From NCBI GenBank assembly GCA_045600565.1, contig JAZRYB010000057.1, positions 15,044-79,043 of the forward strand: 64,000 nt of DNA. Direction: 5' to 3'. How positions within the stretch are numbered: position 1 is the stretch's first letter; the number at the start of each line of letters is the position of its first letter. The stretch is from Candidatus Cryptobacteroides sp. GTDB taxonomy: Bacteria; Bacteroidota; Bacteroidia; Bacteroidales; UBA932. Shown piece by piece: positions 1 through 64,000 of this stretch. The notes below the pieces were generated by a model that did no database searches, was not told the origin of the DNA, and worked only from the letters and a program-made list of their open reading frames with translations. A program made the translations under genes and the position numbers.

Positions 1-268
1 CGGCCGCCTTGTATCCGGCTCGGACGAGCTTGGGCAAATAGACATCTATGGCATGATGCGGGAATCCGGCCATAGGAACAGGCCCCTTGTCGCCGTTGCT
101 CTTTTTGGTCAGGACAATGCCAAGAACCTTGCTCGCCGTAAGCGCATCTTCACCATAGGTCTCATAGAAGTCTCCAACCCTGTAGAGAAGGATGGTATCG
201 GGATATTGCGCCTTGACAGCAAAAAATTGCCTCAACATCGGAGTATCTTCGGAAGTTGTCTTGCTCAT
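1..268 (-). CDS. mutS: DNA mismatch repair protein MutS, N-terminal part (truncated by window edge; not in ORF track)
   Basis: Manual translation MSKTTSEDTPMLRQFFAVKAQYPDTILLYRVGDFYETYGEDA...MAGFPHHA contains the MutS domain I motifs TPM.Q and GDFYE. Confidence 0.95.
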   Translation of the reverse strand, partial: MSKTTSEDTPMLRQFFAVKAQYPDTILLYRVGDFYETYGEDALTASKVLGIVLTKKSNGDKGPVPMAGFPHHAIDVYLPKLVRAGYKAA

Positions 269-274
269 AACACG

Positions 275-282
275 CAAATTTA
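275..282 (-). promoter_or_regulatory. Bacteroidota -7 promoter element TAAATTTG, 6 nt before mutS ATG
   Basis: Exact match to TAnnTTTG. Confidence 0.7.
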
Positions 283-328
283 ATCATTATTTGAATTCCA
301 ACTTGTTTTTTTACGAGTACAAAAAAAT

Positions 329-336
329 TATCTTTG
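329..336 (+). promoter_or_regulatory. -7 promoter element TATCTTTG for the GT4-YfhO-rsmA unit
   Basis: Exact match to TAnnTTTG in the divergent intergenic region. Confidence 0.65.
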
Positions 337-412
337 TCAGATGAAGAGAGTGGGACTCATAGTCGGGAGAAACTCTTCGGACATATAGATATAGACGGGA
401 TAAGGATAAGGT

Positions 413-1711
413 ATGAAACGCGTCTTGATCATAACATATTATTGGCCTCCTACAGGAGGATCCGGAGTACAGAGATGGGAGAAATTCGCAAAATATCTGC
501 CTGCAGAAGGCTGGCAGCCGGTGATTTATACACCAAGTAACCCGGAAAGGCTGACGGTGGATGAATGTCTTCAGTCTGAAATTCCTGAAGATGTGGAGAT
601 CATCAAGACCAAGATTCTGGAGCCGTATTCATTGTACAGGCGCTTCTTTCACAAAAGAGAGATTAATCCTATCAATTCCCGGAAGAAGAACTGGAAGCAG
701 AAAATAGCTCTTTTTATAAGGGGCAATCTGTTTATCCCTGATCCAAGGGTGATGTGGATATCAAAATCTGTCACATTCTTGGAGGCTTATCTCAAGGAGC
801 ATCCTGTAGATGTGATAGTGAGTACGGGACCGCCTCATTCTATGCATTTGATTGCTCAGAAGGTGGCGGCTCAGCTCAGGCTTCCGTGGATAGCGGATTT
901 CCGTGATCCTTGGACCAAAATGTTTTATTTTAAAGATCTGCATCTGTTGAGCCGGGCCAGCAAGAAGCATCACAGACTTGAGCAGTCCGTTCTGGATGAT
1001 GCTGATGTTGTGATAGCGGTGTCTCCGTTGGTCAGAGATGATTTCAAGGCCCAGACATCGACGCCTGTCGAGTTGATTACCAACGGATTCGATGAGGAGG
1101 ACTTGACTATGGACATCAAGCCTAACGGCTTTTTCAACATTGTCCACACCGGGCTGTTCGCTTCTGACGGCATTCCTTCCACACTGTGGAAGGTCCTTGC
1201 CGACTTGATGCAGGAGGATCCTCTTTTGAAAGAGCATCTCTGCATCCGATTGGTGGGAAAGACAGATTCGGAAGTGTTGGAATCCTTGGAAGAATACGGT
1301 TTGGCTGACTCTGTGCTGGATCTTGGATACAGAAGCCATATCGAGACCATATGCGAACAGATGGCGGCATCTCTTTTGATTTTGCCGTTAAGGAAGGCGC
1401 CGGAGTATCGCAAGACTATGCCGGGCAAGATTTTCGAATATATCGCCTCACGGCGTCCCGTCCTGGGGATTGGACAGGAAGATGGCGCCGCCGCTCAATT
1501 CCTCAGACAGAACGTAGCCGGAGTGATGTATGATTGGGACAATTATGATGGCATATCTGCTTTTATCCGTCAGGCCTGGTCGCGGCACAAGGCGGGGGAG
1601 TGGTACAGCACATCCGGAGACATCAGCCGGTATTCCCGACGTTCGCTTACAAAGGATTTGGTTAAAGTGATGGATTCGCTTGTCCTGAGTTACAAGAAAG
1701 AAGGAGTATGA
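413..1711 (+). CDS. Glycosyltransferase family 4 (GT-B fold)
   Basis: N-terminal ITYYWPP.GGSGVQRW, STGPPHSMHL, WIADFRDPW, C-terminal PGKIFEY. Confidence 0.85.
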   Translation: MKRVLIITYYWPPTGGSGVQRWEKFAKYLPAEGWQPVIYTPSNPERLTVDECLQSEIPEDVEIIKTKILEPYSLYRRFFHKREINPINSRKKNWKQKIALFIRGNLFIPDPRVMWISKSVTFLEAYLKEHPVDVIVSTGPPHSMHLIAQKVAAQLRLPWIADFRDPWTKMFYFKDLHLLSRASKKHHRLEQSVLDDADVVIAVSPLVRDDFKAQTSTPVELITNGFDEEDLTMDIKPNGFFNIVHTGLFASDGIPSTLWKVLADLMQEDPLLKEHLCIRLVGKTDSEVLESLEEYGLADSVLDLGYRSHIETICEQMAASLLILPLRKAPEYRKTMPGKIFEYIASRRPVLGIGQEDGAAAQFLRQNVAGVMYDWDNYDGISAFIRQAWSRHKAGEWYSTSGDISRYSRRSLTKDLVKVMDSLVLSYKKEGV

Positions 1712-4176
1712 AAAAAAAGATTTTGACATATTTGGGTGTTGTCATCTTGTTTTTGACGCTTTCTTATGGCTTTGTGCCGCAAGTTCTTGGTGGGAAGATT
1801 GTCAATCAGAGCGATATTTCCGGATATGTGGGGATGTCACACGAGATGAGCGAATGGAACGATGCTCATCCGTCCGACCCGGCTCAGTGGACAGGGTCAA
1901 TGTTCGGAGGTATGCCGACAACCACGATTTCCGCACCCCGGCAGGGTGATTTGACGCAATCCATATATGATTTTCTCCTTCTCGGCAAAAGGCCGGCGAC
2001 ATATTTGTTCATTTCCCTTCTGGGAGCTTTTCTCCTGATGCTGTCGCTTGATATAAATGGTATTCTGGCTTTCGGAGGGGCGATAGCGGTGACATTCTGT
2101 GCCTATAACTTCCAGATAATTCAGGTAGGGCACAACACCAAAATGCAGGCGATTGCCTTTCTCCCGTGGGCACTTGCCGGGCTGATATACACATATAAGA
2201 GTATTTTCAAGGATAAATATTTATTGAAAGCTCTTCTTGGCGCGTCTCTGTTCGCCTTTGCCCTGAGCTTCCAGATAAAAGCCAATCATCAGCAGATAAC
2301 ATATTATCTCGCGATAATGATATTGCTGTATGCTGTTGTCCAATTTGTCTGGCTTGTTTCATCCAAGGACAGGAGAAGATTTACAGGTCGTTTTTTTGTA
2401 GTGTCCCTATTGTTGCTTGTCATTGGTAGTGTCGGCATTGCCACTAATGCCAATAAATTGATTCCTATATATCAATATACCCCATACTCAATGCGTGGAG
2501 GCTCTGAGTTTGCCGCAGAAGGAGAAGGGAATGCCGGTCTCGATATAGATTATGCCACGGCGTGGTCTTATGGGTGGGAAGAGCTACCGAATCTGATGAT
2601 TCCGAACTTCAACGGCGGCTCTTCTGCCGGAGCTGTCAATCCATCGCGTTCAGAGACTTATGATTTGCTTAAAAGAGCCGGACAGAGCAATCTGAGTGAG
2701 GTTTGCAATAATCTTCCCCTGTATTGGGGGCCTCAGCCTTTCACGGCAGGACCGATGTATATGGGTGCCATTGTTGTTTTTCTGTTTGTCCTTGGTCTGG
2801 GATTATGTAAGGGAAAAGAGAAATGGTGGATAGTCATAGTCTCGGTTCTTGCTGTTTTTTTGGCGGTTGGCAGCCATTGGCTCTGGTTTACGAAGCTCTG
2901 GTATGATTACGTTCCTTTCTATAACAAATTCAGGACGGTGTCGATGTCTCTTGTCGTCTTGCAAGTGACTATGCCTGTGCTTGGCTTCCTTGCACTTGAC
3001 AAGGTAATGAAGGGTGATGTGGACCGCGAGCAGTTCAAGAAAAGCGACTATATCGCTCTTGCGGCAACAGGCGGTTTCTGCTTGTTGTGCTGGTGTTTCC
3101 CGGGAATAGCAGGAAGTTTTTCAGGCGGGTCGGATTCCTCTATGTCGGATGTGTTGGTAGATGCATTGGTTGCAGACCGCATTACCATTTTCAGAAGTGA
3201 TGCGCTTCGTTCATTCTTGCTCATTGTCTCTGCATCATCACTTTTGTGGTGGGCTTACCGGGACAGGAAGGGAGGGAGCACACGTCTTCGCACGTCTTCT
3301 ATTCTGATATGTGTGTTGGTGCTTATCGATATGTTTGCTGTCGGCAAGAGATATCTGAATGGCGGTGATTTTGTATATCCAAGAGATTTCAAGGCGCAGT
3401 TCACCAAGCGGCCCGTGGATGAAGCCATACTTGAGGATCCGGCACCATCATATAGAGTTCTTGACTTGACGGTCAATGTGTTCAATGACTCTCATCCTTC
3501 TTACTGGCACAAGAATATCGGAGGATATTCTCCGGCTAAGCTCCAGCGCTATCAGGATGTCATTGACAGATATCTCGTTTCTGAAATCAATTCGATTTAT
3601 AAGGCGGCGGGGGATGTGGCCACTTTGCAAGAGCTTGATACCCGAATGCCATCCATTCCGGTGCTTTCCGCTTTGAATTGCAAGTACATTATTCTTGGTG
3701 ATGACATTCCGCCTTTGGTCAATCGGCAGGCATTCGGCAATGCCTGGTTTGTCTCTTCCGAGCCTTCCACCGGCACACCGCAGGAGCAGATAGAGTCCCT
3801 TGGCGATGTGGGGAGTAATGTTCTGGACAGTGACCTATATAAAATAGAAATGACGTCATATACTCCCGACGAGCTGCATTTTCATTACAATATTCCTCAG
3901 GACGCTACAGCTCTTTTCAGTGAAATATGGTATCCTGACGGATGGCACGCCATCTTGGAGAATGGTGACGTGGTGGATGTTTTCGGCGCGGATTGGATTC
4001 TCAGAGGGGCAAGGCTCCCGGCCGGAGAGCACGACCTTGTGATGAGATTTGATTCTCAATCCGTGGGAGCAGGGCGCAGTATTTCGCTTGTGTCTTCGAG
4101 TTTACTGATTATTCTTTTGTTATTGACCGTGATATGGATGTTCGTGCAAAAAAGGCACTCGGCCAGCATTTTTTGA
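1708..4176 (+). CDS. YfhO-family polytopic membrane protein (GT-C-like)
   Basis: 822 aa with many TM segments; WTGSMFGGMP, YWGPQPFTAGPMYMG, IGGYSPAKLQRYQD and FSEIWYP.GW motifs. Confidence 0.85.
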   Translation: MKKKILTYLGVVILFLTLSYGFVPQVLGGKIVNQSDISGYVGMSHEMSEWNDAHPSDPAQWTGSMFGGMPTTTISAPRQGDLTQSIYDFLLLGKRPATYLFISLLGAFLLMLSLDINGILAFGGAIAVTFCAYNFQIIQVGHNTKMQAIAFLPWALAGLIYTYKSIFKDKYLLKALLGASLFAFALSFQIKANHQQITYYLAIMILLYAVVQFVWLVSSKDRRRFTGRFFVVSLLLLVIGSVGIATNANKLIPIYQYTPYSMRGGSEFAAEGEGNAGLDIDYATAWSYGWEELPNLMIPNFNGGSSAGAVNPSRSETYDLLKRAGQSNLSEVCNNLPLYWGPQPFTAGPMYMGAIVVFLFVLGLGLCKGKEKWWIVIVSVLAVFLAVGSHWLWFTKLWYDYVPFYNKFRTVSMSLVVLQVTMPVLGFLALDKVMKGDVDREQFKKSDYIALAATGGFCLLCWCFPGIAGSFSGGSDSSMSDVLVDALVADRITIFRSDALRSFLLIVSASSLLWWAYRDRKGGSTRLRTSSILICVLVLIDMFAVGKRYLNGGDFVYPRDFKAQFTKRPVDEAILEDPAPSYRVLDLTVNVFNDSHPSYWHKNIGGYSPAKLQRYQDVIDRYLVSEINSIYKAAGDVATLQELDTRMPSIPVLSALNCKYIILGDDIPPLVNRQAFGNAWFVSSEPSTGTPQEQIESLGDVGSNVLDSDLYKIEMTSYTPDELHFHYNIPQDATALFSEIWYPDGWHAILENGDVVDVFGADWILRGARLPAGEHDLVMRFDSQSVGAGRSISLVSSSLLIILLLLTVIWMFVQKRHSASIF

Positions 4177-4904
4177 CGGATCAGAGCATTGCCAAGTCAA
4201 TAGTCGATGCATTGAGCCACGACTCTGCGTCTCGCGACGTGCTGGAGATTGGACCTGGAATGGGGGTGTTGACCCGGTATTTGCTTCAAAGAGAGGATAT
4301 TGACCTCAAGATGATAGAAATAGATACCGAATCAGTGGACTACCTCTTGACTCATTTTGACGGGTTGCAGGGAAAGCTTGTCGAAGGCGACTATCTGAAG
4401 CTGGATGTGTCACGTTTTTTCAAGATAAATTATCGCGTGATTGGGAATTTCCCGTACAACATCTCATCGCAGATTTTCTTCAAAATACTTGAGGATAAGG
4501 ACCGTATCCCGGAAGTTGTGTGTATGATCCAGAAAGAGGTCGCGGACCGTATATCCGAGGGACCGGGAACAAAGGTTTATGGAATCCTCTCCGTATTGCT
4601 TCAGGCCTGGTATGATATAGAATATGTATTGTCTGTGGGGCCCGGCGCATTCGCTCCGCCGCCGAAGGTGAAATCAGCCGTGATACGTCTTGTTCGCAAT
4701 TCCAGACAAGAGCTCGGCTGTGACGAAAAGATGTTCAGGCAGGTAGTCAAGACTGCGTTCAACCAGCGGCGCAAGACGTTGCGGAACGCGTTGAAACCGC
4801 TGATATCCGAGAATACGGATACTTCCGATCCTGTCTTTGACCTCAGAGCGGAGAGATTGTCAGTCGAGGACTTTATCAAATTAACAAAAATGGTGACTCT
4901 TTGA
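4134..4904 (+). CDS. rsmA: 16S rRNA m6,2A dimethyltransferase
   Basis: KKALGQHFL, VLEIGPGMG, GNFPYNISS, QRRKTLRNAL. Confidence 0.97.
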   Translation: MDVRAKKALGQHFLTDQSIAKSIVDALSHDSASRDVLEIGPGMGVLTRYLLQREDIDLKMIEIDTESVDYLLTHFDGLQGKLVEGDYLKLDVSRFFKINYRVIGNFPYNISSQIFFKILEDKDRIPEVVCMIQKEVADRISEGPGTKVYGILSVLLQAWYDIEYVLSVGPGAFAPPPKVKSAVIRLVRNSRQELGCDEKMFRQVVKTAFNQRRKTLRNALKPLISENTDTSDPVFDLRAERLSVEDFIKLTKMVTL

Positions 4905-4922
4905 TGAAGTCAACATTTCTGG

Positions 4923-4949
4923 TTAGAACCATTTCAAAACAGGCTCTTA
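4923..4949. mobile_element. Collapsed IS/MITE footprint: TTA-[GAACC ATTTCAAAACAGGCTC]-TTA
   Basis: 21-bp element between TTA direct repeats; its right 16 bp match the copies at 23022 and 25260 with one mismatch; right TTA is the mrp stop codon. Confidence 0.55.
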
Positions 4950-5999
4950 TTCTACTTTAGCATTGAGTTTGGAAGCCAGATCCAAGAAAGCGATACTGTC
5001 CGGCCGCGACCCCAGAGCAATCGGTTCTCCTATATCTCCGCTTTCGCGGATGCTCTGGACGATAGGAATCCGGCCCAGAAGATCGATTCCCAGTTTCCGG
5101 GCCATCTCCATTCCTCCGTCCTTGCCGAAGATGAAATACTTGTTGCCAGGGAGCTCTTCTGGAGTGAACCAGGACATGTTCTCGACCAGACCGAGGATAG
5201 GCTTGTTGATGTTGGGATTGCTGAACATATCCACACCCTTTTCCACGTCTGCAAGTGCGACATTCTGCGGAGTTGTCACTATGATGGCACCTTCCATAGG
5301 GATGTCCTTGACCAGACTGATGTGTATGTCACCTGTCCCCGGGGGCATATCTATGAGGAGATAGTCCAATTCTCCCCACCTCACCTGCAATATCATTTGC
5401 TTGAGCGCATTGCAGGCCATAGGGCCTCTCCAGATTAGAGCCTGATGACGTCGGGCGAAATAACCGATGCTCATCCACTTGACTCCGAACTTCTCGACAG
5501 GGATTATCCATTCCATTTCATCTTCTTTTTCTGCTTCGGGGACCGTTCCTTCTGTCCCTGTCATTGTCGGGACAGAAGGGCCGTAAACATCCGCATCCGC
5601 GAGACCGACCTTGAATCCCTGGCGGGCTAGCGCAACTGCCAGATTGACTGCGACCGTCGATTTGCCAACACCACCCTTTCCCGAGGCAATGCCGATGATA
5701 TGCTTGACATCTTTTATCATTTCATTGTCCAGCTCGAGAGCCCTTTTCTTTGCCGGCTCGTCTTCTATTACGGTCTTGACTTCCACTTCCGTTCCTTCCG
5801 GACTGTTACGTATGATGGCGGCGCGAGTGCTTCCTATCAGATACTCTGAGAGGGGATCTCTCCGTCTTGGGAAGGCAAGGGTGACCGTCACTTTGCCGCC
5901 AGCCACATCAATGTCCTTGACCATCCCGAGATCGACAATATCCCTGTCATTCTTGCCGGGATGTTTGACCTCCTTCAATATCTTGAGATATTCGCTCAT
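4947..5999 (-). CDS. mrp: Mrp/NBP35 (ApbC) Fe-S cluster carrier ATPase
   Basis: ASGKGGVGKST, DADVYGPS, IWRGPM, DMPPGTGD, GLVENMS. Confidence 0.95.
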   Translation of the reverse strand: MSEYLKILKEVKHPGKNDRDIVDLGMVKDIDVAGGKVTVTLAFPRRRDPLSEYLIGSTRAAIIRNSPEGTEVEVKTVIEDEPAKKRALELDNEMIKDVKHIIGIASGKGGVGKSTVAVNLAVALARQGFKVGLADADVYGPSVPTMTGTEGTVPEAEKEDEMEWIIPVEKFGVKWMSIGYFARRHQALIWRGPMACNALKQMILQVRWGELDYLLIDMPPGTGDIHISLVKDIPMEGAIIVTTPQNVALADVEKGVDMFSNPNINKPILGLVENMSWFTPEELPGNKYFIFGKDGGMEMARKLGIDLLGRIPIVQSIRESGDIGEPIALGSRPDSIAFLDLASKLNAKVE

Positions 6000-8020
6000 T
6001 ACTTGACGATATTCATTTCGTTAAGAAGATAACCGGCACCTCCGAATTTGTCCATCATAAGAAGAACATAACGGATGTCCACATTGATGCATCTCTGAAC
6101 GTTAGGTTCAAAAATAACATCACCGCTCATGGCCTCCCAGTTGCCGTCGAAAGCCAGTCCTATCAGACAACCGTCCGCGTCAAGAACTGGAGACCCGGAG
6201 TTGCCGCCGGTGATGTCGTTGTTGGTCAAGAAGCAGGTGACCATCTCTCCGTTCTTGTTGGCATATTGACCATAATCCTTTGTCTGATAGATTTCCTTGA
6301 GCTTGGCGGGGACTCTGAATTCATAGTTGTCCGGGTCTTCTTTTTCCATTACACCTTCCAGAGTTGTATAATGCTTATAGAGCACGCCGTCCTTAGGAGA
6401 ATAAGATTTGACATTTCCGTATGTGAGACGGCAGGTCATATTGGCATCAGGGTATGAAGGCTGTCCTGCAGTCCATTCAAGCTGCCCTGCAGTGTATGCT
6501 TTCTGAGCGGCTTTATATTTTGCGGCAGTTTCTTCAGTAATACCGGACTGGAGAAGCAGAGCCTTGTCTCTTATGGCTTTATAGAGTTGTGAGGCAGGAT
6601 CTTCATCCAGATCTACCCCGTCGAGTTTGGCCTTCTCCAGTCTCTCGGCAGAAGTGAAAACGCTGTTGGCGAACAGGTCATCCAGATATTGTTCAGAGAG
6701 TTCAAAATCAATGCGATCTTCAGGAGCGACATTGTCCAGATAATGTTTCATCAGGGCAGAAGCTTCCTTGCGGTCAAGTGCCTGGTTATAATCCTTGTAT
6801 GGATCTGCGGTCCTGCTGTGGGAGAGAGAAACGAGTTCTATTCTGAAAATAGTCTCTATCAGCAGTGTGACGGCGGCTTCAACCTTCTCGGTGGCGGCGA
6901 CAAACTCATTAATGTCATGGAGTGCATTGCCGTATGCCTTTACTCTTTTCTTGTTGGCTGCGACCCAGGCTGAGAAATCATTTTCTTTCTGTTGCTCACG
7001 TTCGATGACCTTGAGCTTTGCGAAGGCTTCCTTTTCGCCCTGCCATTTCTTCCAACCGTTTGATGAGCTTGCATATTTGTTGGCATATTGGAGATTGACG
7101 ACCGGATCGGCCATTCTGGCTTCCCACATCACATCCTGACGCACGGTGCGAGCCGCTATCCTGATGTCATTGATATCAAGCATCTGCTGAAGCTCGGTAG
7201 CCGTCATAAATCTCTGAGTGCTTCCGGGATAGCCCATAATCATTGCGAAATCTCCGTCCTCGATACCTTTGAGGGACACTTTGAGTGACTGTTTCGGTGT
7301 GAGAGGTTTGTTGTCAACAGAATAATCCGCCGGCTCATTGTCAGGTCCGGCATATACCCTGAACATTGAGAAATCGCAAGTGTGTCTTGGCCACATCCAG
7401 TTGTCGGTGTCACCGCCGAACTTACCTGAAGACTGTGGGGGAGCTCCAACGAAACGGACATCCCTATATGTCTTGGATACAATCAAATAATAAACATTTT
7501 CGTTGTAGAAACTCTGGACGGATGCGGTGCAGTGAGGATTGTCCGCCATCGCTTTTTCTTCAAGGGATTTGATGTATTCCTTCTTTGCTTCCTCGGTCTT
7601 GCTGTGCTTAATAACTTGATTGGTGACATCAGTCATAGACTGGAGGAAGCGGACTGTAAGACCGGAAACCGGAATCTCCTGTCCACGGTTCATTGCCCAG
7701 TAACCGTTCTCGAGATAATTCTGCTCCGGGGTGGAAAGCCTCTGGATGCTGCTGTATCCACAGTGGTGGTTGGTTACCAGCAAGCCCTCGTCAGAAATGA
7801 TTTCTCCGGTGCAACCCCCTCCGAATTGAACGATTGCATCTTTGATGGAAGAATGGTTGATACTATAAATCTGGTCCGGACTGAGTCTGCATCCCAGATC
7901 TGCCATAGCTTTGGCGTTCATTTGCTGGAGGAGTGGCAGAAGCCACATTCCCTCATCAGCCTTGACTCCTGTCGAGGCCAAGACAAAAAGTGCCGATACG
8001 GCGCAAATCAATTTTTTCAT
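5999..8020 (-). CDS. S46-family dipeptidyl peptidase, DPP7-like, with signal peptide
   Basis: ADEGMWL, TNHHC, GGDTDNWMWPRHT, DITGGNSGSPV, FDGNWEAMSGD. Confidence 0.93.
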   Translation of the reverse strand: MKKLICAVSALFVLASTGVKADEGMWLLPLLQQMNAKAMADLGCRLSPDQIYSINHSSIKDAIVQFGGGCTGEIISDEGLLVTNHHCGYSSIQRLSTPEQNYLENGYWAMNRGQEIPVSGLTVRFLQSMTDVTNQVIKHSKTEEAKKEYIKSLEEKAMADNPHCTASVQSFYNENVYYLIVSKTYRDVRFVGAPPQSSGKFGGDTDNWMWPRHTCDFSMFRVYAGPDNEPADYSVDNKPLTPKQSLKVSLKGIEDGDFAMIMGYPGSTQRFMTATELQQMLDINDIRIAARTVRQDVMWEARMADPVVNLQYANKYASSSNGWKKWQGEKEAFAKLKVIEREQQKENDFSAWVAANKKRVKAYGNALHDINEFVAATEKVEAAVTLLIETIFRIELVSLSHSRTADPYKDYNQALDRKEASALMKHYLDNVAPEDRIDFELSEQYLDDLFANSVFTSAERLEKAKLDGVDLDEDPASQLYKAIRDKALLLQSGITEETAAKYKAAQKAYTAGQLEWTAGQPSYPDANMTCRLTYGNVKSYSPKDGVLYKHYTTLEGVMEKEDPDNYEFRVPAKLKEIYQTKDYGQYANKNGEMVTCFLTNNDITGGNSGSPVLDADGCLIGLAFDGNWEAMSGDVIFEPNVQRCINVDIRYVLLMMDKFGGAGYLLNEMNIVK

Positions 8021-8625
8021 ATTTCGAATAATGTTGGTTCCAATTCTTTAGGATGGAAGCTTTTGCGGTGGTGCGGAGTATATCCGAACATTTTGATGGC
8101 ATCAATATGTCTTCTGGTGGGATACCCCATATTACGGTCCCAACCATATTGCGGATAATCTTCAGCAAGGCGTTCCATATATTTGTCTCTGTATGTCTTT
8201 GCAAGAACTGATGCGGCAGCGATGCTGGCATATATTGCATCCCCGTGGATAACAGTCGCATAGTCATACCCATCAAAAGGAGTGAACTTGTTGCCGTCTA
8301 TCAGAAGAAAATCCGGTCTCACGACAAGTTTCCTGACAGCACGCTGCATCCCTGCAATGGATGCGTTGAGGATGTTGATTCTGTCTATCTCCTCAGGCAT
8401 CACCATCTCAACGGCCCAAGCAACAGAATCTCTTTCTATCACTTTTCTTACCTCTTCCCGTGTTTTTGCGCTCATCTTCTTCGAGTCGTTCAGCAGGGGA
8501 TGGCTGAAACCTTCCGGCAGAATGACTGCGGCGGCAAAAACCGGACCGGCGAGCGGCCCTCTCCCGGCTTCATCGCATCCGGCCTCCATCCGCCCCGGCG
8601 TCATATTATTCTGCAAGCAAATCAT
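8017..8625 (-). CDS. rnhB: Ribonuclease HII
   Basis: GCDEAGRGPLAGPV, LNDSKK, DG, IAAASVLAKTYRD, GYPT. Confidence 0.97.
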   Translation of the reverse strand: MICLQNNMTPGRMEAGCDEAGRGPLAGPVFAAAVILPEGFSHPLLNDSKKMSAKTREEVRKVIERDSVAWAVEMVMPEEIDRINILNASIAGMQRAVRKLVVRPDFLLIDGNKFTPFDGYDYATVIHGDAIYASIAAASVLAKTYRDKYMERLAEDYPQYGWDRNMGYPTRRHIDAIKMFGYTPHHRKSFHPKELEPTLFEI

Positions 8626-8716
8626 CGTGCGACATACATTACCACAAATTTAACAATCTCCCACAAATATCCCTCACTTTTCATACATCTTTTGGCTCCG
8701 GGTGGGAAGAAAGGCA

Positions 8717-8747
8717 TAAAAAAGGCGGTGCCAAAACGCCACCGCCT
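8717..8747 (-). terminator. Intrinsic terminator after the DUF1080 gene
   Basis: AGGCGGTG/CACCGCCT stem followed by a U-run on the minus strand. Confidence 0.75.
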
Positions 8748-8769
8748 CATTTGATTCATCCGCCACAGT

Positions 8770-9504
8770 TTACTCCAATTCTTTGATTTTGATATTCTTG
8801 AAGAATACCTCGTGGCCGTGGTCCTGGAGAAGTATGTGGCCTTGCTCGAAATTGCCGAATCCGGGATAAACCTTATACTTGCTGTTCTGGACAAGAGCAT
8901 TGAACAGCTGGTTGTTCCTTTCATATTCCACGACCTTGACACCGTTGAGCCAATGCTCCACGTGGTTGCCTTGAACGACAACTTTCGCTGTGTTGAAGTT
9001 GTTGATGTCAAAATGGGCGTCTTCCTTTTCCGCCGGGATAAGGTCATAGAGTGACGCGATAGTACGGTTGCCGTTGACACCTAGTTTAGCATCCGGATGG
9101 CGGAGGTCGTCAAGGATTTGGAATTCACAGCCTATAGAAGATCCGACTGTGACCAATCCTCTCTGTACGAAATACTTGATGCCGCTGTTAGCTCCTTCGG
9201 TAATCTTGAAGTCCACGGAGAGGATAAAGTTTTTGTATTGCTTTTCGGTAATGATGTCTCCGCCGTTGGCGGCTTCTCCTCCACCTCCGTCTTCAACGAC
9301 AAGAAGACCATCGGCGATATGCCACCCCTTAGCCGGGAAAGCATCACCTTCGGCGCTTATCCAACCGTTGGTGGTCTTCCCGTCCCAGAGAAGTTTCCAA
9401 CCGTCCTTGACCTCCTGTTTGGTCAGAGTATTGTCCTGAGCCTTTGCTCCGCATCCTGCAAGTGCGAGGGCGAGAAATATCAGATATTTTTTCATTTTAT
9501 TCAA
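8770..9504 (-). CDS. DUF1080 (3-keto-disaccharide hydrolase/lyase family), exported
   Basis: [42 protein letters not shown]; N-terminal signal peptide. Confidence 0.9.
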
Positions 9505-9510
9505 GTCAAA

Positions 9511-10944
9511 TTAAAGTTTGTAGTAGTCTTCCCAGCCCTTTCTCGGCGGATTGCCTGCGAGGAGTGCGGATGCGAATGGGTCGCCGATGACCTCCTTGGT
9601 GTTGCGGTCGAATTTGAACCCGTGGCCGATTCTCTGGGCAATGACACCGAGATTGAATACCTGGCAGAGAGGGACCGCGATTTCGAAGCGTGAGCGTGCC
9701 TGCTCCTTGCCCATACAAGCATTAAGGAAGTTGGTGTAGTGGTCAGACGGACTCTTAGGTACTTCCGGCAGCTTGTTGGCCATATCCTTGGCAACTTCTT
9801 CAGGAATGATGCTGAGGGTGGAACCGTGTGAGCCGCCCTTGAAGATAAGGTCCTTTGAGTATATTATCTTCCCCGGATTGAGCTTTGCCGGCTTGAGCAT
9901 GCCACCGTTGACTGTAGGTACGTCGCTGCTGATGACGCTCGAACCGTATCCGACCGGCACTTCAGGAATATTGTCCAGACCGTCATACCAGGTAATGTCG
10001 CAGGACGGCATATCGCCTCTGCGAGGGAAACGGAACTTGATGGTGGAGGACATAGGGAAGAAGAAGTTGTTCCATCCGTCAGCGCGGAGAAGATTCACTT
10101 CATAAGGCAGACCCAAATCAAGGAATTCGTGTGCGGTATCGATAAGGTGCGCACCCCAGTCACCGAGGGCTCCCATACCGAAATCATACCAGCAGCGCCA
10201 GTTTCCGCGATGATACTTGTCGGAATAGTCGTGGTAAATCTGACTCATATGCCAAAGATCCCAATCAAGAGTGGATGGGATAGGCTCAGCTACAGGATAC
10301 CTTGAAATGTTCGGATCCCATTTGTGCCAGCGGCGATCGTTGTTCATATGGGCCGTGATTTCGGTAACATCCTTGATGATGCCGGCTTCCTTCCAGGCTT
10401 TGAACTGGAAATAGTTGCCCTCCGAATGTCCCTGGTTACCCATCTGCGTGACTACGTTCGGATGCATCTTGGCGGCCTGGAGCAGAAGTTCGTTCTCAAA
10501 GAAGGTACGGGTGAGAGGCTTCTCGCAATAAACGTGGATACCTTCCTTGATTGCGCGCATTGCGATAGGGAAATGTGCAAAGTCCGGAACAGCTACGAAT
10601 ACAGCTTCTATTTCCTTGCCCATCTCGTCGAACATTTTCCTGAAGTCCTTGTATTTCTTGGCCTTAGGATATTTGTTCATAACCTTGAGCGTATGCTCTG
10701 CTCCCATATCGACATCGCAGAGAGCAACGACGTTTGCAAGCCCGGTTCTGGCTACGCACTCTTCATCCTCAGCTCCGCGAAAACCGATGCCGATGAGAGC
10801 CACATTGACTTTTCCTCCCGCGCCTACGGCAGGATTGGCTGAAGTCCTGGCAGTGAAAGCCTTGACAGGATGCTCCATTCCTTCTACTGCCAAAGCGGCC
10901 GCAGCCGCTCCCGCAGTCTTGATGAAAGTTCTTCTTGTTACCAT
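9511..10944 (-). CDS. Gfo/Idh/MocA NAD-dependent oxidoreductase with Tat signal
   Basis: TRRTFIK twin-arginine motif, IGIGFRG, HVYCEKP, TQMGNQG; start moved to MVTRR. Confidence 0.9.
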   Translation of the reverse strand: MVTRRTFIKTAGAAAAALAVEGMEHPVKAFTARTSANPAVGAGGKVNVALIGIGFRGAEDEECVARTGLANVVALCDVDMGAEHTLKVMNKYPKAKKYKDFRKMFDEMGKEIEAVFVAVPDFAHFPIAMRAIKEGIHVYCEKPLTRTFFENELLLQAAKMHPNVVTQMGNQGHSEGNYFQFKAWKEAGIIKDVTEITAHMNNDRRWHKWDPNISRYPVAEPIPSTLDWDLWHMSQIYHDYSDKYHRGNWRCWYDFGMGALGDWGAHLIDTAHEFLDLGLPYEVNLLRADGWNNFFFPMSSTIKFRFPRRGDMPSCDITWYDGLDNIPEVPVGYGSSVISSDVPTVNGGMLKPAKLNPGKIIYSKDLIFKGGSHGSTLSIIPEEVAKDMANKLPEVPKSPSDHYTNFLNACMGKEQARSRFEIAVPLCQVFNLGVIAQRIGHGFKFDRNTKEVIGDPFASALLAGNPPRKGWEDYYKL

Positions 10945-11038
10945 ATTTCTCGTATTTAAGATAATCAATCAAACAATTACGGCTAAATTACATAAATTTG
11001 TATCAACCGCCAAAAAAAATAATTATCTTCGCCTTCGG

Positions 11039-11845
11039 ATGAATAACGAGTCGGAATATTCGGTTGAGCTGGGCCTGTTTAGGGGGCATATTCCTCATGT
11101 GATGGGGACAAGATTGGATTTCGTCACGTTGGGTACATCCGAAGAGTTCATTTCTCCGTTGTGGGGGGAAGTTTGCAACTCCACGGCACAGTTGGACTCA
11201 ATATTCAACCGATTCAGCCCCCACAGTGAGGTCTGGGCATTCAACAATTGGATGAAAGATGTTCCGTTCAGATGTTCTGAGGTGTTTCGGATGTTGGTGG
11301 GTGAGGCCTTGTCGTTTTGGAATGACACGGAAGGTCTCTTTGACATAACAAAAGGCAGAATGCTTGAGCTTCAGGTGGAGGGCGATATCTTGCAGAAGTC
11401 TGACGACGATGTGCGCCTTGATTTTGGAGGCATCGCCAAAGGATATGCTCTCAGCAAGATTGAGATGATGCTGAAAGATGCGGCGGTGGGGTCCGCTTTC
11501 GTCAATTTCGGCAACAGCTCGATTTTGGCCGTCGGGCATCATCCTTATGGGGATTGCTGGAAAGTCAGTCTTCCCAGCCCTTTCGACGGGAAGCCGTTGA
11601 GAGAATATAGGCTTCGGGACAGGTCTCTGTCCATATCTGGCAATACGCCGGGCTATTCCGGACATATCATTCACCCGTTGTCAGGAGATGCCCTCACCGA
11701 CCGTCGCGTAACATCAGTTGTGGGAGGAAATCCACTTGAAGCGGAGGTCCTCAGCACAGTGATGATGCTTGCGGATATGGGACAGAGAAAGCGGATTTTG
11801 GGACGATTCCCTGATGCTGAAGCGGAAATAATGGATATTTGTTGA
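11039..11845 (+). CDS. apbE: FAD:protein FMN transferase (ApbE family), no signal peptide
   Basis: VMGT, FNRF...SEV, DFGGIAKGYA, SISG, HIIHP, AEVLST; the ORF-track extension upstream is antisense to the Gfo gene and was discarded. Confidence 0.88.
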   Translation: MNNESEYSVELGLFRGHIPHVMGTRLDFVTLGTSEEFISPLWGEVCNSTAQLDSIFNRFSPHSEVWAFNNWMKDVPFRCSEVFRMLVGEALSFWNDTEGLFDITKGRMLELQVEGDILQKSDDDVRLDFGGIAKGYALSKIEMMLKDAAVGSAFVNFGNSSILAVGHHPYGDCWKVSLPSPFDGKPLREYRLRDRSLSISGNTPGYSGHIIHPLSGDALTDRRVTSVVGGNPLEAEVLSTVMMLADMGQRKRILGRFPDAEAEIMDIC

Positions 11846-11846
11846 T

Positions 11847-13169
11847 ATGAATGAAAACGAAAATGGAGTTGACTTCGGTCTGAGGCAATTCATCAAGAAT
11901 CTCGGCTATGTGGCCGGCGGAGCGACGCTGCTCGCTTCCGCACCGTGGCTGTCCTCCTGCACGCCCGAAAAGCTTGAAGACATCAAAACACACAGGGCCC
12001 GTATCGGTCTGATAGGCACAGGGTCCCGGGGTCAATATCATATTCATAACATTCTGAAGATTCCACACGCCCGACTTGTGGCTCTCTGTGATGTGTATCA
12101 GCCGAACCTCGACACGGTTCTTTCCCTCTGTCCCGGGGCAAGGACATATACAGATTATCACAGACTTCTGGAAGATAAGGAATTGGACGGGGTAATCATA
12201 GCGACACCGTTGTATCTGCACGCGCAGATGACACTCGATGCCCTTGATGCCGGCAAGCATGTATTCTGCGAGAAGGCGATGGCTCTTACTCTTGAGGATT
12301 GCAAGCGCGTATATAGTGCCTACCGGCAGTCTGATCGAGCCTTGTATTTCTGTATGCAGAGAATGTATGACGAGAAATATATAAAGGCTATGCAGATGAT
12401 TCAGGACGGCCTGATAGGGGATGTTGTCGGAATGCGTTGCCATTGGTTCCGGAACGCTGACTGGCGACGTGAGGTCCCGTCTCCGGATTTGGAGAGGCAT
12501 ATCAACTGGAGACTTTATAAAGAGTATTCCGGAGGGCTGATGACGGAGCTTGGAAGCCATCAGCTTGAGGTGTGCAATTGGGCTATTCACAGGATGCCGA
12601 CCTATATCACCGGCCTCGGAGATATTGTTTTCTGGAAGGACGGACGGGAGGTTTACGACAGTGTAAGCGTCACTTATGGCTATGCCGATGGCCGGAAAAT
12701 AACGTACGAATCTCTGATTTCCAACAAGTTCAATGGAATGGAGGAGCAGATACTCGGAAGCACGGGGACGATGGATTTGTCGAAGGGAGTCTATTATCTT
12801 GAAGAAGATAATCTCGTGCCGGGAATGAGGAAGCTTATGGAGCAGATGAAGACGGGCATCTTCGCTGCCATCCCGACAGCGGGCCCGAGCTGGAGGCCTG
12901 AGCTCAAGTCAGATTATGTGCCTCATCCGGTGCTGGACAAGAGCTTCGGTGTTACCAGCGGAGAGAGTATGATAGGTGCCACCAATGATGGTTCTGATGT
13001 GATTCTCTCGGCGTTCTGTCAGTCTTGCATCACCGGAGAGAAGGCTCAGGACGTAGTGGAGGAGGCATATTGTTCAACGGCTCTTTGCCTGTTGGGCAAT
13101 CAGGCGATGGATCGGAAGAGTGTGATAACCTTCCCTGATGAGTATAAGATTCCGTATATGAAATTCTAA
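11847..13169 (+). CDS. Gfo/Idh/MocA oxidoreductase, probable (Tat-)lipoprotein
   Basis: IGTGSRG, IATPLYLH, HVFCEKAM, NWRLYKEYSGGLMTELGSH; LRQFIK...LSSC signal. Confidence 0.88.
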   Translation: MNENENGVDFGLRQFIKNLGYVAGGATLLASAPWLSSCTPEKLEDIKTHRARIGLIGTGSRGQYHIHNILKIPHARLVALCDVYQPNLDTVLSLCPGARTYTDYHRLLEDKELDGVIIATPLYLHAQMTLDALDAGKHVFCEKAMALTLEDCKRVYSAYRQSDRALYFCMQRMYDEKYIKAMQMIQDGLIGDVVGMRCHWFRNADWRREVPSPDLERHINWRLYKEYSGGLMTELGSHQLEVCNWAIHRMPTYITGLGDIVFWKDGREVYDSVSVTYGYADGRKITYESLISNKFNGMEEQILGSTGTMDLSKGVYYLEEDNLVPGMRKLMEQMKTGIFAAIPTAGPSWRPELKSDYVPHPVLDKSFGVTSGESMIGATNDGSDVILSAFCQSCITGEKAQDVVEEAYCSTALCLLGNQAMDRKSVITFPDEYKIPYMKF

Positions 13170-13174
13170 GGGCT

Positions 13175-13423
13175 ATGAAAGATATGATCATTTCTGGGGA
13201 GACAGTCAGAAGGGAGCTTCTGATTCTTCTATGTTGTTTCATCATCGGGATGCTCACCAATGTCGGTGCAATCATAGTCTATGACCGCCCTTTCGTAGAG
13301 CTCTTCACCCAGATAGGTTTCGTCATTGTATTCAGTCTGATCTTATATTTTGCGCTATGGATTATACGGCTGATTGTGATGCTTGTCCGTCTGATAGTCA
13401 GGACAATTTTCAAAAAAAGCTGA
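13175..13423 (+). CDS. Small membrane protein with 2 predicted TM helices
   Basis: 82-aa ORF with two hydrophobic stretches, 5 nt after the Gfo stop codon. Confidence 0.7.
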   Translation: MKDMIISGETVRRELLILLCCFIIGMLTNVGAIIVYDRPFVELFTQIGFVIVFSLILYFALWIIRLIVMLVRLIVRTIFKKS

Positions 13424-13461
13424 CTGGTCGAACATCTTTTGTATTTGTCTTTATTATTAAT

Positions 13462-13469
13462 TAACTTTG
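13462..13469 (+). promoter_or_regulatory. -7 element TAACTTTG for fusA2-aspS, with TTTG 20 nt upstream
   Basis: Consensus match with -33 TTTG at 13438-13441. Confidence 0.7.
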
Positions 13470-13531
13470 CGAGGATATGCCCCTATATGGGATTTGGTCG
13501 CAAAATTTAAACAAAAATAATATAGACAAAA

Positions 13532-15643
13532 ATGAAAGAGTATTCAACCAAAGACATCCGCAATGTGGTTTTGATCGGATCCACTAAGTCCGGAAAGACC
13601 ACATTGGCCGAGGCTATGCTTTATGAAGGCAAGGTTATTGACAGGAGAGGCACTGTAGAAGACAAGAACACGGTTTCAGACTTCGAAGAGATTGAAAAGC
13701 TCAACCAGAGATCAATTTATGGGGCTCCTCTTTATGCAGAGTTCAACAATTCCAAAATTAATTTCATTGATGCTCCGGGTGCGGATGATTTCTGCGGAGG
13801 CGCATTCTCGGCATTCAAGGTTTGCGAAAACGGAATCCTGGTTGTTAACGCACAGCAGGGCGTTGAGGTCGGGACAGAGATTTTCGCACGCTATGCGGCC
13901 AAGGCAAATCTGCCTCTCGTTCTTGCAGTCAATCAGCTTGATAGTGAGAAGGCTGATTGGGATGTTCTTAAGAATTCCATCAACGAGGCATTCGGCAGCA
14001 AGCCTGTATATCTTCAGTTCCCTGTCAACCCGGGCACTGCTTTCGACGGTATTGTTGATGTTCTTGCAATGAAGTATTATCATTTCAAGGATCAGAACGG
14101 CACACGTGAGGATCTTGATATTCCTGCCGAGTACAAAGATGAAGCTGAGCTCCTTCGCGGACAGCTTGTAGAGAAGGCGGCAGAGTATGACGAGGCTCTT
14201 ATGGAGAAATATTTCGAGGAGGGAGACCTCAGTGAAGAAGAAATCCAGAAAGGTCTTTCTCTTGGCTTCACTACCGGAGAGGCTTATCCTGTATTCTGCG
14301 TTTCAGCAAAGAAGGACGTCGGTGTGAAGAAACTTATGGAATTCATCCTCAATGTCGGTGTCGCACCTGCAGGAAAAGAGACGGACCCGGCATCCCTCTA
14401 CATATACAAGAACAATGTGGAGCAGCATCTTGGAGAGGTCTCTTTCTTCAAGGTAATGAGCGGAGTTGTCTCCACTGGCGTTGACTTTGAGGAGTCGGTG
14501 ACCGGCAGCAAGGAGCGATTCTCTGCTATATATGCCGTTGCCGGGCAGAAGAAGGAATCAGTCGGCTCTCTTCATGCGGGTGATTTCGGCTGTGTCGTCA
14601 AGCTCAAGAATGGAAAGTCAAGCACAACTCTCGCAGTCCCCGGCTCAGGCCTGGACTATGGCAAGATCGAGTTCCCTGCACCTAAATATCGCTGCGCCAT
14701 CAAGGCAAAGGCTCAGACAGATGAGCAGAAGCTCGGTGATGCTCTCAAGAAAATCGCCTCACAGGATCCTACAGTCGTAGTTGAGTATTCAAAAGAGCTT
14801 CGTCAGACTATCCTCAGCGGTAACGGAGAGCAGCATATCAATGTTGTCAAGTGGCGTCTCAACAATGAGTTCGGCGTAGAAGTTGAGATCTTTGCCCCGA
14901 AGGTCCCTTATCGCGAGACTATTACAAAGATTGCTTGTGCACAATATCGTCATAAGAAGCAGTCCGGTGGTGCAGGTCAGTTCGGTGAAGTCCATCTTCT
15001 CGTATGCCCGGCGGAAGGCGAACTCAACACCAAGTTCAAGATTGACGGGAAGGATACACAGCTCAATGTCAAGACTCAGGATATCACTGAGCTTGATTGG
15101 GGTGGAAAGCTGGAGTTCTACAACTGCGTTGTCGGTGGTGCCATCGATCTCGGATTTATGCCTGCTATCCTCAAGGGTATCAAGGAAAGAATGGTCGAAG
15201 GTCCTCTTACAGGCTCTTATGCCCGTGACATCCGCGTCTTCGTATATGACGGAAAGATGCATCCGGTTGATTCAAAGGAAATCGCGTTCATCATTGCAGG
15301 TCGCAATGCTTTCAAGGAGGCTTTCCGCAATGCCGGTCCTAAGATTCTTGAGCCTATCTACAACGTGGAGGTTATGACCCCTTCAGAGTATCAGGGCGCT
15401 TGTATGTCAGACCTTCAGAATCGTCGTGGTGTCCTCGGTGATATGGGTTCAGAAAAGGGTTTCGCTATCCTTAAGGCCCGTGTTCCTCTTGCCGAGCTAT
15501 ATAGATATTCAACAACATTGAGTTCACTTACATCAGGTAGCGCCACCTTCACGATGGAGTTTGCTGATTACCAGCCGGTACCTGGTGATGTTCAGACCAA
15601 GCTCCTTGCCGAGTACGCAGCTTCCGAATCAGAGGAGGATTAA
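13532..15643 (+). CDS. fusA2: Elongation factor G paralog EF-G2 (Bacteroidota type)
   Basis: EF-G architecture ([21 protein letters not shown]) with degenerate G motifs [18 protein letters not shown] and a domain IV insertion. Confidence 0.9.
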
Positions 15644-15651
15644 TATTAATT

Positions 15652-17382
15652 ATGTATAGGACACATACTTGCGGAGAGCTCCGCATAGGCGATACAGGCC
15701 GGACTGTCACACTCTCAGGATGGGTGCAGAAGGTCAGAAGCCTTGGAAGTATGACCTTCGTTGACCTCAGGGACAGATACGGCATCACCCAGCTGGTGTT
15801 TGACGGATCTGTTGATCTGGGTCGCGAATATGTCATACAAGTCACCGGTGTAGTTTTGGAAAGGGAAAGCAAGAATGCAAAAATCCCTACCGGTGAAATA
15901 GAGATTAAAGTCAGTGATCTGAACATCCTCAACAAAGCTCAGACCCCTCCTTTCACAATTGAAGAGAATTCTGACGGAGGAGAGGATATCCGTGCAAAAT
16001 ACAGATATCTTGACTTGCGCAGACCTCCGCTTCAGAGGGCGCTTGCGTTGAGACATCGTCTTGCCCAAGAGATTCGGACCTATCTGGACGGACAGAATTT
16101 TATGGAGATTGAGACTCCGTATCTTATCAAGTCCACTCCAGAAGGCGCCAGGGATTTCGTGGTTCCGTCCCGAATGAATCCGGGACAGTTCTATGCTTTG
16201 CCTCAGTCTCCTCAGACTTTCAAGCAGCTTCTGATGGTCGCCGGTTATGACCGATATTTCCAGATTGTCCGTTGCTTCAGAGATGAGGATCTCCGCGCCG
16301 ACCGTCAGCCTGAATTCACCCAGATTGACTGCGAAATGAGTTTTGTGGAGCAGGAGGATGTGCTCAATATGTTCGAAGGGATGATGCGCCGGATGTTCAA
16401 GAATGCTCTTGGTGTCGATATCCCGAATCCTCTCCCACGGATGAGCTGGTATGATGCAATGGACAACTACGGCTCTGACAAACCGGATGTGCGGTTTGGA
16501 ATGAAGATTCACGAGATTACAGACTTGGTCAAGGATAAGGGATTCAGCGTGTTTGATTCTTCCGAATATATCGGAGCGATTGCAGTCAAAGGCTGCGCCG
16601 CCTACACCCGCAAGCAGCTTGACGAGATTACGGAATGGGTAAAGCGCCCTCAGGTTGGTGCCAAGGGCCTTGTATATGTAAAGATCGGTGAGGACGGTAT
16701 CAAGTCTTCTGTTGACAAGTTCTATACTTCTGAGCAGCTTCAGAGAGTCGCTGACAGGGTTGAGGCTGAGAAGGGCGATCTTGTACTTGTCCTCTGTGGG
16801 GCAAAGCGCAAGACTCAGGCGATGCTCGGCGTTCTCCGTATCGAGATGGGCAACAGACTTGGTCTGAGAGATCCTAAGACCTTCGCGCCACTTTGGATTG
16901 TTGATTTCCCTCTTCTTGAGTGGGATGATGAGACTCAGCGTTTCTATGCAATGCACCATCCGTTCACGGCACCAAAGCCGGAACACGAGAGCTGGTTCTA
17001 TAGCGACAAGAAGGAAGACCTCGAAAGAGTCTGCGCCAATGCTTATGACTTCGTCCTGAACGGAACCGAGCTTGGCGGTGGCTCCATCAGAATCCACAAT
17101 GCCGATATGCAGAGCCGTATGTTCGAAGTACTGGGCATCAGCAAAGAAGATGCACAGTACAAGTTCGGATTCATCATCAATGCCTTCAAGTATGGGGCTC
17201 CGCCGCACGGAGGTCTCGCATTCGGTTTTGATCGTGTGTGCTCGCTCTTTGGCGGTCAGGAGACCATTCGTGACTATATCGCGTTCCCTAAGAATAATCA
17301 GGGACGCGATGTGATGATTGATTCTCCGTCAGCGATAGACCAGATTCAGCTCGATGAGCTTCAGATTGATATCAGAAAATAG
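15652..17382 (+). CDS. aspS: Aspartate-tRNA ligase
   Basis: [54 protein letters not shown]. Confidence 0.98.
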
Positions 17383-18529
17383 TCAGAGCTTGAAAACACA
17401 TACGTCCGTTGTGATACGGGCATTTCCAAGGGCCGGCCTTGTCTTCTGTGACATTTGGCCGGCCTTGTGCATCACAATCCCAGTACCATTCTCCTCCGTC
17501 CCAATTGATGAGATGTGACTTGATATAGTCGAGGCTCCTCTGGGCCAGAGCGGCACCTTCTTCGACATTGAGATATTTCCAGGCCCAAAGGTTGGCGACT
17601 ACGGTTTCTGCTTCCACCCACCACTGGCGGGAATCATCGACAGACCCGTCATCGTGGATTTCATAAATCAGGCTTCCGTCCGGCTGGTAGCCTTTCATTC
17701 CGCTTTCATATAGGACTTTGCAGACAGGCTTGATCTTGTTGACCTCATCAAAATCCTTGAGCATGAATGCACACTCGAGTGCCAGCCAGGATGTCTCTAT
17801 GTCGTGGCCATACGATATGCCTTGTCCGATGACATTCCAGGATGCGTCGAAATACAGATTGAGATGCCCTGTCCGAGCATTGAAAATCTTTGTCCGGAGA
17901 ATCTCCATCAAAGAGACAATATTTTTCTTCAGACCGGCGTTCGGCCATACTTTATATAGGGATGCGTATCCTTCCAATACGTGGAGATGTGAATTCATCG
18001 TCTTGTCAACATTCTTGTCTTTGTCGCTCAGGCGCATATCTCCAAGAGGATTGAAATCTCTGTCGAGAGCTTCAATATAACCGCCGTTCTTGTGGTCTGA
18101 GAAATGTGTCTCGATGATTTTGTAAATGTTGACAGCCGCTTTCAGAGCTTCATCGTCACCGGTAGCCGCGTAGAATTCGCTTAAACCATAAATCGCGAAT
18201 CCCTGTGCATACAATTGCGCTTTGCTGTCCTCGCGCTCTCCATTGCTGTCAACAGACCAATAGACACCACCGTATTTATGGTCTATGAAATGTTTGATGA
18301 AATATTCCTTGGCATTGCAGGCGTTGAGCAGGTACTCTTTCTTTCCAAGTAGTCTGTATGCCGCCGAGAAGGTCCACAGGATACGGGCGTTGAGTACCGC
18401 TCCTCGTGATGAGTCTTCCAAGATGTTTCCTTCTCCGTCAACACGACCGAAGAATCCTCCGCGTCGGTCTGCAAGGCCTTCCCACCAATTGAGAATATTA
18501 TCTTCAAGAATGTGTTTTATTTCTTTCAT
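17372..18529 (-). CDS. AGE-family epimerase, cellobiose/mannobiose 2-epimerase-like
   Basis: [34 protein letters not shown] retain the catalytic Arg/His residues. Confidence 0.85.
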
Positions 18530-18583
18530 AAATGGATGTCTTTTTCATTGCAAAGATAAAAAAATCAATGTACATTTACGAAA

Positions 18584-18961
18584 ATGAAACGCACAAACAG
18601 GCAGGTGGGACGGTTCGGGGAGACGGAGGCTGCCAAGTATCTGATGAGTGAAGGCCACACTGTCCTGGCCAGAAATTGGAGACGGTCGAGATGTGAGATA
18701 GATTTGATTACTTTGGATAGTCGGGGCGTGCATTTTGTAGAAGTGAAAACACGGTTTTCGGAGAATGTGAATCCTCTTGCCAACATTACATTTGCCAAGA
18801 AGAGAAATATGGTGAGAGCGGCTTATGACTACCTTGACAGTCCTGACCGGATTCACTTGCGGAGTCAGGAGTTGTTTTTTGACATTATTACCATAACCCT
18901 TGAAGGTGACGGGCTGAATCTGAAGTATTATCCTGAAGCCTTCGTACCAATATATGTTTGA
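18584..18961 (+). CDS. YraN family protein (UPF0102)
   Basis: G..GE..A..YL, RNWR....EIDLI, FVEVKTR. Confidence 0.9.
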   Translation: MKRTNRQVGRFGETEAAKYLMSEGHTVLARNWRRSRCEIDLITLDSRGVHFVEVKTRFSENVNPLANITFAKKRNMVRAAYDYLDSPDRIHLRSQELFFDIITITLEGDGLNLKYYPEAFVPIYV

Positions 18962-18966
18962 GCACT

Positions 18967-20061
18967 ATGAATTCACATCATTACTGTGTCATAATGGCGG
19001 GCGGAATCGGGTCCAGATTCTGGCCGTTGAGCCGGGTGCGGAGGCCTAAGCAGTTCCTTGATTTCGGCACGGGAAAGTCATTCCTGAGGTTGACCTATGA
19101 CAGGTTCTTCCGGATTATTCCTCACGAAAATATCATTGTGGTGTCTTTGACTCAGTATAAGGAGCAGGTTATGCAGCATCTGCCCGAGTTGCCCGAAGAG
19201 AATCTCCTGCTGGAGCCTTTGAACAGAAATACAGCTCCTTGTCTCGCGTATGCTACGTATGAGATACTGAAGCGTGACCCCCGGGCCGTCATAGTGGCGA
19301 CTCCTGCCGATCATATGATAGGTGATTTGGACTTGTTCGAGAAAGCCATCTGCAATGCTCTTGAGTTCGCTTCAGAAAGAGAAGCGCTGATAACTCTCGG
19401 CGTCGTCCCGGATCGTCCTGATACCAATTTCGGATATATTCAGGTCGTCGGTGGAAAAGAATCTTATCAGGAGGATAAGTTGTTGAAAGTTAAGACTTTC
19501 ACAGAAAAGCCAGATGCTGATTTGGCTGAGGTGTTCGTCAAGAGCGGTGAGTTCTTGTGGAATTCCGGTATCTTTGTATGGCAGGCTTCCGTTATTCGTG
19601 AGGAGTTGGAGAAGTACTTGCCGCACGTGACCGCTCTTTTCCGCGGCTGGGAGAATTATATGGGGACTCCGTCCGAACAGGCCAATATAGATAAAGCTTA
19701 TGTGGAGATGAGCAGGGTGTCCATCGATTATGGCGTGATGGAGAAGACAGACAGGGTCTGCCTGTATCCGGTCAGATTTGGATGGGCGGACATCGGCAAT
19801 TGGGAGTCATTCTACGGCTATATTTCCGGTAAGGATTTGAATGGCAATTCCATCAAGACTGCCGGAATGCATTTGCTTCAGGGTGACCGTAACAATGTCA
19901 TTTATTCCAAGAGCGAGGGCAAGCTGGTAGCCATCAAGGATCTTGAAGACTATATTGTTATTGATACGGACGATATTCTGATGATTTGTCCGCGCGACGA
20001 CAAGAAGATTAAAGAAGTTATTTCCCACATCGGATTGCCGGATTATGAAGAATACAGATAA
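18967..20061 (+). CDS. manC: Mannose-1-phosphate guanylyltransferase
   Basis: IMAGGIGSRFWPLSR..PKQF, EP..RNTAP, FTEKP, WNSGIF, SIDYGVMEK, GWADIG; alternative TTG start at 18958. Confidence 0.92.
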   Translation: MNSHHYCVIMAGGIGSRFWPLSRVRRPKQFLDFGTGKSFLRLTYDRFFRIIPHENIIVVSLTQYKEQVMQHLPELPEENLLLEPLNRNTAPCLAYATYEILKRDPRAVIVATPADHMIGDLDLFEKAICNALEFASEREALITLGVVPDRPDTNFGYIQVVGGKESYQEDKLLKVKTFTEKPDADLAEVFVKSGEFLWNSGIFVWQASVIREELEKYLPHVTALFRGWENYMGTPSEQANIDKAYVEMSRVSIDYGVMEKTDRVCLYPVRFGWADIGNWESFYGYISGKDLNGNSIKTAGMHLLQGDRNNVIYSKSEGKLVAIKDLEDYIVIDTDDILMICPRDDKKIKEVISHIGLPDYEEYR

Positions 20062-20065
20062 AAAT

Positions 20066-20734
20066 ATGAAGGTGGTTATTAGCGGATATGGCAAAATGGG
20101 CCATATGGTCGAAAGTGTATTGAAAAATAAAGGCATAGAGTTGGCTATGGCCTCTGAGAACGTGTGTGAGATAGACAAGAGTCTGGCCTCGGAGTGTGTA
20201 TGCATTGATTTTACGACGCCAGAAGCGTTTCGGGCGAATTATAAGTTCTTGGCAGCCAACTTCAAAGCTGTTGTAGTAGGGACTACGGGGTGGAATGATA
20301 TCAAGGAGGATGTCATCGGAGAGTTCGAGAAAAACGGGACACCGATGATATATGCGTCCAACTTCTCAATCGGCGTCAACGCTTTTTTTGCAGGCGTCGA
20401 GCGTGTTTGTGAGGTGTTGAAGGGATATGGATATAATCCTTCCGTCACGGAGATTCATCATATCCATAAGCTTGATGCCCCAAGTGGGACGGCCAAGAGT
20501 GTCGGAGGAATAATCACAGATGTAATGGGTGTCGAACCGAAAATCGAATCCATCAGGGAGGGGGAGGTCCCCGGGACTCATATTGTGGAGCTCAGGAGCG
20601 AGTGCGACAGACTCGCTTTTACTCACGAAGCATTCTCCCGCCAGGGATTTGCCGAAGGCGCTGTTGCCGCGGCTCTTATGACGGAGAGCCTTTCAGGAGT
20701 CCATGAATTCAGAAATTTAATACTTGACAAATAG
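20066..20734 (+). CDS. dapB: 4-hydroxy-tetrahydrodipicolinate reductase
   Basis: GYGKMG, DFTTP, VGTTGW, ASNFSIG, EIHHIHKLDAPSGTA. Confidence 0.95.
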   Translation: MKVVISGYGKMGHMVESVLKNKGIELAMASENVCEIDKSLASECVCIDFTTPEAFRANYKFLAANFKAVVVGTTGWNDIKEDVIGEFEKNGTPMIYASNFSIGVNAFFAGVERVCEVLKGYGYNPSVTEIHHIHKLDAPSGTAKSVGGIITDVMGVEPKIESIREGEVPGTHIVELRSECDRLAFTHEAFSRQGFAEGAVAAALMTESLSGVHEFRNLILDK

Positions 20735-20743
20735 GACACATAT

Positions 20744-21628
20744 ATGAAATCTCTTTTTATTTCAGGTTGCGGTACTGCATTGGTCACGCCTTTTAAGAAG
20801 GGCGGATCAGTTGACTATGAGGCTTTCGCAAAATGTATAGACCGTCAGGTGGACGGAGGCGTTGATTTTCTTGTTCCGATTGCAACGACAGGAGAGGCCC
20901 CGACGCTGAATAATGAGGAAAAAATCAATTTAGTGCATGTTGCCAAAGAGCATTCCCAAGGTTTGCCTTTGCTTGTAGGCTGCGGCTCAAACTCTTATGA
21001 CGCAACTGTTGCAAACATCAGATTGCTCGAAAACGAGGGTGCCGATGCGTTTCTCGTTGTGGTACCATTTTACAACAAACCGACTCAAGAGGGTCAGTAT
21101 CAATATTTCAAGGCTGTTGCCGCTGCGACAGACAAGCCTGTTGTCATATATAATGTGCCGGGAAGGACCGGTGCCAATATGTCGGCCGACACTGCTTTGA
21201 AGCTTGCAAATGATTGTCCTAACATCATCGGCACGAAAGAGGCCTCCGGCAATTATTCTCAAGTCAGCGAGATTATCCGCAAGGCTCCCGAAGGGTTCGC
21301 CATTATCAGTGGAGATGATGATATGACTTTTGCCTTTATGGCAACAGGCGCTCACGGAGTAATCAGTGTGGCGTCCAATGCTGCTCCTGAGGAAGTCTCA
21401 GCAATGGTTCACGCATTGATGGCGGATGACATGGGAGAGGCTCGAAGGCTTTATCGCAGGCTGAGCCCTCTGTTCAGGAATTGCTTTGTGGAGAGCAGTC
21501 CTATTCCTATCAAGTCCGCTATGGCACAATTGGGCCTGCTGGAGAATGTTCTCAGACTGCCTCTTATTCCGTCTTCAGAGAAGACAGATGCCGTTATGGC
21601 GGAGACACTGAAGAATCTGTGGCAGTAG
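20744..21628 (+). CDS. dapA: 4-hydroxy-tetrahydrodipicolinate synthase
   Basis: TALVTPF, ATTGE, PFYNKP, YNVPGRT, KEASG, SGDD. Confidence 0.97.
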   Translation: MKSLFISGCGTALVTPFKKGGSVDYEAFAKCIDRQVDGGVDFLVPIATTGEAPTLNNEEKINLVHVAKEHSQGLPLLVGCGSNSYDATVANIRLLENEGADAFLVVVPFYNKPTQEGQYQYFKAVAAATDKPVVIYNVPGRTGANMSADTALKLANDCPNIIGTKEASGNYSQVSEIIRKAPEGFAIISGDDDMTFAFMATGAHGVISVASNAAPEEVSAMVHALMADDMGEARRLYRRLSPLFRNCFVESSPIPIKSAMAQLGLLENVLRLPLIPSSEKTDAVMAETLKNLWQ

Positions 21629-21637
21629 GCGGACAGA

Positions 21638-22954
21638 TTATTGCGTTTTCTCCCTTTGAATATGGGCACCGAGGGCATTCAGACGAAGGTCAATGTCCTC
21701 GTAGCCTCTGTCAATCTGTTCGATATTATCAATAGTTGATGTCCCTTTGGCAGACATTGCGGCAAGGAGCATAGCGATACCGGCTCTTATATCGGGCGAT
21801 GTCATACGTCCGGCACGGAGCTGTAATTTGTGGTCGTGCCCGATGACAACGGCCCTGTGAGGGTCGCACAGTATGATTTGTGCCCCCATATCAATCATCT
21901 TGTCAACAAAGAACAGTCTGCTCTCGAACATCTTCTGGTGTATCAGGACACTGCCTCTGCATTGTGTGGCCACGACAAGCAATACAGACAGGAGATCCGG
22001 GGTAAGTCCCGGCCAGGGCGCATCGGCAAGAGTCATTATTGATCCATCGAGGAAGGACTCGATTTCATAACTGTCCTGTGCGGGGATGAAGATATTTTCG
22101 CCCCGTCGCTCCAGATGGATGCCGAGACGGCGGAAGCAGTCCGGGATTATGCCGAGATTGGTGGGGGATACGTTTTTGATAGTGATTGAACTCTGATTGA
22201 TGGCGGCCATCCCTATGAAGCTTCCGACTTCAATCATATCGGGCAGGATTCTGTGATTTGCTCCGTGGAGCTCTTCAATACCGGTTATTGTAAGAAGGTT
22301 TGACCCTATGCCCTCAATCTGAGCACCCATCGCGAGGAGCATCCTGCAAAGTTGCTGGATGTAAGGCTCACAGGCGGCATTGTAAATGGTGGTTTTCCCT
22401 TCTGCGAGAACGGCGGCCATTACGATGTTGGCGGTCCCGGTGACGGACGCCTCGTCGAGGAGCATATACGTGCCTTTCAATCTCCCTTTTGAAACGAGAT
22501 GAAATGCCTGTTTATCATTGTTGTAGGAGAGATCGGCTCCAAGGTGTCTGAAGCCTTCCAGATGGGTGTCCACCCTGCGACGACCGATTTTGTCGCCCCC
22601 CGGCTTTGGGAAATATGAGCTGTGGAAGCGTGCGAGCAAAGGCCCGACTACCATAACGGAGCCTCTCAAAGCCGAACACCTGCTGACAAAGGCTTCACTT
22701 TCAATATATTCTTGATTGATATCATTAGCGCAAAATGTGTAGCATCCTTTTTCCTGACAGGTCACTTTGACTCCCATATCCTTGAGCAGGGAGATGAGAT
22801 TCCGGACATCCAGAATCTCCGGGATGTTAGAGATTGTCACTTCTTTGTCAGTCAGAAGTACTGCACTGATGACTTCCAGAGCCTCATTTTTGGCTCCCTG
22901 AGGCGTTATCTCACCGCTAAGGCGGTGTCCTCCTTCAATAATGAAACTGCTCAT
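21638..22954 (-). CDS. murA: UDP-N-acetylglucosamine 1-carboxyvinyltransferase
   Basis: GAKN, PGGDKIGRR..DTH, SVTGTAN, PDMIE, DIRAG, IDRGYE. Confidence 0.96.
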   Translation of the reverse strand: MSSFIIEGGHRLSGEITPQGAKNEALEVISAVLLTDKEVTISNIPEILDVRNLISLLKDMGVKVTCQEKGCYTFCANDINQEYIESEAFVSRCSALRGSVMVVGPLLARFHSSYFPKPGGDKIGRRRVDTHLEGFRHLGADLSYNNDKQAFHLVSKGRLKGTYMLLDEASVTGTANIVMAAVLAEGKTTIYNAACEPYIQQLCRMLLAMGAQIEGIGSNLLTITGIEELHGANHRILPDMIEVGSFIGMAAINQSSITIKNVSPTNLGIIPDCFRRLGIHLERRGENIFIPAQDSYEIESFLDGSIMTLADAPWPGLTPDLLSVLLVVATQCRGSVLIHQKMFESRLFFVDKMIDMGAQIILCDPHRAVVIGHDHKLQLRAGRMTSPDIRAGIAMLLAAMSAKGTSTIDNIEQIDRGYEDIDLRLNALGAHIQREKTQ

Positions 22955-23021
22955 ATTCCGTGCAAGTTACAAATAATCCCAACAATGGCAAAGAGGTCTA
23001 TGCTATTCAGAGAAATTAATT

Positions 23022-23040
23022 ATTTCAAAACAGGTTCTAA
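23022..23040. repeat. 19-bp repeat ATTTCAAAACAGGTTCTAA overlapping the thrC stop codon (IS-end-like)
   Basis: Identical to 25260-25278; 16-bp core shared with 4931-4946 (one mismatch). Confidence 0.85.
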
Positions 23041-24326
23041 CAGCAGGGGAGATTTTTCACCAGTTCGTCAAGACTGTTGTCTATGGTGATGCATTCCCTC
23101 TTTTTCTTGAGGATTTCCTCCAGCTTTTCCGGCAGGTCCGGATACTTCCCGAGAGCCCTGTGTATGACTTCTCCGAATTTTGCGCAATGTGCAGTGGCGA
23201 GATAGAATCCTTCGGCGTCGCTGTCCCTCGCCGCGAGAAAAGCTGTGGCGGCGTGAGGGTCGGAAATGAAGCCGAACAGGTCATTGATCTGTTTTATCCC
23301 GTTGATTATCTGCTCATCAGAATATGAGAACCCCACGACATTCCTTATCAGGTTTTCATAATTCCCATACAGAGCCATCATTCTTTCATAATTGCTTGGC
23401 GCTCCGACATCCATCGCGTTTGCGACGGTTCTCACAGAAGGTCTAGGGCGGTATTCTCCGCTCTTGAGAAATTCCGGAATGACCGAATTGGCGTTGGAGG
23501 CGGCGATGAATCTGCGCACCGGGAGTCCCATAGCCGCCGCGAGCATTCCCGCTGTGATGTTCCCATAGTTGCCGCTTGGAACCACGATGTCGGGCTCACC
23601 TTTCCCTCCGTTGCCCACCCATTGTGCCCAGGCGAAGAAATAATAGAAGGATTGGGGTATCCAGCGCAGGATGTTAATCGAATTGGCGGATGTGATATTA
23701 TGAGACTTGCGCAACTCTTTGTCGTTGAATGCGGCCTTGACCAGAGCCTGACAATCATCAAAGCAGCCTCTCACGCGCATAGGGTGAATATTGTGACCGA
23801 GAGTTGTCATCTGGCTTTCCTGCAGGGGACTGACTTGCCCTTCGGGGAAGAGCACAACCACATCAATGCCGGGAACATCGAAGAATCCGGCGGCAACAGC
23901 ACTGCCGGTATCGCCTGAGGTGGCGGTGAGCACTGTCAGAGCCTCCCTGCCGTCATTCAACAGCCCCAGCATAGCTCCCATAAATCTCGCTCCGAAATCC
24001 TTGAATGCGAAGGTCGGACCGTGGAACAACTCCAGCACTGAAAGCTTGTTGCCCAGTTGTCGCAAAGGGCAGGAGAAATCATAGGCGCGTTTTATTGCAG
24101 CGTGCATGGCTTCGGCCGGAACGTCCCCGGCGAAGAAGAGATCCGCAAGGTAGCAGGCCAGATCCGCATAGGAAAGAGCCGCCAGACGTTTCACCTCATT
24201 CAGGTCAACGGACGGAACGAATTCGGGCATGAACAGGCCTCCGTCAGGGGCGAGTCCGGCAAAAGCGGCCTCTTTGAGAGAATAATCCGCGCGATGAAGC
24301 GCATCTCGCGTGCTATAGTATTTCAT
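23037..24326 (-). CDS. thrC: Threonine synthase
   Basis: GLAPDGGLF, ELFHGPTFAFKDFG, ATSGDTGSA, NSINILR, PSGNYGN. Confidence 0.97.
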   Translation of the reverse strand: MKYYSTRDALHRADYSLKEAAFAGLAPDGGLFMPEFVPSVDLNEVKRLAALSYADLACYLADLFFAGDVPAEAMHAAIKRAYDFSCPLRQLGNKLSVLELFHGPTFAFKDFGARFMGAMLGLLNDGREALTVLTATSGDTGSAVAAGFFDVPGIDVVVLFPEGQVSPLQESQMTTLGHNIHPMRVRGCFDDCQALVKAAFNDKELRKSHNITSANSINILRWIPQSFYYFFAWAQWVGNGGKGEPDIVVPSGNYGNITAGMLAAAMGLPVRRFIAASNANSVIPEFLKSGEYRPRPSVRTVANAMDVGAPSNYERMMALYGNYENLIRNVVGFSYSDEQIINGIKQINDLFGFISDPHAATAFLAARDSDAEGFYLATAHCAKFGEVIHRALGKYPDLPEKLEEILKKKRECITIDNSLDELVKNLPCC

Positions 24327-25261
24327 AATGTTATTCCGGTAAGTTTTGCTCCTTTATTTGACACTTTGACCACATAGACCTCACAATTGACATTGTGTGA
24401 AGTGAAATGATCTTTCATAATCTTGCCTGCGGCTTCGGCCCGGCTCCGGTGGTCGCAAAGGGCGAACATTGAAGGCCCGGAACCGGATATGTTGGCTGCC
24501 AGAGCACCGCTCGACATAATCTTTTCTCGCAGTTCATCAAATCCCGGGATGAACTGTTTGCGGTACGGCTCAGCCACATAATCTTGCATAGAGCGTCCCA
24601 CAAGCCCGATGTTCCCGGAATAAAGACCGGCTATGAGACCTCCCACGTTTCCCCATTGACGCACGGCGTCGTGCATAGGGACCTTGTGCGGCAGAATCTC
24701 ACGGGCTTCCTTTGTCGAGACCATCAGATGTGGGTGAACCACAGCACAATAGAAATTGCCCGGGACGGGGAGTTGGATCAAATCCAAAGGCTCATAACCC
24801 CTGATAAGCACGATACCGCCCATAACGGCCGGAGCCGCATTGTCGGCGTGATATCCGCCGCTTGCGAGATTCTCTCCCTCCATAGCGCACATAACGACCT
24901 CTTCTTCACTCAGCGGGCAGCCGTACAATTCGTTCATTCCGAATGCGGCCGCGGCGGAGGATGCGGCACTGGACCCTATGCCCGAGCCGGGATAAATCTT
25001 TTCACATATGGTGACGTCAATCTGTGCCTTCTGACCTATTCTCTTCAGAAAGGAACGGATGACAGGTGTGATGACATTCTTTTCGGGGTCTTCGGGGAGG
25101 GGAACTCCACTCTCATTCGTGATGGAAAGACCGTCACCGGGACTTTGTGTGATTTCAATGATGTCTCCCACTTCGTCAAGGGCCAGTCCGATGACATCAA
25201 ATCCGCATCCCATATTGGCAATGGATGCCGGAGCAAACACTCTAACTTTTTTCATAATCAT
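24323..25261 (-). CDS. thrB: Homoserine kinase (GHMP type)
   Basis: APASIANMGCGFD, PGSGIGSSAAS, HADNAAP, ISGSGP; alternative start at 25255. Confidence 0.95.
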   Translation of the reverse strand: MIMKKVRVFAPASIANMGCGFDVIGLALDEVGDIIEITQSPGDGLSITNESGVPLPEDPEKNVITPVIRSFLKRIGQKAQIDVTICEKIYPGSGIGSSAASSAAAAFGMNELYGCPLSEEEVVMCAMEGENLASGGYHADNAAPAVMGGIVLIRGYEPLDLIQLPVPGNFYCAVVHPHLMVSTKEAREILPHKVPMHDAVRQWGNVGGLIAGLYSGNIGLVGRSMQDYVAEPYRKQFIPGFDELREKIMSSGALAANISGSGPSMFALCDHRSRAEAAGKIMKDHFTSHNVNCEVYVVKVSNKGAKLTGITL

Positions 25262-25278
25262 TTCAAAACAGGTTCTAA
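25260..25278. repeat. 19-bp repeat ATTTCAAAACAGGTTCTAA between the attenuator terminator and thrB start
   Basis: Identical to 23022-23040. Confidence 0.85.
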
Positions 25279-25315
25279 AAAGAAGCCTGCCGGATTGTCT
25301 CTCTGGCAGGCTTCT
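25277..25315 (-). terminator. Attenuator terminator of the thr leader
   Basis: Perfect 11-bp stem AGAAGCCTGCC/GGCAGGCTTCT with a U5 tract on the minus strand. Confidence 0.88.
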
Positions 25316-25339
25316 GAATTATCGGTTTGTCGGGCACCG

Positions 25340-25405
25340 CTAACAACCTGGCCAGATGAAAATCTGTCCGGTGGTGGTAGTGGTGGTGGTTGTTCTTACG
25401 GTCAT
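25340..25405 (-). CDS. Thr operon leader peptide MTVRTTTTTTTTGQIFIWPGC (thrL-like; not in ORF track)
   Basis: 21 codons with 9 Thr, 8 of them consecutive, directly upstream of a terminator and thrBC. Confidence 0.9.
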   Translation of the reverse strand: MTVRTTTTTTTTGQIFIWPGC

Positions 25406-25414
25406 AACTGTCGA

Positions 25415-25422
25415 CTAAGGTA
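25415..25422 (-). promoter_or_regulatory. Variant -7 element TACCTTAG, 9 nt before the leader ATG
   Basis: One mismatch to TAnnTTTG in the only intergenic space available. Confidence 0.5.
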
Positions 25423-25446
25423 AGAAACGAATATCAAAAAACAAAA

Positions 25447-26649
25447 TTAATCTGCAGAAAAAGCGACTCTTTTGTATTCTATCCACCCGGCTATGTAGCA
25501 AAGAATGCAATAGATACCGGTCTGTATGGCAAGTCCCAGCAGGAGGTCTGACACCTCGTTGAGGCTGCAACCTGCTGTATTGAGATTGATGAATGCAGGG
25601 CAGGCGAATGATGTCGGGAAAATGAAAGAGAACAGCCTCCAGAATTTCGGGAATGCCGTCACAGGCCAGGAAAAACCTGTCAGGAACATCACTATCGGGG
25701 AGATGAACAGCAGAGTCACGAGCACCGTCTCCCTTCTCTTGAAGAATGAACTCCAGAATGTGGCGAAGAAGACGCAGGAGGTCACATAGAGCAAAAGCAG
25801 AATGATAATGTCCAAGAAATCACCCCGTTGTGGGAATTTGAACAGTGCCGGGACTATGCAGGCGATGTAGATTCCGATAATCAGGAACATCAGCCAATAT
25901 GCGATGCCTCTGCCGAAAATAATTCTCCCGATACCTCGGTGGCCTTCTTTTGCATAGAGCCTGAAATAAGACGCCCCCTCTTCTCTTGAGGTCCCGGTTC
26001 TCAGAATCAATCCATAAAACAGCACTTGCTGAATTATGAGCAGAAGGGCCGCTGATAAGAAGAAGATTGTGTAGGAGAATGTTCTGTTGTAGGGATTGTT
26101 CTCTTCATACGGGATGGCCTCAATCAATTGAGAAATCTCCTGCCCTGACATTCCTGCGGCGCTGTATCTCTCAATCTTAATCTGCTTCATCTCATCCAAC
26201 ATTACAAAATGGGTCCCCATCATCAGGTTTTTGTAATAAAGGAAACTGCTCATATCCGCATAGATGGACAGCGTGGCGACTTTACCTTCAACTATGTTGC
26301 GCCCGAAGTCTTCCGGAAAATAAATCACACCGTTCACTTCCCCTTTGCGCATCAGGTCTTGGGCTTGGGCCATATCCTGACATTTCTTGGACACACTCAA
26401 TTCTCTGGTCGCATCCACTTTCCTGATATAGCATCGGCTTTCCATAGAATGGGAGCAATCCACGACGGCAATCGGGGTGTCTTCAAGAATCCCGTTGTGA
26501 TAAATGCAGTTGTATAGTAAAGGGTATCCGAGTCCTGCCGCAAGGAAGATAATCATCACACCATCATCGTGCAGCAGCCTTCTGACTTCCTCATAGAACA
26601 CTGAGAAAGCCACGTGGAACCAGTTTTCAATTCTTTTCATAAATATCAA
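25447..26649 (-). CDS. ABC-2-type exporter permease
   Basis: N-terminal TM, IAVVD...S..SR periplasmic domain, NPYN, five C-terminal TMs, FLTGFSWP. Confidence 0.85.
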   Translation of the reverse strand: MIFMKRIENWFHVAFSVFYEEVRRLLHDDGVMIIFLAAGLGYPLLYNCIYHNGILEDTPIAVVDCSHSMESRCYIRKVDATRELSVSKKCQDMAQAQDLMRKGEVNGVIYFPEDFGRNIVEGKVATLSIYADMSSFLYYKNLMMGTHFVMLDEMKQIKIERYSAAGMSGQEISQLIEAIPYEENNPYNRTFSYTIFFLSAALLLIIQQVLFYGLILRTGTSREEGASYFRLYAKEGHRGIGRIIFGRGIAYWLMFLIIGIYIACIVPALFKFPQRGDFLDIIILLLLYVTSCVFFATFWSSFFKRRETVLVTLLFISPIVMFLTGFSWPVTAFPKFWRLFSFIFPTSFACPAFINLNTAGCSLNEVSDLLLGLAIQTGIYCILCYIAGWIEYKRVAFSAD

Positions 26650-27812
26650 TTAATCGGACAATCCTGATTGATGTATGCTTTTTTCAGTTTAGGTAGGAAG
26701 ATAATCGGCAATATGAGAAATCCCAACATCTGGATGACCTCGGGCCACCAACTTCCGAAGCCGTTTCCGAACAAAGAGACCTCCTTTTCTATCAGGAAGT
26801 AATGTCGGAGCGGAAAAATAAAAGCAAACCCCCTGATGGAACTCGGCATGGCTTCTACCGGGAGGGTGAATCCCGTGAAACTCAAGGCCAGCACGCTGAA
26901 GATTGCTCCGATGCTCAGGGCGAAGCGGCAAGTCGGGACGAGTTCGATGAACAGCAGCGCGGAGGCCTCGCTGGCAATCACAAGCAGAAACATATCCAGC
27001 AACATAGCCGTGAACGAGCCGTTCATCGGGAACTTCATCACCCCATACAGCAGCAATTCAACCAGAAAGCCAATCAGAGTGAAGAACAAAGTATAGACTA
27101 TGAGTTTTCCGCCTACAGCTGTGGATATAGAATCCCCCGACACCGTCAGGAGCTCGCGCGAGGTCTTGTATTTCAACTCTGTACCCAGAGAATAGACAAG
27201 AATCAGGACAATGACCATCGCAAGAGTCCCCGGGAGCATCTTGGTGGAGAGACAAGCATTGTAGCTTGTGAGAGGATTGCCGATTTTGTGGAGATCGATG
27301 TTCACCGGTCTCAACATACCTTGCATTTGCTGAGGAGGAATACCCTTTGCTTCGAGTACTTGCTTCTGGACGGCGCCGGAGGTCAGATAAATCATAGTCA
27401 ACAAATTCTGGTATGACAGAGCTCCTCCGACGAAATACAGACCATTTATGTAAATGGTGATTTTGGGCTGTCTGTTGGCCTGCAGGTCATCATTGAATCC
27501 TTGCGGGATGTGACATATTGAAGTTATCTTTCCCTTTTGCATTTCCGACCTCGCTTCGGAATAGGTGCTGAATCGGACCACCTCGCCAAGCTGTGTTGCG
27601 TCCAGTTGGGAGGTGAAGTTTCTGGAAAGAGAAGAATTGTCTTCGTCCACGATGCCTATCGGAAGTCCGTGCGGTAGCCCGTCGCCAAGAAAGGTCAGGT
27701 AAAAGAGGGAGCAGAATGCCATTATCGCCAAGGGTGCGACATAATAGACAGGACGTTTCCTCCAGATTCGCAGTTCCCTCAAGATTACATTCTTTATATT
27801 GAGGACAGTCAT
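26646..27812 (-). CDS. ABC-2-type exporter permease
   Basis: IGIVDEDNSSLSR, GNP..SY, FTGFTLP. Confidence 0.85.
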   Translation of the reverse strand: MTVLNIKNVILRELRIWRKRPVYYVAPLAIMAFCSLFYLTFLGDGLPHGLPIGIVDEDNSSLSRNFTSQLDATQLGEVVRFSTYSEARSEMQKGKITSICHIPQGFNDDLQANRQPKITIYINGLYFVGGALSYQNLLTMIYLTSGAVQKQVLEAKGIPPQQMQGMLRPVNIDLHKIGNPLTSYNACLSTKMLPGTLAMVIVLILVYSLGTELKYKTSRELLTVSGDSISTAVGGKLIVYTLFFTLIGFLVELLLYGVMKFPMNGSFTAMLLDMFLLVIASEASALLFIELVPTCRFALSIGAIFSVLALSFTGFTLPVEAMPSSIRGFAFIFPLRHYFLIEKEVSLFGNGFGSWWPEVIQMLGFLILPIIFLPKLKKAYINQDCPIN

Positions 27813-27819
27813 AATATCA

Positions 27820-28797
27820 TTATTTGAGGAGAGCGGTCATTCCGGGAATCAATCCTTCCACAGCTGAGTCGGGGATGGCGCGGATTTCAAAAGTCTTGGC
27901 ATCGAATTGACCGATTTCCTTTGTGGCTTTCCAAGTTGCATAGGAGTCTCTGGCCGTGAGGTAATTGATTGTGGCCCGGACAGTTTTCCCGTCGAGAGCG
28001 GGGATTTCAACGGTCAGGACATCACCGATTTTCATACTGTGGAGATAATCTTCGCGCACATTGAATGTAAACCAGATATCCGACAAGTCGGTAACTGTCA
28101 TAACAGGTGCGCCCTGGCCGACAAGTTCTCCGACTTTCGGGTAAATGGCGGAGATGAGCCCGTCTGCGGGTGCGGTCAGATATAGTTCATCAAGATAGCC
28201 CTGAACCTCCATCAGCGCGCCTTCTGCCTGGTGGACAAGGGCGAGCGCCGCCGCTTTGTCTTCTTCTCTCGCACCGTTTGCAGCCATATCATATTGACTT
28301 TTTGCTGCAAGTTCCTGAGCCGCCGCCGCATCATATTTGGCCTGGACTTCATCGAATTTCTGGGATGAAATCACTTTCTCATCATAAAGGCGACGCATCC
28401 TGTCAAGCGATTTTTTCAGGACATCTTTCTGGACGATTGCTGTCTGCCATACCTGATAGGCTCCGGCTATCTGCTCCTGACGGGCTCCGTTCGAAGCCTT
28501 GAGTCTTTGAGCCTCCGCCGCATCCTTGGCGGCATTCACCTGCGCAAGCTTTGCCCTGACCTCAGGAGAATCAATCAAGACGAGAGTGTCTCCCTTGTGG
28601 ACATAAGACCCTTCGCGCACATATAGTTCTTCAATACGGCCGGGGACTTTACCCGATACCCTGAATTCGGAGGCTTCAGCTTCCCCTTGAATGACTATTG
28701 GTTTCGGACGTGAAACAAAATATCCTACGATACCGACGATGGCCAGAATTACAATCAGGGCGGCCAGCCCACCCGCCAATTTGCGATAACTTTCCAT
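27820..28797 (-). CDS. HlyD-family periplasmic adaptor
   Basis: TM anchor, SGKVPGRIEELYVREG lipoyl half, coiled coil, APADG.IS, PGMTA. Confidence 0.92.
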   Translation of the reverse strand: MESYRKLAGGLAALIVILAIVGIVGYFVSRPKPIVIQGEAEASEFRVSGKVPGRIEELYVREGSYVHKGDTLVLIDSPEVRAKLAQVNAAKDAAEAQRLKASNGARQEQIAGAYQVWQTAIVQKDVLKKSLDRMRRLYDEKVISSQKFDEVQAKYDAAAAQELAAKSQYDMAANGAREEDKAAALALVHQAEGALMEVQGYLDELYLTAPADGLISAIYPKVGELVGQGAPVMTVTDLSDIWFTFNVREDYLHSMKIGDVLTVEIPALDGKTVRATINYLTARDSYATWKATKEIGQFDAKTFEIRAIPDSAVEGLIPGMTALLK

Positions 28798-28812
28798 ATT
28801 GACAATTATTTT

Positions 28813-30324
28813 TTATTCGTAATAAATAGTGTTTCCTTCAGCTCTGTTGAGATTTGATTCAATCATCTGCAACTCAATGCTCGAGTCTATAAACTCCGAG
28901 TGGGCTTTCAACCAGGCCGATTGTGCCGCCAATGTCACGTTTGATTCGACCACACCCTCCTCGAATCCGAGCATCGCGGCTCTGAGGTTCTCCTCGGCAC
29001 AATCAAGATTGCTTCTGGTCATCTCCAACTTTGAGAGGGCTTCCCGTCTCTTAGAATACAGTTGTGATACCTCGAGATTGACGAGCTTGACATATTCTTC
29101 ATACTTTGAGCGGTACAAGGACGCTTCGGTCTTTGCTTTTTGAGTCTTCTTCAGCGCTTCCAGTCCGTGGAAGACAGGCACCTTCATTATGACTCCGGCG
29201 GTCCAGAATCCTCTCAAATCTTTCTGGAATCCGTTATTCAGATTCGGGGTGGTCACAATATAGTTGGCGTTGAGCGCTATCTGTGGCATCATATCAGCCC
29301 TTGCCACCTTGATTTTCTGCTCATAAATCTTGACAGCATCATTGATGCTGCGCAATTCCGGGCGGCAACTGACAATCTCATCCAGATTCTTTGCAGGACG
29401 CTCATCAGGTACAGGAATCTTCTCCGTACCTTCATCAACGAGACAAATCTCCGAGTCAAGCGGAAGACCGATCAGTTTGCAAAGAAGCATCTTGGCGAGT
29501 TTCAGGCCATCATCGGCCTGTGTAAACATCATCGAAGCCTCGTTTGCCTTTACTTTTATTGCCAATCGGTCGGAAGTTGTATAGATACCCTCATCCACAA
29601 GGATGTCGGCATCGTGTTCCATGGTCTTGAGAAAGTCGGAGTAATTCTTGGCGAGCTCTTTTTTTGCCGCTATCGACACTATCTGCCAATATGCCTGGTC
29701 AACATTGACAATAGTTTGCCTGTATTGAATGTCATATTTGTCTTTTGCAAGCTCTTCTGCAAAACGGGCTATTTTGTTGGAGGCAATGATTTTCCCCCCT
29801 GCGAACAACGGCTGCTCGAGGCTTACTCCAGCAAGGAAAATCTGCCGGAGATCCGGATGCAGAAGGTTGTCGATACTGCTGCCTATGTCATTTACAGCCT
29901 GGGATATGTCGGTTGAAGATAAGGTCTTGAGCATAGTCTGCCACATAGGACTCTGAATGTATTCCTGAGCCAGGGCAGGATTTGTCATTATCATCTGCTG
30001 GATATCCCCAAGCTTGCCGGTGAGACTGTTTTGAAGCATTGTGCCGGCATTTCTCAACACGGCTCCTTGCTCTTCACCTATCAGATTGATTTCCGCTGTG
30101 TTATAAAAATAGGTACCGGCGGCCGATATGTTCGGGAAATAATTGGCTCGCGCTATGGCTCTATCATAGCGTGCCATATCTGTACTGATGCGCGCTTGCT
30201 CAAGGGCTTTGTCATTTTTGAGCGCAAGACTCCGGCAGACCTCGAGACTCAACTTCTCCTGGGCCTGACAGCACATTGATATAGAAAAGGTGAGAACCGC
30301 TAAAATTGTTTTTTTGATGCACAT
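28813..30324 (-). CDS. TolC-family outer-membrane efflux protein
   Basis: Signal peptide, LSLE.C..LALKN, ARANYFPNIS, QPLFAGGK. Confidence 0.9.
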   Translation of the reverse strand: MCIKKTILAVLTFSISMCCQAQEKLSLEVCRSLALKNDKALEQARISTDMARYDRAIARANYFPNISAAGTYFYNTAEINLIGEEQGAVLRNAGTMLQNSLTGKLGDIQQMIMTNPALAQEYIQSPMWQTMLKTLSSTDISQAVNDIGSSIDNLLHPDLRQIFLAGVSLEQPLFAGGKIIASNKIARFAEELAKDKYDIQYRQTIVNVDQAYWQIVSIAAKKELAKNYSDFLKTMEHDADILVDEGIYTTSDRLAIKVKANEASMMFTQADDGLKLAKMLLCKLIGLPLDSEICLVDEGTEKIPVPDERPAKNLDEIVSCRPELRSINDAVKIYEQKIKVARADMMPQIALNANYIVTTPNLNNGFQKDLRGFWTAGVIMKVPVFHGLEALKKTQKAKTEASLYRSKYEEYVKLVNLEVSQLYSKRREALSKLEMTRSNLDCAEENLRAAMLGFEEGVVESNVTLAAQSAWLKAHSEFIDSSIELQMIESNLNRAEGNTIYYE

Positions 30325-30477
30325 AGTTTTTAATTTTTATCCATTGTGCATCAAACTTGTGGCCAGATATGCCATGTGTGATACTTAATAGGGCATAATT
30401 ATTATCAAAATGTCGCTTTTTGTGGATAATGGATAAATTTTTGTCTATTATTGCAAAATAATAACGTGTGTACAAAT

Positions 30478-31389
30478 ATGACAGAGAGACATATTCTTGA
30501 TATCCCTACCTTCCTGACACATCTGCCGAAATCATCATACAAGGCGTTGGGCGATGATTTCTTCATCGCCAGATTGACCTATGACGATTCAATGTCCTTT
30601 ATGAAATATCCTGTGCGTTTCAACGGCTTTCTGGCGTTCTTTTGCCACGAGGGCAAATTCAACATTGACATCAATCTCCGGTCATATGAGGTCAGCGAAG
30701 GCTCCATTGTCATTTATACCCCCGGAAATATGGTGAGAGTCACAGAGGCGGATTCCGTTGAACTGAAGAAACTGTCTTTCACCTTGGTGGCCTCATCCGA
30801 GATGTTCATTACCGATGTGAAGGTGGACTTCTCCAAATTGTACGAGGACAGCCTCCTTGCATTGGAAAATCCCTGCATCAAATTGAACAACGAGGAGATA
30901 GATGTCCTGAGAGGGTATTACAACCTGACCGAGACACTTCTGTCAAAGAATATTGAGAATGTCGACAAGTCCGTGAAATATCTCGGAGCATCCATTTTCT
31001 GCCTGATGGGTTCCATCTGGAAAAACCGTATTGATGCCGTGGAGACAGAAATTCGCCCCAGGACAATCCGCTCGACTTATGTCTATGAGTCGTTTTTGAA
31101 ACTTGTCGCAGAGCATCATTCCAGAGAACGTGTCATTACATATTACGCCGATAAGCTTTATCTGTCTCCCAAGTATTTGTCAAAACTCATCAAGAAGGTG
31201 AGCGGGAGGTCTGCGGCTGAATGGATTGACGGCTTTGTCGTATTGGATGCCAAAAATCTTCTGAAATACTCGGATTTGAGCATCAAGGAAATAGCGTTCA
31301 AGATGAATTTCTCCAGTGTCCCGGCGTTTTACAAGTTCTTTTCCAAGGAGACGGGGATGACGCCGGCGGCATACCGTGAGAAGGGGTAA
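30478..31389 (+). CDS. AraC-family transcriptional regulator
   Basis: C-terminal YADKLYLSPKYLS..IK..SG, SIKEIAFKMNF...AFYKFF.KETGMTP. Confidence 0.93.
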   Translation: MTERHILDIPTFLTHLPKSSYKALGDDFFIARLTYDDSMSFMKYPVRFNGFLAFFCHEGKFNIDINLRSYEVSEGSIVIYTPGNMVRVTEADSVELKKLSFTLVASSEMFITDVKVDFSKLYEDSLLALENPCIKLNNEEIDVLRGYYNLTETLLSKNIENVDKSVKYLGASIFCLMGSIWKNRIDAVETEIRPRTIRSTYVYESFLKLVAEHHSRERVITYYADKLYLSPKYLSKLIKKVSGRSAAEWIDGFVVLDAKNLLKYSDLSIKEIAFKMNFSSVPAFYKFFSKETGMTPAAYREKG

Positions 31390-31403
31390 CCCTTGGACTA
31401 CCG

Positions 31404-32453
31404 CTATATATGCTCTACTTCGGGATGGAGGCGTATACCAAATTTGGCGAATACGGTATCTGTGATAGCCTGCTCCAGCGCCAATATTTCTTGAGGCGAA
31501 GCGCTCCCCGTGGCGTTTACAAGTACAAGTGGCTGTTTCTCATGTACGGCGGCGTTTCCCATCTTGAGTCCTTTGAAACCGCATTGCTCAATCATCCAGG
31601 CTGCCGGGACTTTTATCATTCCCAAGCCCATATCGTAATGGGGTACAGTATAATTTCCGCCGTTGTCCCTGCGTGCTATGTCAATGATATCAAGAAACTG
31701 TGCGGCTGTGATTATGGGATTTTTAAAGAAACTGCCGGCACTTCCGGTCTCTGTGGGGTCCGGCAGCTTTTCGCGCCGAATGTCAATGACGGCTTCGCGT
31801 ATCTGCAGGGGTGATGACGGGGCCGATGTGCCGAGAACTGTGGTCAGGCCTTTATAGTCCAGATGCGGACGCGGCTCCCTGCTCAGACGGAACAACACGC
31901 TGGTGATGATGAATCTGCCTTTGTCCCGTTTATCTTTGAATTTTGATGTCCTGTAGCCATATTCACATTCTTCGACTTTGAAAGTGACTTTCCGCTTCTC
32001 CGAAATGTCATAACAAACTACTCCGGAAATGATGTCTTTGACTTCCACTCCGTATGCTCCTATGTTCTGCACGGCTGCCGCACCGACTTCTCCCGGGATG
32101 AGCGAGAGATTCTCGGCACCCCACAGGCCGTTGTCGCACACCTCTTTGACAAAGCGGTCAAAATTGACCCCCGCACCCACGGCGATCGGGACTTCGTTGA
32201 GCCCCACATCGAAATACTTGATATAGTCTATCTTCGAATGGAGCACTGTCCCTTCGTAATCACCGGTGAAAAGCAGGTTGCTGCCCTCTCCGATGTGCAT
32301 TATCGGTTGCGGCAATGAAGAAAAGTCTATTTTCTCAAGATCCGCGGCCCTGTCATATTCCAGCCAGCGGGAGCATTTGACCTTCATTCCGAAGGTATTG
32401 TGTGCGGACAGGTCGAAATTGTCTTGTACAGTAATCATGGAAATGTCATTCAA
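31404..32453 (-). CDS. murB: UDP-N-acetylenolpyruvoylglucosamine reductase
   Basis: HNTFG, GEGSNLLF, LSLIPGEVGAAAVQNIGAYG, GSFFKNP, HEKQPLVLVN. Confidence 0.96.
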   Translation of the reverse strand: MNDISMITVQDNFDLSAHNTFGMKVKCSRWLEYDRAADLEKIDFSSLPQPIMHIGEGSNLLFTGDYEGTVLHSKIDYIKYFDVGLNEVPIAVGAGVNFDRFVKEVCDNGLWGAENLSLIPGEVGAAAVQNIGAYGVEVKDIISGVVCYDISEKRKVTFKVEECEYGYRTSKFKDKRDKGRFIITSVLFRLSREPRPHLDYKGLTTVLGTSAPSSPLQIREAVIDIRREKLPDPTETGSAGSFFKNPIITAAQFLDIIDIARRDNGGNYTVPHYDMGLGMIKVPAAWMIEQCGFKGLKMGNAAVHEKQPLVLVNATGSASPQEILALEQAITDTVFAKFGIRLHPEVEHI

Positions 32454-34938
32454 ATGTAACGACGGTCACTCCGGCTCCGCCGAACTGGACTTGCTCATCT
32501 TTGACGGACGAGATGCCCGGGATGGTCTTGAGGTATTTTTGAATCTCCTCGCGGAGCACTCCCGTACCTTTGCCGTGAATGATTCTTATTGACCCGATGT
32601 TGAGCATAATGGCGTCATCGACGTAATGGGTGATGATATCCAGAGCCTCCGGCAACCTTGAGCCGCGTACATCGATTTCTGTCTTGAAGTTGAGTTTTCG
32701 CTCGGATATGTTGCTGTCGATGATTTGTCTGGGAATCCGTTCACTATGTTTGACGGCGGCTTTGTATTCATTGGAAGAAATCCTCTCCACCTTGTCATGC
32801 GGCATTTTGCTGCTGATGTTCCCGATAATGACCGTGACGGCTTTGTTGGAGACCTTGGACACTTCTCCCACCATGCCGTTTTCCTTGACTCGGACTTTTT
32901 CGCCTACTTTTAGTGCTCCGCTACGGAAGGAAGTCTCTTCTTTCGTCTCTTCAGAAGCTCTGCGGTCACGCCAGCGTTCCTGTCTTTTGGTCAGCAGCTC
33001 AAGTTTCTTGTCAATATATTCGTCTCTTGCAGTTTGTTCCTTGGATTTTTTCTGCTGGAGAGCGCTGACAAAATGCTGGAGCTCTTTTCGCGCTTCCTTT
33101 GTCTGCTCTTTCTCAGCCTGTGCCTCTTTGATTGCACGTATGGTGTTTTCCACCTGTTTGTTGGCCCCCTTGACTATTTCTTCCGCTTCCCGCTTCGCTT
33201 CGTCCAGAATGCTCTTCTTTTGCTGCTTTATTTCTGACAGCTCCTTCTGGTATTTACCGGTGATGTTTTCAAGTGTTTTGTCGGTCTGCCGGATGCGGGT
33301 GAGTCTCTCGTCCAGCGCTTTTCTGTTTCTGGCAATCTTCCGCAGATTACGCTCTATTCCGACAAATTCTTCTCCCGCCCTGCTCTCTGCGTCCTTTACG
33401 ATATTTTCAGGAAGGCCCATCTTTCTTGCCAATTCAAAGGCGAAAGAATTGCCCGGAAGCCCTATCTCGAGTTTGAACATAGGAGCAATGTTCTTGGAAT
33501 CGAACAGCATAGCTCCGTTCTCGACCCCCGTATCCCCACTTGTGACGTAGAGCTTGAGATTGGTATAATGAGTCGTGATGACGCCGAAGGTCCCTCTCTT
33601 ATCCATTTCGCTGAGGATGGCTTCCGCAATAGCCCCTCCGGCGGCCGGCTCCGTTCCGGACCCGAATTCGTCTATGAGTATCAGAGTATTGTTGTCAGCT
33701 TTGGCGAGCATTTCCTTCATATCGCAGAGGAAGGAACTATAGGTGCTGAGGTCATTCTCTATGGATTGATCATCTCCGATGCTGACCATAATGCGGTCGA
33801 AGACAGTCATTTCCGATGTCTCTGATGTAGGAATGAGCATTCCCCATTGGAACATATACTGCAGCAGTCCCACGGTCTTGAGGCAGACTGATTTTCCGCC
33901 GGCGTTAGGTCCTGAAATGAGCAGGATGTGCTTTGCCGGGGTGAGAGTGACGGACAGAGGAGAAATGCTCTTGTCCTCTTTGCGAAGGGCCTTCTCCAAG
34001 AGAGGGTGCCTTGCCTTCCGCAGCCTCATTCCTCCATCATCGGACAGCACCGGCATTCCGGCTATGATATCAATTGCCGTTTGGGCTTTCGCAATCAGGA
34101 AATCAATCTCTCCGACAAATGTGGCCCCTTTCAGAAGATCCGGGACATATGGTCTCAAAAAGTCGCTGAATTCGTACAGAATGCGTGCGATTTCGCGGCT
34201 TTCGGCAAACCGAAGTTCGCTGATATCATTCTCCAACTCTACAATTTCTGCCGGTTCGATGAAGGTTGTCTTCCCGGAAGCGGATTCGTCATATATGAAT
34301 CCAGGGACTCTTTTCTTGTTGGCTGTATTGACAGGAATCAAATATTTGCCGTCGCGTATCGACACCCCCAGTTCGGCATCTGCGAGACCCTCTTCTTGAG
34401 CAATGCGCAGTATCGCGTTGGCTCTTTTGGATATGAGAGCTTCCTTCTCCTTCAGGGTCTTTCTTATGTTGTACAGATTGTCCGATGCCGTATCCTTGAT
34501 TTCCCCGTATTTGTCCAGTATTGTATCAATCCGACGCTGGACTTCGGGAAAATATGCAATCGGAGCCGCCATTTTCTGGAGATTCGGATATATGCCGTCC
34601 TTGATGCTGATGAAGAACCGGGTGATTTTGCGTATGGTCTCAAGAAGTGTCCGGAGTTTACCCAGAGACAATATATCAATGTTATATCCTTCTTTGCGCA
34701 GAGGTGTGAGAAGTGGTATGCAATCGATATAACCGCTTGTCGGGAAGCTCTCTTCAAACATAATGATAAGCTTCATCTCATCAGTCAACTGCAACCGGTT
34801 CATTATTGTTTTCTTGTCGGTACAGAATTCTTCTGTGGCCACGCGCCCCGCCGCATAGTCAGTGGAACACTTGTCCGAAACCATCTGTCTGAGCCGGTCG
34901 AATCCCAGTTTATTCTCCAGTCTTGTTTCTATCATCAA
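32446..34938 (-). CDS. mutS2: MutS2 / Smr-domain ATPase
   Basis: ISGPNAGGKS, IGDDQSIENDLSTYSS, DEFGSGTEP, KOW-like region, Smr IIHGKGTG. Confidence 0.95.
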   Translation of the reverse strand: MMIETRLENKLGFDRLRQMVSDKCSTDYAAGRVATEEFCTDKKTIMNRLQLTDEMKLIIMFEESFPTSGYIDCIPLLTPLRKEGYNIDILSLGKLRTLLETIRKITRFFISIKDGIYPNLQKMAAPIAYFPEVQRRIDTILDKYGEIKDTASDNLYNIRKTLKEKEALISKRANAILRIAQEEGLADAELGVSIRDGKYLIPVNTANKKRVPGFIYDESASGKTTFIEPAEIVELENDISELRFAESREIARILYEFSDFLRPYVPDLLKGATFVGEIDFLIAKAQTAIDIIAGMPVLSDDGGMRLRKARHPLLEKALRKEDKSISPLSVTLTPAKHILLISGPNAGGKSVCLKTVGLLQYMFQWGMLIPTSETSEMTVFDRIMVSIGDDQSIENDLSTYSSFLCDMKEMLAKADNNTLILIDEFGSGTEPAAGGAIAEAILSEMDKRGTFGVITTHYTNLKLYVTSGDTGVENGAMLFDSKNIAPMFKLEIGLPGNSFAFELARKMGLPENIVKDAESRAGEEFVGIERNLRKIARNRKALDERLTRIRQTDKTLENITGKYQKELSEIKQQKKSILDEAKREAEEIVKGANKQVENTIRAIKEAQAEKEQTKEARKELQHFVSALQQKKSKEQTARDEYIDKKLELLTKRQERWRDRRASEETKEETSFRSGALKVGEKVRVKENGMVGEVSKVSNKAVTVIIGNISSKMPHDKVERISSNEYKAAVKHSERIPRQIIDSNISERKLNFKTEIDVRGSRLPEALDIITHYVDDAIMLNIGSIRIIHGKGTGVLREEIQKYLKTIPGISSVKDEQVQFGGAGVTVVTFE

Positions 34939-35683
34939 GCAATAAATTCTTCAACTCGTTCTTTCCTTTCACTTTTGTGATTTTCCCTTCCCTGATATGC
35001 GAAATACCACCGGTTTCTTCCGAAACGACTATCACCTCCGCGTCACTTTCTTCTGACATACCGATGGCCGCCTTGTGCCGCATCCCGAACTGAGGTGGAA
35101 TGTCTGTGCGGCTCGTAATGGGGAGGGTGCAGCGCGCGGCGACTATTCTGTCTTTGTTGATTATCACTGCTCCATCGTGGAGAGGTGAATTCTTGAAGAA
35201 AAGATTCATCAGGAGCCTCCTGCTGACAGCCGCATCAATAATGTCGCCTGTATCCACTATGTTCTGAATCGGTATCTTGTGGGGAATGACTATCAGGGCT
35301 CCTGTCTTCTGCGCGGACATCACCATGCAGGCTTCCACAATCTCATTTACATCTGCCCCGGCGAGCTGTTTGTCTTTTATTTTGAACAACCAGGATCTGG
35401 AGCCGATTCGGGAGAGGAAGTGCCTGATTTCCGGTTGGAAAATCATAATGACGGCCAGAACTCCCACATCCAGAATAGCCCCCATCAGGGCGGACATCAA
35501 CTTCATATCCAGCAGATATACCACGGATCTCAAAAGAATCAGCAGAATGATGGCAATGAAAATGTTGAGCGCGGATGAATTCTTAATCCAACGGAAGCCG
35601 AAAAAAATGAATAATGCCACCAGCAGGATGTCCAGCACATCTGTCAGCGAAAAATCGAGAAAACCTAAAATTTGCAATAGCAT
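34910..35683 (-). CDS. dacA: Diadenylate cyclase (CdaA type)
   Basis: N-terminal TMs, IFQPEIR, PLHDGA, GMRHKAA, VSEETG; start moved to MLLQIL. Confidence 0.93.
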   Translation of the reverse strand: MLLQILGFLDFSLTDVLDILLVALFIFFGFRWIKNSSALNIFIAIILLILLRSVVYLLDMKLMSALMGAILDVGVLAVIMIFQPEIRHFLSRIGSRSWLFKIKDKQLAGADVNEIVEACMVMSAQKTGALIVIPHKIPIQNIVDTGDIIDAAVSRRLLMNLFFKNSPLHDGAVIINKDRIVAARCTLPITSRTDIPPQFGMRHKAAIGMSEESDAEVIVVSEETGGISHIREGKITKVKGKNELKNLLLDDRNKTGE

Positions 35684-35741
35684 AGTTCGGCAAAGATACA
35701 ACAAATCTTCGTCAATCACTTGAAAATTAAAAAATTAGTTG

Positions 35742-35749
35742 TATATTTG
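35742..35749 (+). promoter_or_regulatory. -7 element TATATTTG driving rplC...rpsC
   Basis: Consensus match, divergent from the dacA promoter at 35691-35698. Confidence 0.75.
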
Positions 35750-35808
35750 CAGCCCGCCAAAATGTGAGGTGGGCATTAAAGTATTTATTATCAAACAATT
35801 ATCTAAAA

Positions 35809-36435
35809 ATGCCTGGATTAATTGGAAAGAAAATCGGAATGACTTCCGTTTTCAGTGCTGATGGAAAAAATATTCCATGCACTGTTATCGAAGCTGGGCC
35901 ATGTGTTGTTACGCAAATCCGTACAGTAGAGAAAGATGGTTATGCCGCTGTACAGCTTGCCTATGACGAAATTTCAGAAAAGCATGCCAGCGCGCCTCTT
36001 ATGGGCCATTTCAAAAAGGCAGGAACCACTCCTCGTCGTAAACTTGTCGAGTTTGAGGCAGATTTCGCAGGAGAGCTTAAATTAGGCGATGTCCTTTCAG
36101 TCGCTGACATCATCACTGAGGATGTCAAGTATGTGGATGTGGCCGGTACTTCTAAAGGTAAAGGTTTTCAGGGCGTTGTAAAACGTCACGGTTTTGCCGG
36201 AGTAGGTGGTAAGACTCACGGTCAGCACAACAGGCTCCGTCATCCCGGTTCAATGGGCGCATCTTCTTGGCCTTCTCGCGTATTCCCGGGAATGCGTATG
36301 GGCGGTCATATGGGCAACGAAAGAGTGAAGGTAAGAAACCTTCAGGTTGTCAAAGTGATACCTGAGAACAATCTTCTCGTCATTAAGGGCTCTGTTCCTG
36401 GAGCTAAAGGTTCTTACGTAATAATGGAGGCTTAA
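35809..36435 (+). CDS. rplC: 50S ribosomal protein L3
   Basis: [21 protein letters not shown]. Confidence 0.98.
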
Positions 36436-36438
36436 GAT

Positions 36439-37065
36439 ATGAAATTGTCAGTCTTGAAAATCGACGGAACAGATTCCGGAAAGCAGATAGATCTCGATGA
36501 AAGAGTATTCGGTGTAACTCCGAATGACCACGCTATTTATCTTGACGTAGTTCAGTATCTTGCTCACCAGCGTCAGGGTACCTCCAAGACAAAGGATCGT
36601 AGCGAAGTAGCTTACAGCACCAAGAAGCTCGGTCGCCAGAAAGGCGGCGGAGGTGCGCGTCACGGTAGCTTGAAGTCAAATATCTTCGTAGGCGGTGGTC
36701 GCGTATTCGGCCCGACGCCACGTATTTACAGAACAAAGTTGAATAAGAAGGTGAAGGCTCTCGCACGCTTCTCTGCCCTTACATACAAGGCGCAGGAGAA
36801 TGCCATTACATTCGTTGAGCCGTTTGCAATGGAAGCTCCGAAGACTAAGGAATTCCTCCAGATTCTTGCCAACATCAAGGCAGGAGACAGAAAGATTCTC
36901 TTCGTTCTTCCTGAAAATTCAACAAATATTTACCTTTCGTCTCGCAATCTTCCTAATGTGAAAGTCATCACTGTTGACGAAATCAACACTTACGTGATTA
37001 TGAATGCAAATTCACTCGTGCTTGTTGACGGTGTTCAGGATATCCTTTCATCAAGAGTAAGATAA
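36439..37065 (+). CDS. rplD: 50S ribosomal protein L4
   Basis: RQGTSKTK.RSEV, RQKG.G.ARHG, GGGRVFGP. Confidence 0.98.
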   Translation: MKLSVLKIDGTDSGKQIDLDERVFGVTPNDHAIYLDVVQYLAHQRQGTSKTKDRSEVAYSTKKLGRQKGGGGARHGSLKSNIFVGGGRVFGPTPRIYRTKLNKKVKALARFSALTYKAQENAITFVEPFAMEAPKTKEFLQILANIKAGDRKILFVLPENSTNIYLSSRNLPNVKVITVDEINTYVIMNANSLVLVDGVQDILSSRVR

Positions 37066-37085
37066 GACGCCAAAAAGATAAAGCG

Positions 37086-37376
37086 ATGGGAATAATAATT
37101 AAGCCAATAGTAACAGAAAAGTTAACGGATCAGGGCGAAAAGTTGAACCGTTACGGCTTCATCGTTGACCGCAAAGCCAACAAGCTTCAGGTCAAGGCTG
37201 CCGTAGAGCAGATGTACAATGTGACAGTTGCGGATGTAAACACTGTCAACTATCACGGAAAGAAAAAATCACGCTTTACAAAGTCAGGACTCCTCAGAGG
37301 CCGCGCAAATCACTACAAGAAGGCATATGTTACTCTTGCCGGTGAAGATAAGATTGATTTCTACAATAATATTTAA
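37086..37376 (+). CDS. rplW: 50S ribosomal protein L23
   Basis: [15 protein letters not shown]. Confidence 0.97.
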
Positions 37377-37390
37377 GGAGGGACGTAACA

Positions 37391-38215
37391 ATGGCAGTAA
37401 GAAAATTCAAACCAGTAACTCCTGGTCAAAGAAACAAGGTGATCAGCTCATTTGATGAGATCACTACCAAAAAGCCTCATAAGGCATTGTTGGAGCCCCT
37501 CAAGAGCACAGGCGGACGTAACAATACAGGTCAGATGACCGTACGTTACATCGGTGGCGGACACAAGAGAATGTACCGTGTCATCGATTTCTACCGCGTT
37601 AAGGATGAGTGCACAGCCAAGGTTCTTACCATTGAGTATGATCCTAACCGCAGCGCACGTATCGCTCTCGTAGAATATGAAGATGGTGTAAAGAAATACA
37701 TCATCGCTCCTAATGGACTCAAAGTCGGACAGATTGTAGCATCCGGAAAGAATGTCGCTCCGGAAGTGGGCAACTGTCTTCCTCTGAGTGAGATTCCTGT
37801 AGGTACACTTGTACACAACATCGAGCTTCGTCCGGGGCAGGGTGCCGTTATGGCACGTTCTGCCGGATCATTCGCACAGCTCGCGGCACGTGAGGGAAAT
37901 CATGCCGTTCTGCGCCTGCCTTCAGGTGAGACAAGAATGGTTCTCGTTTCCTGCCGTGCCACTGTCGGTACAGTATCCAATCCTGATCATAATTTGGAGT
38001 CATTCGGAAAGGCAGGTCGCAGCAGATGGCTCGGTCGCCGTCCACACAACCGTGGTGTTGTTATGAACCCTCACGATCACCCTATGGGAGGTGGTGAAGG
38101 ACGTGCATCCGGTGGACATCCTCGCTCACGCAAGGGCCTTCCAGCTAAGGGATATAAGACACGTAATCCTAAGGCGTCTTCAAATAAGTTCATCATTGAA
38201 AGAAGAAAGAAATAA
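37391..38215 (+). CDS. rplB: 50S ribosomal protein L2
   Basis: [30 protein letters not shown]. Confidence 0.99.
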
Positions 38216-38237
38216 ACGGAATTAAACTTTAGAGATT

Positions 38238-38510
38238 ATGAGTCGTTCATTAAGAAAAGGTCCATATATCCAGGAAGCCCTGGAAAAGAAGATTCTTGCT
38301 ATGAATGAAGGTAGCAAGAAGAAAGAGGTGGTCAAGACCTGGTCACGCGCCAGTATGATTTCACCTGACTTCATCGGCCATACTATCGCAGTTCATAACG
38401 GAAACAAGTTCATTCCTGTTTATGTAACGGAGCAGATGGTAGGTCACAAGCTCGGCGAGTTCGCCCCTACACGTACATTCAGAGGTCATTCAGGTAACAA
38501 TAAGAAGTAA
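38238..38510 (+). CDS. rpsS: 30S ribosomal protein S19
   Basis: [19 protein letters not shown]. Confidence 0.99.
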
Positions 38511-38515
38511 TCATT

Positions 38516-38932
38516 ATGGGAAAGCGTAAAAGACTTATGGCTGAAAGCCTCAAGGAGGCAAAAAAGGTTACAGCTATTGCCAAGTTGAATGATATTCCAA
38601 CTTCTCCTCGAAAGATGCGTCTCGTTGCAGACACAGTAAGAGGACAGGAGGTCAACCATGCTCTCGATCTTTTGAAATTCTCAAAGAGAGAAGCATCTGT
38701 TCGTCTTGAGAAACTTCTCCGCAGCGCAATCGCCAACTGGGAAGCCAAGAATCCGGACAAGACCAAAGATTTGGATAACGGTAATGTCATCGTCAAGACC
38801 ATTATGGTTGGTGAAGGCCGCACGCTCAAGAGAATCCGTCCTTGCCCTCAGGGCCGTGCCGGACGTATCCGCAAGCGTTCCAATCACGTTACTATCATCC
38901 TTGATGTCAAACCAACAGCAGTAGAGAAATAA
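38516..38932 (+). CDS. rplV: 50S ribosomal protein L22
   Basis: [24 protein letters not shown]. Confidence 0.98.
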
Positions 38933-38933
38933 T

Positions 38934-39689
38934 ATGGGACAGAAAACTAATCCTATTAGCAACAGAATCGGTATCACCCGTGGTTGGGACTCTAACTGGT
39001 GTGGTGGTAACTATGCGGAAAAGATTGCAGAAGACTTCGAGATCCGCAAGTATTTGACAAACCGTCTTTCAAAGGCCAGCCTTTCAAAGATTGTCATTGA
39101 GAGAACTCTTAAACTCATCACTGTCACAATTCACGCGGCTCGTCCGGGTGTCATTATCGGCAAGGGTGGTGCAGAAGTTGACAAGCTGAAAGAGGAGCTC
39201 AAGAAGGTCACTAAGAAGGATGTTCAGATCAACATCTTCGAGGTCAAGAGACCGGAAGTGGATGCTCACATCGTGGCTGACAGCATCGCGCGTCAGATTG
39301 AAGGCCGCGTTTCATATCGCCGTGCCATCAAGATGGCGGTTGCCAACACTATGAGAGTAGGTGCTGAGGGTATCAAGGTTCAGATCAGCGGTCGCGTCGG
39401 TGGCGCTGAAATGGCTCGTTCAGAAATGTTCAAAGAGGGTCGTACTCCTCTTCACACATTCCGTGCTGATATCGATTATGCACTTGCAGTTGCAAACACA
39501 AAGGTAGGTACCCTTGGAATCAAGGTCTGGATTTGCAATGGAGAGCGTTACGGCAAGCAGGATCTTTCTCCTAACGCAGGTATCGCGGCAAATGCACAGC
39601 CATCCAATCAGGGCCGTCCTTCACGTGGTGGAGATCGCGGCAATCGCCGTGGTGGCAATCGTGGGCCACGCAGAGATGCTCAAAAATAA
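38934..39689 (+). CDS. rpsC: 30S ribosomal protein S3
   Basis: [30 protein letters not shown]. Confidence 0.99.
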
Positions 39690-39706
39690 ATTTTTGCATA
39701 TTTTTC

Positions 39707-39739
39707 AAAGCACGGCTCATCGAGTCGTGCTTTTTTTTT
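39707..39739 (+). terminator. Intrinsic terminator after rpsC
   Basis: AAAGCACGGCTC-ATC-GAGTCGTGCTTT stem (one G.U pair) running into a T9 tract. Confidence 0.88.
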
Positions 39740-39793
39740 GTTATATTGGCCACGGATTCGCAATATCAACAATACCACATAACAGAATAACTT

Positions 39794-41440
39794 ATGAAAA
39801 CCAAAAACTTCTTTTTCATCTGTACTGTTGCGGCACTCTTGGCTGTCGCTTCCTGTACGACAAAGCACATCAGTCCAAACGGGGTGGACCTGGATGAGCA
39901 ACAGCTTTATATTGGTGAGAATATTGCAGTGGCTCAGACTCAATACGGGAAAGTGCGCGGCTATATTCTTCGCGATATCTATACGTTCTATGGCATCCCG
40001 TACGGGGCATCGACTGCTGGCGAGAATCGTTTTATGCCCCCTCAGAAGCCGGAGCCTTGGAGTGATGTCCGTCCGGCAGTTTTCTATGGCAATTCAGCTC
40101 CTCAGGTCGTGACTTACGGACGTGAGGCGGAGTCCGTGTCTGCATTTGTGGACCACTGGAACTATGATTTATACAGCGAGGATTGCCTCAGACTCAATGT
40201 CTGGACACCTCAGCTGGACGCAAAGAAGAGGCCCGTCCTTGTATGGCTCCACGGCGGTGGGTTCAGCAACGGAAACAGTGTTGAGCAGGACGGATATAAC
40301 GGAGAGAATCTTTCACGCTACGGAGACATCGTTTTCGTATCTGTCAACCATCGTCTCAACTCTTTCGGCTATACGGATTTTGCCGCTGTCGGAGGAGAGA
40401 AGTACAAGCATTCCGGGAATGTCGGTATGCTCGATATCATCGCATCGCTCGAATGGGTTCGTGACAATATCTCAAATTTTGGCGGTGATCCTGACAATGT
40501 GACAATTATGGGCCAATCCGGAGGTGGATCAAAGGTCAGCATCCTCGCATCGATGCCTGCGGCAAAAGGTCTTGTTCACAAAGCGGTGGCCTTGAGTGGC
40601 AACTCTGTACGCGGTGCTGACAAAGAATATGCGGAAGGTCTTGGCGCATACATTGTTGAGAAAGCCGGACTGAAGCCGGGAGAGATAGACAAGCTTCAAC
40701 AGATGTCGTGGGAGGAATATTTCGCGCTTGCGAATGCCGCTGCACGGGAATATGGGCAGACCCATAAAAGTCCAAACGGACGCGCCGGATTCAGCCCTGT
40801 CGCAGATGGCATAGACCTTCCTTCCGGTCAGTTCTATGATCCTTCCGATCCTTCCATTCCTGATATCCCGATGCTGTATTGTACCACTTTCGAGGAAGGT
40901 AATCCGGACAGGGACAGGCCTGCTCTGGAGAATTCGTCAATTGAGGATGTCATCAAGGCATTGACTCCTAATTATGGAGAGAAGGCAAAAGCCATTGTGG
41001 AGGCTTACGCTGCCACGTTCCCTGATCTTCGTCCTATTGAGGTATGGGGCCTTCTCACAGGTGTCCGTACGAATGTTGTTCGTTCGGCGAATGTCAAGGT
41101 GGAACAGAAGTCTCCGGTCTATATGGCTTGGTTTGGTTGGCATTCACCTTTGTTTGACGGCCGTCTTCGCGCATTCCATTGCTCGGATATCAGTTTTTGG
41201 TTCCATAATACGGATTATATGCTGACGCATAACGGAGGAGGTAAGCGCCCTCGCGCCCTCTCTGAAAAGATGTCAGATGCCCTGCTCGCCTTTATGCGTA
41301 CCGGCAATCCTAATTGCAAAGCTCTTCCGGAATGGCCTGAATATACTCCTGAGAATGGAGAGGTTATGATTCTGAATGATGTTTGCGAAGTAAAAAATGA
41401 TCCGGACAGGGCTTGCCGCGCTGTCATTACGGACAATTGA
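39794..41440 (+). CDS. Type-B carboxylesterase, lipoprotein
   Basis: Lipobox VASC, GIPYG, SEDCL.LNVW, HGGGF, GQSGGG nucleophile, FHCSD His. Confidence 0.9.
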   Translation: MKTKNFFFICTVAALLAVASCTTKHISPNGVDLDEQQLYIGENIAVAQTQYGKVRGYILRDIYTFYGIPYGASTAGENRFMPPQKPEPWSDVRPAVFYGNSAPQVVTYGREAESVSAFVDHWNYDLYSEDCLRLNVWTPQLDAKKRPVLVWLHGGGFSNGNSVEQDGYNGENLSRYGDIVFVSVNHRLNSFGYTDFAAVGGEKYKHSGNVGMLDIIASLEWVRDNISNFGGDPDNVTIMGQSGGGSKVSILASMPAAKGLVHKAVALSGNSVRGADKEYAEGLGAYIVEKAGLKPGEIDKLQQMSWEEYFALANAAAREYGQTHKSPNGRAGFSPVADGIDLPSGQFYDPSDPSIPDIPMLYCTTFEEGNPDRDRPALENSSIEDVIKALTPNYGEKAKAIVEAYAATFPDLRPIEVWGLLTGVRTNVVRSANVKVEQKSPVYMAWFGWHSPLFDGRLRAFHCSDISFWFHNTDYMLTHNGGGKRPRALSEKMSDALLAFMRTGNPNCKALPEWPEYTPENGEVMILNDVCEVKNDPDRACRAVITDN

Positions 41441-41458
41441 AAGTAATTAACTTTTTTT

Positions 41459-42304
41459 ATGAAAAAGATCTTGTTTCCTGTCGCCATTGCGGCATTGACG
41501 GTACTCGGTTGCGCAGGCTCGGTATCCGATGAAAAATTGCTTGGAACATATCAATCCGAATATCAGGCATTGATGGATTCATATTCTGAAAATATGTCGG
41601 CCATATCCGAGGACTCGTCTCTTGCGGATGATGAGAAGGACATACAAATGGAAGCCCTTTATGAGGAGACTGTGGAGAGGATGTGTGACAATGCATTGAG
41701 GTTAATAAATGGCAATCCTTCAAGTCCTGTTGTGATAGATGTGCTGAAGGACACATATTACTATTTTGATCCCGAATTGTTGTCCGAAACTTTGGATTCG
41801 CTTTGCGATTCGCTCCAGCAGAATGAGTTTGTGACTACCCTCAGAGAGGGTCTTGCCGCGAAGATGAAGACAGCTGAAGGCAGGATGTTTACGGATTTCA
41901 GCATTGTCCAGGATCCGGACAATGCTGAATCGACCACGGTGAAATTTTCGGATTATATCGGCAAAGGAAAATATATACTCGTGGACTTCTGGGCGAGCTG
42001 GTGCGGACCGTGTAAAGGTGAGATTCCGAATCTTAAGGCTGTCTATGAGAAGTTCAAGGGTGATGACTTCGATATGTTGAGTGTCGCTGTTTGGGATGAA
42101 CCGGCCGCTTCCGTTGATACTGCCGCCGCTTATGGTATCAAGTGGAATCATATCATCAATGCGCAGAAAATTCCTACGGATATTTACGGCATCGATGGTA
42201 TTCCGCATATCATTCTGTTCGGCCCTGACGGCAAGATATTGAAAAGAGAACTGCGAGGAGCGGCAATCGGCGAAGAAATATCCAAATATATCAGCGCTAA
42301 ATAG
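41459..42304 (+). CDS. TlpA-like thioredoxin-fold lipoprotein
   Basis: Lipobox VLGC, DFWASWCGPC, GIPHIIL. Confidence 0.9.
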   Translation: MKKILFPVAIAALTVLGCAGSVSDEKLLGTYQSEYQALMDSYSENMSAISEDSSLADDEKDIQMEALYEETVERMCDNALRLINGNPSSPVVIDVLKDTYYYFDPELLSETLDSLCDSLQQNEFVTTLREGLAAKMKTAEGRMFTDFSIVQDPDNAESTTVKFSDYIGKGKYILVDFWASWCGPCKGEIPNLKAVYEKFKGDDFDMLSVAVWDEPAASVDTAAAYGIKWNHIINAQKIPTDIYGIDGIPHIILFGPDGKILKRELRGAAIGEEISKYISAK

Positions 42305-42310
42305 TTCATA

Positions 42311-44119
42311 GTGGATATTCGCGAGAAGATTTCTCTATTTCCGCATTCCCCCGGAGTTTATAGATATTATGACTCCGGTGGGAATGTGATTTATGTCGGG
42401 AAAGCCAAAGATCTCCATAAGCGGGTATCCCAGTATTTCGTTCCTCCCGAGAGGCTTAACGCTAAAACACGTATCCTCGTCTCCAGGATTGTCGATGCCC
42501 AATACTCCGTTGTAGATTCGGAAGCGGATGCCTTGCTTCTTGAAAACAACCTGATAAAGCAGTATAAGCCTAAGTACAATATCCTGCTGAAAGACTCGAA
42601 AACATATCCTTGGATATGCGTGTCGGCCGATTCTTTCCCTAAAGTCTATATGACGAGACGCATGGTCCAGAATGGTTCAAGATACTTCGGCCCGTACAGT
42701 TCGGCCATCCACGCAAGAAATCTTCTGGAATTCATCTCCCATACATACCCTCTCAGGACCTGCAAATACAAGATTGACTCTCAGACCGTTCTCCGGAGAA
42801 AAATCCGACCGTGCCTGGATTACCATATCGGAAAATGTCGTGGGTGCTGTATTGGTGCGATTTCTCAGGAGGAATACCTCTCTAATATCGAAGAAATAGT
42901 CAAACTCCTGAAGGGGGGTGTATCAGATTTAATAAAAGACTGCAAGGCAAGGATGCAGGAAGCTTCTGATGCCCTTGATTTCGAGACGGCCCAGAGATAT
43001 AAGACAAAGGTCGAAGCTTTGCAGAAACATTATGCCAAGTCTATTATCACCTCTTCGAGGGACAATGATTCAGATGTCTTTTCTCTTGTATTCGACGGGA
43101 TGGAAGCATTCGGCAACTTTCTGCGTGTTCGCGGGGGAGCTGTCATACAGTCTCTCAATCTTGGGTTCAAAATGAATATTGAGGAAGATGAATCATCCGT
43201 ACTGAGCGCTTTTATTGCGGAAATCGAAAGCAAGTTCGGAGACCTTTCTGCAGAAGTGATTGTTCCTTTTCTCCCCGACGTATCCATTGATGGCGTCAAG
43301 TTCAAAATTCCGGTCAAAGGGGACAAGTTGTCATTGCTGGAACTCAGCATTAAGAATGCAAAAGAGCATAGTTTCAATACTATGCGTCAGCGTGAGCATA
43401 CCAATCCGGACTCATTCCGCAGGAGTGTGATGCTGGATCTTCAGAAGGCATTGGGGATGAAGGAGCTTCCTGTGCATATCGAATGCTTTGACAATTCCAA
43501 CATCCAGGGGACTAATCCTGTTGCTTCTTGCGTGGTTTTCCGTAATGCGGAGCCGTCCAAGGGGGATTATAGAAAATTCAAGATAAAGACTGTCATAGGT
43601 GCGAATGATTATGCTTCAATGAAGGAAGTTGTGAATCGCAGGTATTCCAGAATGCTGGAAGAAGCCCCTGATGATCTGCCCCAATTGATTGTGATAGATG
43701 GCGGGAAGGGACAGTTGAGCTTTGCCTATCAGGCTCTTACCGAACTTGGTCTGACAGATAAACTTATGGTCATAGGACTGGCCAAGCGGCTTGAAGAAGT
43801 CATCAGAGTGGGGGACCCTTACCCTCTGTTCATAGACAGGAATTCTCAGGCGCTGAAGGTGCTCCAGCGCATCCGGGATGAGGCCCACAGATTCGGCATA
43901 ACCTTCCATCGCAGCCTGAGAAGCAAAGCGCAGATCAAATCTGCCCTGAGAGAGATAAAAGGTGTCGGTGAACAGACAGAAAAGCGATTGCTTATGCATT
44001 TCGGCAGCGTAGCCAGAATTGCATCCGCTTCTTTGGAGGATTTGTCTGCAATGGTTGGCCCTATTCTTGCTGAAAAAATCAATAAAGAATTAAACACGAA
44101 TGAAAGAGAAGACATTTAA
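42311..44119 (+). CDS. uvrC: Excinuclease ABC subunit C
   Basis: PGVY...IYVGKAK, IECFDNSN, LIVIDGGKGQL, RDEAHRF, HhH motif; GTG start. Confidence 0.97.
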   Translation: MDIREKISLFPHSPGVYRYYDSGGNVIYVGKAKDLHKRVSQYFVPPERLNAKTRILVSRIVDAQYSVVDSEADALLLENNLIKQYKPKYNILLKDSKTYPWICVSADSFPKVYMTRRMVQNGSRYFGPYSSAIHARNLLEFISHTYPLRTCKYKIDSQTVLRRKIRPCLDYHIGKCRGCCIGAISQEEYLSNIEEIVKLLKGGVSDLIKDCKARMQEASDALDFETAQRYKTKVEALQKHYAKSIITSSRDNDSDVFSLVFDGMEAFGNFLRVRGGAVIQSLNLGFKMNIEEDESSVLSAFIAEIESKFGDLSAEVIVPFLPDVSIDGVKFKIPVKGDKLSLLELSIKNAKEHSFNTMRQREHTNPDSFRRSVMLDLQKALGMKELPVHIECFDNSNIQGTNPVASCVVFRNAEPSKGDYRKFKIKTVIGANDYASMKEVVNRRYSRMLEEAPDDLPQLIVIDGGKGQLSFAYQALTELGLTDKLMVIGLAKRLEEVIRVGDPYPLFIDRNSQALKVLQRIRDEAHRFGITFHRSLRSKAQIKSALREIKGVGEQTEKRLLMHFGSVARIASASLEDLSAMVGPILAEKINKELNTNEREDI

Positions 44120-44846
44120 CAGATTATTCAATGGTTTCATTCTCATAGGAATGTTCGTTTCCGTGTTGATTGGCAGTTACTTGAAGCTCAGACAGGGAGA
44201 AGGGAATTCTGTTCTGATGGTCTTGTCGGCAGTGGGAGCCTTGGCCGGAGTTTTAAGTACCGTGTTGTCTGCCGGGGGGAATATCTTTTGCTTCGTTTTT
44301 GGACTGATAGATGTTGTAATATACTCTTATGCTCTGTTTGACAGCGGAAATCCACTCACGTTCTGTCTTCACGTGTTTTATTTCATTCCTATGGAGTTTG
44401 TGGGCTTCTTTATGTGGAAAAAGCGTGGTGCAGATTCCAAGTCCGCGGTCAAGGCCCGCAGGCTCAAAGGCATAGGACAATGGGTGAAGGTTATTGCGTT
44501 TTTTGTTTTTGTTTTTGTGGCCTGTTTCTCTCTGTCTTGGGTCGCCGCGTCAAAAGGTTGGATTCAAATAGAACAAGACCCGTCTAAGATTGCTCTCGAT
44601 GCAATGATGACGACGACGAATATAGTGGCGCTGGTTCTGATGAGCCTTGCATATTATGAGCAGTGGTATCTCTGGCTGCTGGTGAACGTCTCATCCATAA
44701 TAACTTGGTCGCTCTTGCTAAAGAATGACCCTCAGTCGGCTTACAGTATAGTCTATCTGATAAAATACATTTTTTATCTGTTGAATTCAGTCAATGGGAT
44801 TAGGATATGGTTGAAACTCAGCAAAGACGAGATTTCTTGCAAATAA
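44100..44846 (+). CDS. PnuC-family vitamin/nucleoside transporter
   Basis: Multiple TMs, [19 protein letters not shown]...W. Confidence 0.85.
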
Positions 44847-44919
44847 TGAAATTTTTTTATTTCTTTGCAGTTCAAACGTGGAATTTGGACAAAATAATAA
44901 TAAACTAAAATCTAAAGTT

Positions 44920-45168
44920 ATGGAATACGAGGAAATCGTAAAGAAAGTCAAAGCTATTATCGTAGATAAACTTGGCGTAGAAGAGACAGAAGTTACCGAG
45001 ACAGCCAATTTCACAAATGACCTCGGAGCAGACTCTCTTGATACAGTGGAGCTCCTTATGGAGTTTGAGAAAGTTTTCGGAGTCAAGATTCCAGATGAGG
45101 AGACGAGCTCAATAGCAACTGTTCAGGATGCAATCGATAAAGTTGCTGAGAAAGTGGCGCAGAAGTAA
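44920..45168 (+). CDS. acpP: Acyl carrier protein
   Basis: [18 protein letters not shown]. Confidence 0.97.
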
Positions 45169-45185
45169 AATTTCTGATAATAAAT

Positions 45186-45217
45186 AAAGGGGCCGCCCAA
45201 TATTGGGCGGCCCCTTT
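45186..45217. terminator. Bidirectional terminator (32-bp perfect palindrome) between acpP and the convergent lipoprotein gene
   Basis: AAAGGGGCCGCCCAAT|ATTGGGCGGCCCCTTT. Confidence 0.88.
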
Positions 45218-45239
45218 TATCGTGTTCTGCTGCTGTCCC

Positions 45240-46868
45240 TTACTCTTTCGGCACGGAATAAACGACTCTGAGCCGTGGCCTTCTGCCTTCAGGTGCCAGT
45301 GGGCTGTTGATGGCCGCCTTGTAGTACCTGTTGTTGTCAAGCATAATGGCAGACTGTGTCTGGGTATTATTGCTCACCATTGACGAAGCCATTGAATAGC
45401 TGAGATAATTGGAATAGCCGTATCCTCCATAGCCGCCATAGCCGTATCCATAACCGCCATAGCCGTATCCGTAGCCGCCATATCCTCCGTAGCCTCCGTA
45501 GCCGTTGTACATCTGGTTGTAATAGTTGGCATACATAAGATTCTGGTAATAACTGTTCCAATCTTCTTCTGAAGTGACAGTGGAGGTCTTGTATGTTTCG
45601 GTCTTCATTATCATCATCCAGATATCGTAATTGGATATTTTGTCTTTATCCGTTGTCCGCAGGATGGATTGAACGTGATACGAAAGTCCCGGGGCATATT
45701 GGCAGGTGGACCGGTTCAAATAACCCATATTCTCCGTGGACAGACTCGAATTGGTGATACTGGCAAAAGAAATCAGTGTGTCCAGATCGATACGGCAAGT
45801 CGGGTTGAGAATCTCCGGATAATAATCCATATCTGTGTAGTCGTCCGGAAACTCAAAAGGCATAATCAATTCCGCTTTGTGAATGAAAGACTTGGTATAG
45901 TCTCCATACTGGGATATTTCTGCAATCAGCTTTTCCTTGATTTCCGCTGCGGAGAATACCGGTTTCGGGCTGCCTCCTCCTTCGATAGGGATGACCTCGG
46001 TGATTTGCTTGGAAGGAGCCTCGACTGTGGCGTTGAATGCATATTGCGGCAGCAGTCCGATAGTGCTGTTGGTTAACAGAGAATCAGAATCATAGAACTT
46101 GTCAAGCCCAAAAAGGAAAATGAAAGAAGTGTCCTTGGACTTTCCGTTATATTCTGCAGTGAATTCCAGATTGGCATAACTCCCGGTGATGGCGTAATTG
46201 TTCCCGTCGACATCGGCTTGAACTGAAAACATATTGAAACGTCCGCCTTGCCCCAGAGGCTCGTCAACATTGAAAAGGATGCCGGGGTATTTCTTGAGAT
46301 ATGTATTTATGTCTTTCAGGTCCTCCTGCTTGATATTGAGGTATTTGCTTGCGAATTCTTCTGAAAAGTCAAATGTCAGCGAATCTCCGCCGTTGTACAC
46401 GGGGACACCTCTGGTCACGCGTGTGGTGCCGTGCTCAGGGATATGGTTTCCGTCTAAGATTGAGATAGGCTTGGTCAACTCGAACACGTTGACATTCTGC
46501 ATTACTCTGGATTGGGAAGGATCCGCCGCGGAGATGGTGTCGGCCGGCATTGTGAAAAAGAATCGCCTCAGTTTTGTGTTCTGCCCGAAGTCCAGAGTGT
46601 CATAGAATGGGACGAGTGTGATTGCACTCTCTCTTGTGGAGAGACGGGATTCTGCATCTCTGATAGCTCCGAATGTGATATGTCTTGAAGAATATCCTGA
46701 GAGACTGTCGGCAACCTTCAGAGTGACATCTTCAAGATCAAACTCGAAAATCTTCATTTCGTATTCCTGGTCTGCGGGAACGAGGTTTCGGCCAACACTG
46801 TTGTCTATTTTTACGCAGGAATACGTGCAAAGGACAGCGGCAAAGAAAGGGAGTAACTTAAAGTTCAT
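45240..46868 (-). CDS. Outer-membrane lipoprotein, DUF4270-like, with a Gly/Tyr-rich tract
   Basis: Lipobox TYSC; beta-rich; C-terminal PRLRVVYS; position downstream of a glycogen-synthase-like gene as I recall for Bacteroidales DUF4270 genes (family call by context). Confidence 0.65.
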   Translation of the reverse strand: MNFKLLPFFAAVLCTYSCVKIDNSVGRNLVPADQEYEMKIFEFDLEDVTLKVADSLSGYSSRHITFGAIRDAESRLSTRESAITLVPFYDTLDFGQNTKLRRFFFTMPADTISAADPSQSRVMQNVNVFELTKPISILDGNHIPEHGTTRVTRGVPVYNGGDSLTFDFSEEFASKYLNIKQEDLKDINTYLKKYPGILFNVDEPLGQGGRFNMFSVQADVDGNNYAITGSYANLEFTAEYNGKSKDTSFIFLFGLDKFYDSDSLLTNSTIGLLPQYAFNATVEAPSKQITEVIPIEGGGSPKPVFSAAEIKEKLIAEISQYGDYTKSFIHKAELIMPFEFPDDYTDMDYYPEILNPTCRIDLDTLISFASITNSSLSTENMGYLNRSTCQYAPGLSYHVQSILRTTDKDKISNYDIWMMIMKTETYKTSTVTSEEDWNSYYQNLMYANYYNQMYNGYGGYGGYGGYGYGYGGYGYGYGGYGGYGYSNYLSYSMASSMVSNNTQTQSAIMLDNNRYYKAAINSPLAPEGRRPRLRVVYSVPKE

Positions 46869-46870
46869 TT

Positions 46871-47689
46871 TTACAATTGGTCATAAAAATCGTTGTACTC
46901 GTCAACATATCTTCCGCTCGAGATTGATTCTTCGTTGAAAGGGAGGATAGGAAGATGGAGCGATTCGCAGAATCCCGTGAGCTCGGAATCAATGTCCTTG
47001 GCTCCGTAGATAACTGCGTCTGAGTACTGCACTGCGGTTTTCGCAAGATTTATGCCAGTGGCCTCCGAAAGGAAAGGGGCATCTTCGAGACTGACACTTC
47101 CGAAAGGTATCTTTTTCTGAAAATCGTTTGAAAAATTGTCCTTCGGTGTGTCGTCATATAGAGAGAGAACAACCTTGCTGTTGGAAAATATCGGGTCGTC
47201 CACGTAATTCTTTTTCAAATACATAGGTACGAGGTGGGAAATCCATCCGTGACAATGGATGATATCGGGAGCCCATCTGAGCTTCTTAACGGTCTCAAGT
47301 ACTCCGCGGGCGAAGAAAAGCGTACGCTCATCATTATCCTCAAAGAATGCTCCGGACTCATCAAAATAGGTTTGTTTGCGTCTGAAATAGTCGTCGTTGT
47401 CAATAAAATAGACTTGAATCCTGGCGGACGAAATCGAGGCCACCTTTATGACGAGAGGCCTGTCTACGTCACTGATGATGATATTCATTCCGGACAGCCT
47501 GATCACCTCGTGCAGTTGATTCTTTCTTTCATTGATGCATCCGTATCGGGGCATGAATGAACGAATCTCCTTCTTTTTTGCTTGAATGCCCTGAGGGAGA
47601 TAACGGCCTATGTTCGCCAATGTGGACTCCGGGATGTAAGGATAAATCTCGGAGTTTACGAAAAGCACTTTCTTTACGGTTTGACCCAT
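46871..47689 (-). CDS. Glycogen/starch synthase N-terminal-domain protein (Glyco_transf_5 only)
   Basis: KKVLFVNSEIYPY, FMPRYG, VYFIDN..YF, W.PDIIHCHGW; 272 aa, no second Rossmann domain. Confidence 0.85.
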   Translation of the reverse strand: MGQTVKKVLFVNSEIYPYIPESTLANIGRYLPQGIQAKKKEIRSFMPRYGCINERKNQLHEVIRLSGMNIIISDVDRPLVIKVASISSARIQVYFIDNDDYFRRKQTYFDESGAFFEDNDERTLFFARGVLETVKKLRWAPDIIHCHGWISHLVPMYLKKNYVDDPIFSNSKVVLSLYDDTPKDNFSNDFQKKIPFGSVSLEDAPFLSEATGINLAKTAVQYSDAVIYGAKDIDSELTGFCESLHLPILPFNEESISSGRYVDEYNDFYDQL

Positions 47690-47750
47690 TTTGTCTTTTA
47701 TTTTCCTATTCAAGCAAAGGTAATAAAAAAAATTCATAAATTTGTACGTT

Positions 47751-48629
47751 ATGTCATTAGCGGAGAATAAATTGATTAATCGCAGGCTTCAAAGCGCCTA
47801 TCTTTCTACGGTAATAAGTATCAGTTTGGTGTTGTTACTGGTCGGTGTCGCCGCACTGCTTATGGTGAATGCGCGGAGCGTGAGCAATTTTTTCAAGGAA
47901 AATATGCAGATATCGGTGCTTATGAAGCAGGATGTGACAGATGAGCAGGCGCAGGCGTATCAATCTGAGTTGGATGAGATGGGGTTTATCAACAGCACTC
48001 GTTTTGTCTCGAAGCAACAGGGCACTGAAGAAATGAAAGATATGTTGGGAGAAGACTTCTTGAAGGTTTTCGAGTCTTCCCCTATTCCCTCATCTATAGA
48101 TTTGACTCTGAAGGCCGAATATGTCTCATCCGACAGTCTTGTTGTTGTCGAGAAAGCTATTATGAAGTCACCGCTTGTGGAGGAGGTGGATTATCAGCAA
48201 TCGCTGATTAAAGCGTTGAATGCCAATCTTCAGAAGATAGCTGTTTTCCTTGGTATTTTCATTCTGCTGTTGCTGTTCATCTCGTTTGTGCTCATCAACA
48301 ATACTGTGCGCCTGAGCGTTTTTTCCCGCCGGTTCACTATTCATACAATGAAACTTGTCGGAGCGACAAAGTCTTTTATCCGCTCTCCGTTCTTGCTGCG
48401 TGCGGTATTTCAGGGACTGATTTCTGCAATGACGGCAATTATTTTTCTGTTGGGGCTTCTCTTCCTGATAAGGTCACAATTCTCCCAGCTGTTCTCGATT
48501 TTCCATATGGACCTTCTTTTGATTGTGTTGGGTATAGTAATTGTTGCCGGTGTGCTTATTTGTGTGGTCAGCACCTATTTTGTGGTCGGAAAACTTGTGT
48601 CCCTGACCAGGGATGAATTATATGTATAA
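47751..48629 (+). CDS. ftsX: FtsX-like permease
   Basis: STVISISLVL, INNTVRL....RRFTIHTMKLVGAT..FIR.PF. Confidence 0.92.
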   Translation: MSLAENKLINRRLQSAYLSTVISISLVLLLVGVAALLMVNARSVSNFFKENMQISVLMKQDVTDEQAQAYQSELDEMGFINSTRFVSKQQGTEEMKDMLGEDFLKVFESSPIPSSIDLTLKAEYVSSDSLVVVEKAIMKSPLVEEVDYQQSLIKALNANLQKIAVFLGIFILLLLFISFVLINNTVRLSVFSRRFTIHTMKLVGATKSFIRSPFLLRAVFQGLISAMTAIIFLLGLLFLIRSQFSQLFSIFHMDLLLIVLGIVIVAGVLICVVSTYFVVGKLVSLTRDELYV

Positions 48630-48878
48630 ATGATTATGGACAGGATGGCTATTACCCCAAAAGGGTTGAAACTTTTGATTGCGGGAGTCCTGGTGATGAT
48701 TGCCGGGTATATCCTTATGATGGGAGGGGGGAGCGATGACCCCGGGGTGTTCAATTATGCTATGTTTGATTTCAGGCGGCTCGTTGCGGCTCCAATAGTG
48801 ATTCTCGCGGGTGTTGTCGTGGAGATAATAGCCATAATGCGGGTGTCTGGGGACAAGAGGGAGGATGATGCGAAATGA
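48630..48878 (+). CDS. DUF3098-type membrane protein
   Basis: Two TMs, GYILM.GGGS.DP..FN, conserved ftsX-X-uppP position. Confidence 0.8.
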   Translation: MIMDRMAITPKGLKLLIAGVLVMIAGYILMMGGGSDDPGVFNYAMFDFRRLVAAPIVILAGVVVEIIAIMRVSGDKREDDAK

Positions 48879-49657
48879 GTATATGGCAAGCTGTAATTCT
48901 GGGCCTGATACAAGGCCTCACAGAGTTTCTTCCGGTCAGCAGCAGCGGTCATCTGGCCATAGGCCGGGACTTGTTGGGCGTAGATGCGGCCGGTGATCTT
49001 GTGTTTGAAGTTGCGGTTCACGCGGCTACGGCGCTGGCCATCATTATCGTCTTCCGAAAGGAAATTCTCCGTTTGCTCGGAGGCTTTTTCAAGTTCAAAT
49101 ACAATGAAGAGACAGACTATATTTTAAAGATAGTCGTTTCTATGATTCCCGTTTTCATTGTCGGTGTTTTCTTCAAGGACTATGTCGAGAGTTTGTTCAG
49201 TTCTCTTATGGTGGTCGGGTTCGCTCTTGTCGCTACGGCGGCACTTCTTTTCTTGTCCGGCAGATATGGCTCCGCAGAAGGGAAAATTACTTATGGAAAA
49301 GCTTTCATTATCGGTCTCGGACAGGCTCTTGCAGTGATCCCGGGGCTGTCGAGGTCCGGGACGACCATTTCTACCGGTCTTCTTTGTGGGGTCAGCAGGG
49401 AGACCGTTGCGCAGTTTTCTTTCCTTATGGTGCTGGTCCCTATTCTTGGCGAAGCCTTCCTTGACCTCATTGGCGGAGATATGGTCTCCTCCTCCATCGG
49501 GGCCGCTCCTCTTGCTATAGGTTTTATGACAGCATTCGCCTCCGGCCTTTTTGCCTGCAAGGCTATGATAGCATTGGTGCGTAAGGCTCGACTTGACTGG
49601 TTCGCCCTGTATTGTGCGGTTGTCGGCGCGATTGTCATTATTTGTTCTCTCGGATAA
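48875..49657 (+). CDS. uppP: Undecaprenyl-diphosphate phosphatase
   Basis: QGLTEFLPVSSSGHL, PGLSRSG.TI, FSFL. Confidence 0.97.
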   Translation: MSIWQAVILGLIQGLTEFLPVSSSGHLAIGRDLLGVDAAGDLVFEVAVHAATALAIIIVFRKEILRLLGGFFKFKYNEETDYILKIVVSMIPVFIVGVFFKDYVESLFSSLMVVGFALVATAALLFLSGRYGSAEGKITYGKAFIIGLGQALAVIPGLSRSGTTISTGLLCGVSRETVAQFSFLMVLVPILGEAFLDLIGGDMVSSSIGAAPLAIGFMTAFASGLFACKAMIALVRKARLDWFALYCAVVGAIVIICSLG

Positions 49658-49669
49658 CCCAAAATATAT

Positions 49670-50422
49670 ATGAAAGAACGCTGCTATTTTGTCTCAGATG
49701 TGCATCTTGGGTTGGATGTGAACGATTCGATTGATCGTGAGGCGCGATTTGTCGGCTTTCTTCGCGGCATTCCGACCGAAAACACGGAGGCTCTGTATCT
49801 TCTTGGCGACATCTGGGATTTCTGGTACGAATATAAGGATGTGGTTCCGAAAGGTTATGTCCGTGTGTTTTCTGAGCTTCTCAATCTGATGGACGCAGGA
49901 GTGAAAGTATATTTCTTCCGGGGCAATCACGATATCTGGACCTATCACTATTTTGAAAGTCTTGGCATCACAATCCTGGAGCAACCTTGTCTGATAGAGA
50001 TAGGGGGCAAGAGTCTCTGCCTCGGCCACGGTGATGGACTTGGCCCGGGGATGCGAAGCTACAAATTGATGCGGTCCATTTTTTACAACAAAGTGCTGCA
50101 GACCCTTTTCAGCGCATTGCATCCCCGCTTGGCATTTGCTTTCGGGCGCAGCTGGTCAAAAAGGAGCAGATTGGCAAGGCGTGAGAAATATTGTTTCAGG
50201 GGAGAGGATGAGCCTTTGTATAAATTTGCCGTGGAATATGCTTCAACCCACAAGGTGGATTATTTCATCTTCGGGCATTATCATACTGGAGTTGATATGA
50301 CACTCCCGTCCGGGGAGAGGCTGATTGTACTGGATGACTGGATTGACGGCACCAACTATGCCTATTCGTATTCCAACGGGATTTCAACTTTCTGGGGCCA
50401 TTCCATAAACAGGGAGAAATAG
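49670..50422 (+). CDS. lpxH: UDP-2,3-diacylglucosamine diphosphatase
   Basis: SDVHLG, LGDIWDFW, GNHD, HGDG, FGHYH. Confidence 0.88.
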   Translation: MKERCYFVSDVHLGLDVNDSIDREARFVGFLRGIPTENTEALYLLGDIWDFWYEYKDVVPKGYVRVFSELLNLMDAGVKVYFFRGNHDIWTYHYFESLGITILEQPCLIEIGGKSLCLGHGDGLGPGMRSYKLMRSIFYNKVLQTLFSALHPRLAFAFGRSWSKRSRLARREKYCFRGEDEPLYKFAVEYASTHKVDYFIFGHYHTGVDMTLPSGERLIVLDDWIDGTNYAYSYSNGISTFWGHSINREK

Positions 50423-51021
50423 AGGGCATCGAATTGCCCGTGCTCCCATTTTTCGATTAGATACTCCGTCATACGGTCTTCTCCGTTCGGATCATAAGGC
50501 GTTTTCAGATTCTGGCCGAAAAGTTTCCCGACGCCTTGCCAGAAATTGGCCGCCAATCCGTTTTTGTAGGTCTTGACTATGCTATACGGTGTCAATCCTG
50601 TCTCTCTGTCAACCAGCCGGATAAGCAGTTGTCCTTGCGATATGGTCATATTGCGGGCGATTTCCGAGAAATCTTCAAGAAGTTTGTTCTCGACCTGAAG
50701 AACATACTTGTCTTTTTTGTACCTGTTCATTCCGGCCATCTCTTTCTCGGCTCTGGCTATGACTTTCTTGGCCACACTGGTGTAAGGATAGACTTTGCTG
50801 AAATTATAGACGAGTTTGTAGTATTTCCTTACATCAGGACTTTTCTTGTTTTTGATAGGGGGAAAAACTATTGCCGGAGCCAATTCATCTACATAGACAG
50901 TATCCCCCGGAGTCTCCACATAGTATTCCATAAAAATTCTTTCCTGCCAGGATGATTTCTGAGCATATGCCGAAAGGCACCCGGTCAAAAGGGCTGTCAT
51001 TATGATGCAAAGTCTTCTCAT
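50362..51021 (-). CDS. DUF4294-type exported protein
   Basis: Signal peptide, KVYPY, QGQLLIRLVDRETG, FWQGVGKLFG.NLK..YDP. Confidence 0.8.
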   Translation of the reverse strand: MRRLCIIMTALLTGCLSAYAQKSSWQERIFMEYYVETPGDTVYVDELAPAIVFPPIKNKKSPDVRKYYKLVYNFSKVYPYTSVAKKVIARAEKEMAGMNRYKKDKYVLQVENKLLEDFSEIARNMTISQGQLLIRLVDRETGLTPYSIVKTYKNGLAANFWQGVGKLFGQNLKTPYDPNGEDRMTEYLIEKWEHGQFDALYFSLFMEWPQKVEIPLEYE

Positions 51022-51232
51022 TTTCGGATGCAAAAGTAACAAATATTATGCAAATGAAGTTATGCCGATTTTCAATTTATCTTGAGGCTTCGGCTTTGTG
51101 TCGAAAATGATGCGGAAAAGTTTTGTACAACATATGTTAATTATCTGAAAATACGCATATTGAGTATTACTTTTTTGTGTCGAAAATATTGAAAAAAAAC
51201 AGAAAATATGTTTGTGTTTGATTTATTTTTAC

Positions 51233-51240
51233 TAAATTTG
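51233..51240 (+). promoter_or_regulatory. -7 element TAAATTTG driving rplP...rplQ
   Basis: Consensus match with TTTG at 51211-51214. Confidence 0.75.
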
Positions 51241-51330
51241 CAGTCCCAAAATTTGGCCTCAAATAGGTTAAGATACTGATTGCCAGATAGTTGGGAAAAT
51301 TTGATTGTTTATATTTTAAAGTAATACAAA

Positions 51331-51750
51331 ATGTTACAACCTAAGAAAACAAAATTTAGAAGGGAGCAGAAAAACCGTATGAAGGGAATGGCCCAGAGAG
51401 GAAACCAGCTCGCATTCGGTTCTTTCGGTCTTAAAACCCTTGAAAATTGTTGGCTTACAGCACAGCAGATTGAAGCTGCCCGTCAGGCTATTTCACGTTA
51501 TATGAACCGTGAAGGTCAGATCTGGATCAGAGTCTTCCCTGTAAAGCCAGTTACCAAGAAGCCTCTTTCAACCCGTATGGGTAAAGGTAAAGGTGATCCT
51601 TACGGATTTGTCGCACCTATCACCCCGGGCCGTATTCTTTTCGAGGCTGAGGGAGTTTCCCTCGCTATTGCAAAAGAGGCTATGCGTCTTGCTGCACACA
51701 AACTTCCTGTTGACACAAAGTTTGTTGTTCGTAGAGATTATGTTGAATAA
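51331..51750 (+). CDS. rplP: 50S ribosomal protein L16
   Basis: [23 protein letters not shown]. Confidence 0.99.
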
Positions 51751-51756
51751 AATTTA

Positions 51757-51966
51757 ATGGAGAAAGAAATGAAAGTATCAGAAGTACGCGAGATGTCTGT
51801 AGCAGATCTCCGCGATCGCATTGAGATTGAGAAAGCAAATCTTGATTCTATGAAGATCAATCACGCTATCTCTCCATTAGAGGATACGTCAAAGTTTAAG
51901 AAAACCAGACAGGATATCGCTCGCATGATCACTATCCTCGCTGAGAAAGAAAAAGAACAGAACTAA
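51757..51966 (+). CDS. rpmC: 50S ribosomal protein L29
   Basis: R.DIARM.T; position in cluster; alternative start at 51769. Confidence 0.95.
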   Translation: MEKEMKVSEVREMSVADLRDRIEIEKANLDSMKINHAISPLEDTSKFKKTRQDIARMITILAEKEKEQN

Positions 51967-51977
51967 ATTGATGTCTT

Positions 51978-52232
51978 ATGGAAAGAAATCTTCGTAAGGA
52001 AAGAGTAGGAGTAGTGGTCAGCAACAAGATGGACAAGACCATCATCGTTGCCGTTGAAATCAAAGAGAAACATCCTTTGTACGGAAAATTCGTAAAGAAG
52101 ACCACAAAGTTCGTCGCTCAGGACGAAAAGAACGAATGTAGCATCGGTGACGTCGTCCGCATTATGGAAACACGTCCGTTGAGCAAGACCAAGAACTGGA
52201 GACTAGTAGAAATCGTAGAAAAAGCAAAATAG
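51978..52232 (+). CDS. rpsQ: 30S ribosomal protein S17
   Basis: [20 protein letters not shown]. Confidence 0.99.
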
Positions 52233-52235
52233 CAT

Positions 52236-52601
52236 ATGATACAGCAGGAAACACGTTTACAGGTAGCCGACAACAGCGGGGCAAAGGAAGTCCTTTGTAT
52301 CCGTGTGCTTGGCGGTACTCACCATCGTTACGCTACTGTAGGCGACACAATTGTTGTCTCAGTTAAGAGTGCTATCCCTGGCGGTGACGCCAAGAAAGGT
52401 ACAGTATCAAAAGCTGTAGTGGTACGCACTAAGAAGGAAATTCGTAGAGTGGATGGTTCTTACATCCGTTTCGATGATAATGCTTGTGTTCTTCTCAACA
52501 ATGCGGGAGAACTCAGAGGAACACGTATCTTTGGCCCGGTTGCCAGAGAGCTTCGTGAGAATTATATGAAAATCGTTTCACTGGCACCGGAGGTCCTTTA
52601 A
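52236..52601 (+). CDS. rplN: 50S ribosomal protein L14
   Basis: [20 protein letters not shown]. Confidence 0.99.
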
Positions 52602-52613
52602 TTGATTAAGATT

Positions 52614-52931
52614 ATGAAAAAATTGCATATTAAAAAAGGTGACACCGTGTATGTAAATGCCGGAAACGACAAGGGCAAGACAGGAAAGGTTCTTTCAGTC
52701 GATCCTTCCAAGGACCGCGTTATCGTTGAAGGAATCAACATCGTCAGCAAGCACACAAAACCAAATTCAAAGCAGCCTCAGGGCGGTATCATCAAGCAGG
52801 AGGCTGGTATTCACGTCTCAAATCTTCAGCTTATCGATCCACAGAGTAACAAGCCAACGAGAGTCGGCTATAGGTTCGAAGGCGACAAGAAGATCCGTTA
52901 CGCTAAAAAATCTGGGGAGGAGATCAAATAA
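52614..52931 (+). CDS. rplX: 50S ribosomal protein L24
   Basis: [22 protein letters not shown]. Confidence 0.98.
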
Positions 52932-52933
52932 TT

Positions 52934-53533
52934 ATGGCAGCAAAGAAAGAAAAAACCGTAGCAGTTCAGCCGCTTCCTGAATCATACGTACCTACTCTCA
53001 AGAAGGTATATAAGGAAGAAATCGTTCCGGCTTTGACAAAGCAGTTCTCTTACTCGACAGTAATGCAGGTCCCTAGGCTCGTCAAAATCACCATTAATGA
53101 GGGTGTGGGCGATGCAACACAGGACAAGAAGATTGTCGAGGAGGCAGCAACAGAGCTTTCAACAATCGTAGGACAGAAAGCTGTCATCACTAATTCAAGG
53201 AAGGATATCTCCAACTTCAAACTCCGTAAAGGTATGCCTATCGGAGCAAAGGTCACGCTTCGTGACGTCAAGATGTATGAGTTCCTTGAGAGACTTATCA
53301 GAGTTACTCTTCCTCGTATCCGCGACTTCAACGGTATAGCTGAGAAGATGGACGGACAGGGTAACTACACCCTCGGTCTCAAGGAGCAGATTATCTTCCC
53401 TGAGATTGATATTGACAAGAACCCTAGAATTCACGGCTTGGAGATCACATTCGTGACAACCGCAAAGACTGACGAAGAGGCTTATGCCCTTCTTAAGGAA
53501 TTCGGCCTGCCTTTCAAAAAACATAATAAATAA
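52934..53533 (+). CDS. rplE: 50S ribosomal protein L5
   Basis: [30 protein letters not shown]. Confidence 0.99.
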
Positions 53534-53539
53534 TTCACT

Positions 53540-53809
53540 ATGGCAAAAGAATCAATGAAAGCCCGCGAGGTTAAGCGCGCTAAACTCGTTGCAAAATACG
53601 CCGAGAAGAGAAAGGCACTCAAAGAAGCCGGTGATTGGGCTGCTCTTGACAAGCTTCCTAAGAACGCTTCTCCGGTACGCCTCCACAACCGTTGTTCGCT
53701 CACCGGTCGTCCAAAGGGATATATGCGTGACTTCGGTCTCAGCCGTATCCAGTTCCGTGAGATGGCATCCAACGGCCTTATTCCGGGTGTAAAGAAAGCA
53801 AGTTGGTAA
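53540..53809 (+). CDS. rpsN: 30S ribosomal protein S14 (89 aa, non-zinc type)
   Basis: [22 protein letters not shown]. Confidence 0.99.
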
Positions 53810-53830
53810 AAAATTAAAAAGTAATACAAT

Positions 53831-54226
53831 ATGACAGATCCAATTGCAGATTATCTCACTAGGATACGTAATGGTTATCTTGCTGGTAACAAGGTAGTGG
53901 AGATTCCTTCTTCCAAGATGAAGGTCGCCATCACCAAGATCCTTTGTGAGAAGGGTTACATTCTTAGCTACAAGGTAGTGGAAGGAGCCCCACAGGACAC
54001 AATCAAAATCGCCCTTAAGTATCATCCTCAGACCAAAGTTGCCGCTATCAAGAAGATTGAGCGCGTCTCCACTCCGGGCTTGAGACAGTACACGGATGTA
54101 AAGGATATGCCACGCGTCCTCAACGGACTCGGCATAGCCATCATATCAACATCCAAGGGCATCATCACTGACAAGGAGGCCAAGGATCTCAATGTCGGCG
54201 GTGAGGTAATATGTTATGTTTATTAA
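53831..54226 (+). CDS. rpsH: 30S ribosomal protein S8
   Basis: DPIADYLTRIRN, STPGLR.Y, STSKG. Confidence 0.99.
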   Translation: MTDPIADYLTRIRNGYLAGNKVVEIPSSKMKVAITKILCEKGYILSYKVVEGAPQDTIKIALKYHPQTKVAAIKKIERVSTPGLRQYTDVKDMPRVLNGLGIAIISTSKGIITDKEAKDLNVGGEVICYVY

Positions 54227-54243
54227 TCTAAAAACTCTTATAA

Positions 54244-54804
54244 ATGTCACGAATTGGTAAATTACCTGTAAACCTTCCGGCCGGAGTAACAGCAGAGCTT
54301 CAGAACGGCAACGTAGTGAAGGTTAAAGGCCCGAAGGGTGAGATGAGTCAGAAAGTTGACCCGGATATAACCGTCACTCTCGAGGGTACCGCAATCAAAT
54401 TTGCCCGTCCGACAGACCAGCCTCGCCATCGTTCAATGCACGGTCTTTATCGTGCACTTGTACACAATATGGTTGTTGGTGTTTCTGAGGGCTTCGAAAT
54501 CAAGCAGGAGTTTGTAGGCGTCGGTTACCGTGTTGAGGTACAGGGACAGATGCTTATCTTCTCTCTTGGTTATTCACACACAATCAACCTTTTGCTGCCA
54601 TCGGAGGTCACAGCTGAGACTCCGCAGGTGAAGAAGGGTGAGAATCCGCTTCTCGTTCTCAGAAGTTGCGACAAGCAGCTCCTCGGACAGGTTGCGGCAA
54701 AGATACGTTCATTCCGTAGACCTGAGCCTTATAAGGGTAAAGGTATCAAGTATGTTGGTGAGCAGCTTCGTCGTAAGGCCGGTAAGACTGCAGCCGCTAA
54801 ATAA
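54244..54804 (+). CDS. rplF: 50S ribosomal protein L6
   Basis: MSRIGKLP, PEPYKGKGI. Confidence 0.99.
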   Translation: MSRIGKLPVNLPAGVTAELQNGNVVKVKGPKGEMSQKVDPDITVTLEGTAIKFARPTDQPRHRSMHGLYRALVHNMVVGVSEGFEIKQEFVGVGYRVEVQGQMLIFSLGYSHTINLLLPSEVTAETPQVKKGENPLLVLRSCDKQLLGQVAAKIRSFRRPEPYKGKGIKYVGEQLRRKAGKTAAAK

Positions 54805-54819
54805 TAGGAGGATTGAGTT

Positions 54820-55182
54820 ATGGCATTGAATAGAATTGAAAGAAGAAGAAGAATTCATTACCGTATACGCAAACACGTTAGTGGCACGGCTGAGAGACCA
54901 AGAATGGTTGTTTTCAGAAGCAACAAACAGATTTACGTTCAGGTTATTGACGATGAGCAGGGCAAGACTCTTGCCGCTGCCGCTTCCAACGATAAGCTCC
55001 TTGCTGTAGAATGCAAAGGCAAGAGCGGAATCGAAGCTGCTGCAATAGTCGGCAAGGCTATCGCACAGCGCGCCCTGGAGAAAGGAACCACCACAATCGC
55101 ACTTGATCGTGGCGGTTATCTTTTCCATGGCAGAGTTAAAAGTTTGGCTGACGCTGCCCGCGAAGGTGGCCTTATATTCTAA
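54820..55182 (+). CDS. rplR: 50S ribosomal protein L18
   Basis: [24 protein letters not shown]. Confidence 0.98.
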
Positions 55183-55192
55183 TTGAAAGACT

Positions 55193-55711
55193 ATGGCAAA
55201 TACAAATGTTAAAAGAGTAAAGACATCTGATCTTGAACTTAAAGACAGATTGGTAGCCATCCAGCGTGTAACAAAGGTTACTAAGGGTGGTCGTCACTTC
55301 CGCTTCGCTGCAATTGTAGTCGTAGGTGACGAGAATGGCATTGTAGGTTATGGTCTTGGAAAAGCCAATGAAGTCACCGCCGCTATTGCCAAGGGAGTTG
55401 AAGATGCAAAGAAGAATCTTGTCAAGGTTCCTATTATCAACACAACCATCCCTCACGAGCAGGAGGCTAAATTCGGAGGATCAAGGGTATTTATGAAACC
55501 TGCAGCTCCCGGTACCGGTGTAAAGGCCGGTGGTGCTATGCGTGCAGTGTTCGAGTCTGCCGGCATCCAGAATGTACTTGCGAAATCAAAGGGCTCATCC
55601 AACCCTCACAACCTTGTAAAGGCTACTATTACGGCACTTACAGAGATGAGAGATGCCTATACGGTTGCAGGTCTCCGCGGCGTACCTATGACTAAAGTAT
55701 TTAACGGCTAG
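55193..55711 (+). CDS. rpsE: 30S ribosomal protein S5
   Basis: [24 protein letters not shown]. Confidence 0.99.
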
Positions 55712-55723
55712 GAGGACAAGATT

Positions 55724-55906
55724 ATGGCAAAACTCAGAATTACTCAGGTAATAAGCAAGAACGGCGAGACCCAGCGTCAGAAGGACAACCTTCGTTGCCT
55801 CGGTATCCGTCGTATGCATCAGACAGTAGAGGTTGAGAAGACCCCTATTACTATGGGTCAGGTGACAAAGATCGCTCACCTCGTTAAAGTTGAAGAAATT
55901 GACTAA
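55724..55906 (+). CDS. rpmD: 50S ribosomal protein L30
   Basis: LRITQV.S, LG.RRM.QTV, HLVKVEE. Confidence 0.97.
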   Translation: MAKLRITQVISKNGETQRQKDNLRCLGIRRMHQTVEVEKTPITMGQVTKIAHLVKVEEID

Positions 55907-55919
55907 GGAGGAAGAGATT

Positions 55920-56369
55920 ATGAAACTTGAAAATTTGAAACCTGCTAAAGGTGCAACAAAGAACAGAAAGAGAGTAGGCCGCGGACAGGGTTCCGGTAGG
56001 GGTGGCACCTCTACACGTGGTACCAAAGGTGCTCAGGCACGCGCAGGATACGAACACAAGATTGGTTTCGAGGGTGGCCAGATGCCTATCCAGAGACGTC
56101 TTCCTAAGTTCGGATTCAAGAATCCTACACGCGTAGAATATAAGGCCGTGAATGTAGCGGCTCTTCAGGCTCTCTCGGAGAAGCTCGGCAAGCTCGAGAT
56201 TGATGTTGAAGATTTGAGAGCTGCCGGTCTCGTCGCCAAGGGTGACCTCATCAAGGTTCTCGGCAACGGTGAGGTGAAATCGGCTCTTGTAGTGACTGTA
56301 GATGCTTTCTCCAAATCCGCAATTTCAAAAATCGAGGCTGCCGGTGGAAAGGCAACCGTAATTGAATAA
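55920..56369 (+). CDS. rplO: 50S ribosomal protein L15
   Basis: RVGRGQGSG.G, FEGGQMP..RRLPKFGF. Confidence 0.99.
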   Translation: MKLENLKPAKGATKNRKRVGRGQGSGRGGTSTRGTKGAQARAGYEHKIGFEGGQMPIQRRLPKFGFKNPTRVEYKAVNVAALQALSEKLGKLEIDVEDLRAAGLVAKGDLIKVLGNGEVKSALVVTVDAFSKSAISKIEAAGGKATVIE

Positions 56370-56374
56370 TCAGA

Positions 56375-57712
56375 ATGAAGAAGTTTATAGAGACAATCAA
56401 GAACATCTTCAAGATTGAAGAGCTTCGCAAGAGACTTGCGTACACCTTCGGACTTATCCTTGTCTACAGACTTGGATGTTTCATTGTCCTCCCCGGTATT
56501 GACGCAACTCTTCTTGCCACCCTTCAGAGCAGTACTCAGGAAGGCCTCGTAGGCCTCCTGAATATGTTCTCCGGAGGTGCGTTTGGAAACGCTTCAATCT
56601 TCGCGCTGGGTGTGATGCCATACATTTCAGCATCCATCGTCATCCAGCTTCTTGGTGTTTTCGTCCCTTATTTCAGAAAACTGCAAATGGAGGGCGAAAG
56701 CGGACGTAAGAAGATGAATCAGTTGACCAGGTATCTGACCATACTGATTATCTGCATCCAAGGTCCTGCCTACATGGCTGCCCTTCACAGCCAGATTCCT
56801 CCCCAGGCGTTTGTCGCCGTCAATCAGCTCGGGTGGAGCGACTTTATGTTCAATATTGTGTCCACCATCATTCTGATGGCAGGCTCAATGTTCGTAATGT
56901 GGCTCGGTGAGCGCATCACAGACCGCGGTATCGGTAATGGTATATCACTTATCATTATGATCGGTATTGTCGCTCGTCTTCCTTATGCGCTTGTCGCTGA
57001 GTTCGGTGAGAAGCTTACAACCACTAACGGTGGCCTCCTTCTTCTCATTGTCGAGTTGATTATCTGGTTCTTTGTCCTTGTGGCAGCTATCCTTCTTGTA
57101 CAGGGAGTACGTAAAGTTCCTGTACAGTATGCCAAAAGAATTGTCGGGAACAGACAGTTCGGCGGTGTACGTCAGTATATTCCGCTCAAAATCAACGCAG
57201 CAGGCGTTATGCCTATCATTTTTGCACAGGCATTGATGCTCTTCCCGCTTCTTTTCTCAAGATTTGATGCGACCAGAGGTCTCGCTGCCACTTTGAGCAA
57301 CTATACCGGATTCTGGTACAACTTCTTGTTCTTCATCTTTGTTGTAATCTTTACCTATTTCTACACGGCTGTAACGGTAAATCCTACAATGATGGCTGAA
57401 GAAATGAAGAAGAACGGCGGATTCATCCCTGGAGTAAAGCCGGGAAAGAAGACAGTGGATTATCTTGACTCCATTATGTCAAAGGTAACTCTTCCTGGAT
57501 CAATCTTCCTTGGTCTGATTTCCATTCTCCCTGCATTCGCAATGATTCTCGGAGTCAACAACCAGTTTGCAAGTTTCTTTGGAGGCACTTCTCTCCTGAT
57601 TCTTGTAGGTGTTGTTCTGGATACTCTCCAGCAGATTGAAAGTTATTTGCTGATGCGTCACTACGACGGTCTTATGAAGACCGGACGTCTGACCGGACGC
57701 TCAGGATTGTAG
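56375..57712 (+). CDS. secY: Preprotein translocase subunit SecY
   Basis: SIFALGVMPYISASI, GIGNGISLII, AGVMPIIFA, GGTSLLI. Confidence 0.99.
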   Translation: MKKFIETIKNIFKIEELRKRLAYTFGLILVYRLGCFIVLPGIDATLLATLQSSTQEGLVGLLNMFSGGAFGNASIFALGVMPYISASIVIQLLGVFVPYFRKLQMEGESGRKKMNQLTRYLTILIICIQGPAYMAALHSQIPPQAFVAVNQLGWSDFMFNIVSTIILMAGSMFVMWLGERITDRGIGNGISLIIMIGIVARLPYALVAEFGEKLTTTNGGLLLLIVELIIWFFVLVAAILLVQGVRKVPVQYAKRIVGNRQFGGVRQYIPLKINAAGVMPIIFAQALMLFPLLFSRFDATRGLAATLSNYTGFWYNFLFFIFVVIFTYFYTAVTVNPTMMAEEMKKNGGFIPGVKPGKKTVDYLDSIMSKVTLPGSIFLGLISILPAFAMILGVNNQFASFFGGTSLLILVGVVLDTLQQIESYLLMRHYDGLMKTGRLTGRSGL

Positions 57713-57735
57713 TTCTTTGAAAGATTTGAAGGAAG

Positions 57736-58515
57736 ATGGTTAAGCCTAAGACCGAAGAAGAAATTGAGCTCTTGCGCGAAAACGCCATCTTGGTTTCCAA
57801 GACATTGGCAGAAGTCGGTAAGGTGGTCGCCCCTGGTGTGACAACTCTCGAGTTGAATAGGGTGGCAGAGACTTTTATTCGTGACAATGGCGCAATTCCC
57901 AGTTTCCTCGGTTTCGAAGGCTTCCCTGCAGCTCTTTGTATATCAGTCAATGATGTAGTAGTCCACGGATTCCCTTCCGATTATGTTTTAAAGGAAGGTG
58001 ATATAGTATCGGTGGATTGCGGAACCTTGTACAAAGGATATAACGGAGACTCGGCTTACACTTTCCCTGTCGGGGAAGTGGATGCCGGGACACGTAAGCT
58101 TCTGGATGTTACGAAGGCTTCGCTTTACAAAGGAATCGAAGCAGCTGTGGAGGGCAACAGAACCGGCGACATCGGATACGCGGTGCAGTCGTATGTTGAA
58201 TCATTCGGGTTCTCTGTGGTCCGCGAACTTGAGGGCCACGGGCTTGGCAAGCATATGCACGAAGATCCGGGCGTGCCTAATTACGGACGTCGCGGTAAGG
58301 GCTCCAAGCTTGTCGGGGGAATGGTTATATGTATTGAGCCGATGATTAATGCAGGCAACAGAGGTGTATATCTTGCCAGAAACGGTTGGGCTGTACACAC
58401 TGCCGATCACAAGAAATCAGCTCATTATGAACTTACGGTTGTTGTCCGTCGCGGGCAAGCTGAACAACTGTCAACCTTCGATTTTATCGAGAAAGATGGT
58501 AAGATTAAATTTTAA
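57736..58515 (+). CDS. map: Methionine aminopeptidase type I
   Basis: SVNDVVVHG, D.G, GDSAYT, GHG.G, IEPM, AHYE.T. Confidence 0.97.
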   Translation: MVKPKTEEEIELLRENAILVSKTLAEVGKVVAPGVTTLELNRVAETFIRDNGAIPSFLGFEGFPAALCISVNDVVVHGFPSDYVLKEGDIVSVDCGTLYKGYNGDSAYTFPVGEVDAGTRKLLDVTKASLYKGIEAAVEGNRTGDIGYAVQSYVESFGFSVVRELEGHGLGKHMHEDPGVPNYGRRGKGSKLVGGMVICIEPMINAGNRGVYLARNGWAVHTADHKKSAHYELTVVVRRGQAEQLSTFDFIEKDGKIKF

Positions 58516-58527
58516 AGTGGTATTTTA

Positions 58528-58746
58528 ATGTCAAAACAAGTAGCAATAGAACAAGATGGAACAGTCATCGAGACTCTTCCAAACGCGATGTTCAAGGTCG
58601 AGCTTGAGAATGGTCACGTCCTGCTCTGCAATATATCGGGCAAGATGAGGATGAACTTTATCCATATACTTCTGGGCGACAGAGTTAAAGTTGAAATTTC
58701 ACCTTATGATTTGACCAAAGGCAGAATATCTTTCAGATACAAATAA
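58528..58746 (+). CDS. infA: Translation initiation factor IF-1
   Basis: [26 protein letters not shown]. Confidence 0.99.
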
Positions 58747-58758
58747 AATTTTCACATT

Positions 58759-58875
58759 ATGAAAGTCAAGACATCCATCAAAAAGCGTAGCGAGGATTGC
58801 AAGATTGTAAGACGTAAAGGTCGCCTTTATGTTATCTGCAAGAAAAATCCTAAGTTCAAAATGCGCCAGGGATAA
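58759..58875 (+). CDS. rpmJ: 50S ribosomal protein L36 (below ORF-track cutoff)
   Basis: [38 protein letters not shown]. Confidence 0.97.
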
Positions 58876-58912
58876 TATTCAGTTGTATAACAAATTAAGT
58901 TTAGAATAAATT

Positions 58913-59290
58913 ATGGCAAGAATAGCCGGTGTTGATTTACCAAACAACAAAAGGGGAGATATAGGTCTTACATATATCTTCGGTATCGGTCGCAGCTCAG
59001 CCCAGACGATTCTGGACAAGTGCGGAATTGACCGCGGCATCAAGGTTGGTGATTGGGATGATGCCCAGATTGCAGCCATCCGTTCTGAGGTCGGCGAAAA
59101 CTATCTCATCGAAGGTGAGCTCCGCTCAACTGTTCAGATGAATATCAAACGTCTTATGGATATCGGTTGCTATAGAGGAATCCGCCATCGTATCGGTCTC
59201 CCTGTACGTGGACAGAGCACCAAAAACAATGCGCGTACACGTAAGGGTAGGAAGAAGACTGTTGCCAACAAGAAGAAAGCAACCAAGTAA
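58913..59290 (+). CDS. rpsM: 30S ribosomal protein S13
   Basis: MARIAGV, GLPVRGQ.TK.NARTRKG. Confidence 0.99.
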
Positions 59291-59302
59291 AATTGATGAA
59301 TT

Positions 59303-59689
59303 ATGGCAAAGAAAACTACAACATCAAAGAGAGTTGTCAAGGTTGAAGCTTATGGGCAGGCTCATATTTCATCAACCTTCAACAACGTTATCGTTTCACT
59401 TACCAATGCACAGGGACAGGTTATCAGCTGGTCATCAGCGGGTAAGTGTGGTTTCAGAGGTTCCAAGAAGAATACTCCGTATGCAGCTCAGATGGCGGCA
59501 GAGGATGCTTCCAAGACTGCTTTTGACGCAGGTCTTCGCAAGGTGAAGTGTTATGTAAAAGGTCCTGGTGCCGGTCGTGAATCAGCTATCCGTACCATCA
59601 ACAATGCAGGTATCATCGTTACTGAGATTATCGACGTGACCCCGATGCCTCACAACGGATGCAGACCAAAAGGCCGTCGTAAAGTTTAA
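59303..59689 (+). CDS. rpsK: 30S ribosomal protein S11
   Basis: [23 protein letters not shown]. Confidence 0.99.
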
Positions 59690-59710
59690 CCCTTTAAAGA
59701 AAGTATTACT

Positions 59711-60313
59711 ATGGCAAGATATACAGGTCCTAGCACAAAGATCGCCCGTAAGTTTGGCGAGCCTATTTTCGGAGCTGACAAGGATTTTGAGAAGAGAAAT
59801 TATCCTCCGGGACAGCACGGTCTCGCCGCCAAGCGCAAGAAGGCGAAGGATTACGGTTCTCAGCTCAAGGAGAAGCAGAAAGTCAAATATATGTATGGCG
59901 TTCTTGAGCGTCAGTTTAGAAATACCTATGACAAGGCTACACGTATGGCTGGGCAGAAGGGTGAGAACCTTATCATTCTCCTTGAGTCCAGACTTGATAA
60001 CATCGTTTATCGTCTTGGTATAGCTCCTACAAGAGCCGCCGCACGTCAGCTTGTCTCTCATAACCACATCACACTCAACGGTGATGTTTGCAGCATCCCT
60101 TCAGCACAGGTTAAGCCTGGTGATGTAGTAGCTGTAAGAGAGCGGTCAAAGAGCCTTGAGGTTATCCAGAACAGTATTGCTTCTGCAAGCAAATATTCTT
60201 GGCTTGAATTCGATTCCAAGGAACTTTCCGGAAAATTCCTCAATGTCCCTGCACGGACAGAAATCCCTGAGAATATCAACGAACAGCTTATCGTTGACCT
60301 TTACTCCAAGTAA
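59711..60313 (+). CDS. rpsD: 30S ribosomal protein S4
   Basis: QLKEKQK, LESRLDN.VYRLG, ARQLVSH. Confidence 0.99.
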
Positions 60314-60338
60314 GATTTAACACCTAAATAAAGATAAT

Positions 60339-61346
60339 ATGGCAATCTTAGCATTTCAAAAACCGGACAAGGTGATAATGCTCGAAGGCAGCGACACCCT
60401 CGGTCGTTTTGAGTTCAGACCGCTTGAGCCTGGATACGGACAGACTATAGGAAACGCGTTGCGTCGAATATTGTTGGCTTCTTTGGAAGGTTTTGCTATC
60501 AGTCAGATCAAGATTTCCGGAGTTGACCAGGAATTTGCCACCATTCCGGGAGTTATTGAGGGGATGCAGGATATCATTCTTAATTTCAAGCAGGTCCGTT
60601 TGAAGAGAATGGTTGATTCCATCGATACTGAGACAGCAAACATCGTTATTAGCGGCAAGCAGGAGTTTACCGCAGAAGATATTTCAAAGGGATTGTCTTC
60701 TTTCAAGGTGTTGAACCCAGATTTGCACATCTGCACACTTGAGCCTTCAGTCAAGTTGGAGATTTCTCTGACCATTACTAAGGGGCGCGGTTTTGTTCCG
60801 GCCGAGGAGAATAGAGATGGGAATGCACCTATCGGCACAATTGCTGTTGATGCAATCTACACTCCTATCCGCAAGGTGAATTGGACGGTGGAAAACTGGC
60901 GTGTTGAACAGAAGACCGACTATGAGAAGCTGAATCTGACGATCGAGACCGACGGTTCCATTTCGCCGAATGCAGCTCTTCAGGATGCAGCAAACATTCT
61001 TATTTACCATTTCAAGCTCTTTACTGATGACAAGAAACTCTCTCTTGAGAATACTGTCGAGAATGACACCAAAGAGCTTGATGAAGAATCTCTCCGTATG
61101 AGACATCTTCTTCTCACAAAGCTTTCAGATATGGGCTTGTCCGTACGTGCATTCAACTGCCTAAAGGCTGCCGATATCGACACTTTCGCTGATCTTGTGG
61201 CCTATTCGAGAAGCGAGCTTATGAAGTTCCGCAATTTCGGTCGCAAGTCTCTCAACGAAATCGACATTCTGGTGGAGAAGATGAAACTTTCATTCGGAAT
61301 GGATGTTACTAAGTATAATATTGAACCTAAGAAAAAGAACGTTTAA
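60339..61346 (+). CDS. rpoA: RNA polymerase subunit alpha
   Basis: [39 protein letters not shown]. Confidence 0.99.
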
Positions 61347-61348
61347 AA

Positions 61349-61822
61349 ATGAGGCACAATAAAGCAATCAATCATCTTGGTCGCAAGAGCGGACACCGCA
61401 AGGCCCTTCTCGCAAATATGGCTTCATCTCTTATCCTCAAAAAGAGAATCATCACCACGGTTGCGAAGGCAAAGGCTTTGAAGACATACGTTGAACCTCT
61501 CATCACCAAGTCAAAGGAAGATACAACACATTCACGTCGCGTTGTATTCAGCTACCTTAAGGATAAGGCTGCCGTTGCTGAGCTCTTCCGTACAATTGCT
61601 CCGAAGATCGCAGATCGTCCGGGCGGTTATACCAGAGTACTTCATACCGGTTTCAGAAAGGGAGATGCCGCTGAAATGGCTCTCATCGAGCTTGTCGACT
61701 TCAATGAAGCCGCGCTCGCTTCCGCTACTAAGGCTGCTGCCAAGAAGACAACACGACGTAGCTCAAAGAAGAAAGCTGATGAGAATCCTGCTCCTGCAGC
61801 AGAAACCCCGGCTACTGAGTAA
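61349..61822 (+). CDS. rplQ: 50S ribosomal protein L17
   Basis: [20 protein letters not shown]. Confidence 0.99.
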
Positions 61823-61838
61823 TCAGTACGACAATATT

Positions 61839-61882
61839 GACAGACAGGGATGGTCAGATGATTTTGACCGTCCCTGTCTGTC
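61839..61882 (+). terminator. 18-bp stem-loop ending the alpha operon
   Basis: GACAGACAGGGATGGTCA/TGACCGTCCCTGTCTGTC (one G.U pair); weak U-tract. Confidence 0.7.
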
Positions 61883-61975
61883 GTTATGTAAAGAAAGAAA
61901 AAGAAACAGACGTTATGAAATTCATTATTAGAAAAAAATATGTAAATTTACCCTGCATATTCGCGCTTGTTTTTG

Positions 61976-63007
61976 ATGAAGAGAATTACGATAAGGGATG
62001 TCGCTAGAGAAGCCGGAGTTTCAGTCACTTTGGTTTCATTTGTGATGAATGCCAAGACAGACAAGGACGGCAAGCTCTCCTGTCCTGTCAATCCTGAAAC
62101 GGCAGGACGAGTCATCGAGGTAGCTCAGCGTCTTGGCTATCGCAGAAATGCGGCCGCGGCATCGCTGCGCAGCGGAAGATCTGACTCCATTGCAGTTATC
62201 ACGACTGACATTTCCAACAATTTTTTTGCCGGTGTCTCCCGTATCATAGAGGATAAGGCGGCCAGTTATGGATATACTGTGCTTTTCGGAAGCTCCGATG
62301 AGAATGTCCAGAAATTGGAATCTATTCTGGATACAGTTCAGGCTTACAATATTGACGGAATAATAGTTGCGCCTGTATCCGGGTGCGAGAGCGCTATCAG
62401 ACGCCTTCGTGCCGCCAACATCCCGGTTGTCCTTCTCGACAGGGACATAGAGAACATCTCAGATGTGTCAAAGGTCCTCCTTGATGATGTGGAGGCGGGA
62501 AGAATCGCTACTGACCTTCTTCTTGACAATGGATATGAAAAGATAGAAATGATTTCATATTCATTAGGGATTTCTTCCTTGACTGAAAGGGAAAAAGGCT
62601 ATAAGGCGGCAATGATTTCCAGGGGTCTGGAGAAGTATATTACGATACATCATACTACATATGCGACTGTGGTTGAAGATGTTGAGAAGATGATAGAGGA
62701 GGCGCGCTCAAGAGGGACAGAGGCATTCTTTCTCCCTACCTATTCTCTCTCCGCTCAAGTTATGACTGTGATGAAGGAAATGAATCTCAGCACGCCTGAC
62801 GATTTTGCCATAGTCGGATTCGACAAGAGCAACATATATAAGCTTTTCTCCACGACAATCGCCCATATCCAGCAGCCTCTCAGAGAGCTTGGCGAGAAGA
62901 GCGTGGAGTTGCTTCACGAATTGATAGAATCAAATGCAAATACAAAAACAATTGTGTTAAAACCTACGCTTGTGCCGGGCGGATCGGCGCAGAAAAAAAC
63001 ACTATGA
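61976..63007 (+). CDS. LacI-family transcriptional regulator
   Basis: TIRDVAREAGVS..LVS, LGY.RN..A.SLR, IVGFD. Confidence 0.95.
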   Translation: MKRITIRDVAREAGVSVTLVSFVMNAKTDKDGKLSCPVNPETAGRVIEVAQRLGYRRNAAAASLRSGRSDSIAVITTDISNNFFAGVSRIIEDKAASYGYTVLFGSSDENVQKLESILDTVQAYNIDGIIVAPVSGCESAIRRLRAANIPVVLLDRDIENISDVSKVLLDDVEAGRIATDLLLDNGYEKIEMISYSLGISSLTEREKGYKAAMISRGLEKYITIHHTTYATVVEDVEKMIEEARSRGTEAFFLPTYSLSAQVMTVMKEMNLSTPDDFAIVGFDKSNIYKLFSTTIAHIQQPLRELGEKSVELLHELIESNANTKTIVLKPTLVPGGSAQKKTL

Positions 63008-64000
63008 GACACTTTGTACTACCATCCATCGGTGGCCTGGATGAGGCCAATCTTCCAAGAAACATTATTCATACTTACGAGAAAATCAATACCGAGATCT
63101 ATGAGGACGAAGCTCAGGCATCGGCGGACATAGCTCAATTGATTGTCAATGAAATAAAGAAGTCAGCAGAGACTGATTCCGGCCGCGTTTTCCGTCTGGG
63201 ACTTGCAACAGGAAATACTCCGATTTCGGTTTACAAGAATCTCGCTAAAAAGTTCAAGGCTGGCGAGATATCTTTTGTAAATGTAGAGATAGTGACAATT
63301 GATGAGTATTATCCGATAGCTCACGGTGCCAAGCAGAGCCGCAATAACAGACTTCACGAAGAATTTATCAATCTTGTAGATGTCCGTCCCGAGAATGTTT
63401 ATATTCCAGATGGAGAAGTGCCGCACGATAAAGTTTCAGATTATTGTGCAGAGTTTGAGAAAGTGGCCAGGAATCTGGACCTTCTCGTAATAGGAATGGG
63501 AGAAGAGGGGCAGATAGGCTTCAATGAGGCCGGTTCTTCTTCGCAGACACATACAAGGCTTGTCCCTCTTTCATACCAGTCCAGGAAGCGGCAGGCAAGA
63601 AATTTCAATGGAGCAGTCGAAGATACTCCTACAACAGCTATCACTATGGGTATCAGCACAATGAAGAGTGCTAAAAAGATAATTCTGATGGCTTGGGGAG
63701 AGAGCAAGGCGGAAGCTGTTCTTAAAGTTGCCGAAGGACGCTCGGATTCCAACTGTCCTGCCACACGTCTTCAGTATCACGATGATGTCACCTTGTTTGT
63801 GGACAGTACAGCCGGCAGCCTTTTGACCAGAGTCACTTGCCCTTGGATGGTCGGACGTTGTAAATGGACTCCGAAGCTGATTCGTACAGCCGTTGTCTGG
63901 CTTTGCCAGAGAGTTCACAAGCCTATTCTCAAACTGTCGCTTCAAGATTATCTTGAGAATTCACTCAGCGAGCTTCTTGAGCTTTACGGGCCGTATCACA
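63004..64000 (+). CDS. Glucosamine-6-phosphate deaminase-like protein, long form (truncated by window edge; not in ORF track)
   Basis: Manual translation: LGLATGNTP..VY, IDEYYP, YIPDG, GQIGFNEAG, AITMGI, AWGESKA, then the PW.V...W...AVVWL extension typical of long NagB fusions; ATGA overlap with the LacI stop. Confidence 0.85.
   Translation, partial: MRHFVLPSIGGLDEANLPRNIIHTYEKINTEIYEDEAQASADIAQLIVNEIKKSAETDSGRVFRLGLATGNTPISVYKNLAKKFKAGEISFVNVEIVTIDEYYPIAHGAKQSRNNRLHEEFINLVDVRPENVYIPDGEVPHDKVSDYCAEFEKVARNLDLLVIGMGEEGQIGFNEAGSSSQTHTRLVPLSYQSRKRQARNFNGAVEDTPTTAITMGISTMKSAKKIILMAWGESKAEAVLKVAEGRSDSNCPATRLQYHDDVTLFVDSTAGSLLTRVTCPWMVGRCKWTPKLIRTAVVWLCQRVHKPILKLSLQDYLENSLSELLELYGPYH

Follow-up and report, generated by a model that had tools for sequence, protein, structure and literature searches.

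The window analysed here is a stretch of 64,000 nucleotides (64 kb) from Candidatus Cryptobacteroides sp.; the sequencing runs found to contain it are DNA runs from horse or other gut metagenomes, with no RNA run among them. The minus strand carries thrB and thrC, which encode a homoserine kinase and a threonine synthase (Table 1). The thrC gene overlaps the thrB stop codon by 4 nt and is thus the second gene of the unit, murA follows next, and the operon at this locus is thrBC without thrA. Upstream on the same strand lie the genes of a TolC-HlyD-ABC-2 exporter (30324-25447), the nearest being the ABC-2 permease gene, with its stop codon at 25449-25447, 41 nt before the ATG of a short open reading frame (ORF) rich in Thr codons, the leader ORF. 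Read along the minus strand, the order is leader ORF, 24-nt spacer, terminator hairpin, 19 nt and the ATG of thrB, which is the first regulated gene downstream of the leader. No terminator was found between the exporter genes and the leader, so that part of the transcripts may originate upstream.

Table 1. Features of the thrB-thrC leader region and the genes that follow it, in window coordinates.
Feature	Position	Strand	Basis
Candidate -33 element TTTG of a Bacteroidetes sigma-ABfr-type promoter, just after the ABC-2 permease stop codon	25442..25445	-	motif; family spacing; predicted
Candidate -7 box TACCTTAG, matching TAnnTTTG at 5 of 6 consensus positions, with the ATG 9 nt downstream	25415..25422	-	motif; predicted
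Leader ORF encoding MTVRTTTTTTTTGQIFIWPGC*, 21 codons plus stop (asterisk)	25340..25405	-	sequence; homologous Thr-run ORFs in 15 loci
Eight consecutive Thr codons, which double as 5' arm of the extended protector	25370..25393	-	sequence; family comparison; folding
Extended protector (anti-antiterminator)	25335..25385	-	fold in which the Thr codons pair with GGUUGUUAGCGGUG, enclosing GGACAGAU-UUUC-AUCUGGCC (25369-25350)
Antiterminator 5' arm (region 2), CUGGC(C)AGGUU	25345..25355	-	duplex energy; masked-ribosome folds
Region 3, 5' arm of the terminator, common to the antiterminator	25303..25315	-	folding; family terminators; alignment
Intrinsic terminator, 11-bp stem (plus 2 inner pairs) 25315-25281, U5 25281-25277	25277..25315	-	ViennaRNA, -21.7 kcal/mol; family alignment
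thrB, homoserine kinase (GHMP type), 312 aa	24323..25261	-	NF002288, E 3.8e-110
thrC, threonine synthase, 429 aa	23037..24326	-	TIGR00260, E 5.2e-79

The leader ORF reads ATG ACC GTA AGA ACA ACC ACC ACC ACT ACC ACC ACC GGA CAG ATT TTC ATC TGG CCA GGT TGT TAG, with the ATG at 25405-25403 and the stop codon at 25342-25340. Its consecutive Thr codons (ACA ACC ACC ACC ACT ACC ACC ACC) are those reported in the initial annotation, which had described a leader at 25405-25340 with eight such codons in mixed ACA, ACC and ACT form. No other short ORF in the 64-kb window contains a run of eight identical residues, apart from the reverse-complement image of this one. That image, a plus-strand ORF with eight Val codons (25356-25418), mirrors the Thr run, has nothing relevant downstream and was rejected, as was the CAC (His) frame through the repeat, which lacks a start codon ahead of the run. 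The only other ORF at the leader starts at a TTG at 25346.

Between the ORF and thrB, the hairpin AGAAGCCUGCC-AG..CC-GGCAGGCUUCU (minus strand) is followed by a short U-tract of five U's, at the end of which, near 25277, transcription is predicted to terminate. A generic terminator scan did not call this hairpin (25315-25277), because its rule permits loops of 3-8 nt only. The 156-nt leader region as a whole folds at -45.9 kcal/mol (z = -4.74), a stability reached by 0 of 200 shuffles. Region 2, CTGGC(C)AGGTT, starts 13-15 nt past the last Thr codon, a distance at which a ribosome stalled on the run would leave it exposed, and it ends 2 nt before the stop codon. With one bulged C it is complementary to AGCCTGCCAG at 25312-25303; the duplex amounts to -16.4 kcal/mol, and 2 of 500 shuffles were as good. 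The window's nascent antiterminator reaches -20.8 to -23.3 kcal/mol when a ribosome is placed over the Thr codons. The antiterminator proposed earlier, in which 25355-25345 pairs with 25312-25303, is thus confirmed as to its complementarity, and in the folds it and the terminator are mutually exclusive.

The protector had been described as a hairpin at 25369-25350, GGACAGAT/TTTC/ATCTGGCC. This inner hairpin occurs at that place, but it is weak by itself (-6.5 kcal/mol), and the real protector is larger, reaching -17.7 kcal/mol once the Thr codons are included; their partner in the untranslated fold is the G/U-rich stretch beyond region 2. As modelled, it follows the classical layout, in which region 1 holds the regulatory codons. 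The presence of the Thr codons in its 5' arm explains why the antiterminator arm would be freed by a ribosome at the Thr run and by none at other positions. In the untranslated minimum free energy structure, the nested arrangement recurs in 12 of the 13 distinct members of the family described below. Folding of the alternative structures thus yielded the predicted protector, antiterminator and terminator, each exclusive of the others. Before region 4 exists, and with no stalled ribosome, the antiterminator is slightly more stable than the protector (-23.8 vs -17.7 kcal/mol); since it is favoured at equilibrium, the OFF state must rest on the kinetics of co-transcriptional folding and on occlusion by the ribosome, as in classical attenuators.

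Related loci were collected by a scan with the ThrB protein, which gave 80 loci from one genome per species and 75 more from metagenomes. The closest of them (78-89% ThrB identity) come from the guts of horses, ruminants and pigs, in metagenome-assembled genomes (MAGs) that carry the label Candidatus Cryptobacteroides or unclassified Bacteroidales. The search upstream of thr genes recovered the same module in 15 further loci, all in MAGs and metagenomes of Cryptobacteroides-like Bacteroidales and in each case directly before thrB. It is made up of an ATG, 5-10 Thr codons, a GGNCAG hairpin, an arm resembling CUGGCAGG, a spacer and a terminator, and its predicted peptides, 15-25 aa in length, include MRFNLTTTTTTTTGQFYWHG, MRMIITTTTTTTTGQKKFWSGV, MTRNITTTTTTTTTGQMHFWPGE, MRNITTTTTTTGTGQ, MRLTTTTTTTTTGLG, MTQNFTTTTTGTTGQR, MKAIYTTTTTTGTRMNAFRREF and MKNSFIVTTITTTGQISGLAR. 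The neighbours on the upstream side vary between loci, in identity as well as in strand, and in some cases tRNA genes stand a few hundred bases upstream, which indicates that the module travels with thrBC and not with the upstream gene.

The distribution of the module is narrow (16 of the 156 thrB loci examined), and some close relatives, with ThrB 78-85% identical, do not carry it. The thrB and thrC genes are adjacent in nearly every locus fetched, L045 being the visible exception, and where the order is thrA-thrB-thrC (L029-L047), roughly 1.5 kb of upstream sequence held no short ORF rich in Thr. With a covariance model made from the family, the 16 members score 78-112 bits, and no further full-length match emerged in the window and the 155 other loci (930 kb). 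Pig-gut metatranscriptome contigs matching one member, L013, are too fragmentary and sparse to reveal RNA ends; one of them (3867-4105) crosses the terminator into thrB.

Comparison of the 16 sequences points to selection on the amino acid that the run encodes. Within the Thr run the first codon position is A in 94% and the second C in 93% of cases, the third varies (C 58%, T 32%, A 9%, G 2%), and differences in run length are whole codons, a pattern that argues for selection on Thr in the leader frame. The residues that follow the run vary among relatives (GQFYW, GQKKFW, GQR*, GTGQ*, GLG*) and follow the RNA arms, W-P/S-G being UGG-NCA-GG. The Thr run is, on this comparison, the only part of the leader peptide that appears to be under selection.

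The structural elements are conserved alongside the run. The 11-bp terminator with U5 described earlier at 25315-25277 is present in the window, and a GC-rich hairpin with a U-tail stands 16-74 nt before thrB in all 16 sequences. On the family alignment the terminator helix is 89.5% paired, with compensatory changes in 6 of 11 pairs and a covariation score that 0 of 500 shuffles reach. The antiterminator arm, which resembles the 3' arm of the terminator and usually has one bulged base, can pair with the terminator 5' arm. It starts 12-16 nt past the last Thr codon in 16/16, so that a Thr-stalled ribosome would leave it free, and despite the variation in peptide length the stop codon is within ribosome reach of region 2 in 15/16.

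The antiterminator was further evaluated by folding the RNA as it would be before the terminator 3' arm exists, with the Thr run covered by a masked ribosome, in 14 of the 16 sequences (all but L089 and L116). Its energies under these conditions range from -16.5 to -33.3 kcal/mol; when the spacer was dinucleotide-shuffled, 0-9 of 300 sequences did as well. With the ribosome masked at the stop codon, the terminator arm is unpaired or only weakly held in the nascent folds of the same 14 sequences, and in complete-transcript folds, computed for the first nine sequences, the terminator does form. On a MAFFT alignment the antiterminator is 73.7% paired, vs at most 52% when slid. Its covariation on this alignment is not above the shuffle control; column covariation is uninformative here because the arms are nearly invariant and the position of the bulge shifts, and per-sequence duplexes with a partner-permutation test were used instead. 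Cognate pairs of region 2 and region 3 outdid permuted partners, which were as good in only 114 of 20000 permutations. The covariation of the antiterminator is limited, as far as these sequences tell, and its informative cases are L011, which has a different terminator arm, GGGCUCGCCUG, with a matching antiterminator, CAGGCGAG, and L085 and L116, in which an A to G change in region 3 is paired with U to C in region 2.

From its sequence and modelled structures, the leader region is very probably a Thr-responsive, ribosome-mediated (leader-peptide) transcription attenuator of thrB-thrC. In silico it displays the features of this class, namely an ORF with tandem codons, a terminator, an antiterminator exclusive of it and a protector that contains the regulatory codons. 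The initial annotation had proposed a complete Thr-sensing attenuator upstream of thrBC, and this proposal is supported, since its elements are in place and conserved in 16 sequences with differing upstream neighbours.

Expression of thrB-thrC would in this mechanism be set by the supply of charged tRNA-Thr. Transcription would start a few nucleotides upstream of the leader AUG, as the promoter motif suggests, and a ribosome would begin translating MTVRTTTTTTTT... With threonine plentiful, it would pass the eight Thr codons, reach the stop codon and cover the arm CUGGCCAGGUU (25355-25345); the covered arm could not pair, the terminator (25315-25281 with its U5) would form, and RNA polymerase would stop 19 nt before thrB. 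If no ribosome is loaded, the Thr codons and the G/U-rich spacer would lock the arm in the protector (25385-25335), again leading to termination. When charged tRNA-Thr is scarce, the ribosome would stall on the Thr run and melt the protector while the arm stays exposed, and the arm would pair with 25312-25303 as soon as this segment is made, so that no terminator forms and polymerase enters thrBC. Read-through would in this way respond to threonine.

A related possibility is that the attenuator senses Thr and Ile (or the branched-chain supply) jointly, as E. coli thrL does, and not Thr alone. The window's leader has two Ile codons, Ile15 and Ile17, Ile and Val occur inside the run in L006 (TVTTITTI) and L013 (IVTTITTT), two to three Ile codons precede the run in L082-L084, and a separate group of leaders, of the Alistipes type, is rich in both Thr and Ile. 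The initial annotation had argued for sensing of Thr only, on the ground that both Ile codons lie where a stalled ribosome would cover the antiterminator arm. This was examined by a stall scan, in which a masked ribosome, given three alternative footprints, was moved along the ORF one codon at a time. As long as Thr12 or an earlier codon is in the A site, the antiterminator keeps an energy of -20.8 to -23.8 kcal/mol (it is intact up to Thr12/Gly13); it collapses to -7.8 to -15.4 kcal/mol at Ile15 and to -4.9 to -6.0 at Ile17, with 4-8 of the 13 terminator-arm nucleotides held by it when Ile15 is in the A site and 2 of 13 when Ile17 is. The productive stall window thus ends at the last Thr codon, with both Ile codons outside it. 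The residues past the run are, moreover, unconserved in the family and set by the RNA arms, and the Ile codons before the run (L082) are too far 5' for a ribosome stalled there to open the inner hairpin. Joint sensing is therefore unlikely, and for the window locus the modelled geometry supports the Thr-only reading; the runs of L006 and L013, with their Ile and Val codons, suggest that some relatives may sense those amino acids too.

The leader might also control thrBC by some other route, be it termination by Rho, coupling of translation or masking of the thrB start, a small RNA set free on termination and acting in trans, or an activity of the leader peptide. In Sinorhizobium, attenuator-derived RNAs and leader peptides are known to act in trans (PMC6614838, PMC7298713). 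Such a route is very improbable here, given that all 16 members have the canonical GC-rich hairpin and U-tail, that the thrB start, 16-74 nt past the hairpin, is unpaired in the predicted folds, and that the peptide is conserved in its Thr run only; T-box and riboswitch models gave no match at E up to 10 in 20000-30000 of the window and none at gathering level in nine relatives. Hardly credible is the view that the hairpin terminates the exporter operon constitutively and that the Thr-rich frame arose by chance: the exporter genes do end on the same strand just ahead of the leader with no terminator between, and the hairpin may well stop their read-through too, but ORF and hairpin recur together before thrB in 15 other loci with different neighbours or tRNA genes, substitutions in the Thr frame are of a coding type, the geometry of the antiterminator is kept, and the 19-nt gap leaves no room for a thrB promoter, so that a constitutive stop would silence thrBC.

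The promoter motif would place the start of transcription close to the leader AUG. Promoters of the Bacteroidetes combine a TTTG at about -33 with a TAnnTTTG box centred on -7 (PMC7366714), and generic sigma-70 promoter scans are not applicable to this phylum. In the window the order is TTTG (25445-25442), 19 nt, TACCTTAG, TCGACAGTT and ATG (25405), which predicts a 5' UTR of about 5 nt. In 14 of the 16 family members TTTG is followed after 19 or 20 nt by a TAnnTTTG-like box and after another 4 to 9 nt by the ATG, a geometry from which 5' UTRs of about 0-5 nt are predicted. A perfect -7 box, TAATTTTG, also occurs in the window at 25449-25442, 36 nt upstream of the ATG and overlapping the stop codon of the exporter gene; it would give a 5' UTR of about 32 nt. 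The earlier suggestion that the leader is nearly leaderless is thus likely for the family, on the strength of promoter geometry, and plausible, not secure, for the window locus, which has the perfect box as well and no terminator between the exporter genes and the leader.

It may tentatively be proposed that these leaders form a lineage-restricted, independently evolved family of Thr attenuators in uncultured Cryptobacteroides-like Bacteroidales, with translation of the leader peptide beginning at, or almost at, the 5' end of the transcript. If so, a phylum without Shine-Dalgarno-guided initiation or a sigma-70 promoter would still need tight coupling of transcription and translation, and the pioneering ribosome would be supplied by loading that depends on the 5' end. 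No general principle is altered by the finding. The element, of about 130 nt, and its 15 relatives nevertheless constitute a compact object for testing transcription-translation coupling in Bacteroidales, and they bear on how ribosomes start with a very short or absent 5' UTR and no Shine-Dalgarno sequence as well as on the way in which gut Bacteroidales, abundant but uncultured, adjust their production of amino acids. Neither Rfam nor gene callers pick up the family, so that thrBC appears unregulated in annotations; the covariance model could be used to annotate such leaders, and the element could serve as a small amino-acid-responsive part in Bacteroides genetics.

Leader-peptide attenuation is textbook biology in Proteobacteria, and in E. 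coli the thrL leader, in which 8 Thr codons are mixed with 4 Ile codons, precedes thrA-thrB-thrC. The window's leader resembles enterobacterial thrL (RF00506) in having a short ORF with Thr codons and a set of protector, antiterminator and terminator before threonine-biosynthesis genes, and in carrying the regulatory codons inside the protector 5' arm. It differs in its pure Thr run, with Ile outside the productive stall window, where thrL has Thr and Ile interspersed, in the operon it precedes, which lacks thrA, and in its predicted promoter, a Bacteroidetes -33/-7 element that abuts the AUG and leaves hardly any 5' UTR; a Shine-Dalgarno sequence is missing. The Rfam model Thr_leader matches 25280-25414 (minus strand) at 23.0 bits (E 0.92), short of its gathering threshold of 55 bits, and the match stems mostly from the ACC repeats and the terminator; a score so far below threshold amounts to no detectable homology, and the likeness to thrL is probably convergent. 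Nor did any Rfam family cover nine relatives of the same leader type at gathering level, which bears out the expectation that standard annotation would miss the element. As read from sequence, it is an uncatalogued regulator of a well-known class, which would work like thrL and is not a detectable member of the Thr_leader family.

Within the Bacteroidota, leader-peptide attenuation is so far represented by a few computational or transcriptome predictions for his, ilv and trp, and none was found for threonine. Attenuators in Bacteroidetes/Chlorobi are reportedly mentioned by Vitreschak et al. in 2004. The Bacteroid-trp motif (RF01692) probably encodes a leader peptide. This motif is listed as cis-regulatory and associated with trp genes (PMC2864571), attenuators of this kind were proposed for hisG and ilvE in Flavobacterium psychrophilum (PMC9723704, supplement), and short ORFs "reminiscent of leader peptides" were noted in B. 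thetaiotaomicron (PMC7366714). These cases share with the thr leader the phylum, the proposed mechanism and the kind of evidence (sequence and transcriptome maps), none being genetically dissected; they concern other amino acids (His, Ile/branched-chain, Trp) and other orders or genes, and no thr leader is listed among them. The initial annotation knew of no experimentally described example in the order, and the searchable literature gave none: no experimental dissection of leader-peptide attenuation in Bacteroidales was found, nor a thr leader of such kind, of which an earlier computational mention is possible.

As to the 5' end, the F. psychrophilum hisG leader transcript begins about 14 nt before its AUG (PMC9723704), compared with the 0-5 nt predicted for the Cryptobacteroides thr leader. 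Closer in this respect are the 14 leaderless leader peptides predicted in Deinococcus deserti (PMC4007540) and the polycysteine leaderless short ORFs of mycobacteria (bioRxiv 10.1101/834739), in which a regulatory short ORF likewise stands at or within about 1 nt of the transcript 5' end, before amino-acid genes. The starts of the Deinococcus and mycobacterial leaders are mapped, whereas that of the Cryptobacteroides thr leader is predicted from promoter geometry, and leaderless mRNAs are common in those phyla, whereas in the Bacteroidota a 5' UTR of <10 nt is found on only some 4-5.5% of mRNAs (B. thetaiotaomicron, PMC7366714; F. psychrophilum, PMC9723704).

The nearest counterpart in the same order is a leader of the Alistipes/Rikenellaceae type, found in this analysis, in which a short ORF rich in Thr and Ile lies between a Bacteroidetes promoter and thrB-thrC. 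Like the window's leader it is a Thr-rich short ORF before thrBC in Bacteroidales. It differs in its length of 32-48 codons, its two Thr/Ile clusters and its conserved end TP.G[VL]*, which encodes a hairpin ACCCC-NNN-GGGGU, and the ORF is followed by about 150 nt of conserved structure with no obvious strong terminator; the covariance model of the short family gives it no more than 20 bits, from a match confined to the Thr repeats. If the Cryptobacteroides-like family did evolve independently, the two types together would mean that leader-peptide control of thrBC arose at least twice in Bacteroidales.

There is little room between the preceding TolC-HlyD-ABC-2 exporter operon (30324-25447) and the leader: the leader ATG follows the ABC-2 permease stop codon after just 41 nt (window 25406-25449), and no terminator occurs within this interval. 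The attenuator terminator probably also stops read-through out of the exporter operon, and part of the leader transcripts may not be leaderless. On the opposite strand, an ORF with a Val8 run, which mirrors the Thr run as its reverse complement, is judged to be a by-product: it is directed into the ABC-2 gene antisense, with no valine-related gene downstream.

Among the thrB loci collected from other genomes and metagenomes, L029-L047 belong to related Bacteroidales in which a bifunctional aspartokinase/homoserine dehydrogenase gene is fused into a thrA-thrB-thrC operon. Since no Thr-rich leader ORF was found within ~1.5 kb upstream of thrA in these loci, the leader is tied to stand-alone thrBC units. 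In the window, aspartate-family genes are loosely clustered: dapB and dapA, of the aspartate pathway's lysine branch, adjoin the far side of murA and are oriented divergently to thrBC-murA; no ORF resembling a leader was seen at these two genes. A sub-threshold match to the Rfam Twister-sister ribozyme (score 23 bits, threshold 34, E 0.28; 21272-21364, plus strand) falls within the dapA coding region and is probably due to chance. The terminator half of the covariance model built from the short pure-Thr leader family gave a 25-bit match to a perfect terminator located between the convergent ORFs 44878-45168 (+) and 45240-46868 (-), which is an ordinary bidirectional terminator.

Features located in the window and in the collected thrB loci
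Feature	Location	Strand
ORF with Val8 run, MKICPVVVVVVVVLTVITVD	window 25356-25418	+
Perfect bidirectional intrinsic terminator, AAAGGGGCCGCCCAATATTGGGCGGCCCCTTTT	window 45177-45222	
dapB and dapA	window 20045-21628	+
thrA	~1541-3996 in each of L029-L047	
Alistipes-type leader	L060, L063, L068, L069, L072, L073, L076, L079, L080	
Alistipes-type leader, continued	L128, L130, L132, L133, L135, L136, L138, L139, L140, L144, L155	

A second leader family, unrelated to the short pure-Thr family, precedes thrBC in Alistipes/Rikenellaceae; at every locus listed it lies ~240-310 nt upstream of thrB. Its ORFs comprise 32-48 codons with two Thr/Ile-rich clusters (e.g., MLNLHNISTTLATTIIGAISSFVITGIITTTTTTITPMGV), and their conserved TP.G[VL]* end encodes a hairpin, ACCCC-NNN-GGGGU. 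Next come UCUUUUGCCG, then a second hairpin that shows covariation (CUGCC-AAGGUU-GCAG), and CGGC. No obvious strong terminator is present in these leader regions, and an Rfam scan of four of the loci (L068, L073, L132 and L139) matched no family. Further variant short ORFs precede thrB in Alistipes-like loci (L061, L066, L067, L071, L131 and L149, and also L051, L070 and L077). They end in GTGIGTGTTPVGVGVHICR in some cases and in ATTATTTTPCGVQ or TTATTPAGV in others; being rich in Thr, Ala, Val and Gly, as opposed to carrying pure Thr runs, they may represent diverged Alistipes-type leaders.

Follow-up and report, generated by a model that had tools for sequence, protein, structure and literature searches.

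Fragmentation of the str-S10-spc-alpha ribosomal gene row into three units in a large clade of the Bacteroidales family UBA932

The adjacency of rpsC and rplP is among the most conserved gene orders in bacteria. In a 64,000-nt stretch of DNA from a Candidatus Cryptobacteroides species, which was analysed over its full length and is referred to here as the window, the two genes are nevertheless far apart. This raises the question of whether the separation is genuine and old, how it came about, and how ribosomal genes that have been torn from their row may be expressed in a matched fashion. Taken as a whole, the locus and its counterparts in related genomes are best explained if the str-S10-spc-alpha row was genuinely broken into three pieces long ago, the breaks have become fixed, and the gap has grown in place (probability about 0.85).

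Layout of the ribosomal gene row

The cut between rpsC and rplP can be placed exact to the base: rpsC ends at position 39689, rplP restarts at 51331, and the intervening 11,641 bp (39690-51330) hold 12 non-ribosomal genes (Table 1). Gene identities in the window were assigned by NCBIfam or Pfam, with rpmJ and rplQ being named from position and size only. Among the 12 gap genes, no integrase or transposase family was found with NCBIfam/Pfam, no direct repeats were found to flank the gap, and a search for tRNA genes across the whole 64,000-nt window returned none; the GC content of the gap (0.41-0.52) is similar to that of the flanks, with no change of composition at the junctions. The coordinates agree with an earlier, sequence-only reading of this DNA, which had described twelve unrelated genes in the interval and had seen neither an integrase, a transposase nor a tRNA there.

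That reading had also described an S10 operon split in two. While the cut between rpsC and rplP is real, the row is in three pieces, because the junction between rpsJ and rplC is broken as well: upstream of rplC, the expected place of rpsJ is taken by the reverse-strand genes cdaA and mutS2, and rpsL-rpsG-fusA-rpsJ is found on another contig of the same genome (G000:C6). The row consists of the three units rpsL-rpsG-fusA-rpsJ, rplC to rpsC, and rplP to rplQ; in the intact relatives L086 and L087, rpsL-rpsG-fusA-rpsJ-rplC...rpsC-rplP is contiguous. Compared with the canonical row, the genome has all 11 S10 operon genes from rpsJ to rpsQ (rpsJ on contig C6), all genes are single-copy, and order and orientation are kept within each piece. 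What has been lost is the contiguity on one strand, interrupted by reverse-strand cdaA before rplC and by the gap genes after rpsC, and the dependence on a single promoter and leader before rpsJ, since rplC and rplP each have a promoter. Neither of the two cuts coincides with a classical operon border, non-ribosomal genes separate the pieces, and every piece has a promoter of its own.

Table 1. Features of the locus, with positions counted from the first nucleotide of the window
Feature	Position	Strand	Assignment or detail
cdaA (diadenylate cyclase), left neighbour of rplC	34910-35719	-	Pfam DAC + CdaA_N
rplC-unit promoter	35720-35756	+	-33 TTG 35720-35722; -7 TATATTTG 35742-35749; then CAGCCCG
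Small hairpin at 5' end of rplC transcript	35752-35774	+	GCCCGCC...GGTGGGC
rplC	35764-36435 as ORF	+	likely true ATG 35809
Middle unit, rplC to rpsC	35809-39689	+	NCBIfam equivalogs
rpsC	38934-39689	+
Intrinsic terminator after rpsC	39707-39742	+	sequence; 12-bp stem (39707-39733), then T9
COesterase (carboxylesterase)	39794-41440	+	Pfam COesterase
TlpA/ResA-like thioredoxin	41459-42304	+	NCBIfam
uvrC	42311-44119	+	NCBIfam
pnuC	44100-44846	+	NCBIfam
acpP	44878-45168	+	NCBIfam
Two-way terminator between acpP (+) and 542-aa gene (-)	45186-45217		perfect 16+16-nt palindrome
542-aa protein	45240-46868	-	no family match
288-aa protein	46871-47737	-	GlgA N-terminal domain only (Glyco_transf_5)
ftsX	47742-48629	+	NCBIfam/Pfam
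DUF3098	48630-48878	+	NCBIfam/Pfam
uppP	48875-49657	+	NCBIfam/Pfam
lpxH	49670-50422	+	NCBIfam/Pfam
DUF4294 gene, divergent from rplP	50362-51042	-	Pfam; likely ATG near 51021 (219 aa)
Two conserved copies of TTTGTGTCGAAAAT, 79 nt apart, upstream of rplP promoter	51095-51198	+
rplP-unit promoter	51211-51247	+	-33 TTTG 51211-51214; -7 TAAATTTG 51233-51240; then CAGTCCC
Candidate stem-loop at 5' end of rplP leader	51245-51295	+	CCCAAAATTTGGC...GCCAGATAGTTGGG
rplP	51331-51750	+
Right unit, rplP-rpmC-rpsQ-rplN-rplX-rplE-rpsN-rpsH-rplF-rplR-rpsE-rpmD-rplO-secY-map-infA-rpmJ-rpsM-rpsK-rpsD-rpoA-rplQ	51331-61822	+	NCBIfam

Spread of the break and probable growth of the gap

All 80 related species loci, which stem from many hosts and studies, show this break, as do all same-genus genomes, seven of which have rpsC and rplP on one contig, 10-31 kb apart. 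Across 35 sampled genera of the family UBA932, the adjacency was found in 0 of 120 genomes from 28 genera and in 25 of 25 genomes from the other 7; 27 UBA932 genomes carry both genes on one contig at distances between 2 kb and 562 kb, and closed single-contig genomes of the family likewise lack the adjacency. Elsewhere in the Bacteroidales, rpsC and rplP are adjacent in 107 of 108 other families. In a ribosomal-protein tree, which drew on genes of the rplP unit itself and represented each genus by a single genome (27 split tips, covering 26 of the 28 split genera), the split genera form one clade with an SH-like support of 0.998 and the intact genera are basal. The break between rpsJ and rplC is common to all split genera. 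The row was broken at both junctions in the stem lineage of a large UBA932 clade of at least 28 genera including Cryptobacteroides, formerly the GTDB genus RC9 (the naming of genus and family rests on PMC8035907). The view of an old, fixed rearrangement taken in the sequence-only reading is upheld by the same-genus genomes, the 80 related loci and the single clade of split genera, and its suggestion of a lineage marker by the survey of the order, which it had proposed, and by the 7 basal genera of the family, which keep the adjacency. As to its reservation that such a split might already be widespread and described in this family, the split is indeed widespread in UBA932, but a literature search yielded no published description of it.

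The size of the gap ranges between genera from 2 kb to about 560 kb. In the basal genera g49 and g51, it holds reverse-strand pfkA alone and measures about 2 kb; the content differs in the main subclade, where 9 genera share an eight-gene block that runs from acpP to DUF4294 and up to rplP, and DUF4294 adjoins rplP in at least 13. Of the gap in the window, the right two-thirds (acpP to DUF4294) is an old block common to at least 8 other genera, while tlpA-uvrC-pnuC, which adjoins rpsC in no genus other than that of the window (g1), is genus-specific, and the esterase, encountered at this slot in 0 of the 80 related loci, is species-specific. The slot right after the rpsC terminator is generally variable, taking up 0-8 kb in other species.

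Where rpsC and rplP lie on the same strand of the same contig, they are colinear in every instance (20/20 pairs, in 8/8 genera), which fits an insertion enlarged in place. The gap would have started as a small insertion between the two genes, as is suggested by the basal genera with pfkA only; co-transcription would have been lost, and further insertions would have enlarged the gap where it was, with housekeeping genes filling it to 10-31 kb in Cryptobacteroides and inversions probably separating the pieces by as much as about 560 kb in other genera. The series from 2 kb over 10-30 kb to hundreds of kb fits one insertion removing the selection that holds the row together. At the left junction, rpsC is followed by the ORF clusters c19, c25, c21 and c38 in many other genera and by tlpA in Cryptobacteroides; because of this difference, the 10-kb colinear state in Cryptobacteroides could be partly secondary.

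Given that the gap genes of g49/g51 and of the main subclade have nothing in common and that the two subclades seem to differ somewhat in their -33 regions, it may be asked whether the junction was broken at least twice independently, by a pfkA insertion in the basal subclade and by the arrival of acpP...DUF4294 in the main subclade. However, all split genera fall into one clade, share the break between rpsJ and rplC and have the same promoter architecture ahead of rplP, and two hits in sister lineages would amount to a coincidence because this junction is almost never broken elsewhere in the order. We regard independent breaks as unlikely, though as the most serious competitor to a single break in the stem lineage.

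Terminators, promoters and leaders of the separated units

The stop codon of rpsC is followed by a G+C-rich hairpin and a U-tract, i.e., an intrinsic terminator. A hairpin with a T-tract 3' of rpsC occurs in 72 of 80 species, the stem sequence being different in each, compared with none of the regions after internal genes (0/51 to 0/71) and 4 of 80 shuffled sequences. Long ribosomal-protein operons often contain internal promoters and partial terminators, and the two halves might still function as one operon, with read-through from rpsC over the inserted genes into rplP and the rplP promoter as a mere booster. Such read-through is predicted to be unlikely because of the terminator at 39707, the perfect two-way terminator at 45186 and the three genes in the path that are on the reverse strand, including the convergent pair lpxH/DUF4294; in many relatives, moreover, the halves are separated by hundreds of kb or differ in strand, which makes a surviving single operon highly improbable. 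Judging from the motifs and their conservation, the three pieces would rather be independent transcripts.

Bacteroidetes housekeeping promoters have the consensus -33 TTTG / -7 TAnnTTTG, known from the Bacteroides fragilis promoter literature. At the rplC and rplP units, a -7 TAnnTTTG is preceded by a -33 TTTG or TTG about 17-21 nt upstream, and both elements are found at the usual spacing in all three units; to these, the units add a conserved downstream C(A/G)N1-2CC(C/G), which in this genome is tied to genes of the translation apparatus. All three are headed by the same extended promoter TAnnTTTGCAnnCC(C/G), of the form TAnnTTTGC(A/G)N1-2CC(C/G). Of the related loci, 50/50 have a TAnnTTTG in the 160 nt before rplC, and a canonical promoter precedes rplP in 49/49 split genomes as opposed to 0/11 intact ones. 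The extended promoter has 44 sites in this genome, mostly ahead of tRNA, rRNA and ribosomal-protein genes: 17 of the 44 precede tRNA genes (24 of 1367 for other TAnnTTTG sites), two are located at 16S leaders (one with a 16S start within 1.5 kb, the other with the same leader sequence), and nine units of ribosomal proteins or ribosome-assembly factors are headed by it (rpsL, rplC, rplP, rplY, rpsT, rpmH, rplS, rpsF and rimP), the rpsT site being common with tRNA-Glu.

The strong rpsC terminator and the dedicated signals on both halves, both of which had been proposed from the letters of the window, thus hold across species, but the accompanying claim that new mechanisms for r-protein stoichiometry are required does not: no such mechanism need be assumed, because the three pieces carry a promoter type which the genome already uses for translation genes. 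This common promoter class may keep the output of the three pieces matched. In E. coli, the promoters of rRNA, tRNA and ribosomal-protein genes have GC-rich discriminators and are under growth-rate or stringent control. The likeness lies in one subclass that serves stable-RNA and ribosomal-protein units and in a G+C-rich segment reaching from the -10-like element to the start; it is an analogy only, the Bacteroidota case being known here from sequence.

The same data bear on two weaker explanations. If a mobile element or a horizontally acquired island had recently entered an otherwise intact operon, this might explain why the slot after rpsC varies among species and why the esterase is found there only in this genome, but the gap has none of the usual marks of such elements (integrase or transposase, tRNA target, flanking repeats, deviant composition), its content is core housekeeping (uvrC, acpP, ftsX, uppP, lpxH), and the block is conserved across the genus, eight of its genes across 9 genera; such an origin is extremely improbable. 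A chimeric contig, with unrelated pieces fused at 39.7 kb and 51.3 kb, can be dismissed, for although the source is a MAG of 93 contigs whose contamination is estimated at 5%, the same gene order recurs in 80 independent species assemblies and every same-genus genome, closed genomes also lack the adjacency, composition is unchanged at the junctions, and terminator and promoter are conserved exactly there.

Both new unit heads carry further elements. At the position of the 5' hairpin of the rplC transcript, other species keep a paired stem of different sequence (CCCCT/AGGGG, CCGCCGG/GCGGCGG, CCGCA/TGCGG). Upstream of rplP, the core GTCGAAAA of the repeated box is located at 51100-51107 and 51179-51186, and within this genome the box with a downstream promoter occurs at this locus only. 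The first 70 nt of the rplP leader have a minimum free energy of -16.2 kcal/mol (z = -2.2; mean z of -1.75 over 49 leaders, relative to shuffled sequences), and the candidate stem-loop contains the conserved motif TGATAAnCAG...GTTTAG/GTTAA; RNAalifold returned no consensus structure among the rplP leaders, a hand-drawn helix had 63% paired cells versus 61% in shuffles, and no Rfam family matched anywhere in the window. The L4-responsive S10 leader of E. coli is confined to Gammaproteobacteria (PMC3616713). Conceivably, a lineage-specific control element composed of the GTCGAAAA box and the ~50-nt stem-loop may have evolved where the rplP unit now begins, which we consider quite doubtful; together, the two could be bound by a regulator or by a ribosomal protein that the unit encodes. 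If true, this element would restore the feedback lost when rplP left the S10 leader, and it would represent a new ribosomal-protein leader confined to UBA932.

Precedents and meaning of the break

Insertions that disconnect a conserved operon cluster have been described in Gammaproteobacteria and Bacilli, examples being tusDCB, bfd-bfr, ilv-leu, and nrdHEF inside the rpoBC operon; in these cases the insertion came first and synteny loss followed, and 65% of 115 rearrangements lie between operons (Brandis 2021, PMC8046335). The UBA932 split is another case of this known kind of event. Non-cluster genes lie between former neighbours with colinear flanks, a few housekeeping genes presumably having been inserted first, and the clade-wide new neighbourhood was followed by full disconnection in some descendants, with no sign of distant horizontal transfer. 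In contrast to the described cases, both breaks are inside the S10 operon, in Bacteroidota, and fixed in at least 28 genera.

The break was likely tolerated because the pieces came under a class of promoter already in use for tRNA, rRNA and other ribosomal-protein genes. It constitutes a natural experiment, in which so strongly conserved an adjacency proves to be breakable and stays broken for long. The 'RC9 gut group' (Cryptobacteroides) and its relatives make up a large Bacteroidales clade of the rumen and gut, abundant and uncultured, for which the break is a clean structural marker; it can be used for bin checks and to support the taxonomy of the clade.

Gene content of the interrupted ribosomal row

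The ribosomal gene row is interrupted between rpsC and rplP by 11,641 bp containing twelve non-ribosomal genes, which encode, in order, a carboxylesterase, a TlpA/ResA-like thioredoxin, UvrC, PnuC, AcpP, a 542-amino-acid protein without family match, a 288-amino-acid GlgA-N protein, FtsX, a DUF3098 protein, UppP, LpxH, and a DUF4294 protein; the 542- and 288-amino-acid proteins and the DUF4294 protein are encoded on the reverse strand. The remaining S10, spc and alpha genes follow rplP, through rpoA and rplQ. The base composition of the gap is ordinary, and neither a mobility gene nor a flanking repeat was found in the gap, nor a tRNA gene in the whole 64-kb window. Gene families, gap size, terminator and promoter were checked, and the sequence-only reading had described this split correctly in all details. 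Its break between rpsC and rplP stands; its picture of two halves does not, since the junction between rpsJ and rplC is also broken. Upstream of rplC, where rpsJ would be expected, cdaA and mutS2 lie on the opposite strand, while rpsL-rpsG-fusA-rpsJ is located on another contig of the same genome (C6), its far end abutting a convergent gene; the row is therefore in three pieces. The true start of rplC is most likely an ATG (MPGLIGKK...), which is preceded by TATATTTG and a small hairpin at the predicted 5' end of the transcript.

Of the two domains of glycogen/starch synthase, the 288-amino-acid protein has just the N-terminal one (Glyco_transf_5), the C-terminal GT1 domain being absent; its gene is kept beside ftsX in nine genera or more, so that a recent pseudogene can be dismissed. 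The gene of the 542-amino-acid protein carries tandem 21-nt repeats encoding a Gly/Tyr-rich tract.

Positions of features around the two breaks in the window
Feature	Positions	Detail
Extended promoter site, rplC	35742-35756	
TATATTTG ahead of rplC	35742-35749	
rplC start (most likely ATG)	35809	
Gap between rpsC and rplP	39690-51330	
Variable slot after rpsC terminator	39743-41458	
Twelve non-ribosomal genes	39794-51042	
Gene of 542-aa protein	45240-46868	reverse strand
Tandem 21-nt repeats	45405-45506	
Gene of 288-aa GlgA-N protein	46871-47737	reverse strand
25-nt repeat upstream of rplP promoter	51095-51198	two copies, 79 nt apart
Extended promoter site, rplP	51233-51247	
Conserved stretch before rplP ATG	51300-51330	
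rplP start	51331	

Extent of the split in UBA932 and the Bacteroidales

Candidatus Cryptobacteroides corresponds to the GTDB genus RC9 of the family UBA932 (PMC8035907). Among 80 related species loci, originating from cattle, goat, deer, yak, horse, chicken and human samples, rplP directly follows rpsC in none; rpsC is followed by a variable slot and then by tlpA-uvrC-pnuC-acpP-(542 aa)-(glgA-N)-ftsX-DUF3098-uppP-lpxH-DUF4294, with rplP seen after DUF4294 wherever the locus extends far enough. In every same-genus genome searched, rpsC and rplP are apart and, where present on the same contig, they lie 10–31 kb from each other, on the same strand and colinear. That the split was produced by chimeric assembly is untenable, as so many independent assemblies agree in carrying the same arrangement.

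A survey of the family covered 151 UBA932 genomes from 35 genera. The adjacency is intact in seven genera (25/25 genomes; 140–350 nt between the HMM matches), which have the complete row rpsL-rpsG-fusA-rpsJ-rplC...rpsC-rplP...secY, and is found in none of the 120 genomes of the 28 split genera. In 27 of these 120 genomes, several being closed chromosomes, rpsC and rplP are on one contig at distances from 2 kb to 562 kb. A maximum-likelihood tree was calculated from 12 proteins of the rplP-secY stretch, each genus being represented by a single genome and four further families serving as outgroups. In this tree, the 27 tips from split genera, covering 26 of the 28, group together as one clade (SH-like support 0.998), with the intact genera branching basally as a grade. 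At the genome level, the split is solidly established.

The rpsC-rplP adjacency, which the sequence-only reading had counted among the most conserved gene orders in bacteria, is kept in 107 of 108 other Bacteroidales families, each sampled with one genome. The sole other genome without same-contig adjacency (G032, representing family f9; loci L192 and L193) has rpsC finishing exactly at one contig end and rplP at the end of another contig, preceded by approximately 190 nt that encode the end of a small hydrophobic ORF and not rpsC. This junction may be an independent small insertion between rpsC and rplP, or a contig-end artefact.

Transcription and translation signals of the three units

An intrinsic terminator, composed of a 12-bp hairpin and a T9 run, is situated 17 nt past the rpsC stop codon and is kept in 72 of the 80 species, the stem sequence differing from one to the next; in the control scans, none was detected after rplC, rplD, rplB or rplV, and shuffled sequences yielded 4/80. 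Approximately 90 nt upstream of the rplP ATG is a promoter of the Bacteroidetes type (TTTG, 18 nt, TAAATTTG). A TAnnTTTG promoter is found 56–178 nt before rplP in 49/49 split genomes and in 0/11 intact ones, where the rpsC stop is only about 20–45 nt from the rplP start; upstream of rplC, a similar promoter is present in 50/50 loci. As a transcript running from rpsC into rplP would meet two strong terminators as well as three genes on the reverse strand, it is reasonable to infer that the three units give rise to separate transcripts.

Beyond the -7 element, the promoters of rpsL (TATATTTGCAGCCCC), rplC (TATATTTGCAGCCCG) and rplP (TAAATTTGCAGTCCC) continue into a common extension. The extended pattern, TAnnTTTGC(A/G)N1-2CC(C/G), occurs at 44 sites in the 1.99-Mb genome (G000), and at 17 of these a tRNA gene begins within 200 nt downstream; among the remaining TAnnTTTG matches in the genome, 24 of 1367 precede a tRNA. 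Two extended sites are 16S leader sites—one with a 16S start within 1.5 kb, the other with the same leader sequence—and nine units encoding ribosomal proteins or a ribosome-assembly factor are located behind the extended promoter, namely rpsL, rplC, rplP, rplY, rpsT (sharing its site with tRNA-Glu), rpmH, rplS, rpsF and rimP. On sequence grounds, the extended promoter resembles a subclass reserved for the translation apparatus, in which the -7 element is followed by a G+C-rich stretch. GC-rich discriminator promoters are known from regulation in E. coli, to which regulation via the extended promoter might be likened, by analogy only. The ribosomal units appear to have been placed under this class, so that the pieces of the row would have come under promoters already serving the translation apparatus. 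The new mechanism for ribosomal-protein stoichiometry that the sequence-only reading had required need not be postulated, as a shared promoter class would be a simple means of matching output.

The stretch just before the rplP ATG, TTAAAGTAATA(C/G)ARCA, is nearly invariant in the genus, and ACAATTAATTAAC(A)AACCA ahead of the rplC ATG is likewise conserved; neither of these conserved regions at the translation start has a classical Shine-Dalgarno sequence.

A GTCGAAAA box is present in most split genera approximately 25–45 nt upstream of the -33 element of the rplP promoter, irrespective of which gene precedes it. In the window, it constitutes the core of a 25-nt repeat (TTTGTGTCGAAAAT...), and it may be a regulator binding site. 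As a general upstream element the box was rejected, the exact box together with a promoter occurring in G000 only at rplP. The rplP leader opens with a hairpin of about 50 nt in most species (mean folding z-score -1.75 over 49 leaders) and contains a conserved TGATAAnCAG...GTTTAG motif. RNAalifold on a MAFFT alignment of the leaders returned no consensus structure, the hairpin being indicated by single-sequence folding energies alone; a hand-drawn 11-pair helix performed no better than shuffles, and Rfam families gave no match in the 64-kb window. It is rather doubtful that this candidate is a regulatory leader.

History and significance of the split

In no split genus is rpsJ found within 1.3 kb upstream of rplC, which dates both breaks to the stem of the clade. 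In the basal split subclade (genera g49 and g51), the gap measures approximately 2 kb and holds a reverse-strand pfkA, alone or together with a C39-like peptidase gene. At least nine genera of the main subclade have in common the block acpP...(542 aa)-(glgA-N)-ftsX-DUF3098-uppP-lpxH-DUF4294, which runs up to rplP, and the right two-thirds of the gap in the window are thus old. Placement of tlpA-uvrC-pnuC beside rpsC is confined to Cryptobacteroides and the carboxylesterase to this genome; many other genera share another left junction after rpsC.

Local inversions inside the gap, involving uvrC-pnuC or the entire segment from the 542-amino-acid protein gene to lpxH, are seen in several Cryptobacteroides species (loci L039, L040, L050, L069, L072, L076 and L078); the region, which has ceased to belong to an operon, is now structurally fluid. 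Immediately past the rpsC terminator, the variable slot measures 0 to 8.7 kb and differs in gene content between Cryptobacteroides species (e.g., loci L003, L007, L017 and L054); it is a hot spot of gene acquisition.

Of the pairs located on one contig, 20 (from eight genera) share a strand, and in all 20 the order is colinear, rpsC preceding rplP; seven pairs are on opposite strands. This pattern fits a history in which an insertion between rpsC and rplP would have enlarged in place, with later inversions scattering the pieces. A single simple inversion or transposition as the first event could not be reconstructed from the intact genomes; in intact genera and outgroups, DUF4294 is 54–780 kb from the ribosomal row and not beside lpxH. 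Elsewhere in the cluster, the same succession of insertion and subsequent loss of synteny was described by Brandis (2021, PMC8046335), with 65% of 115 rearrangements lying between operons; breaks within operons are, hence, the less common class, yet known.

The event is of an ordinary kind, i.e., an insertion rearranging a conserved ribosomal gene row; the location of the break is unusual, and the clade fixing it is unusually large. Full-text literature searches turned up no account of this split in Cryptobacteroides, RC9 or UBA932. The split serves as a lineage marker and constitutes a natural test of how the balance of ribosomal proteins outlasts the loss of co-transcription.
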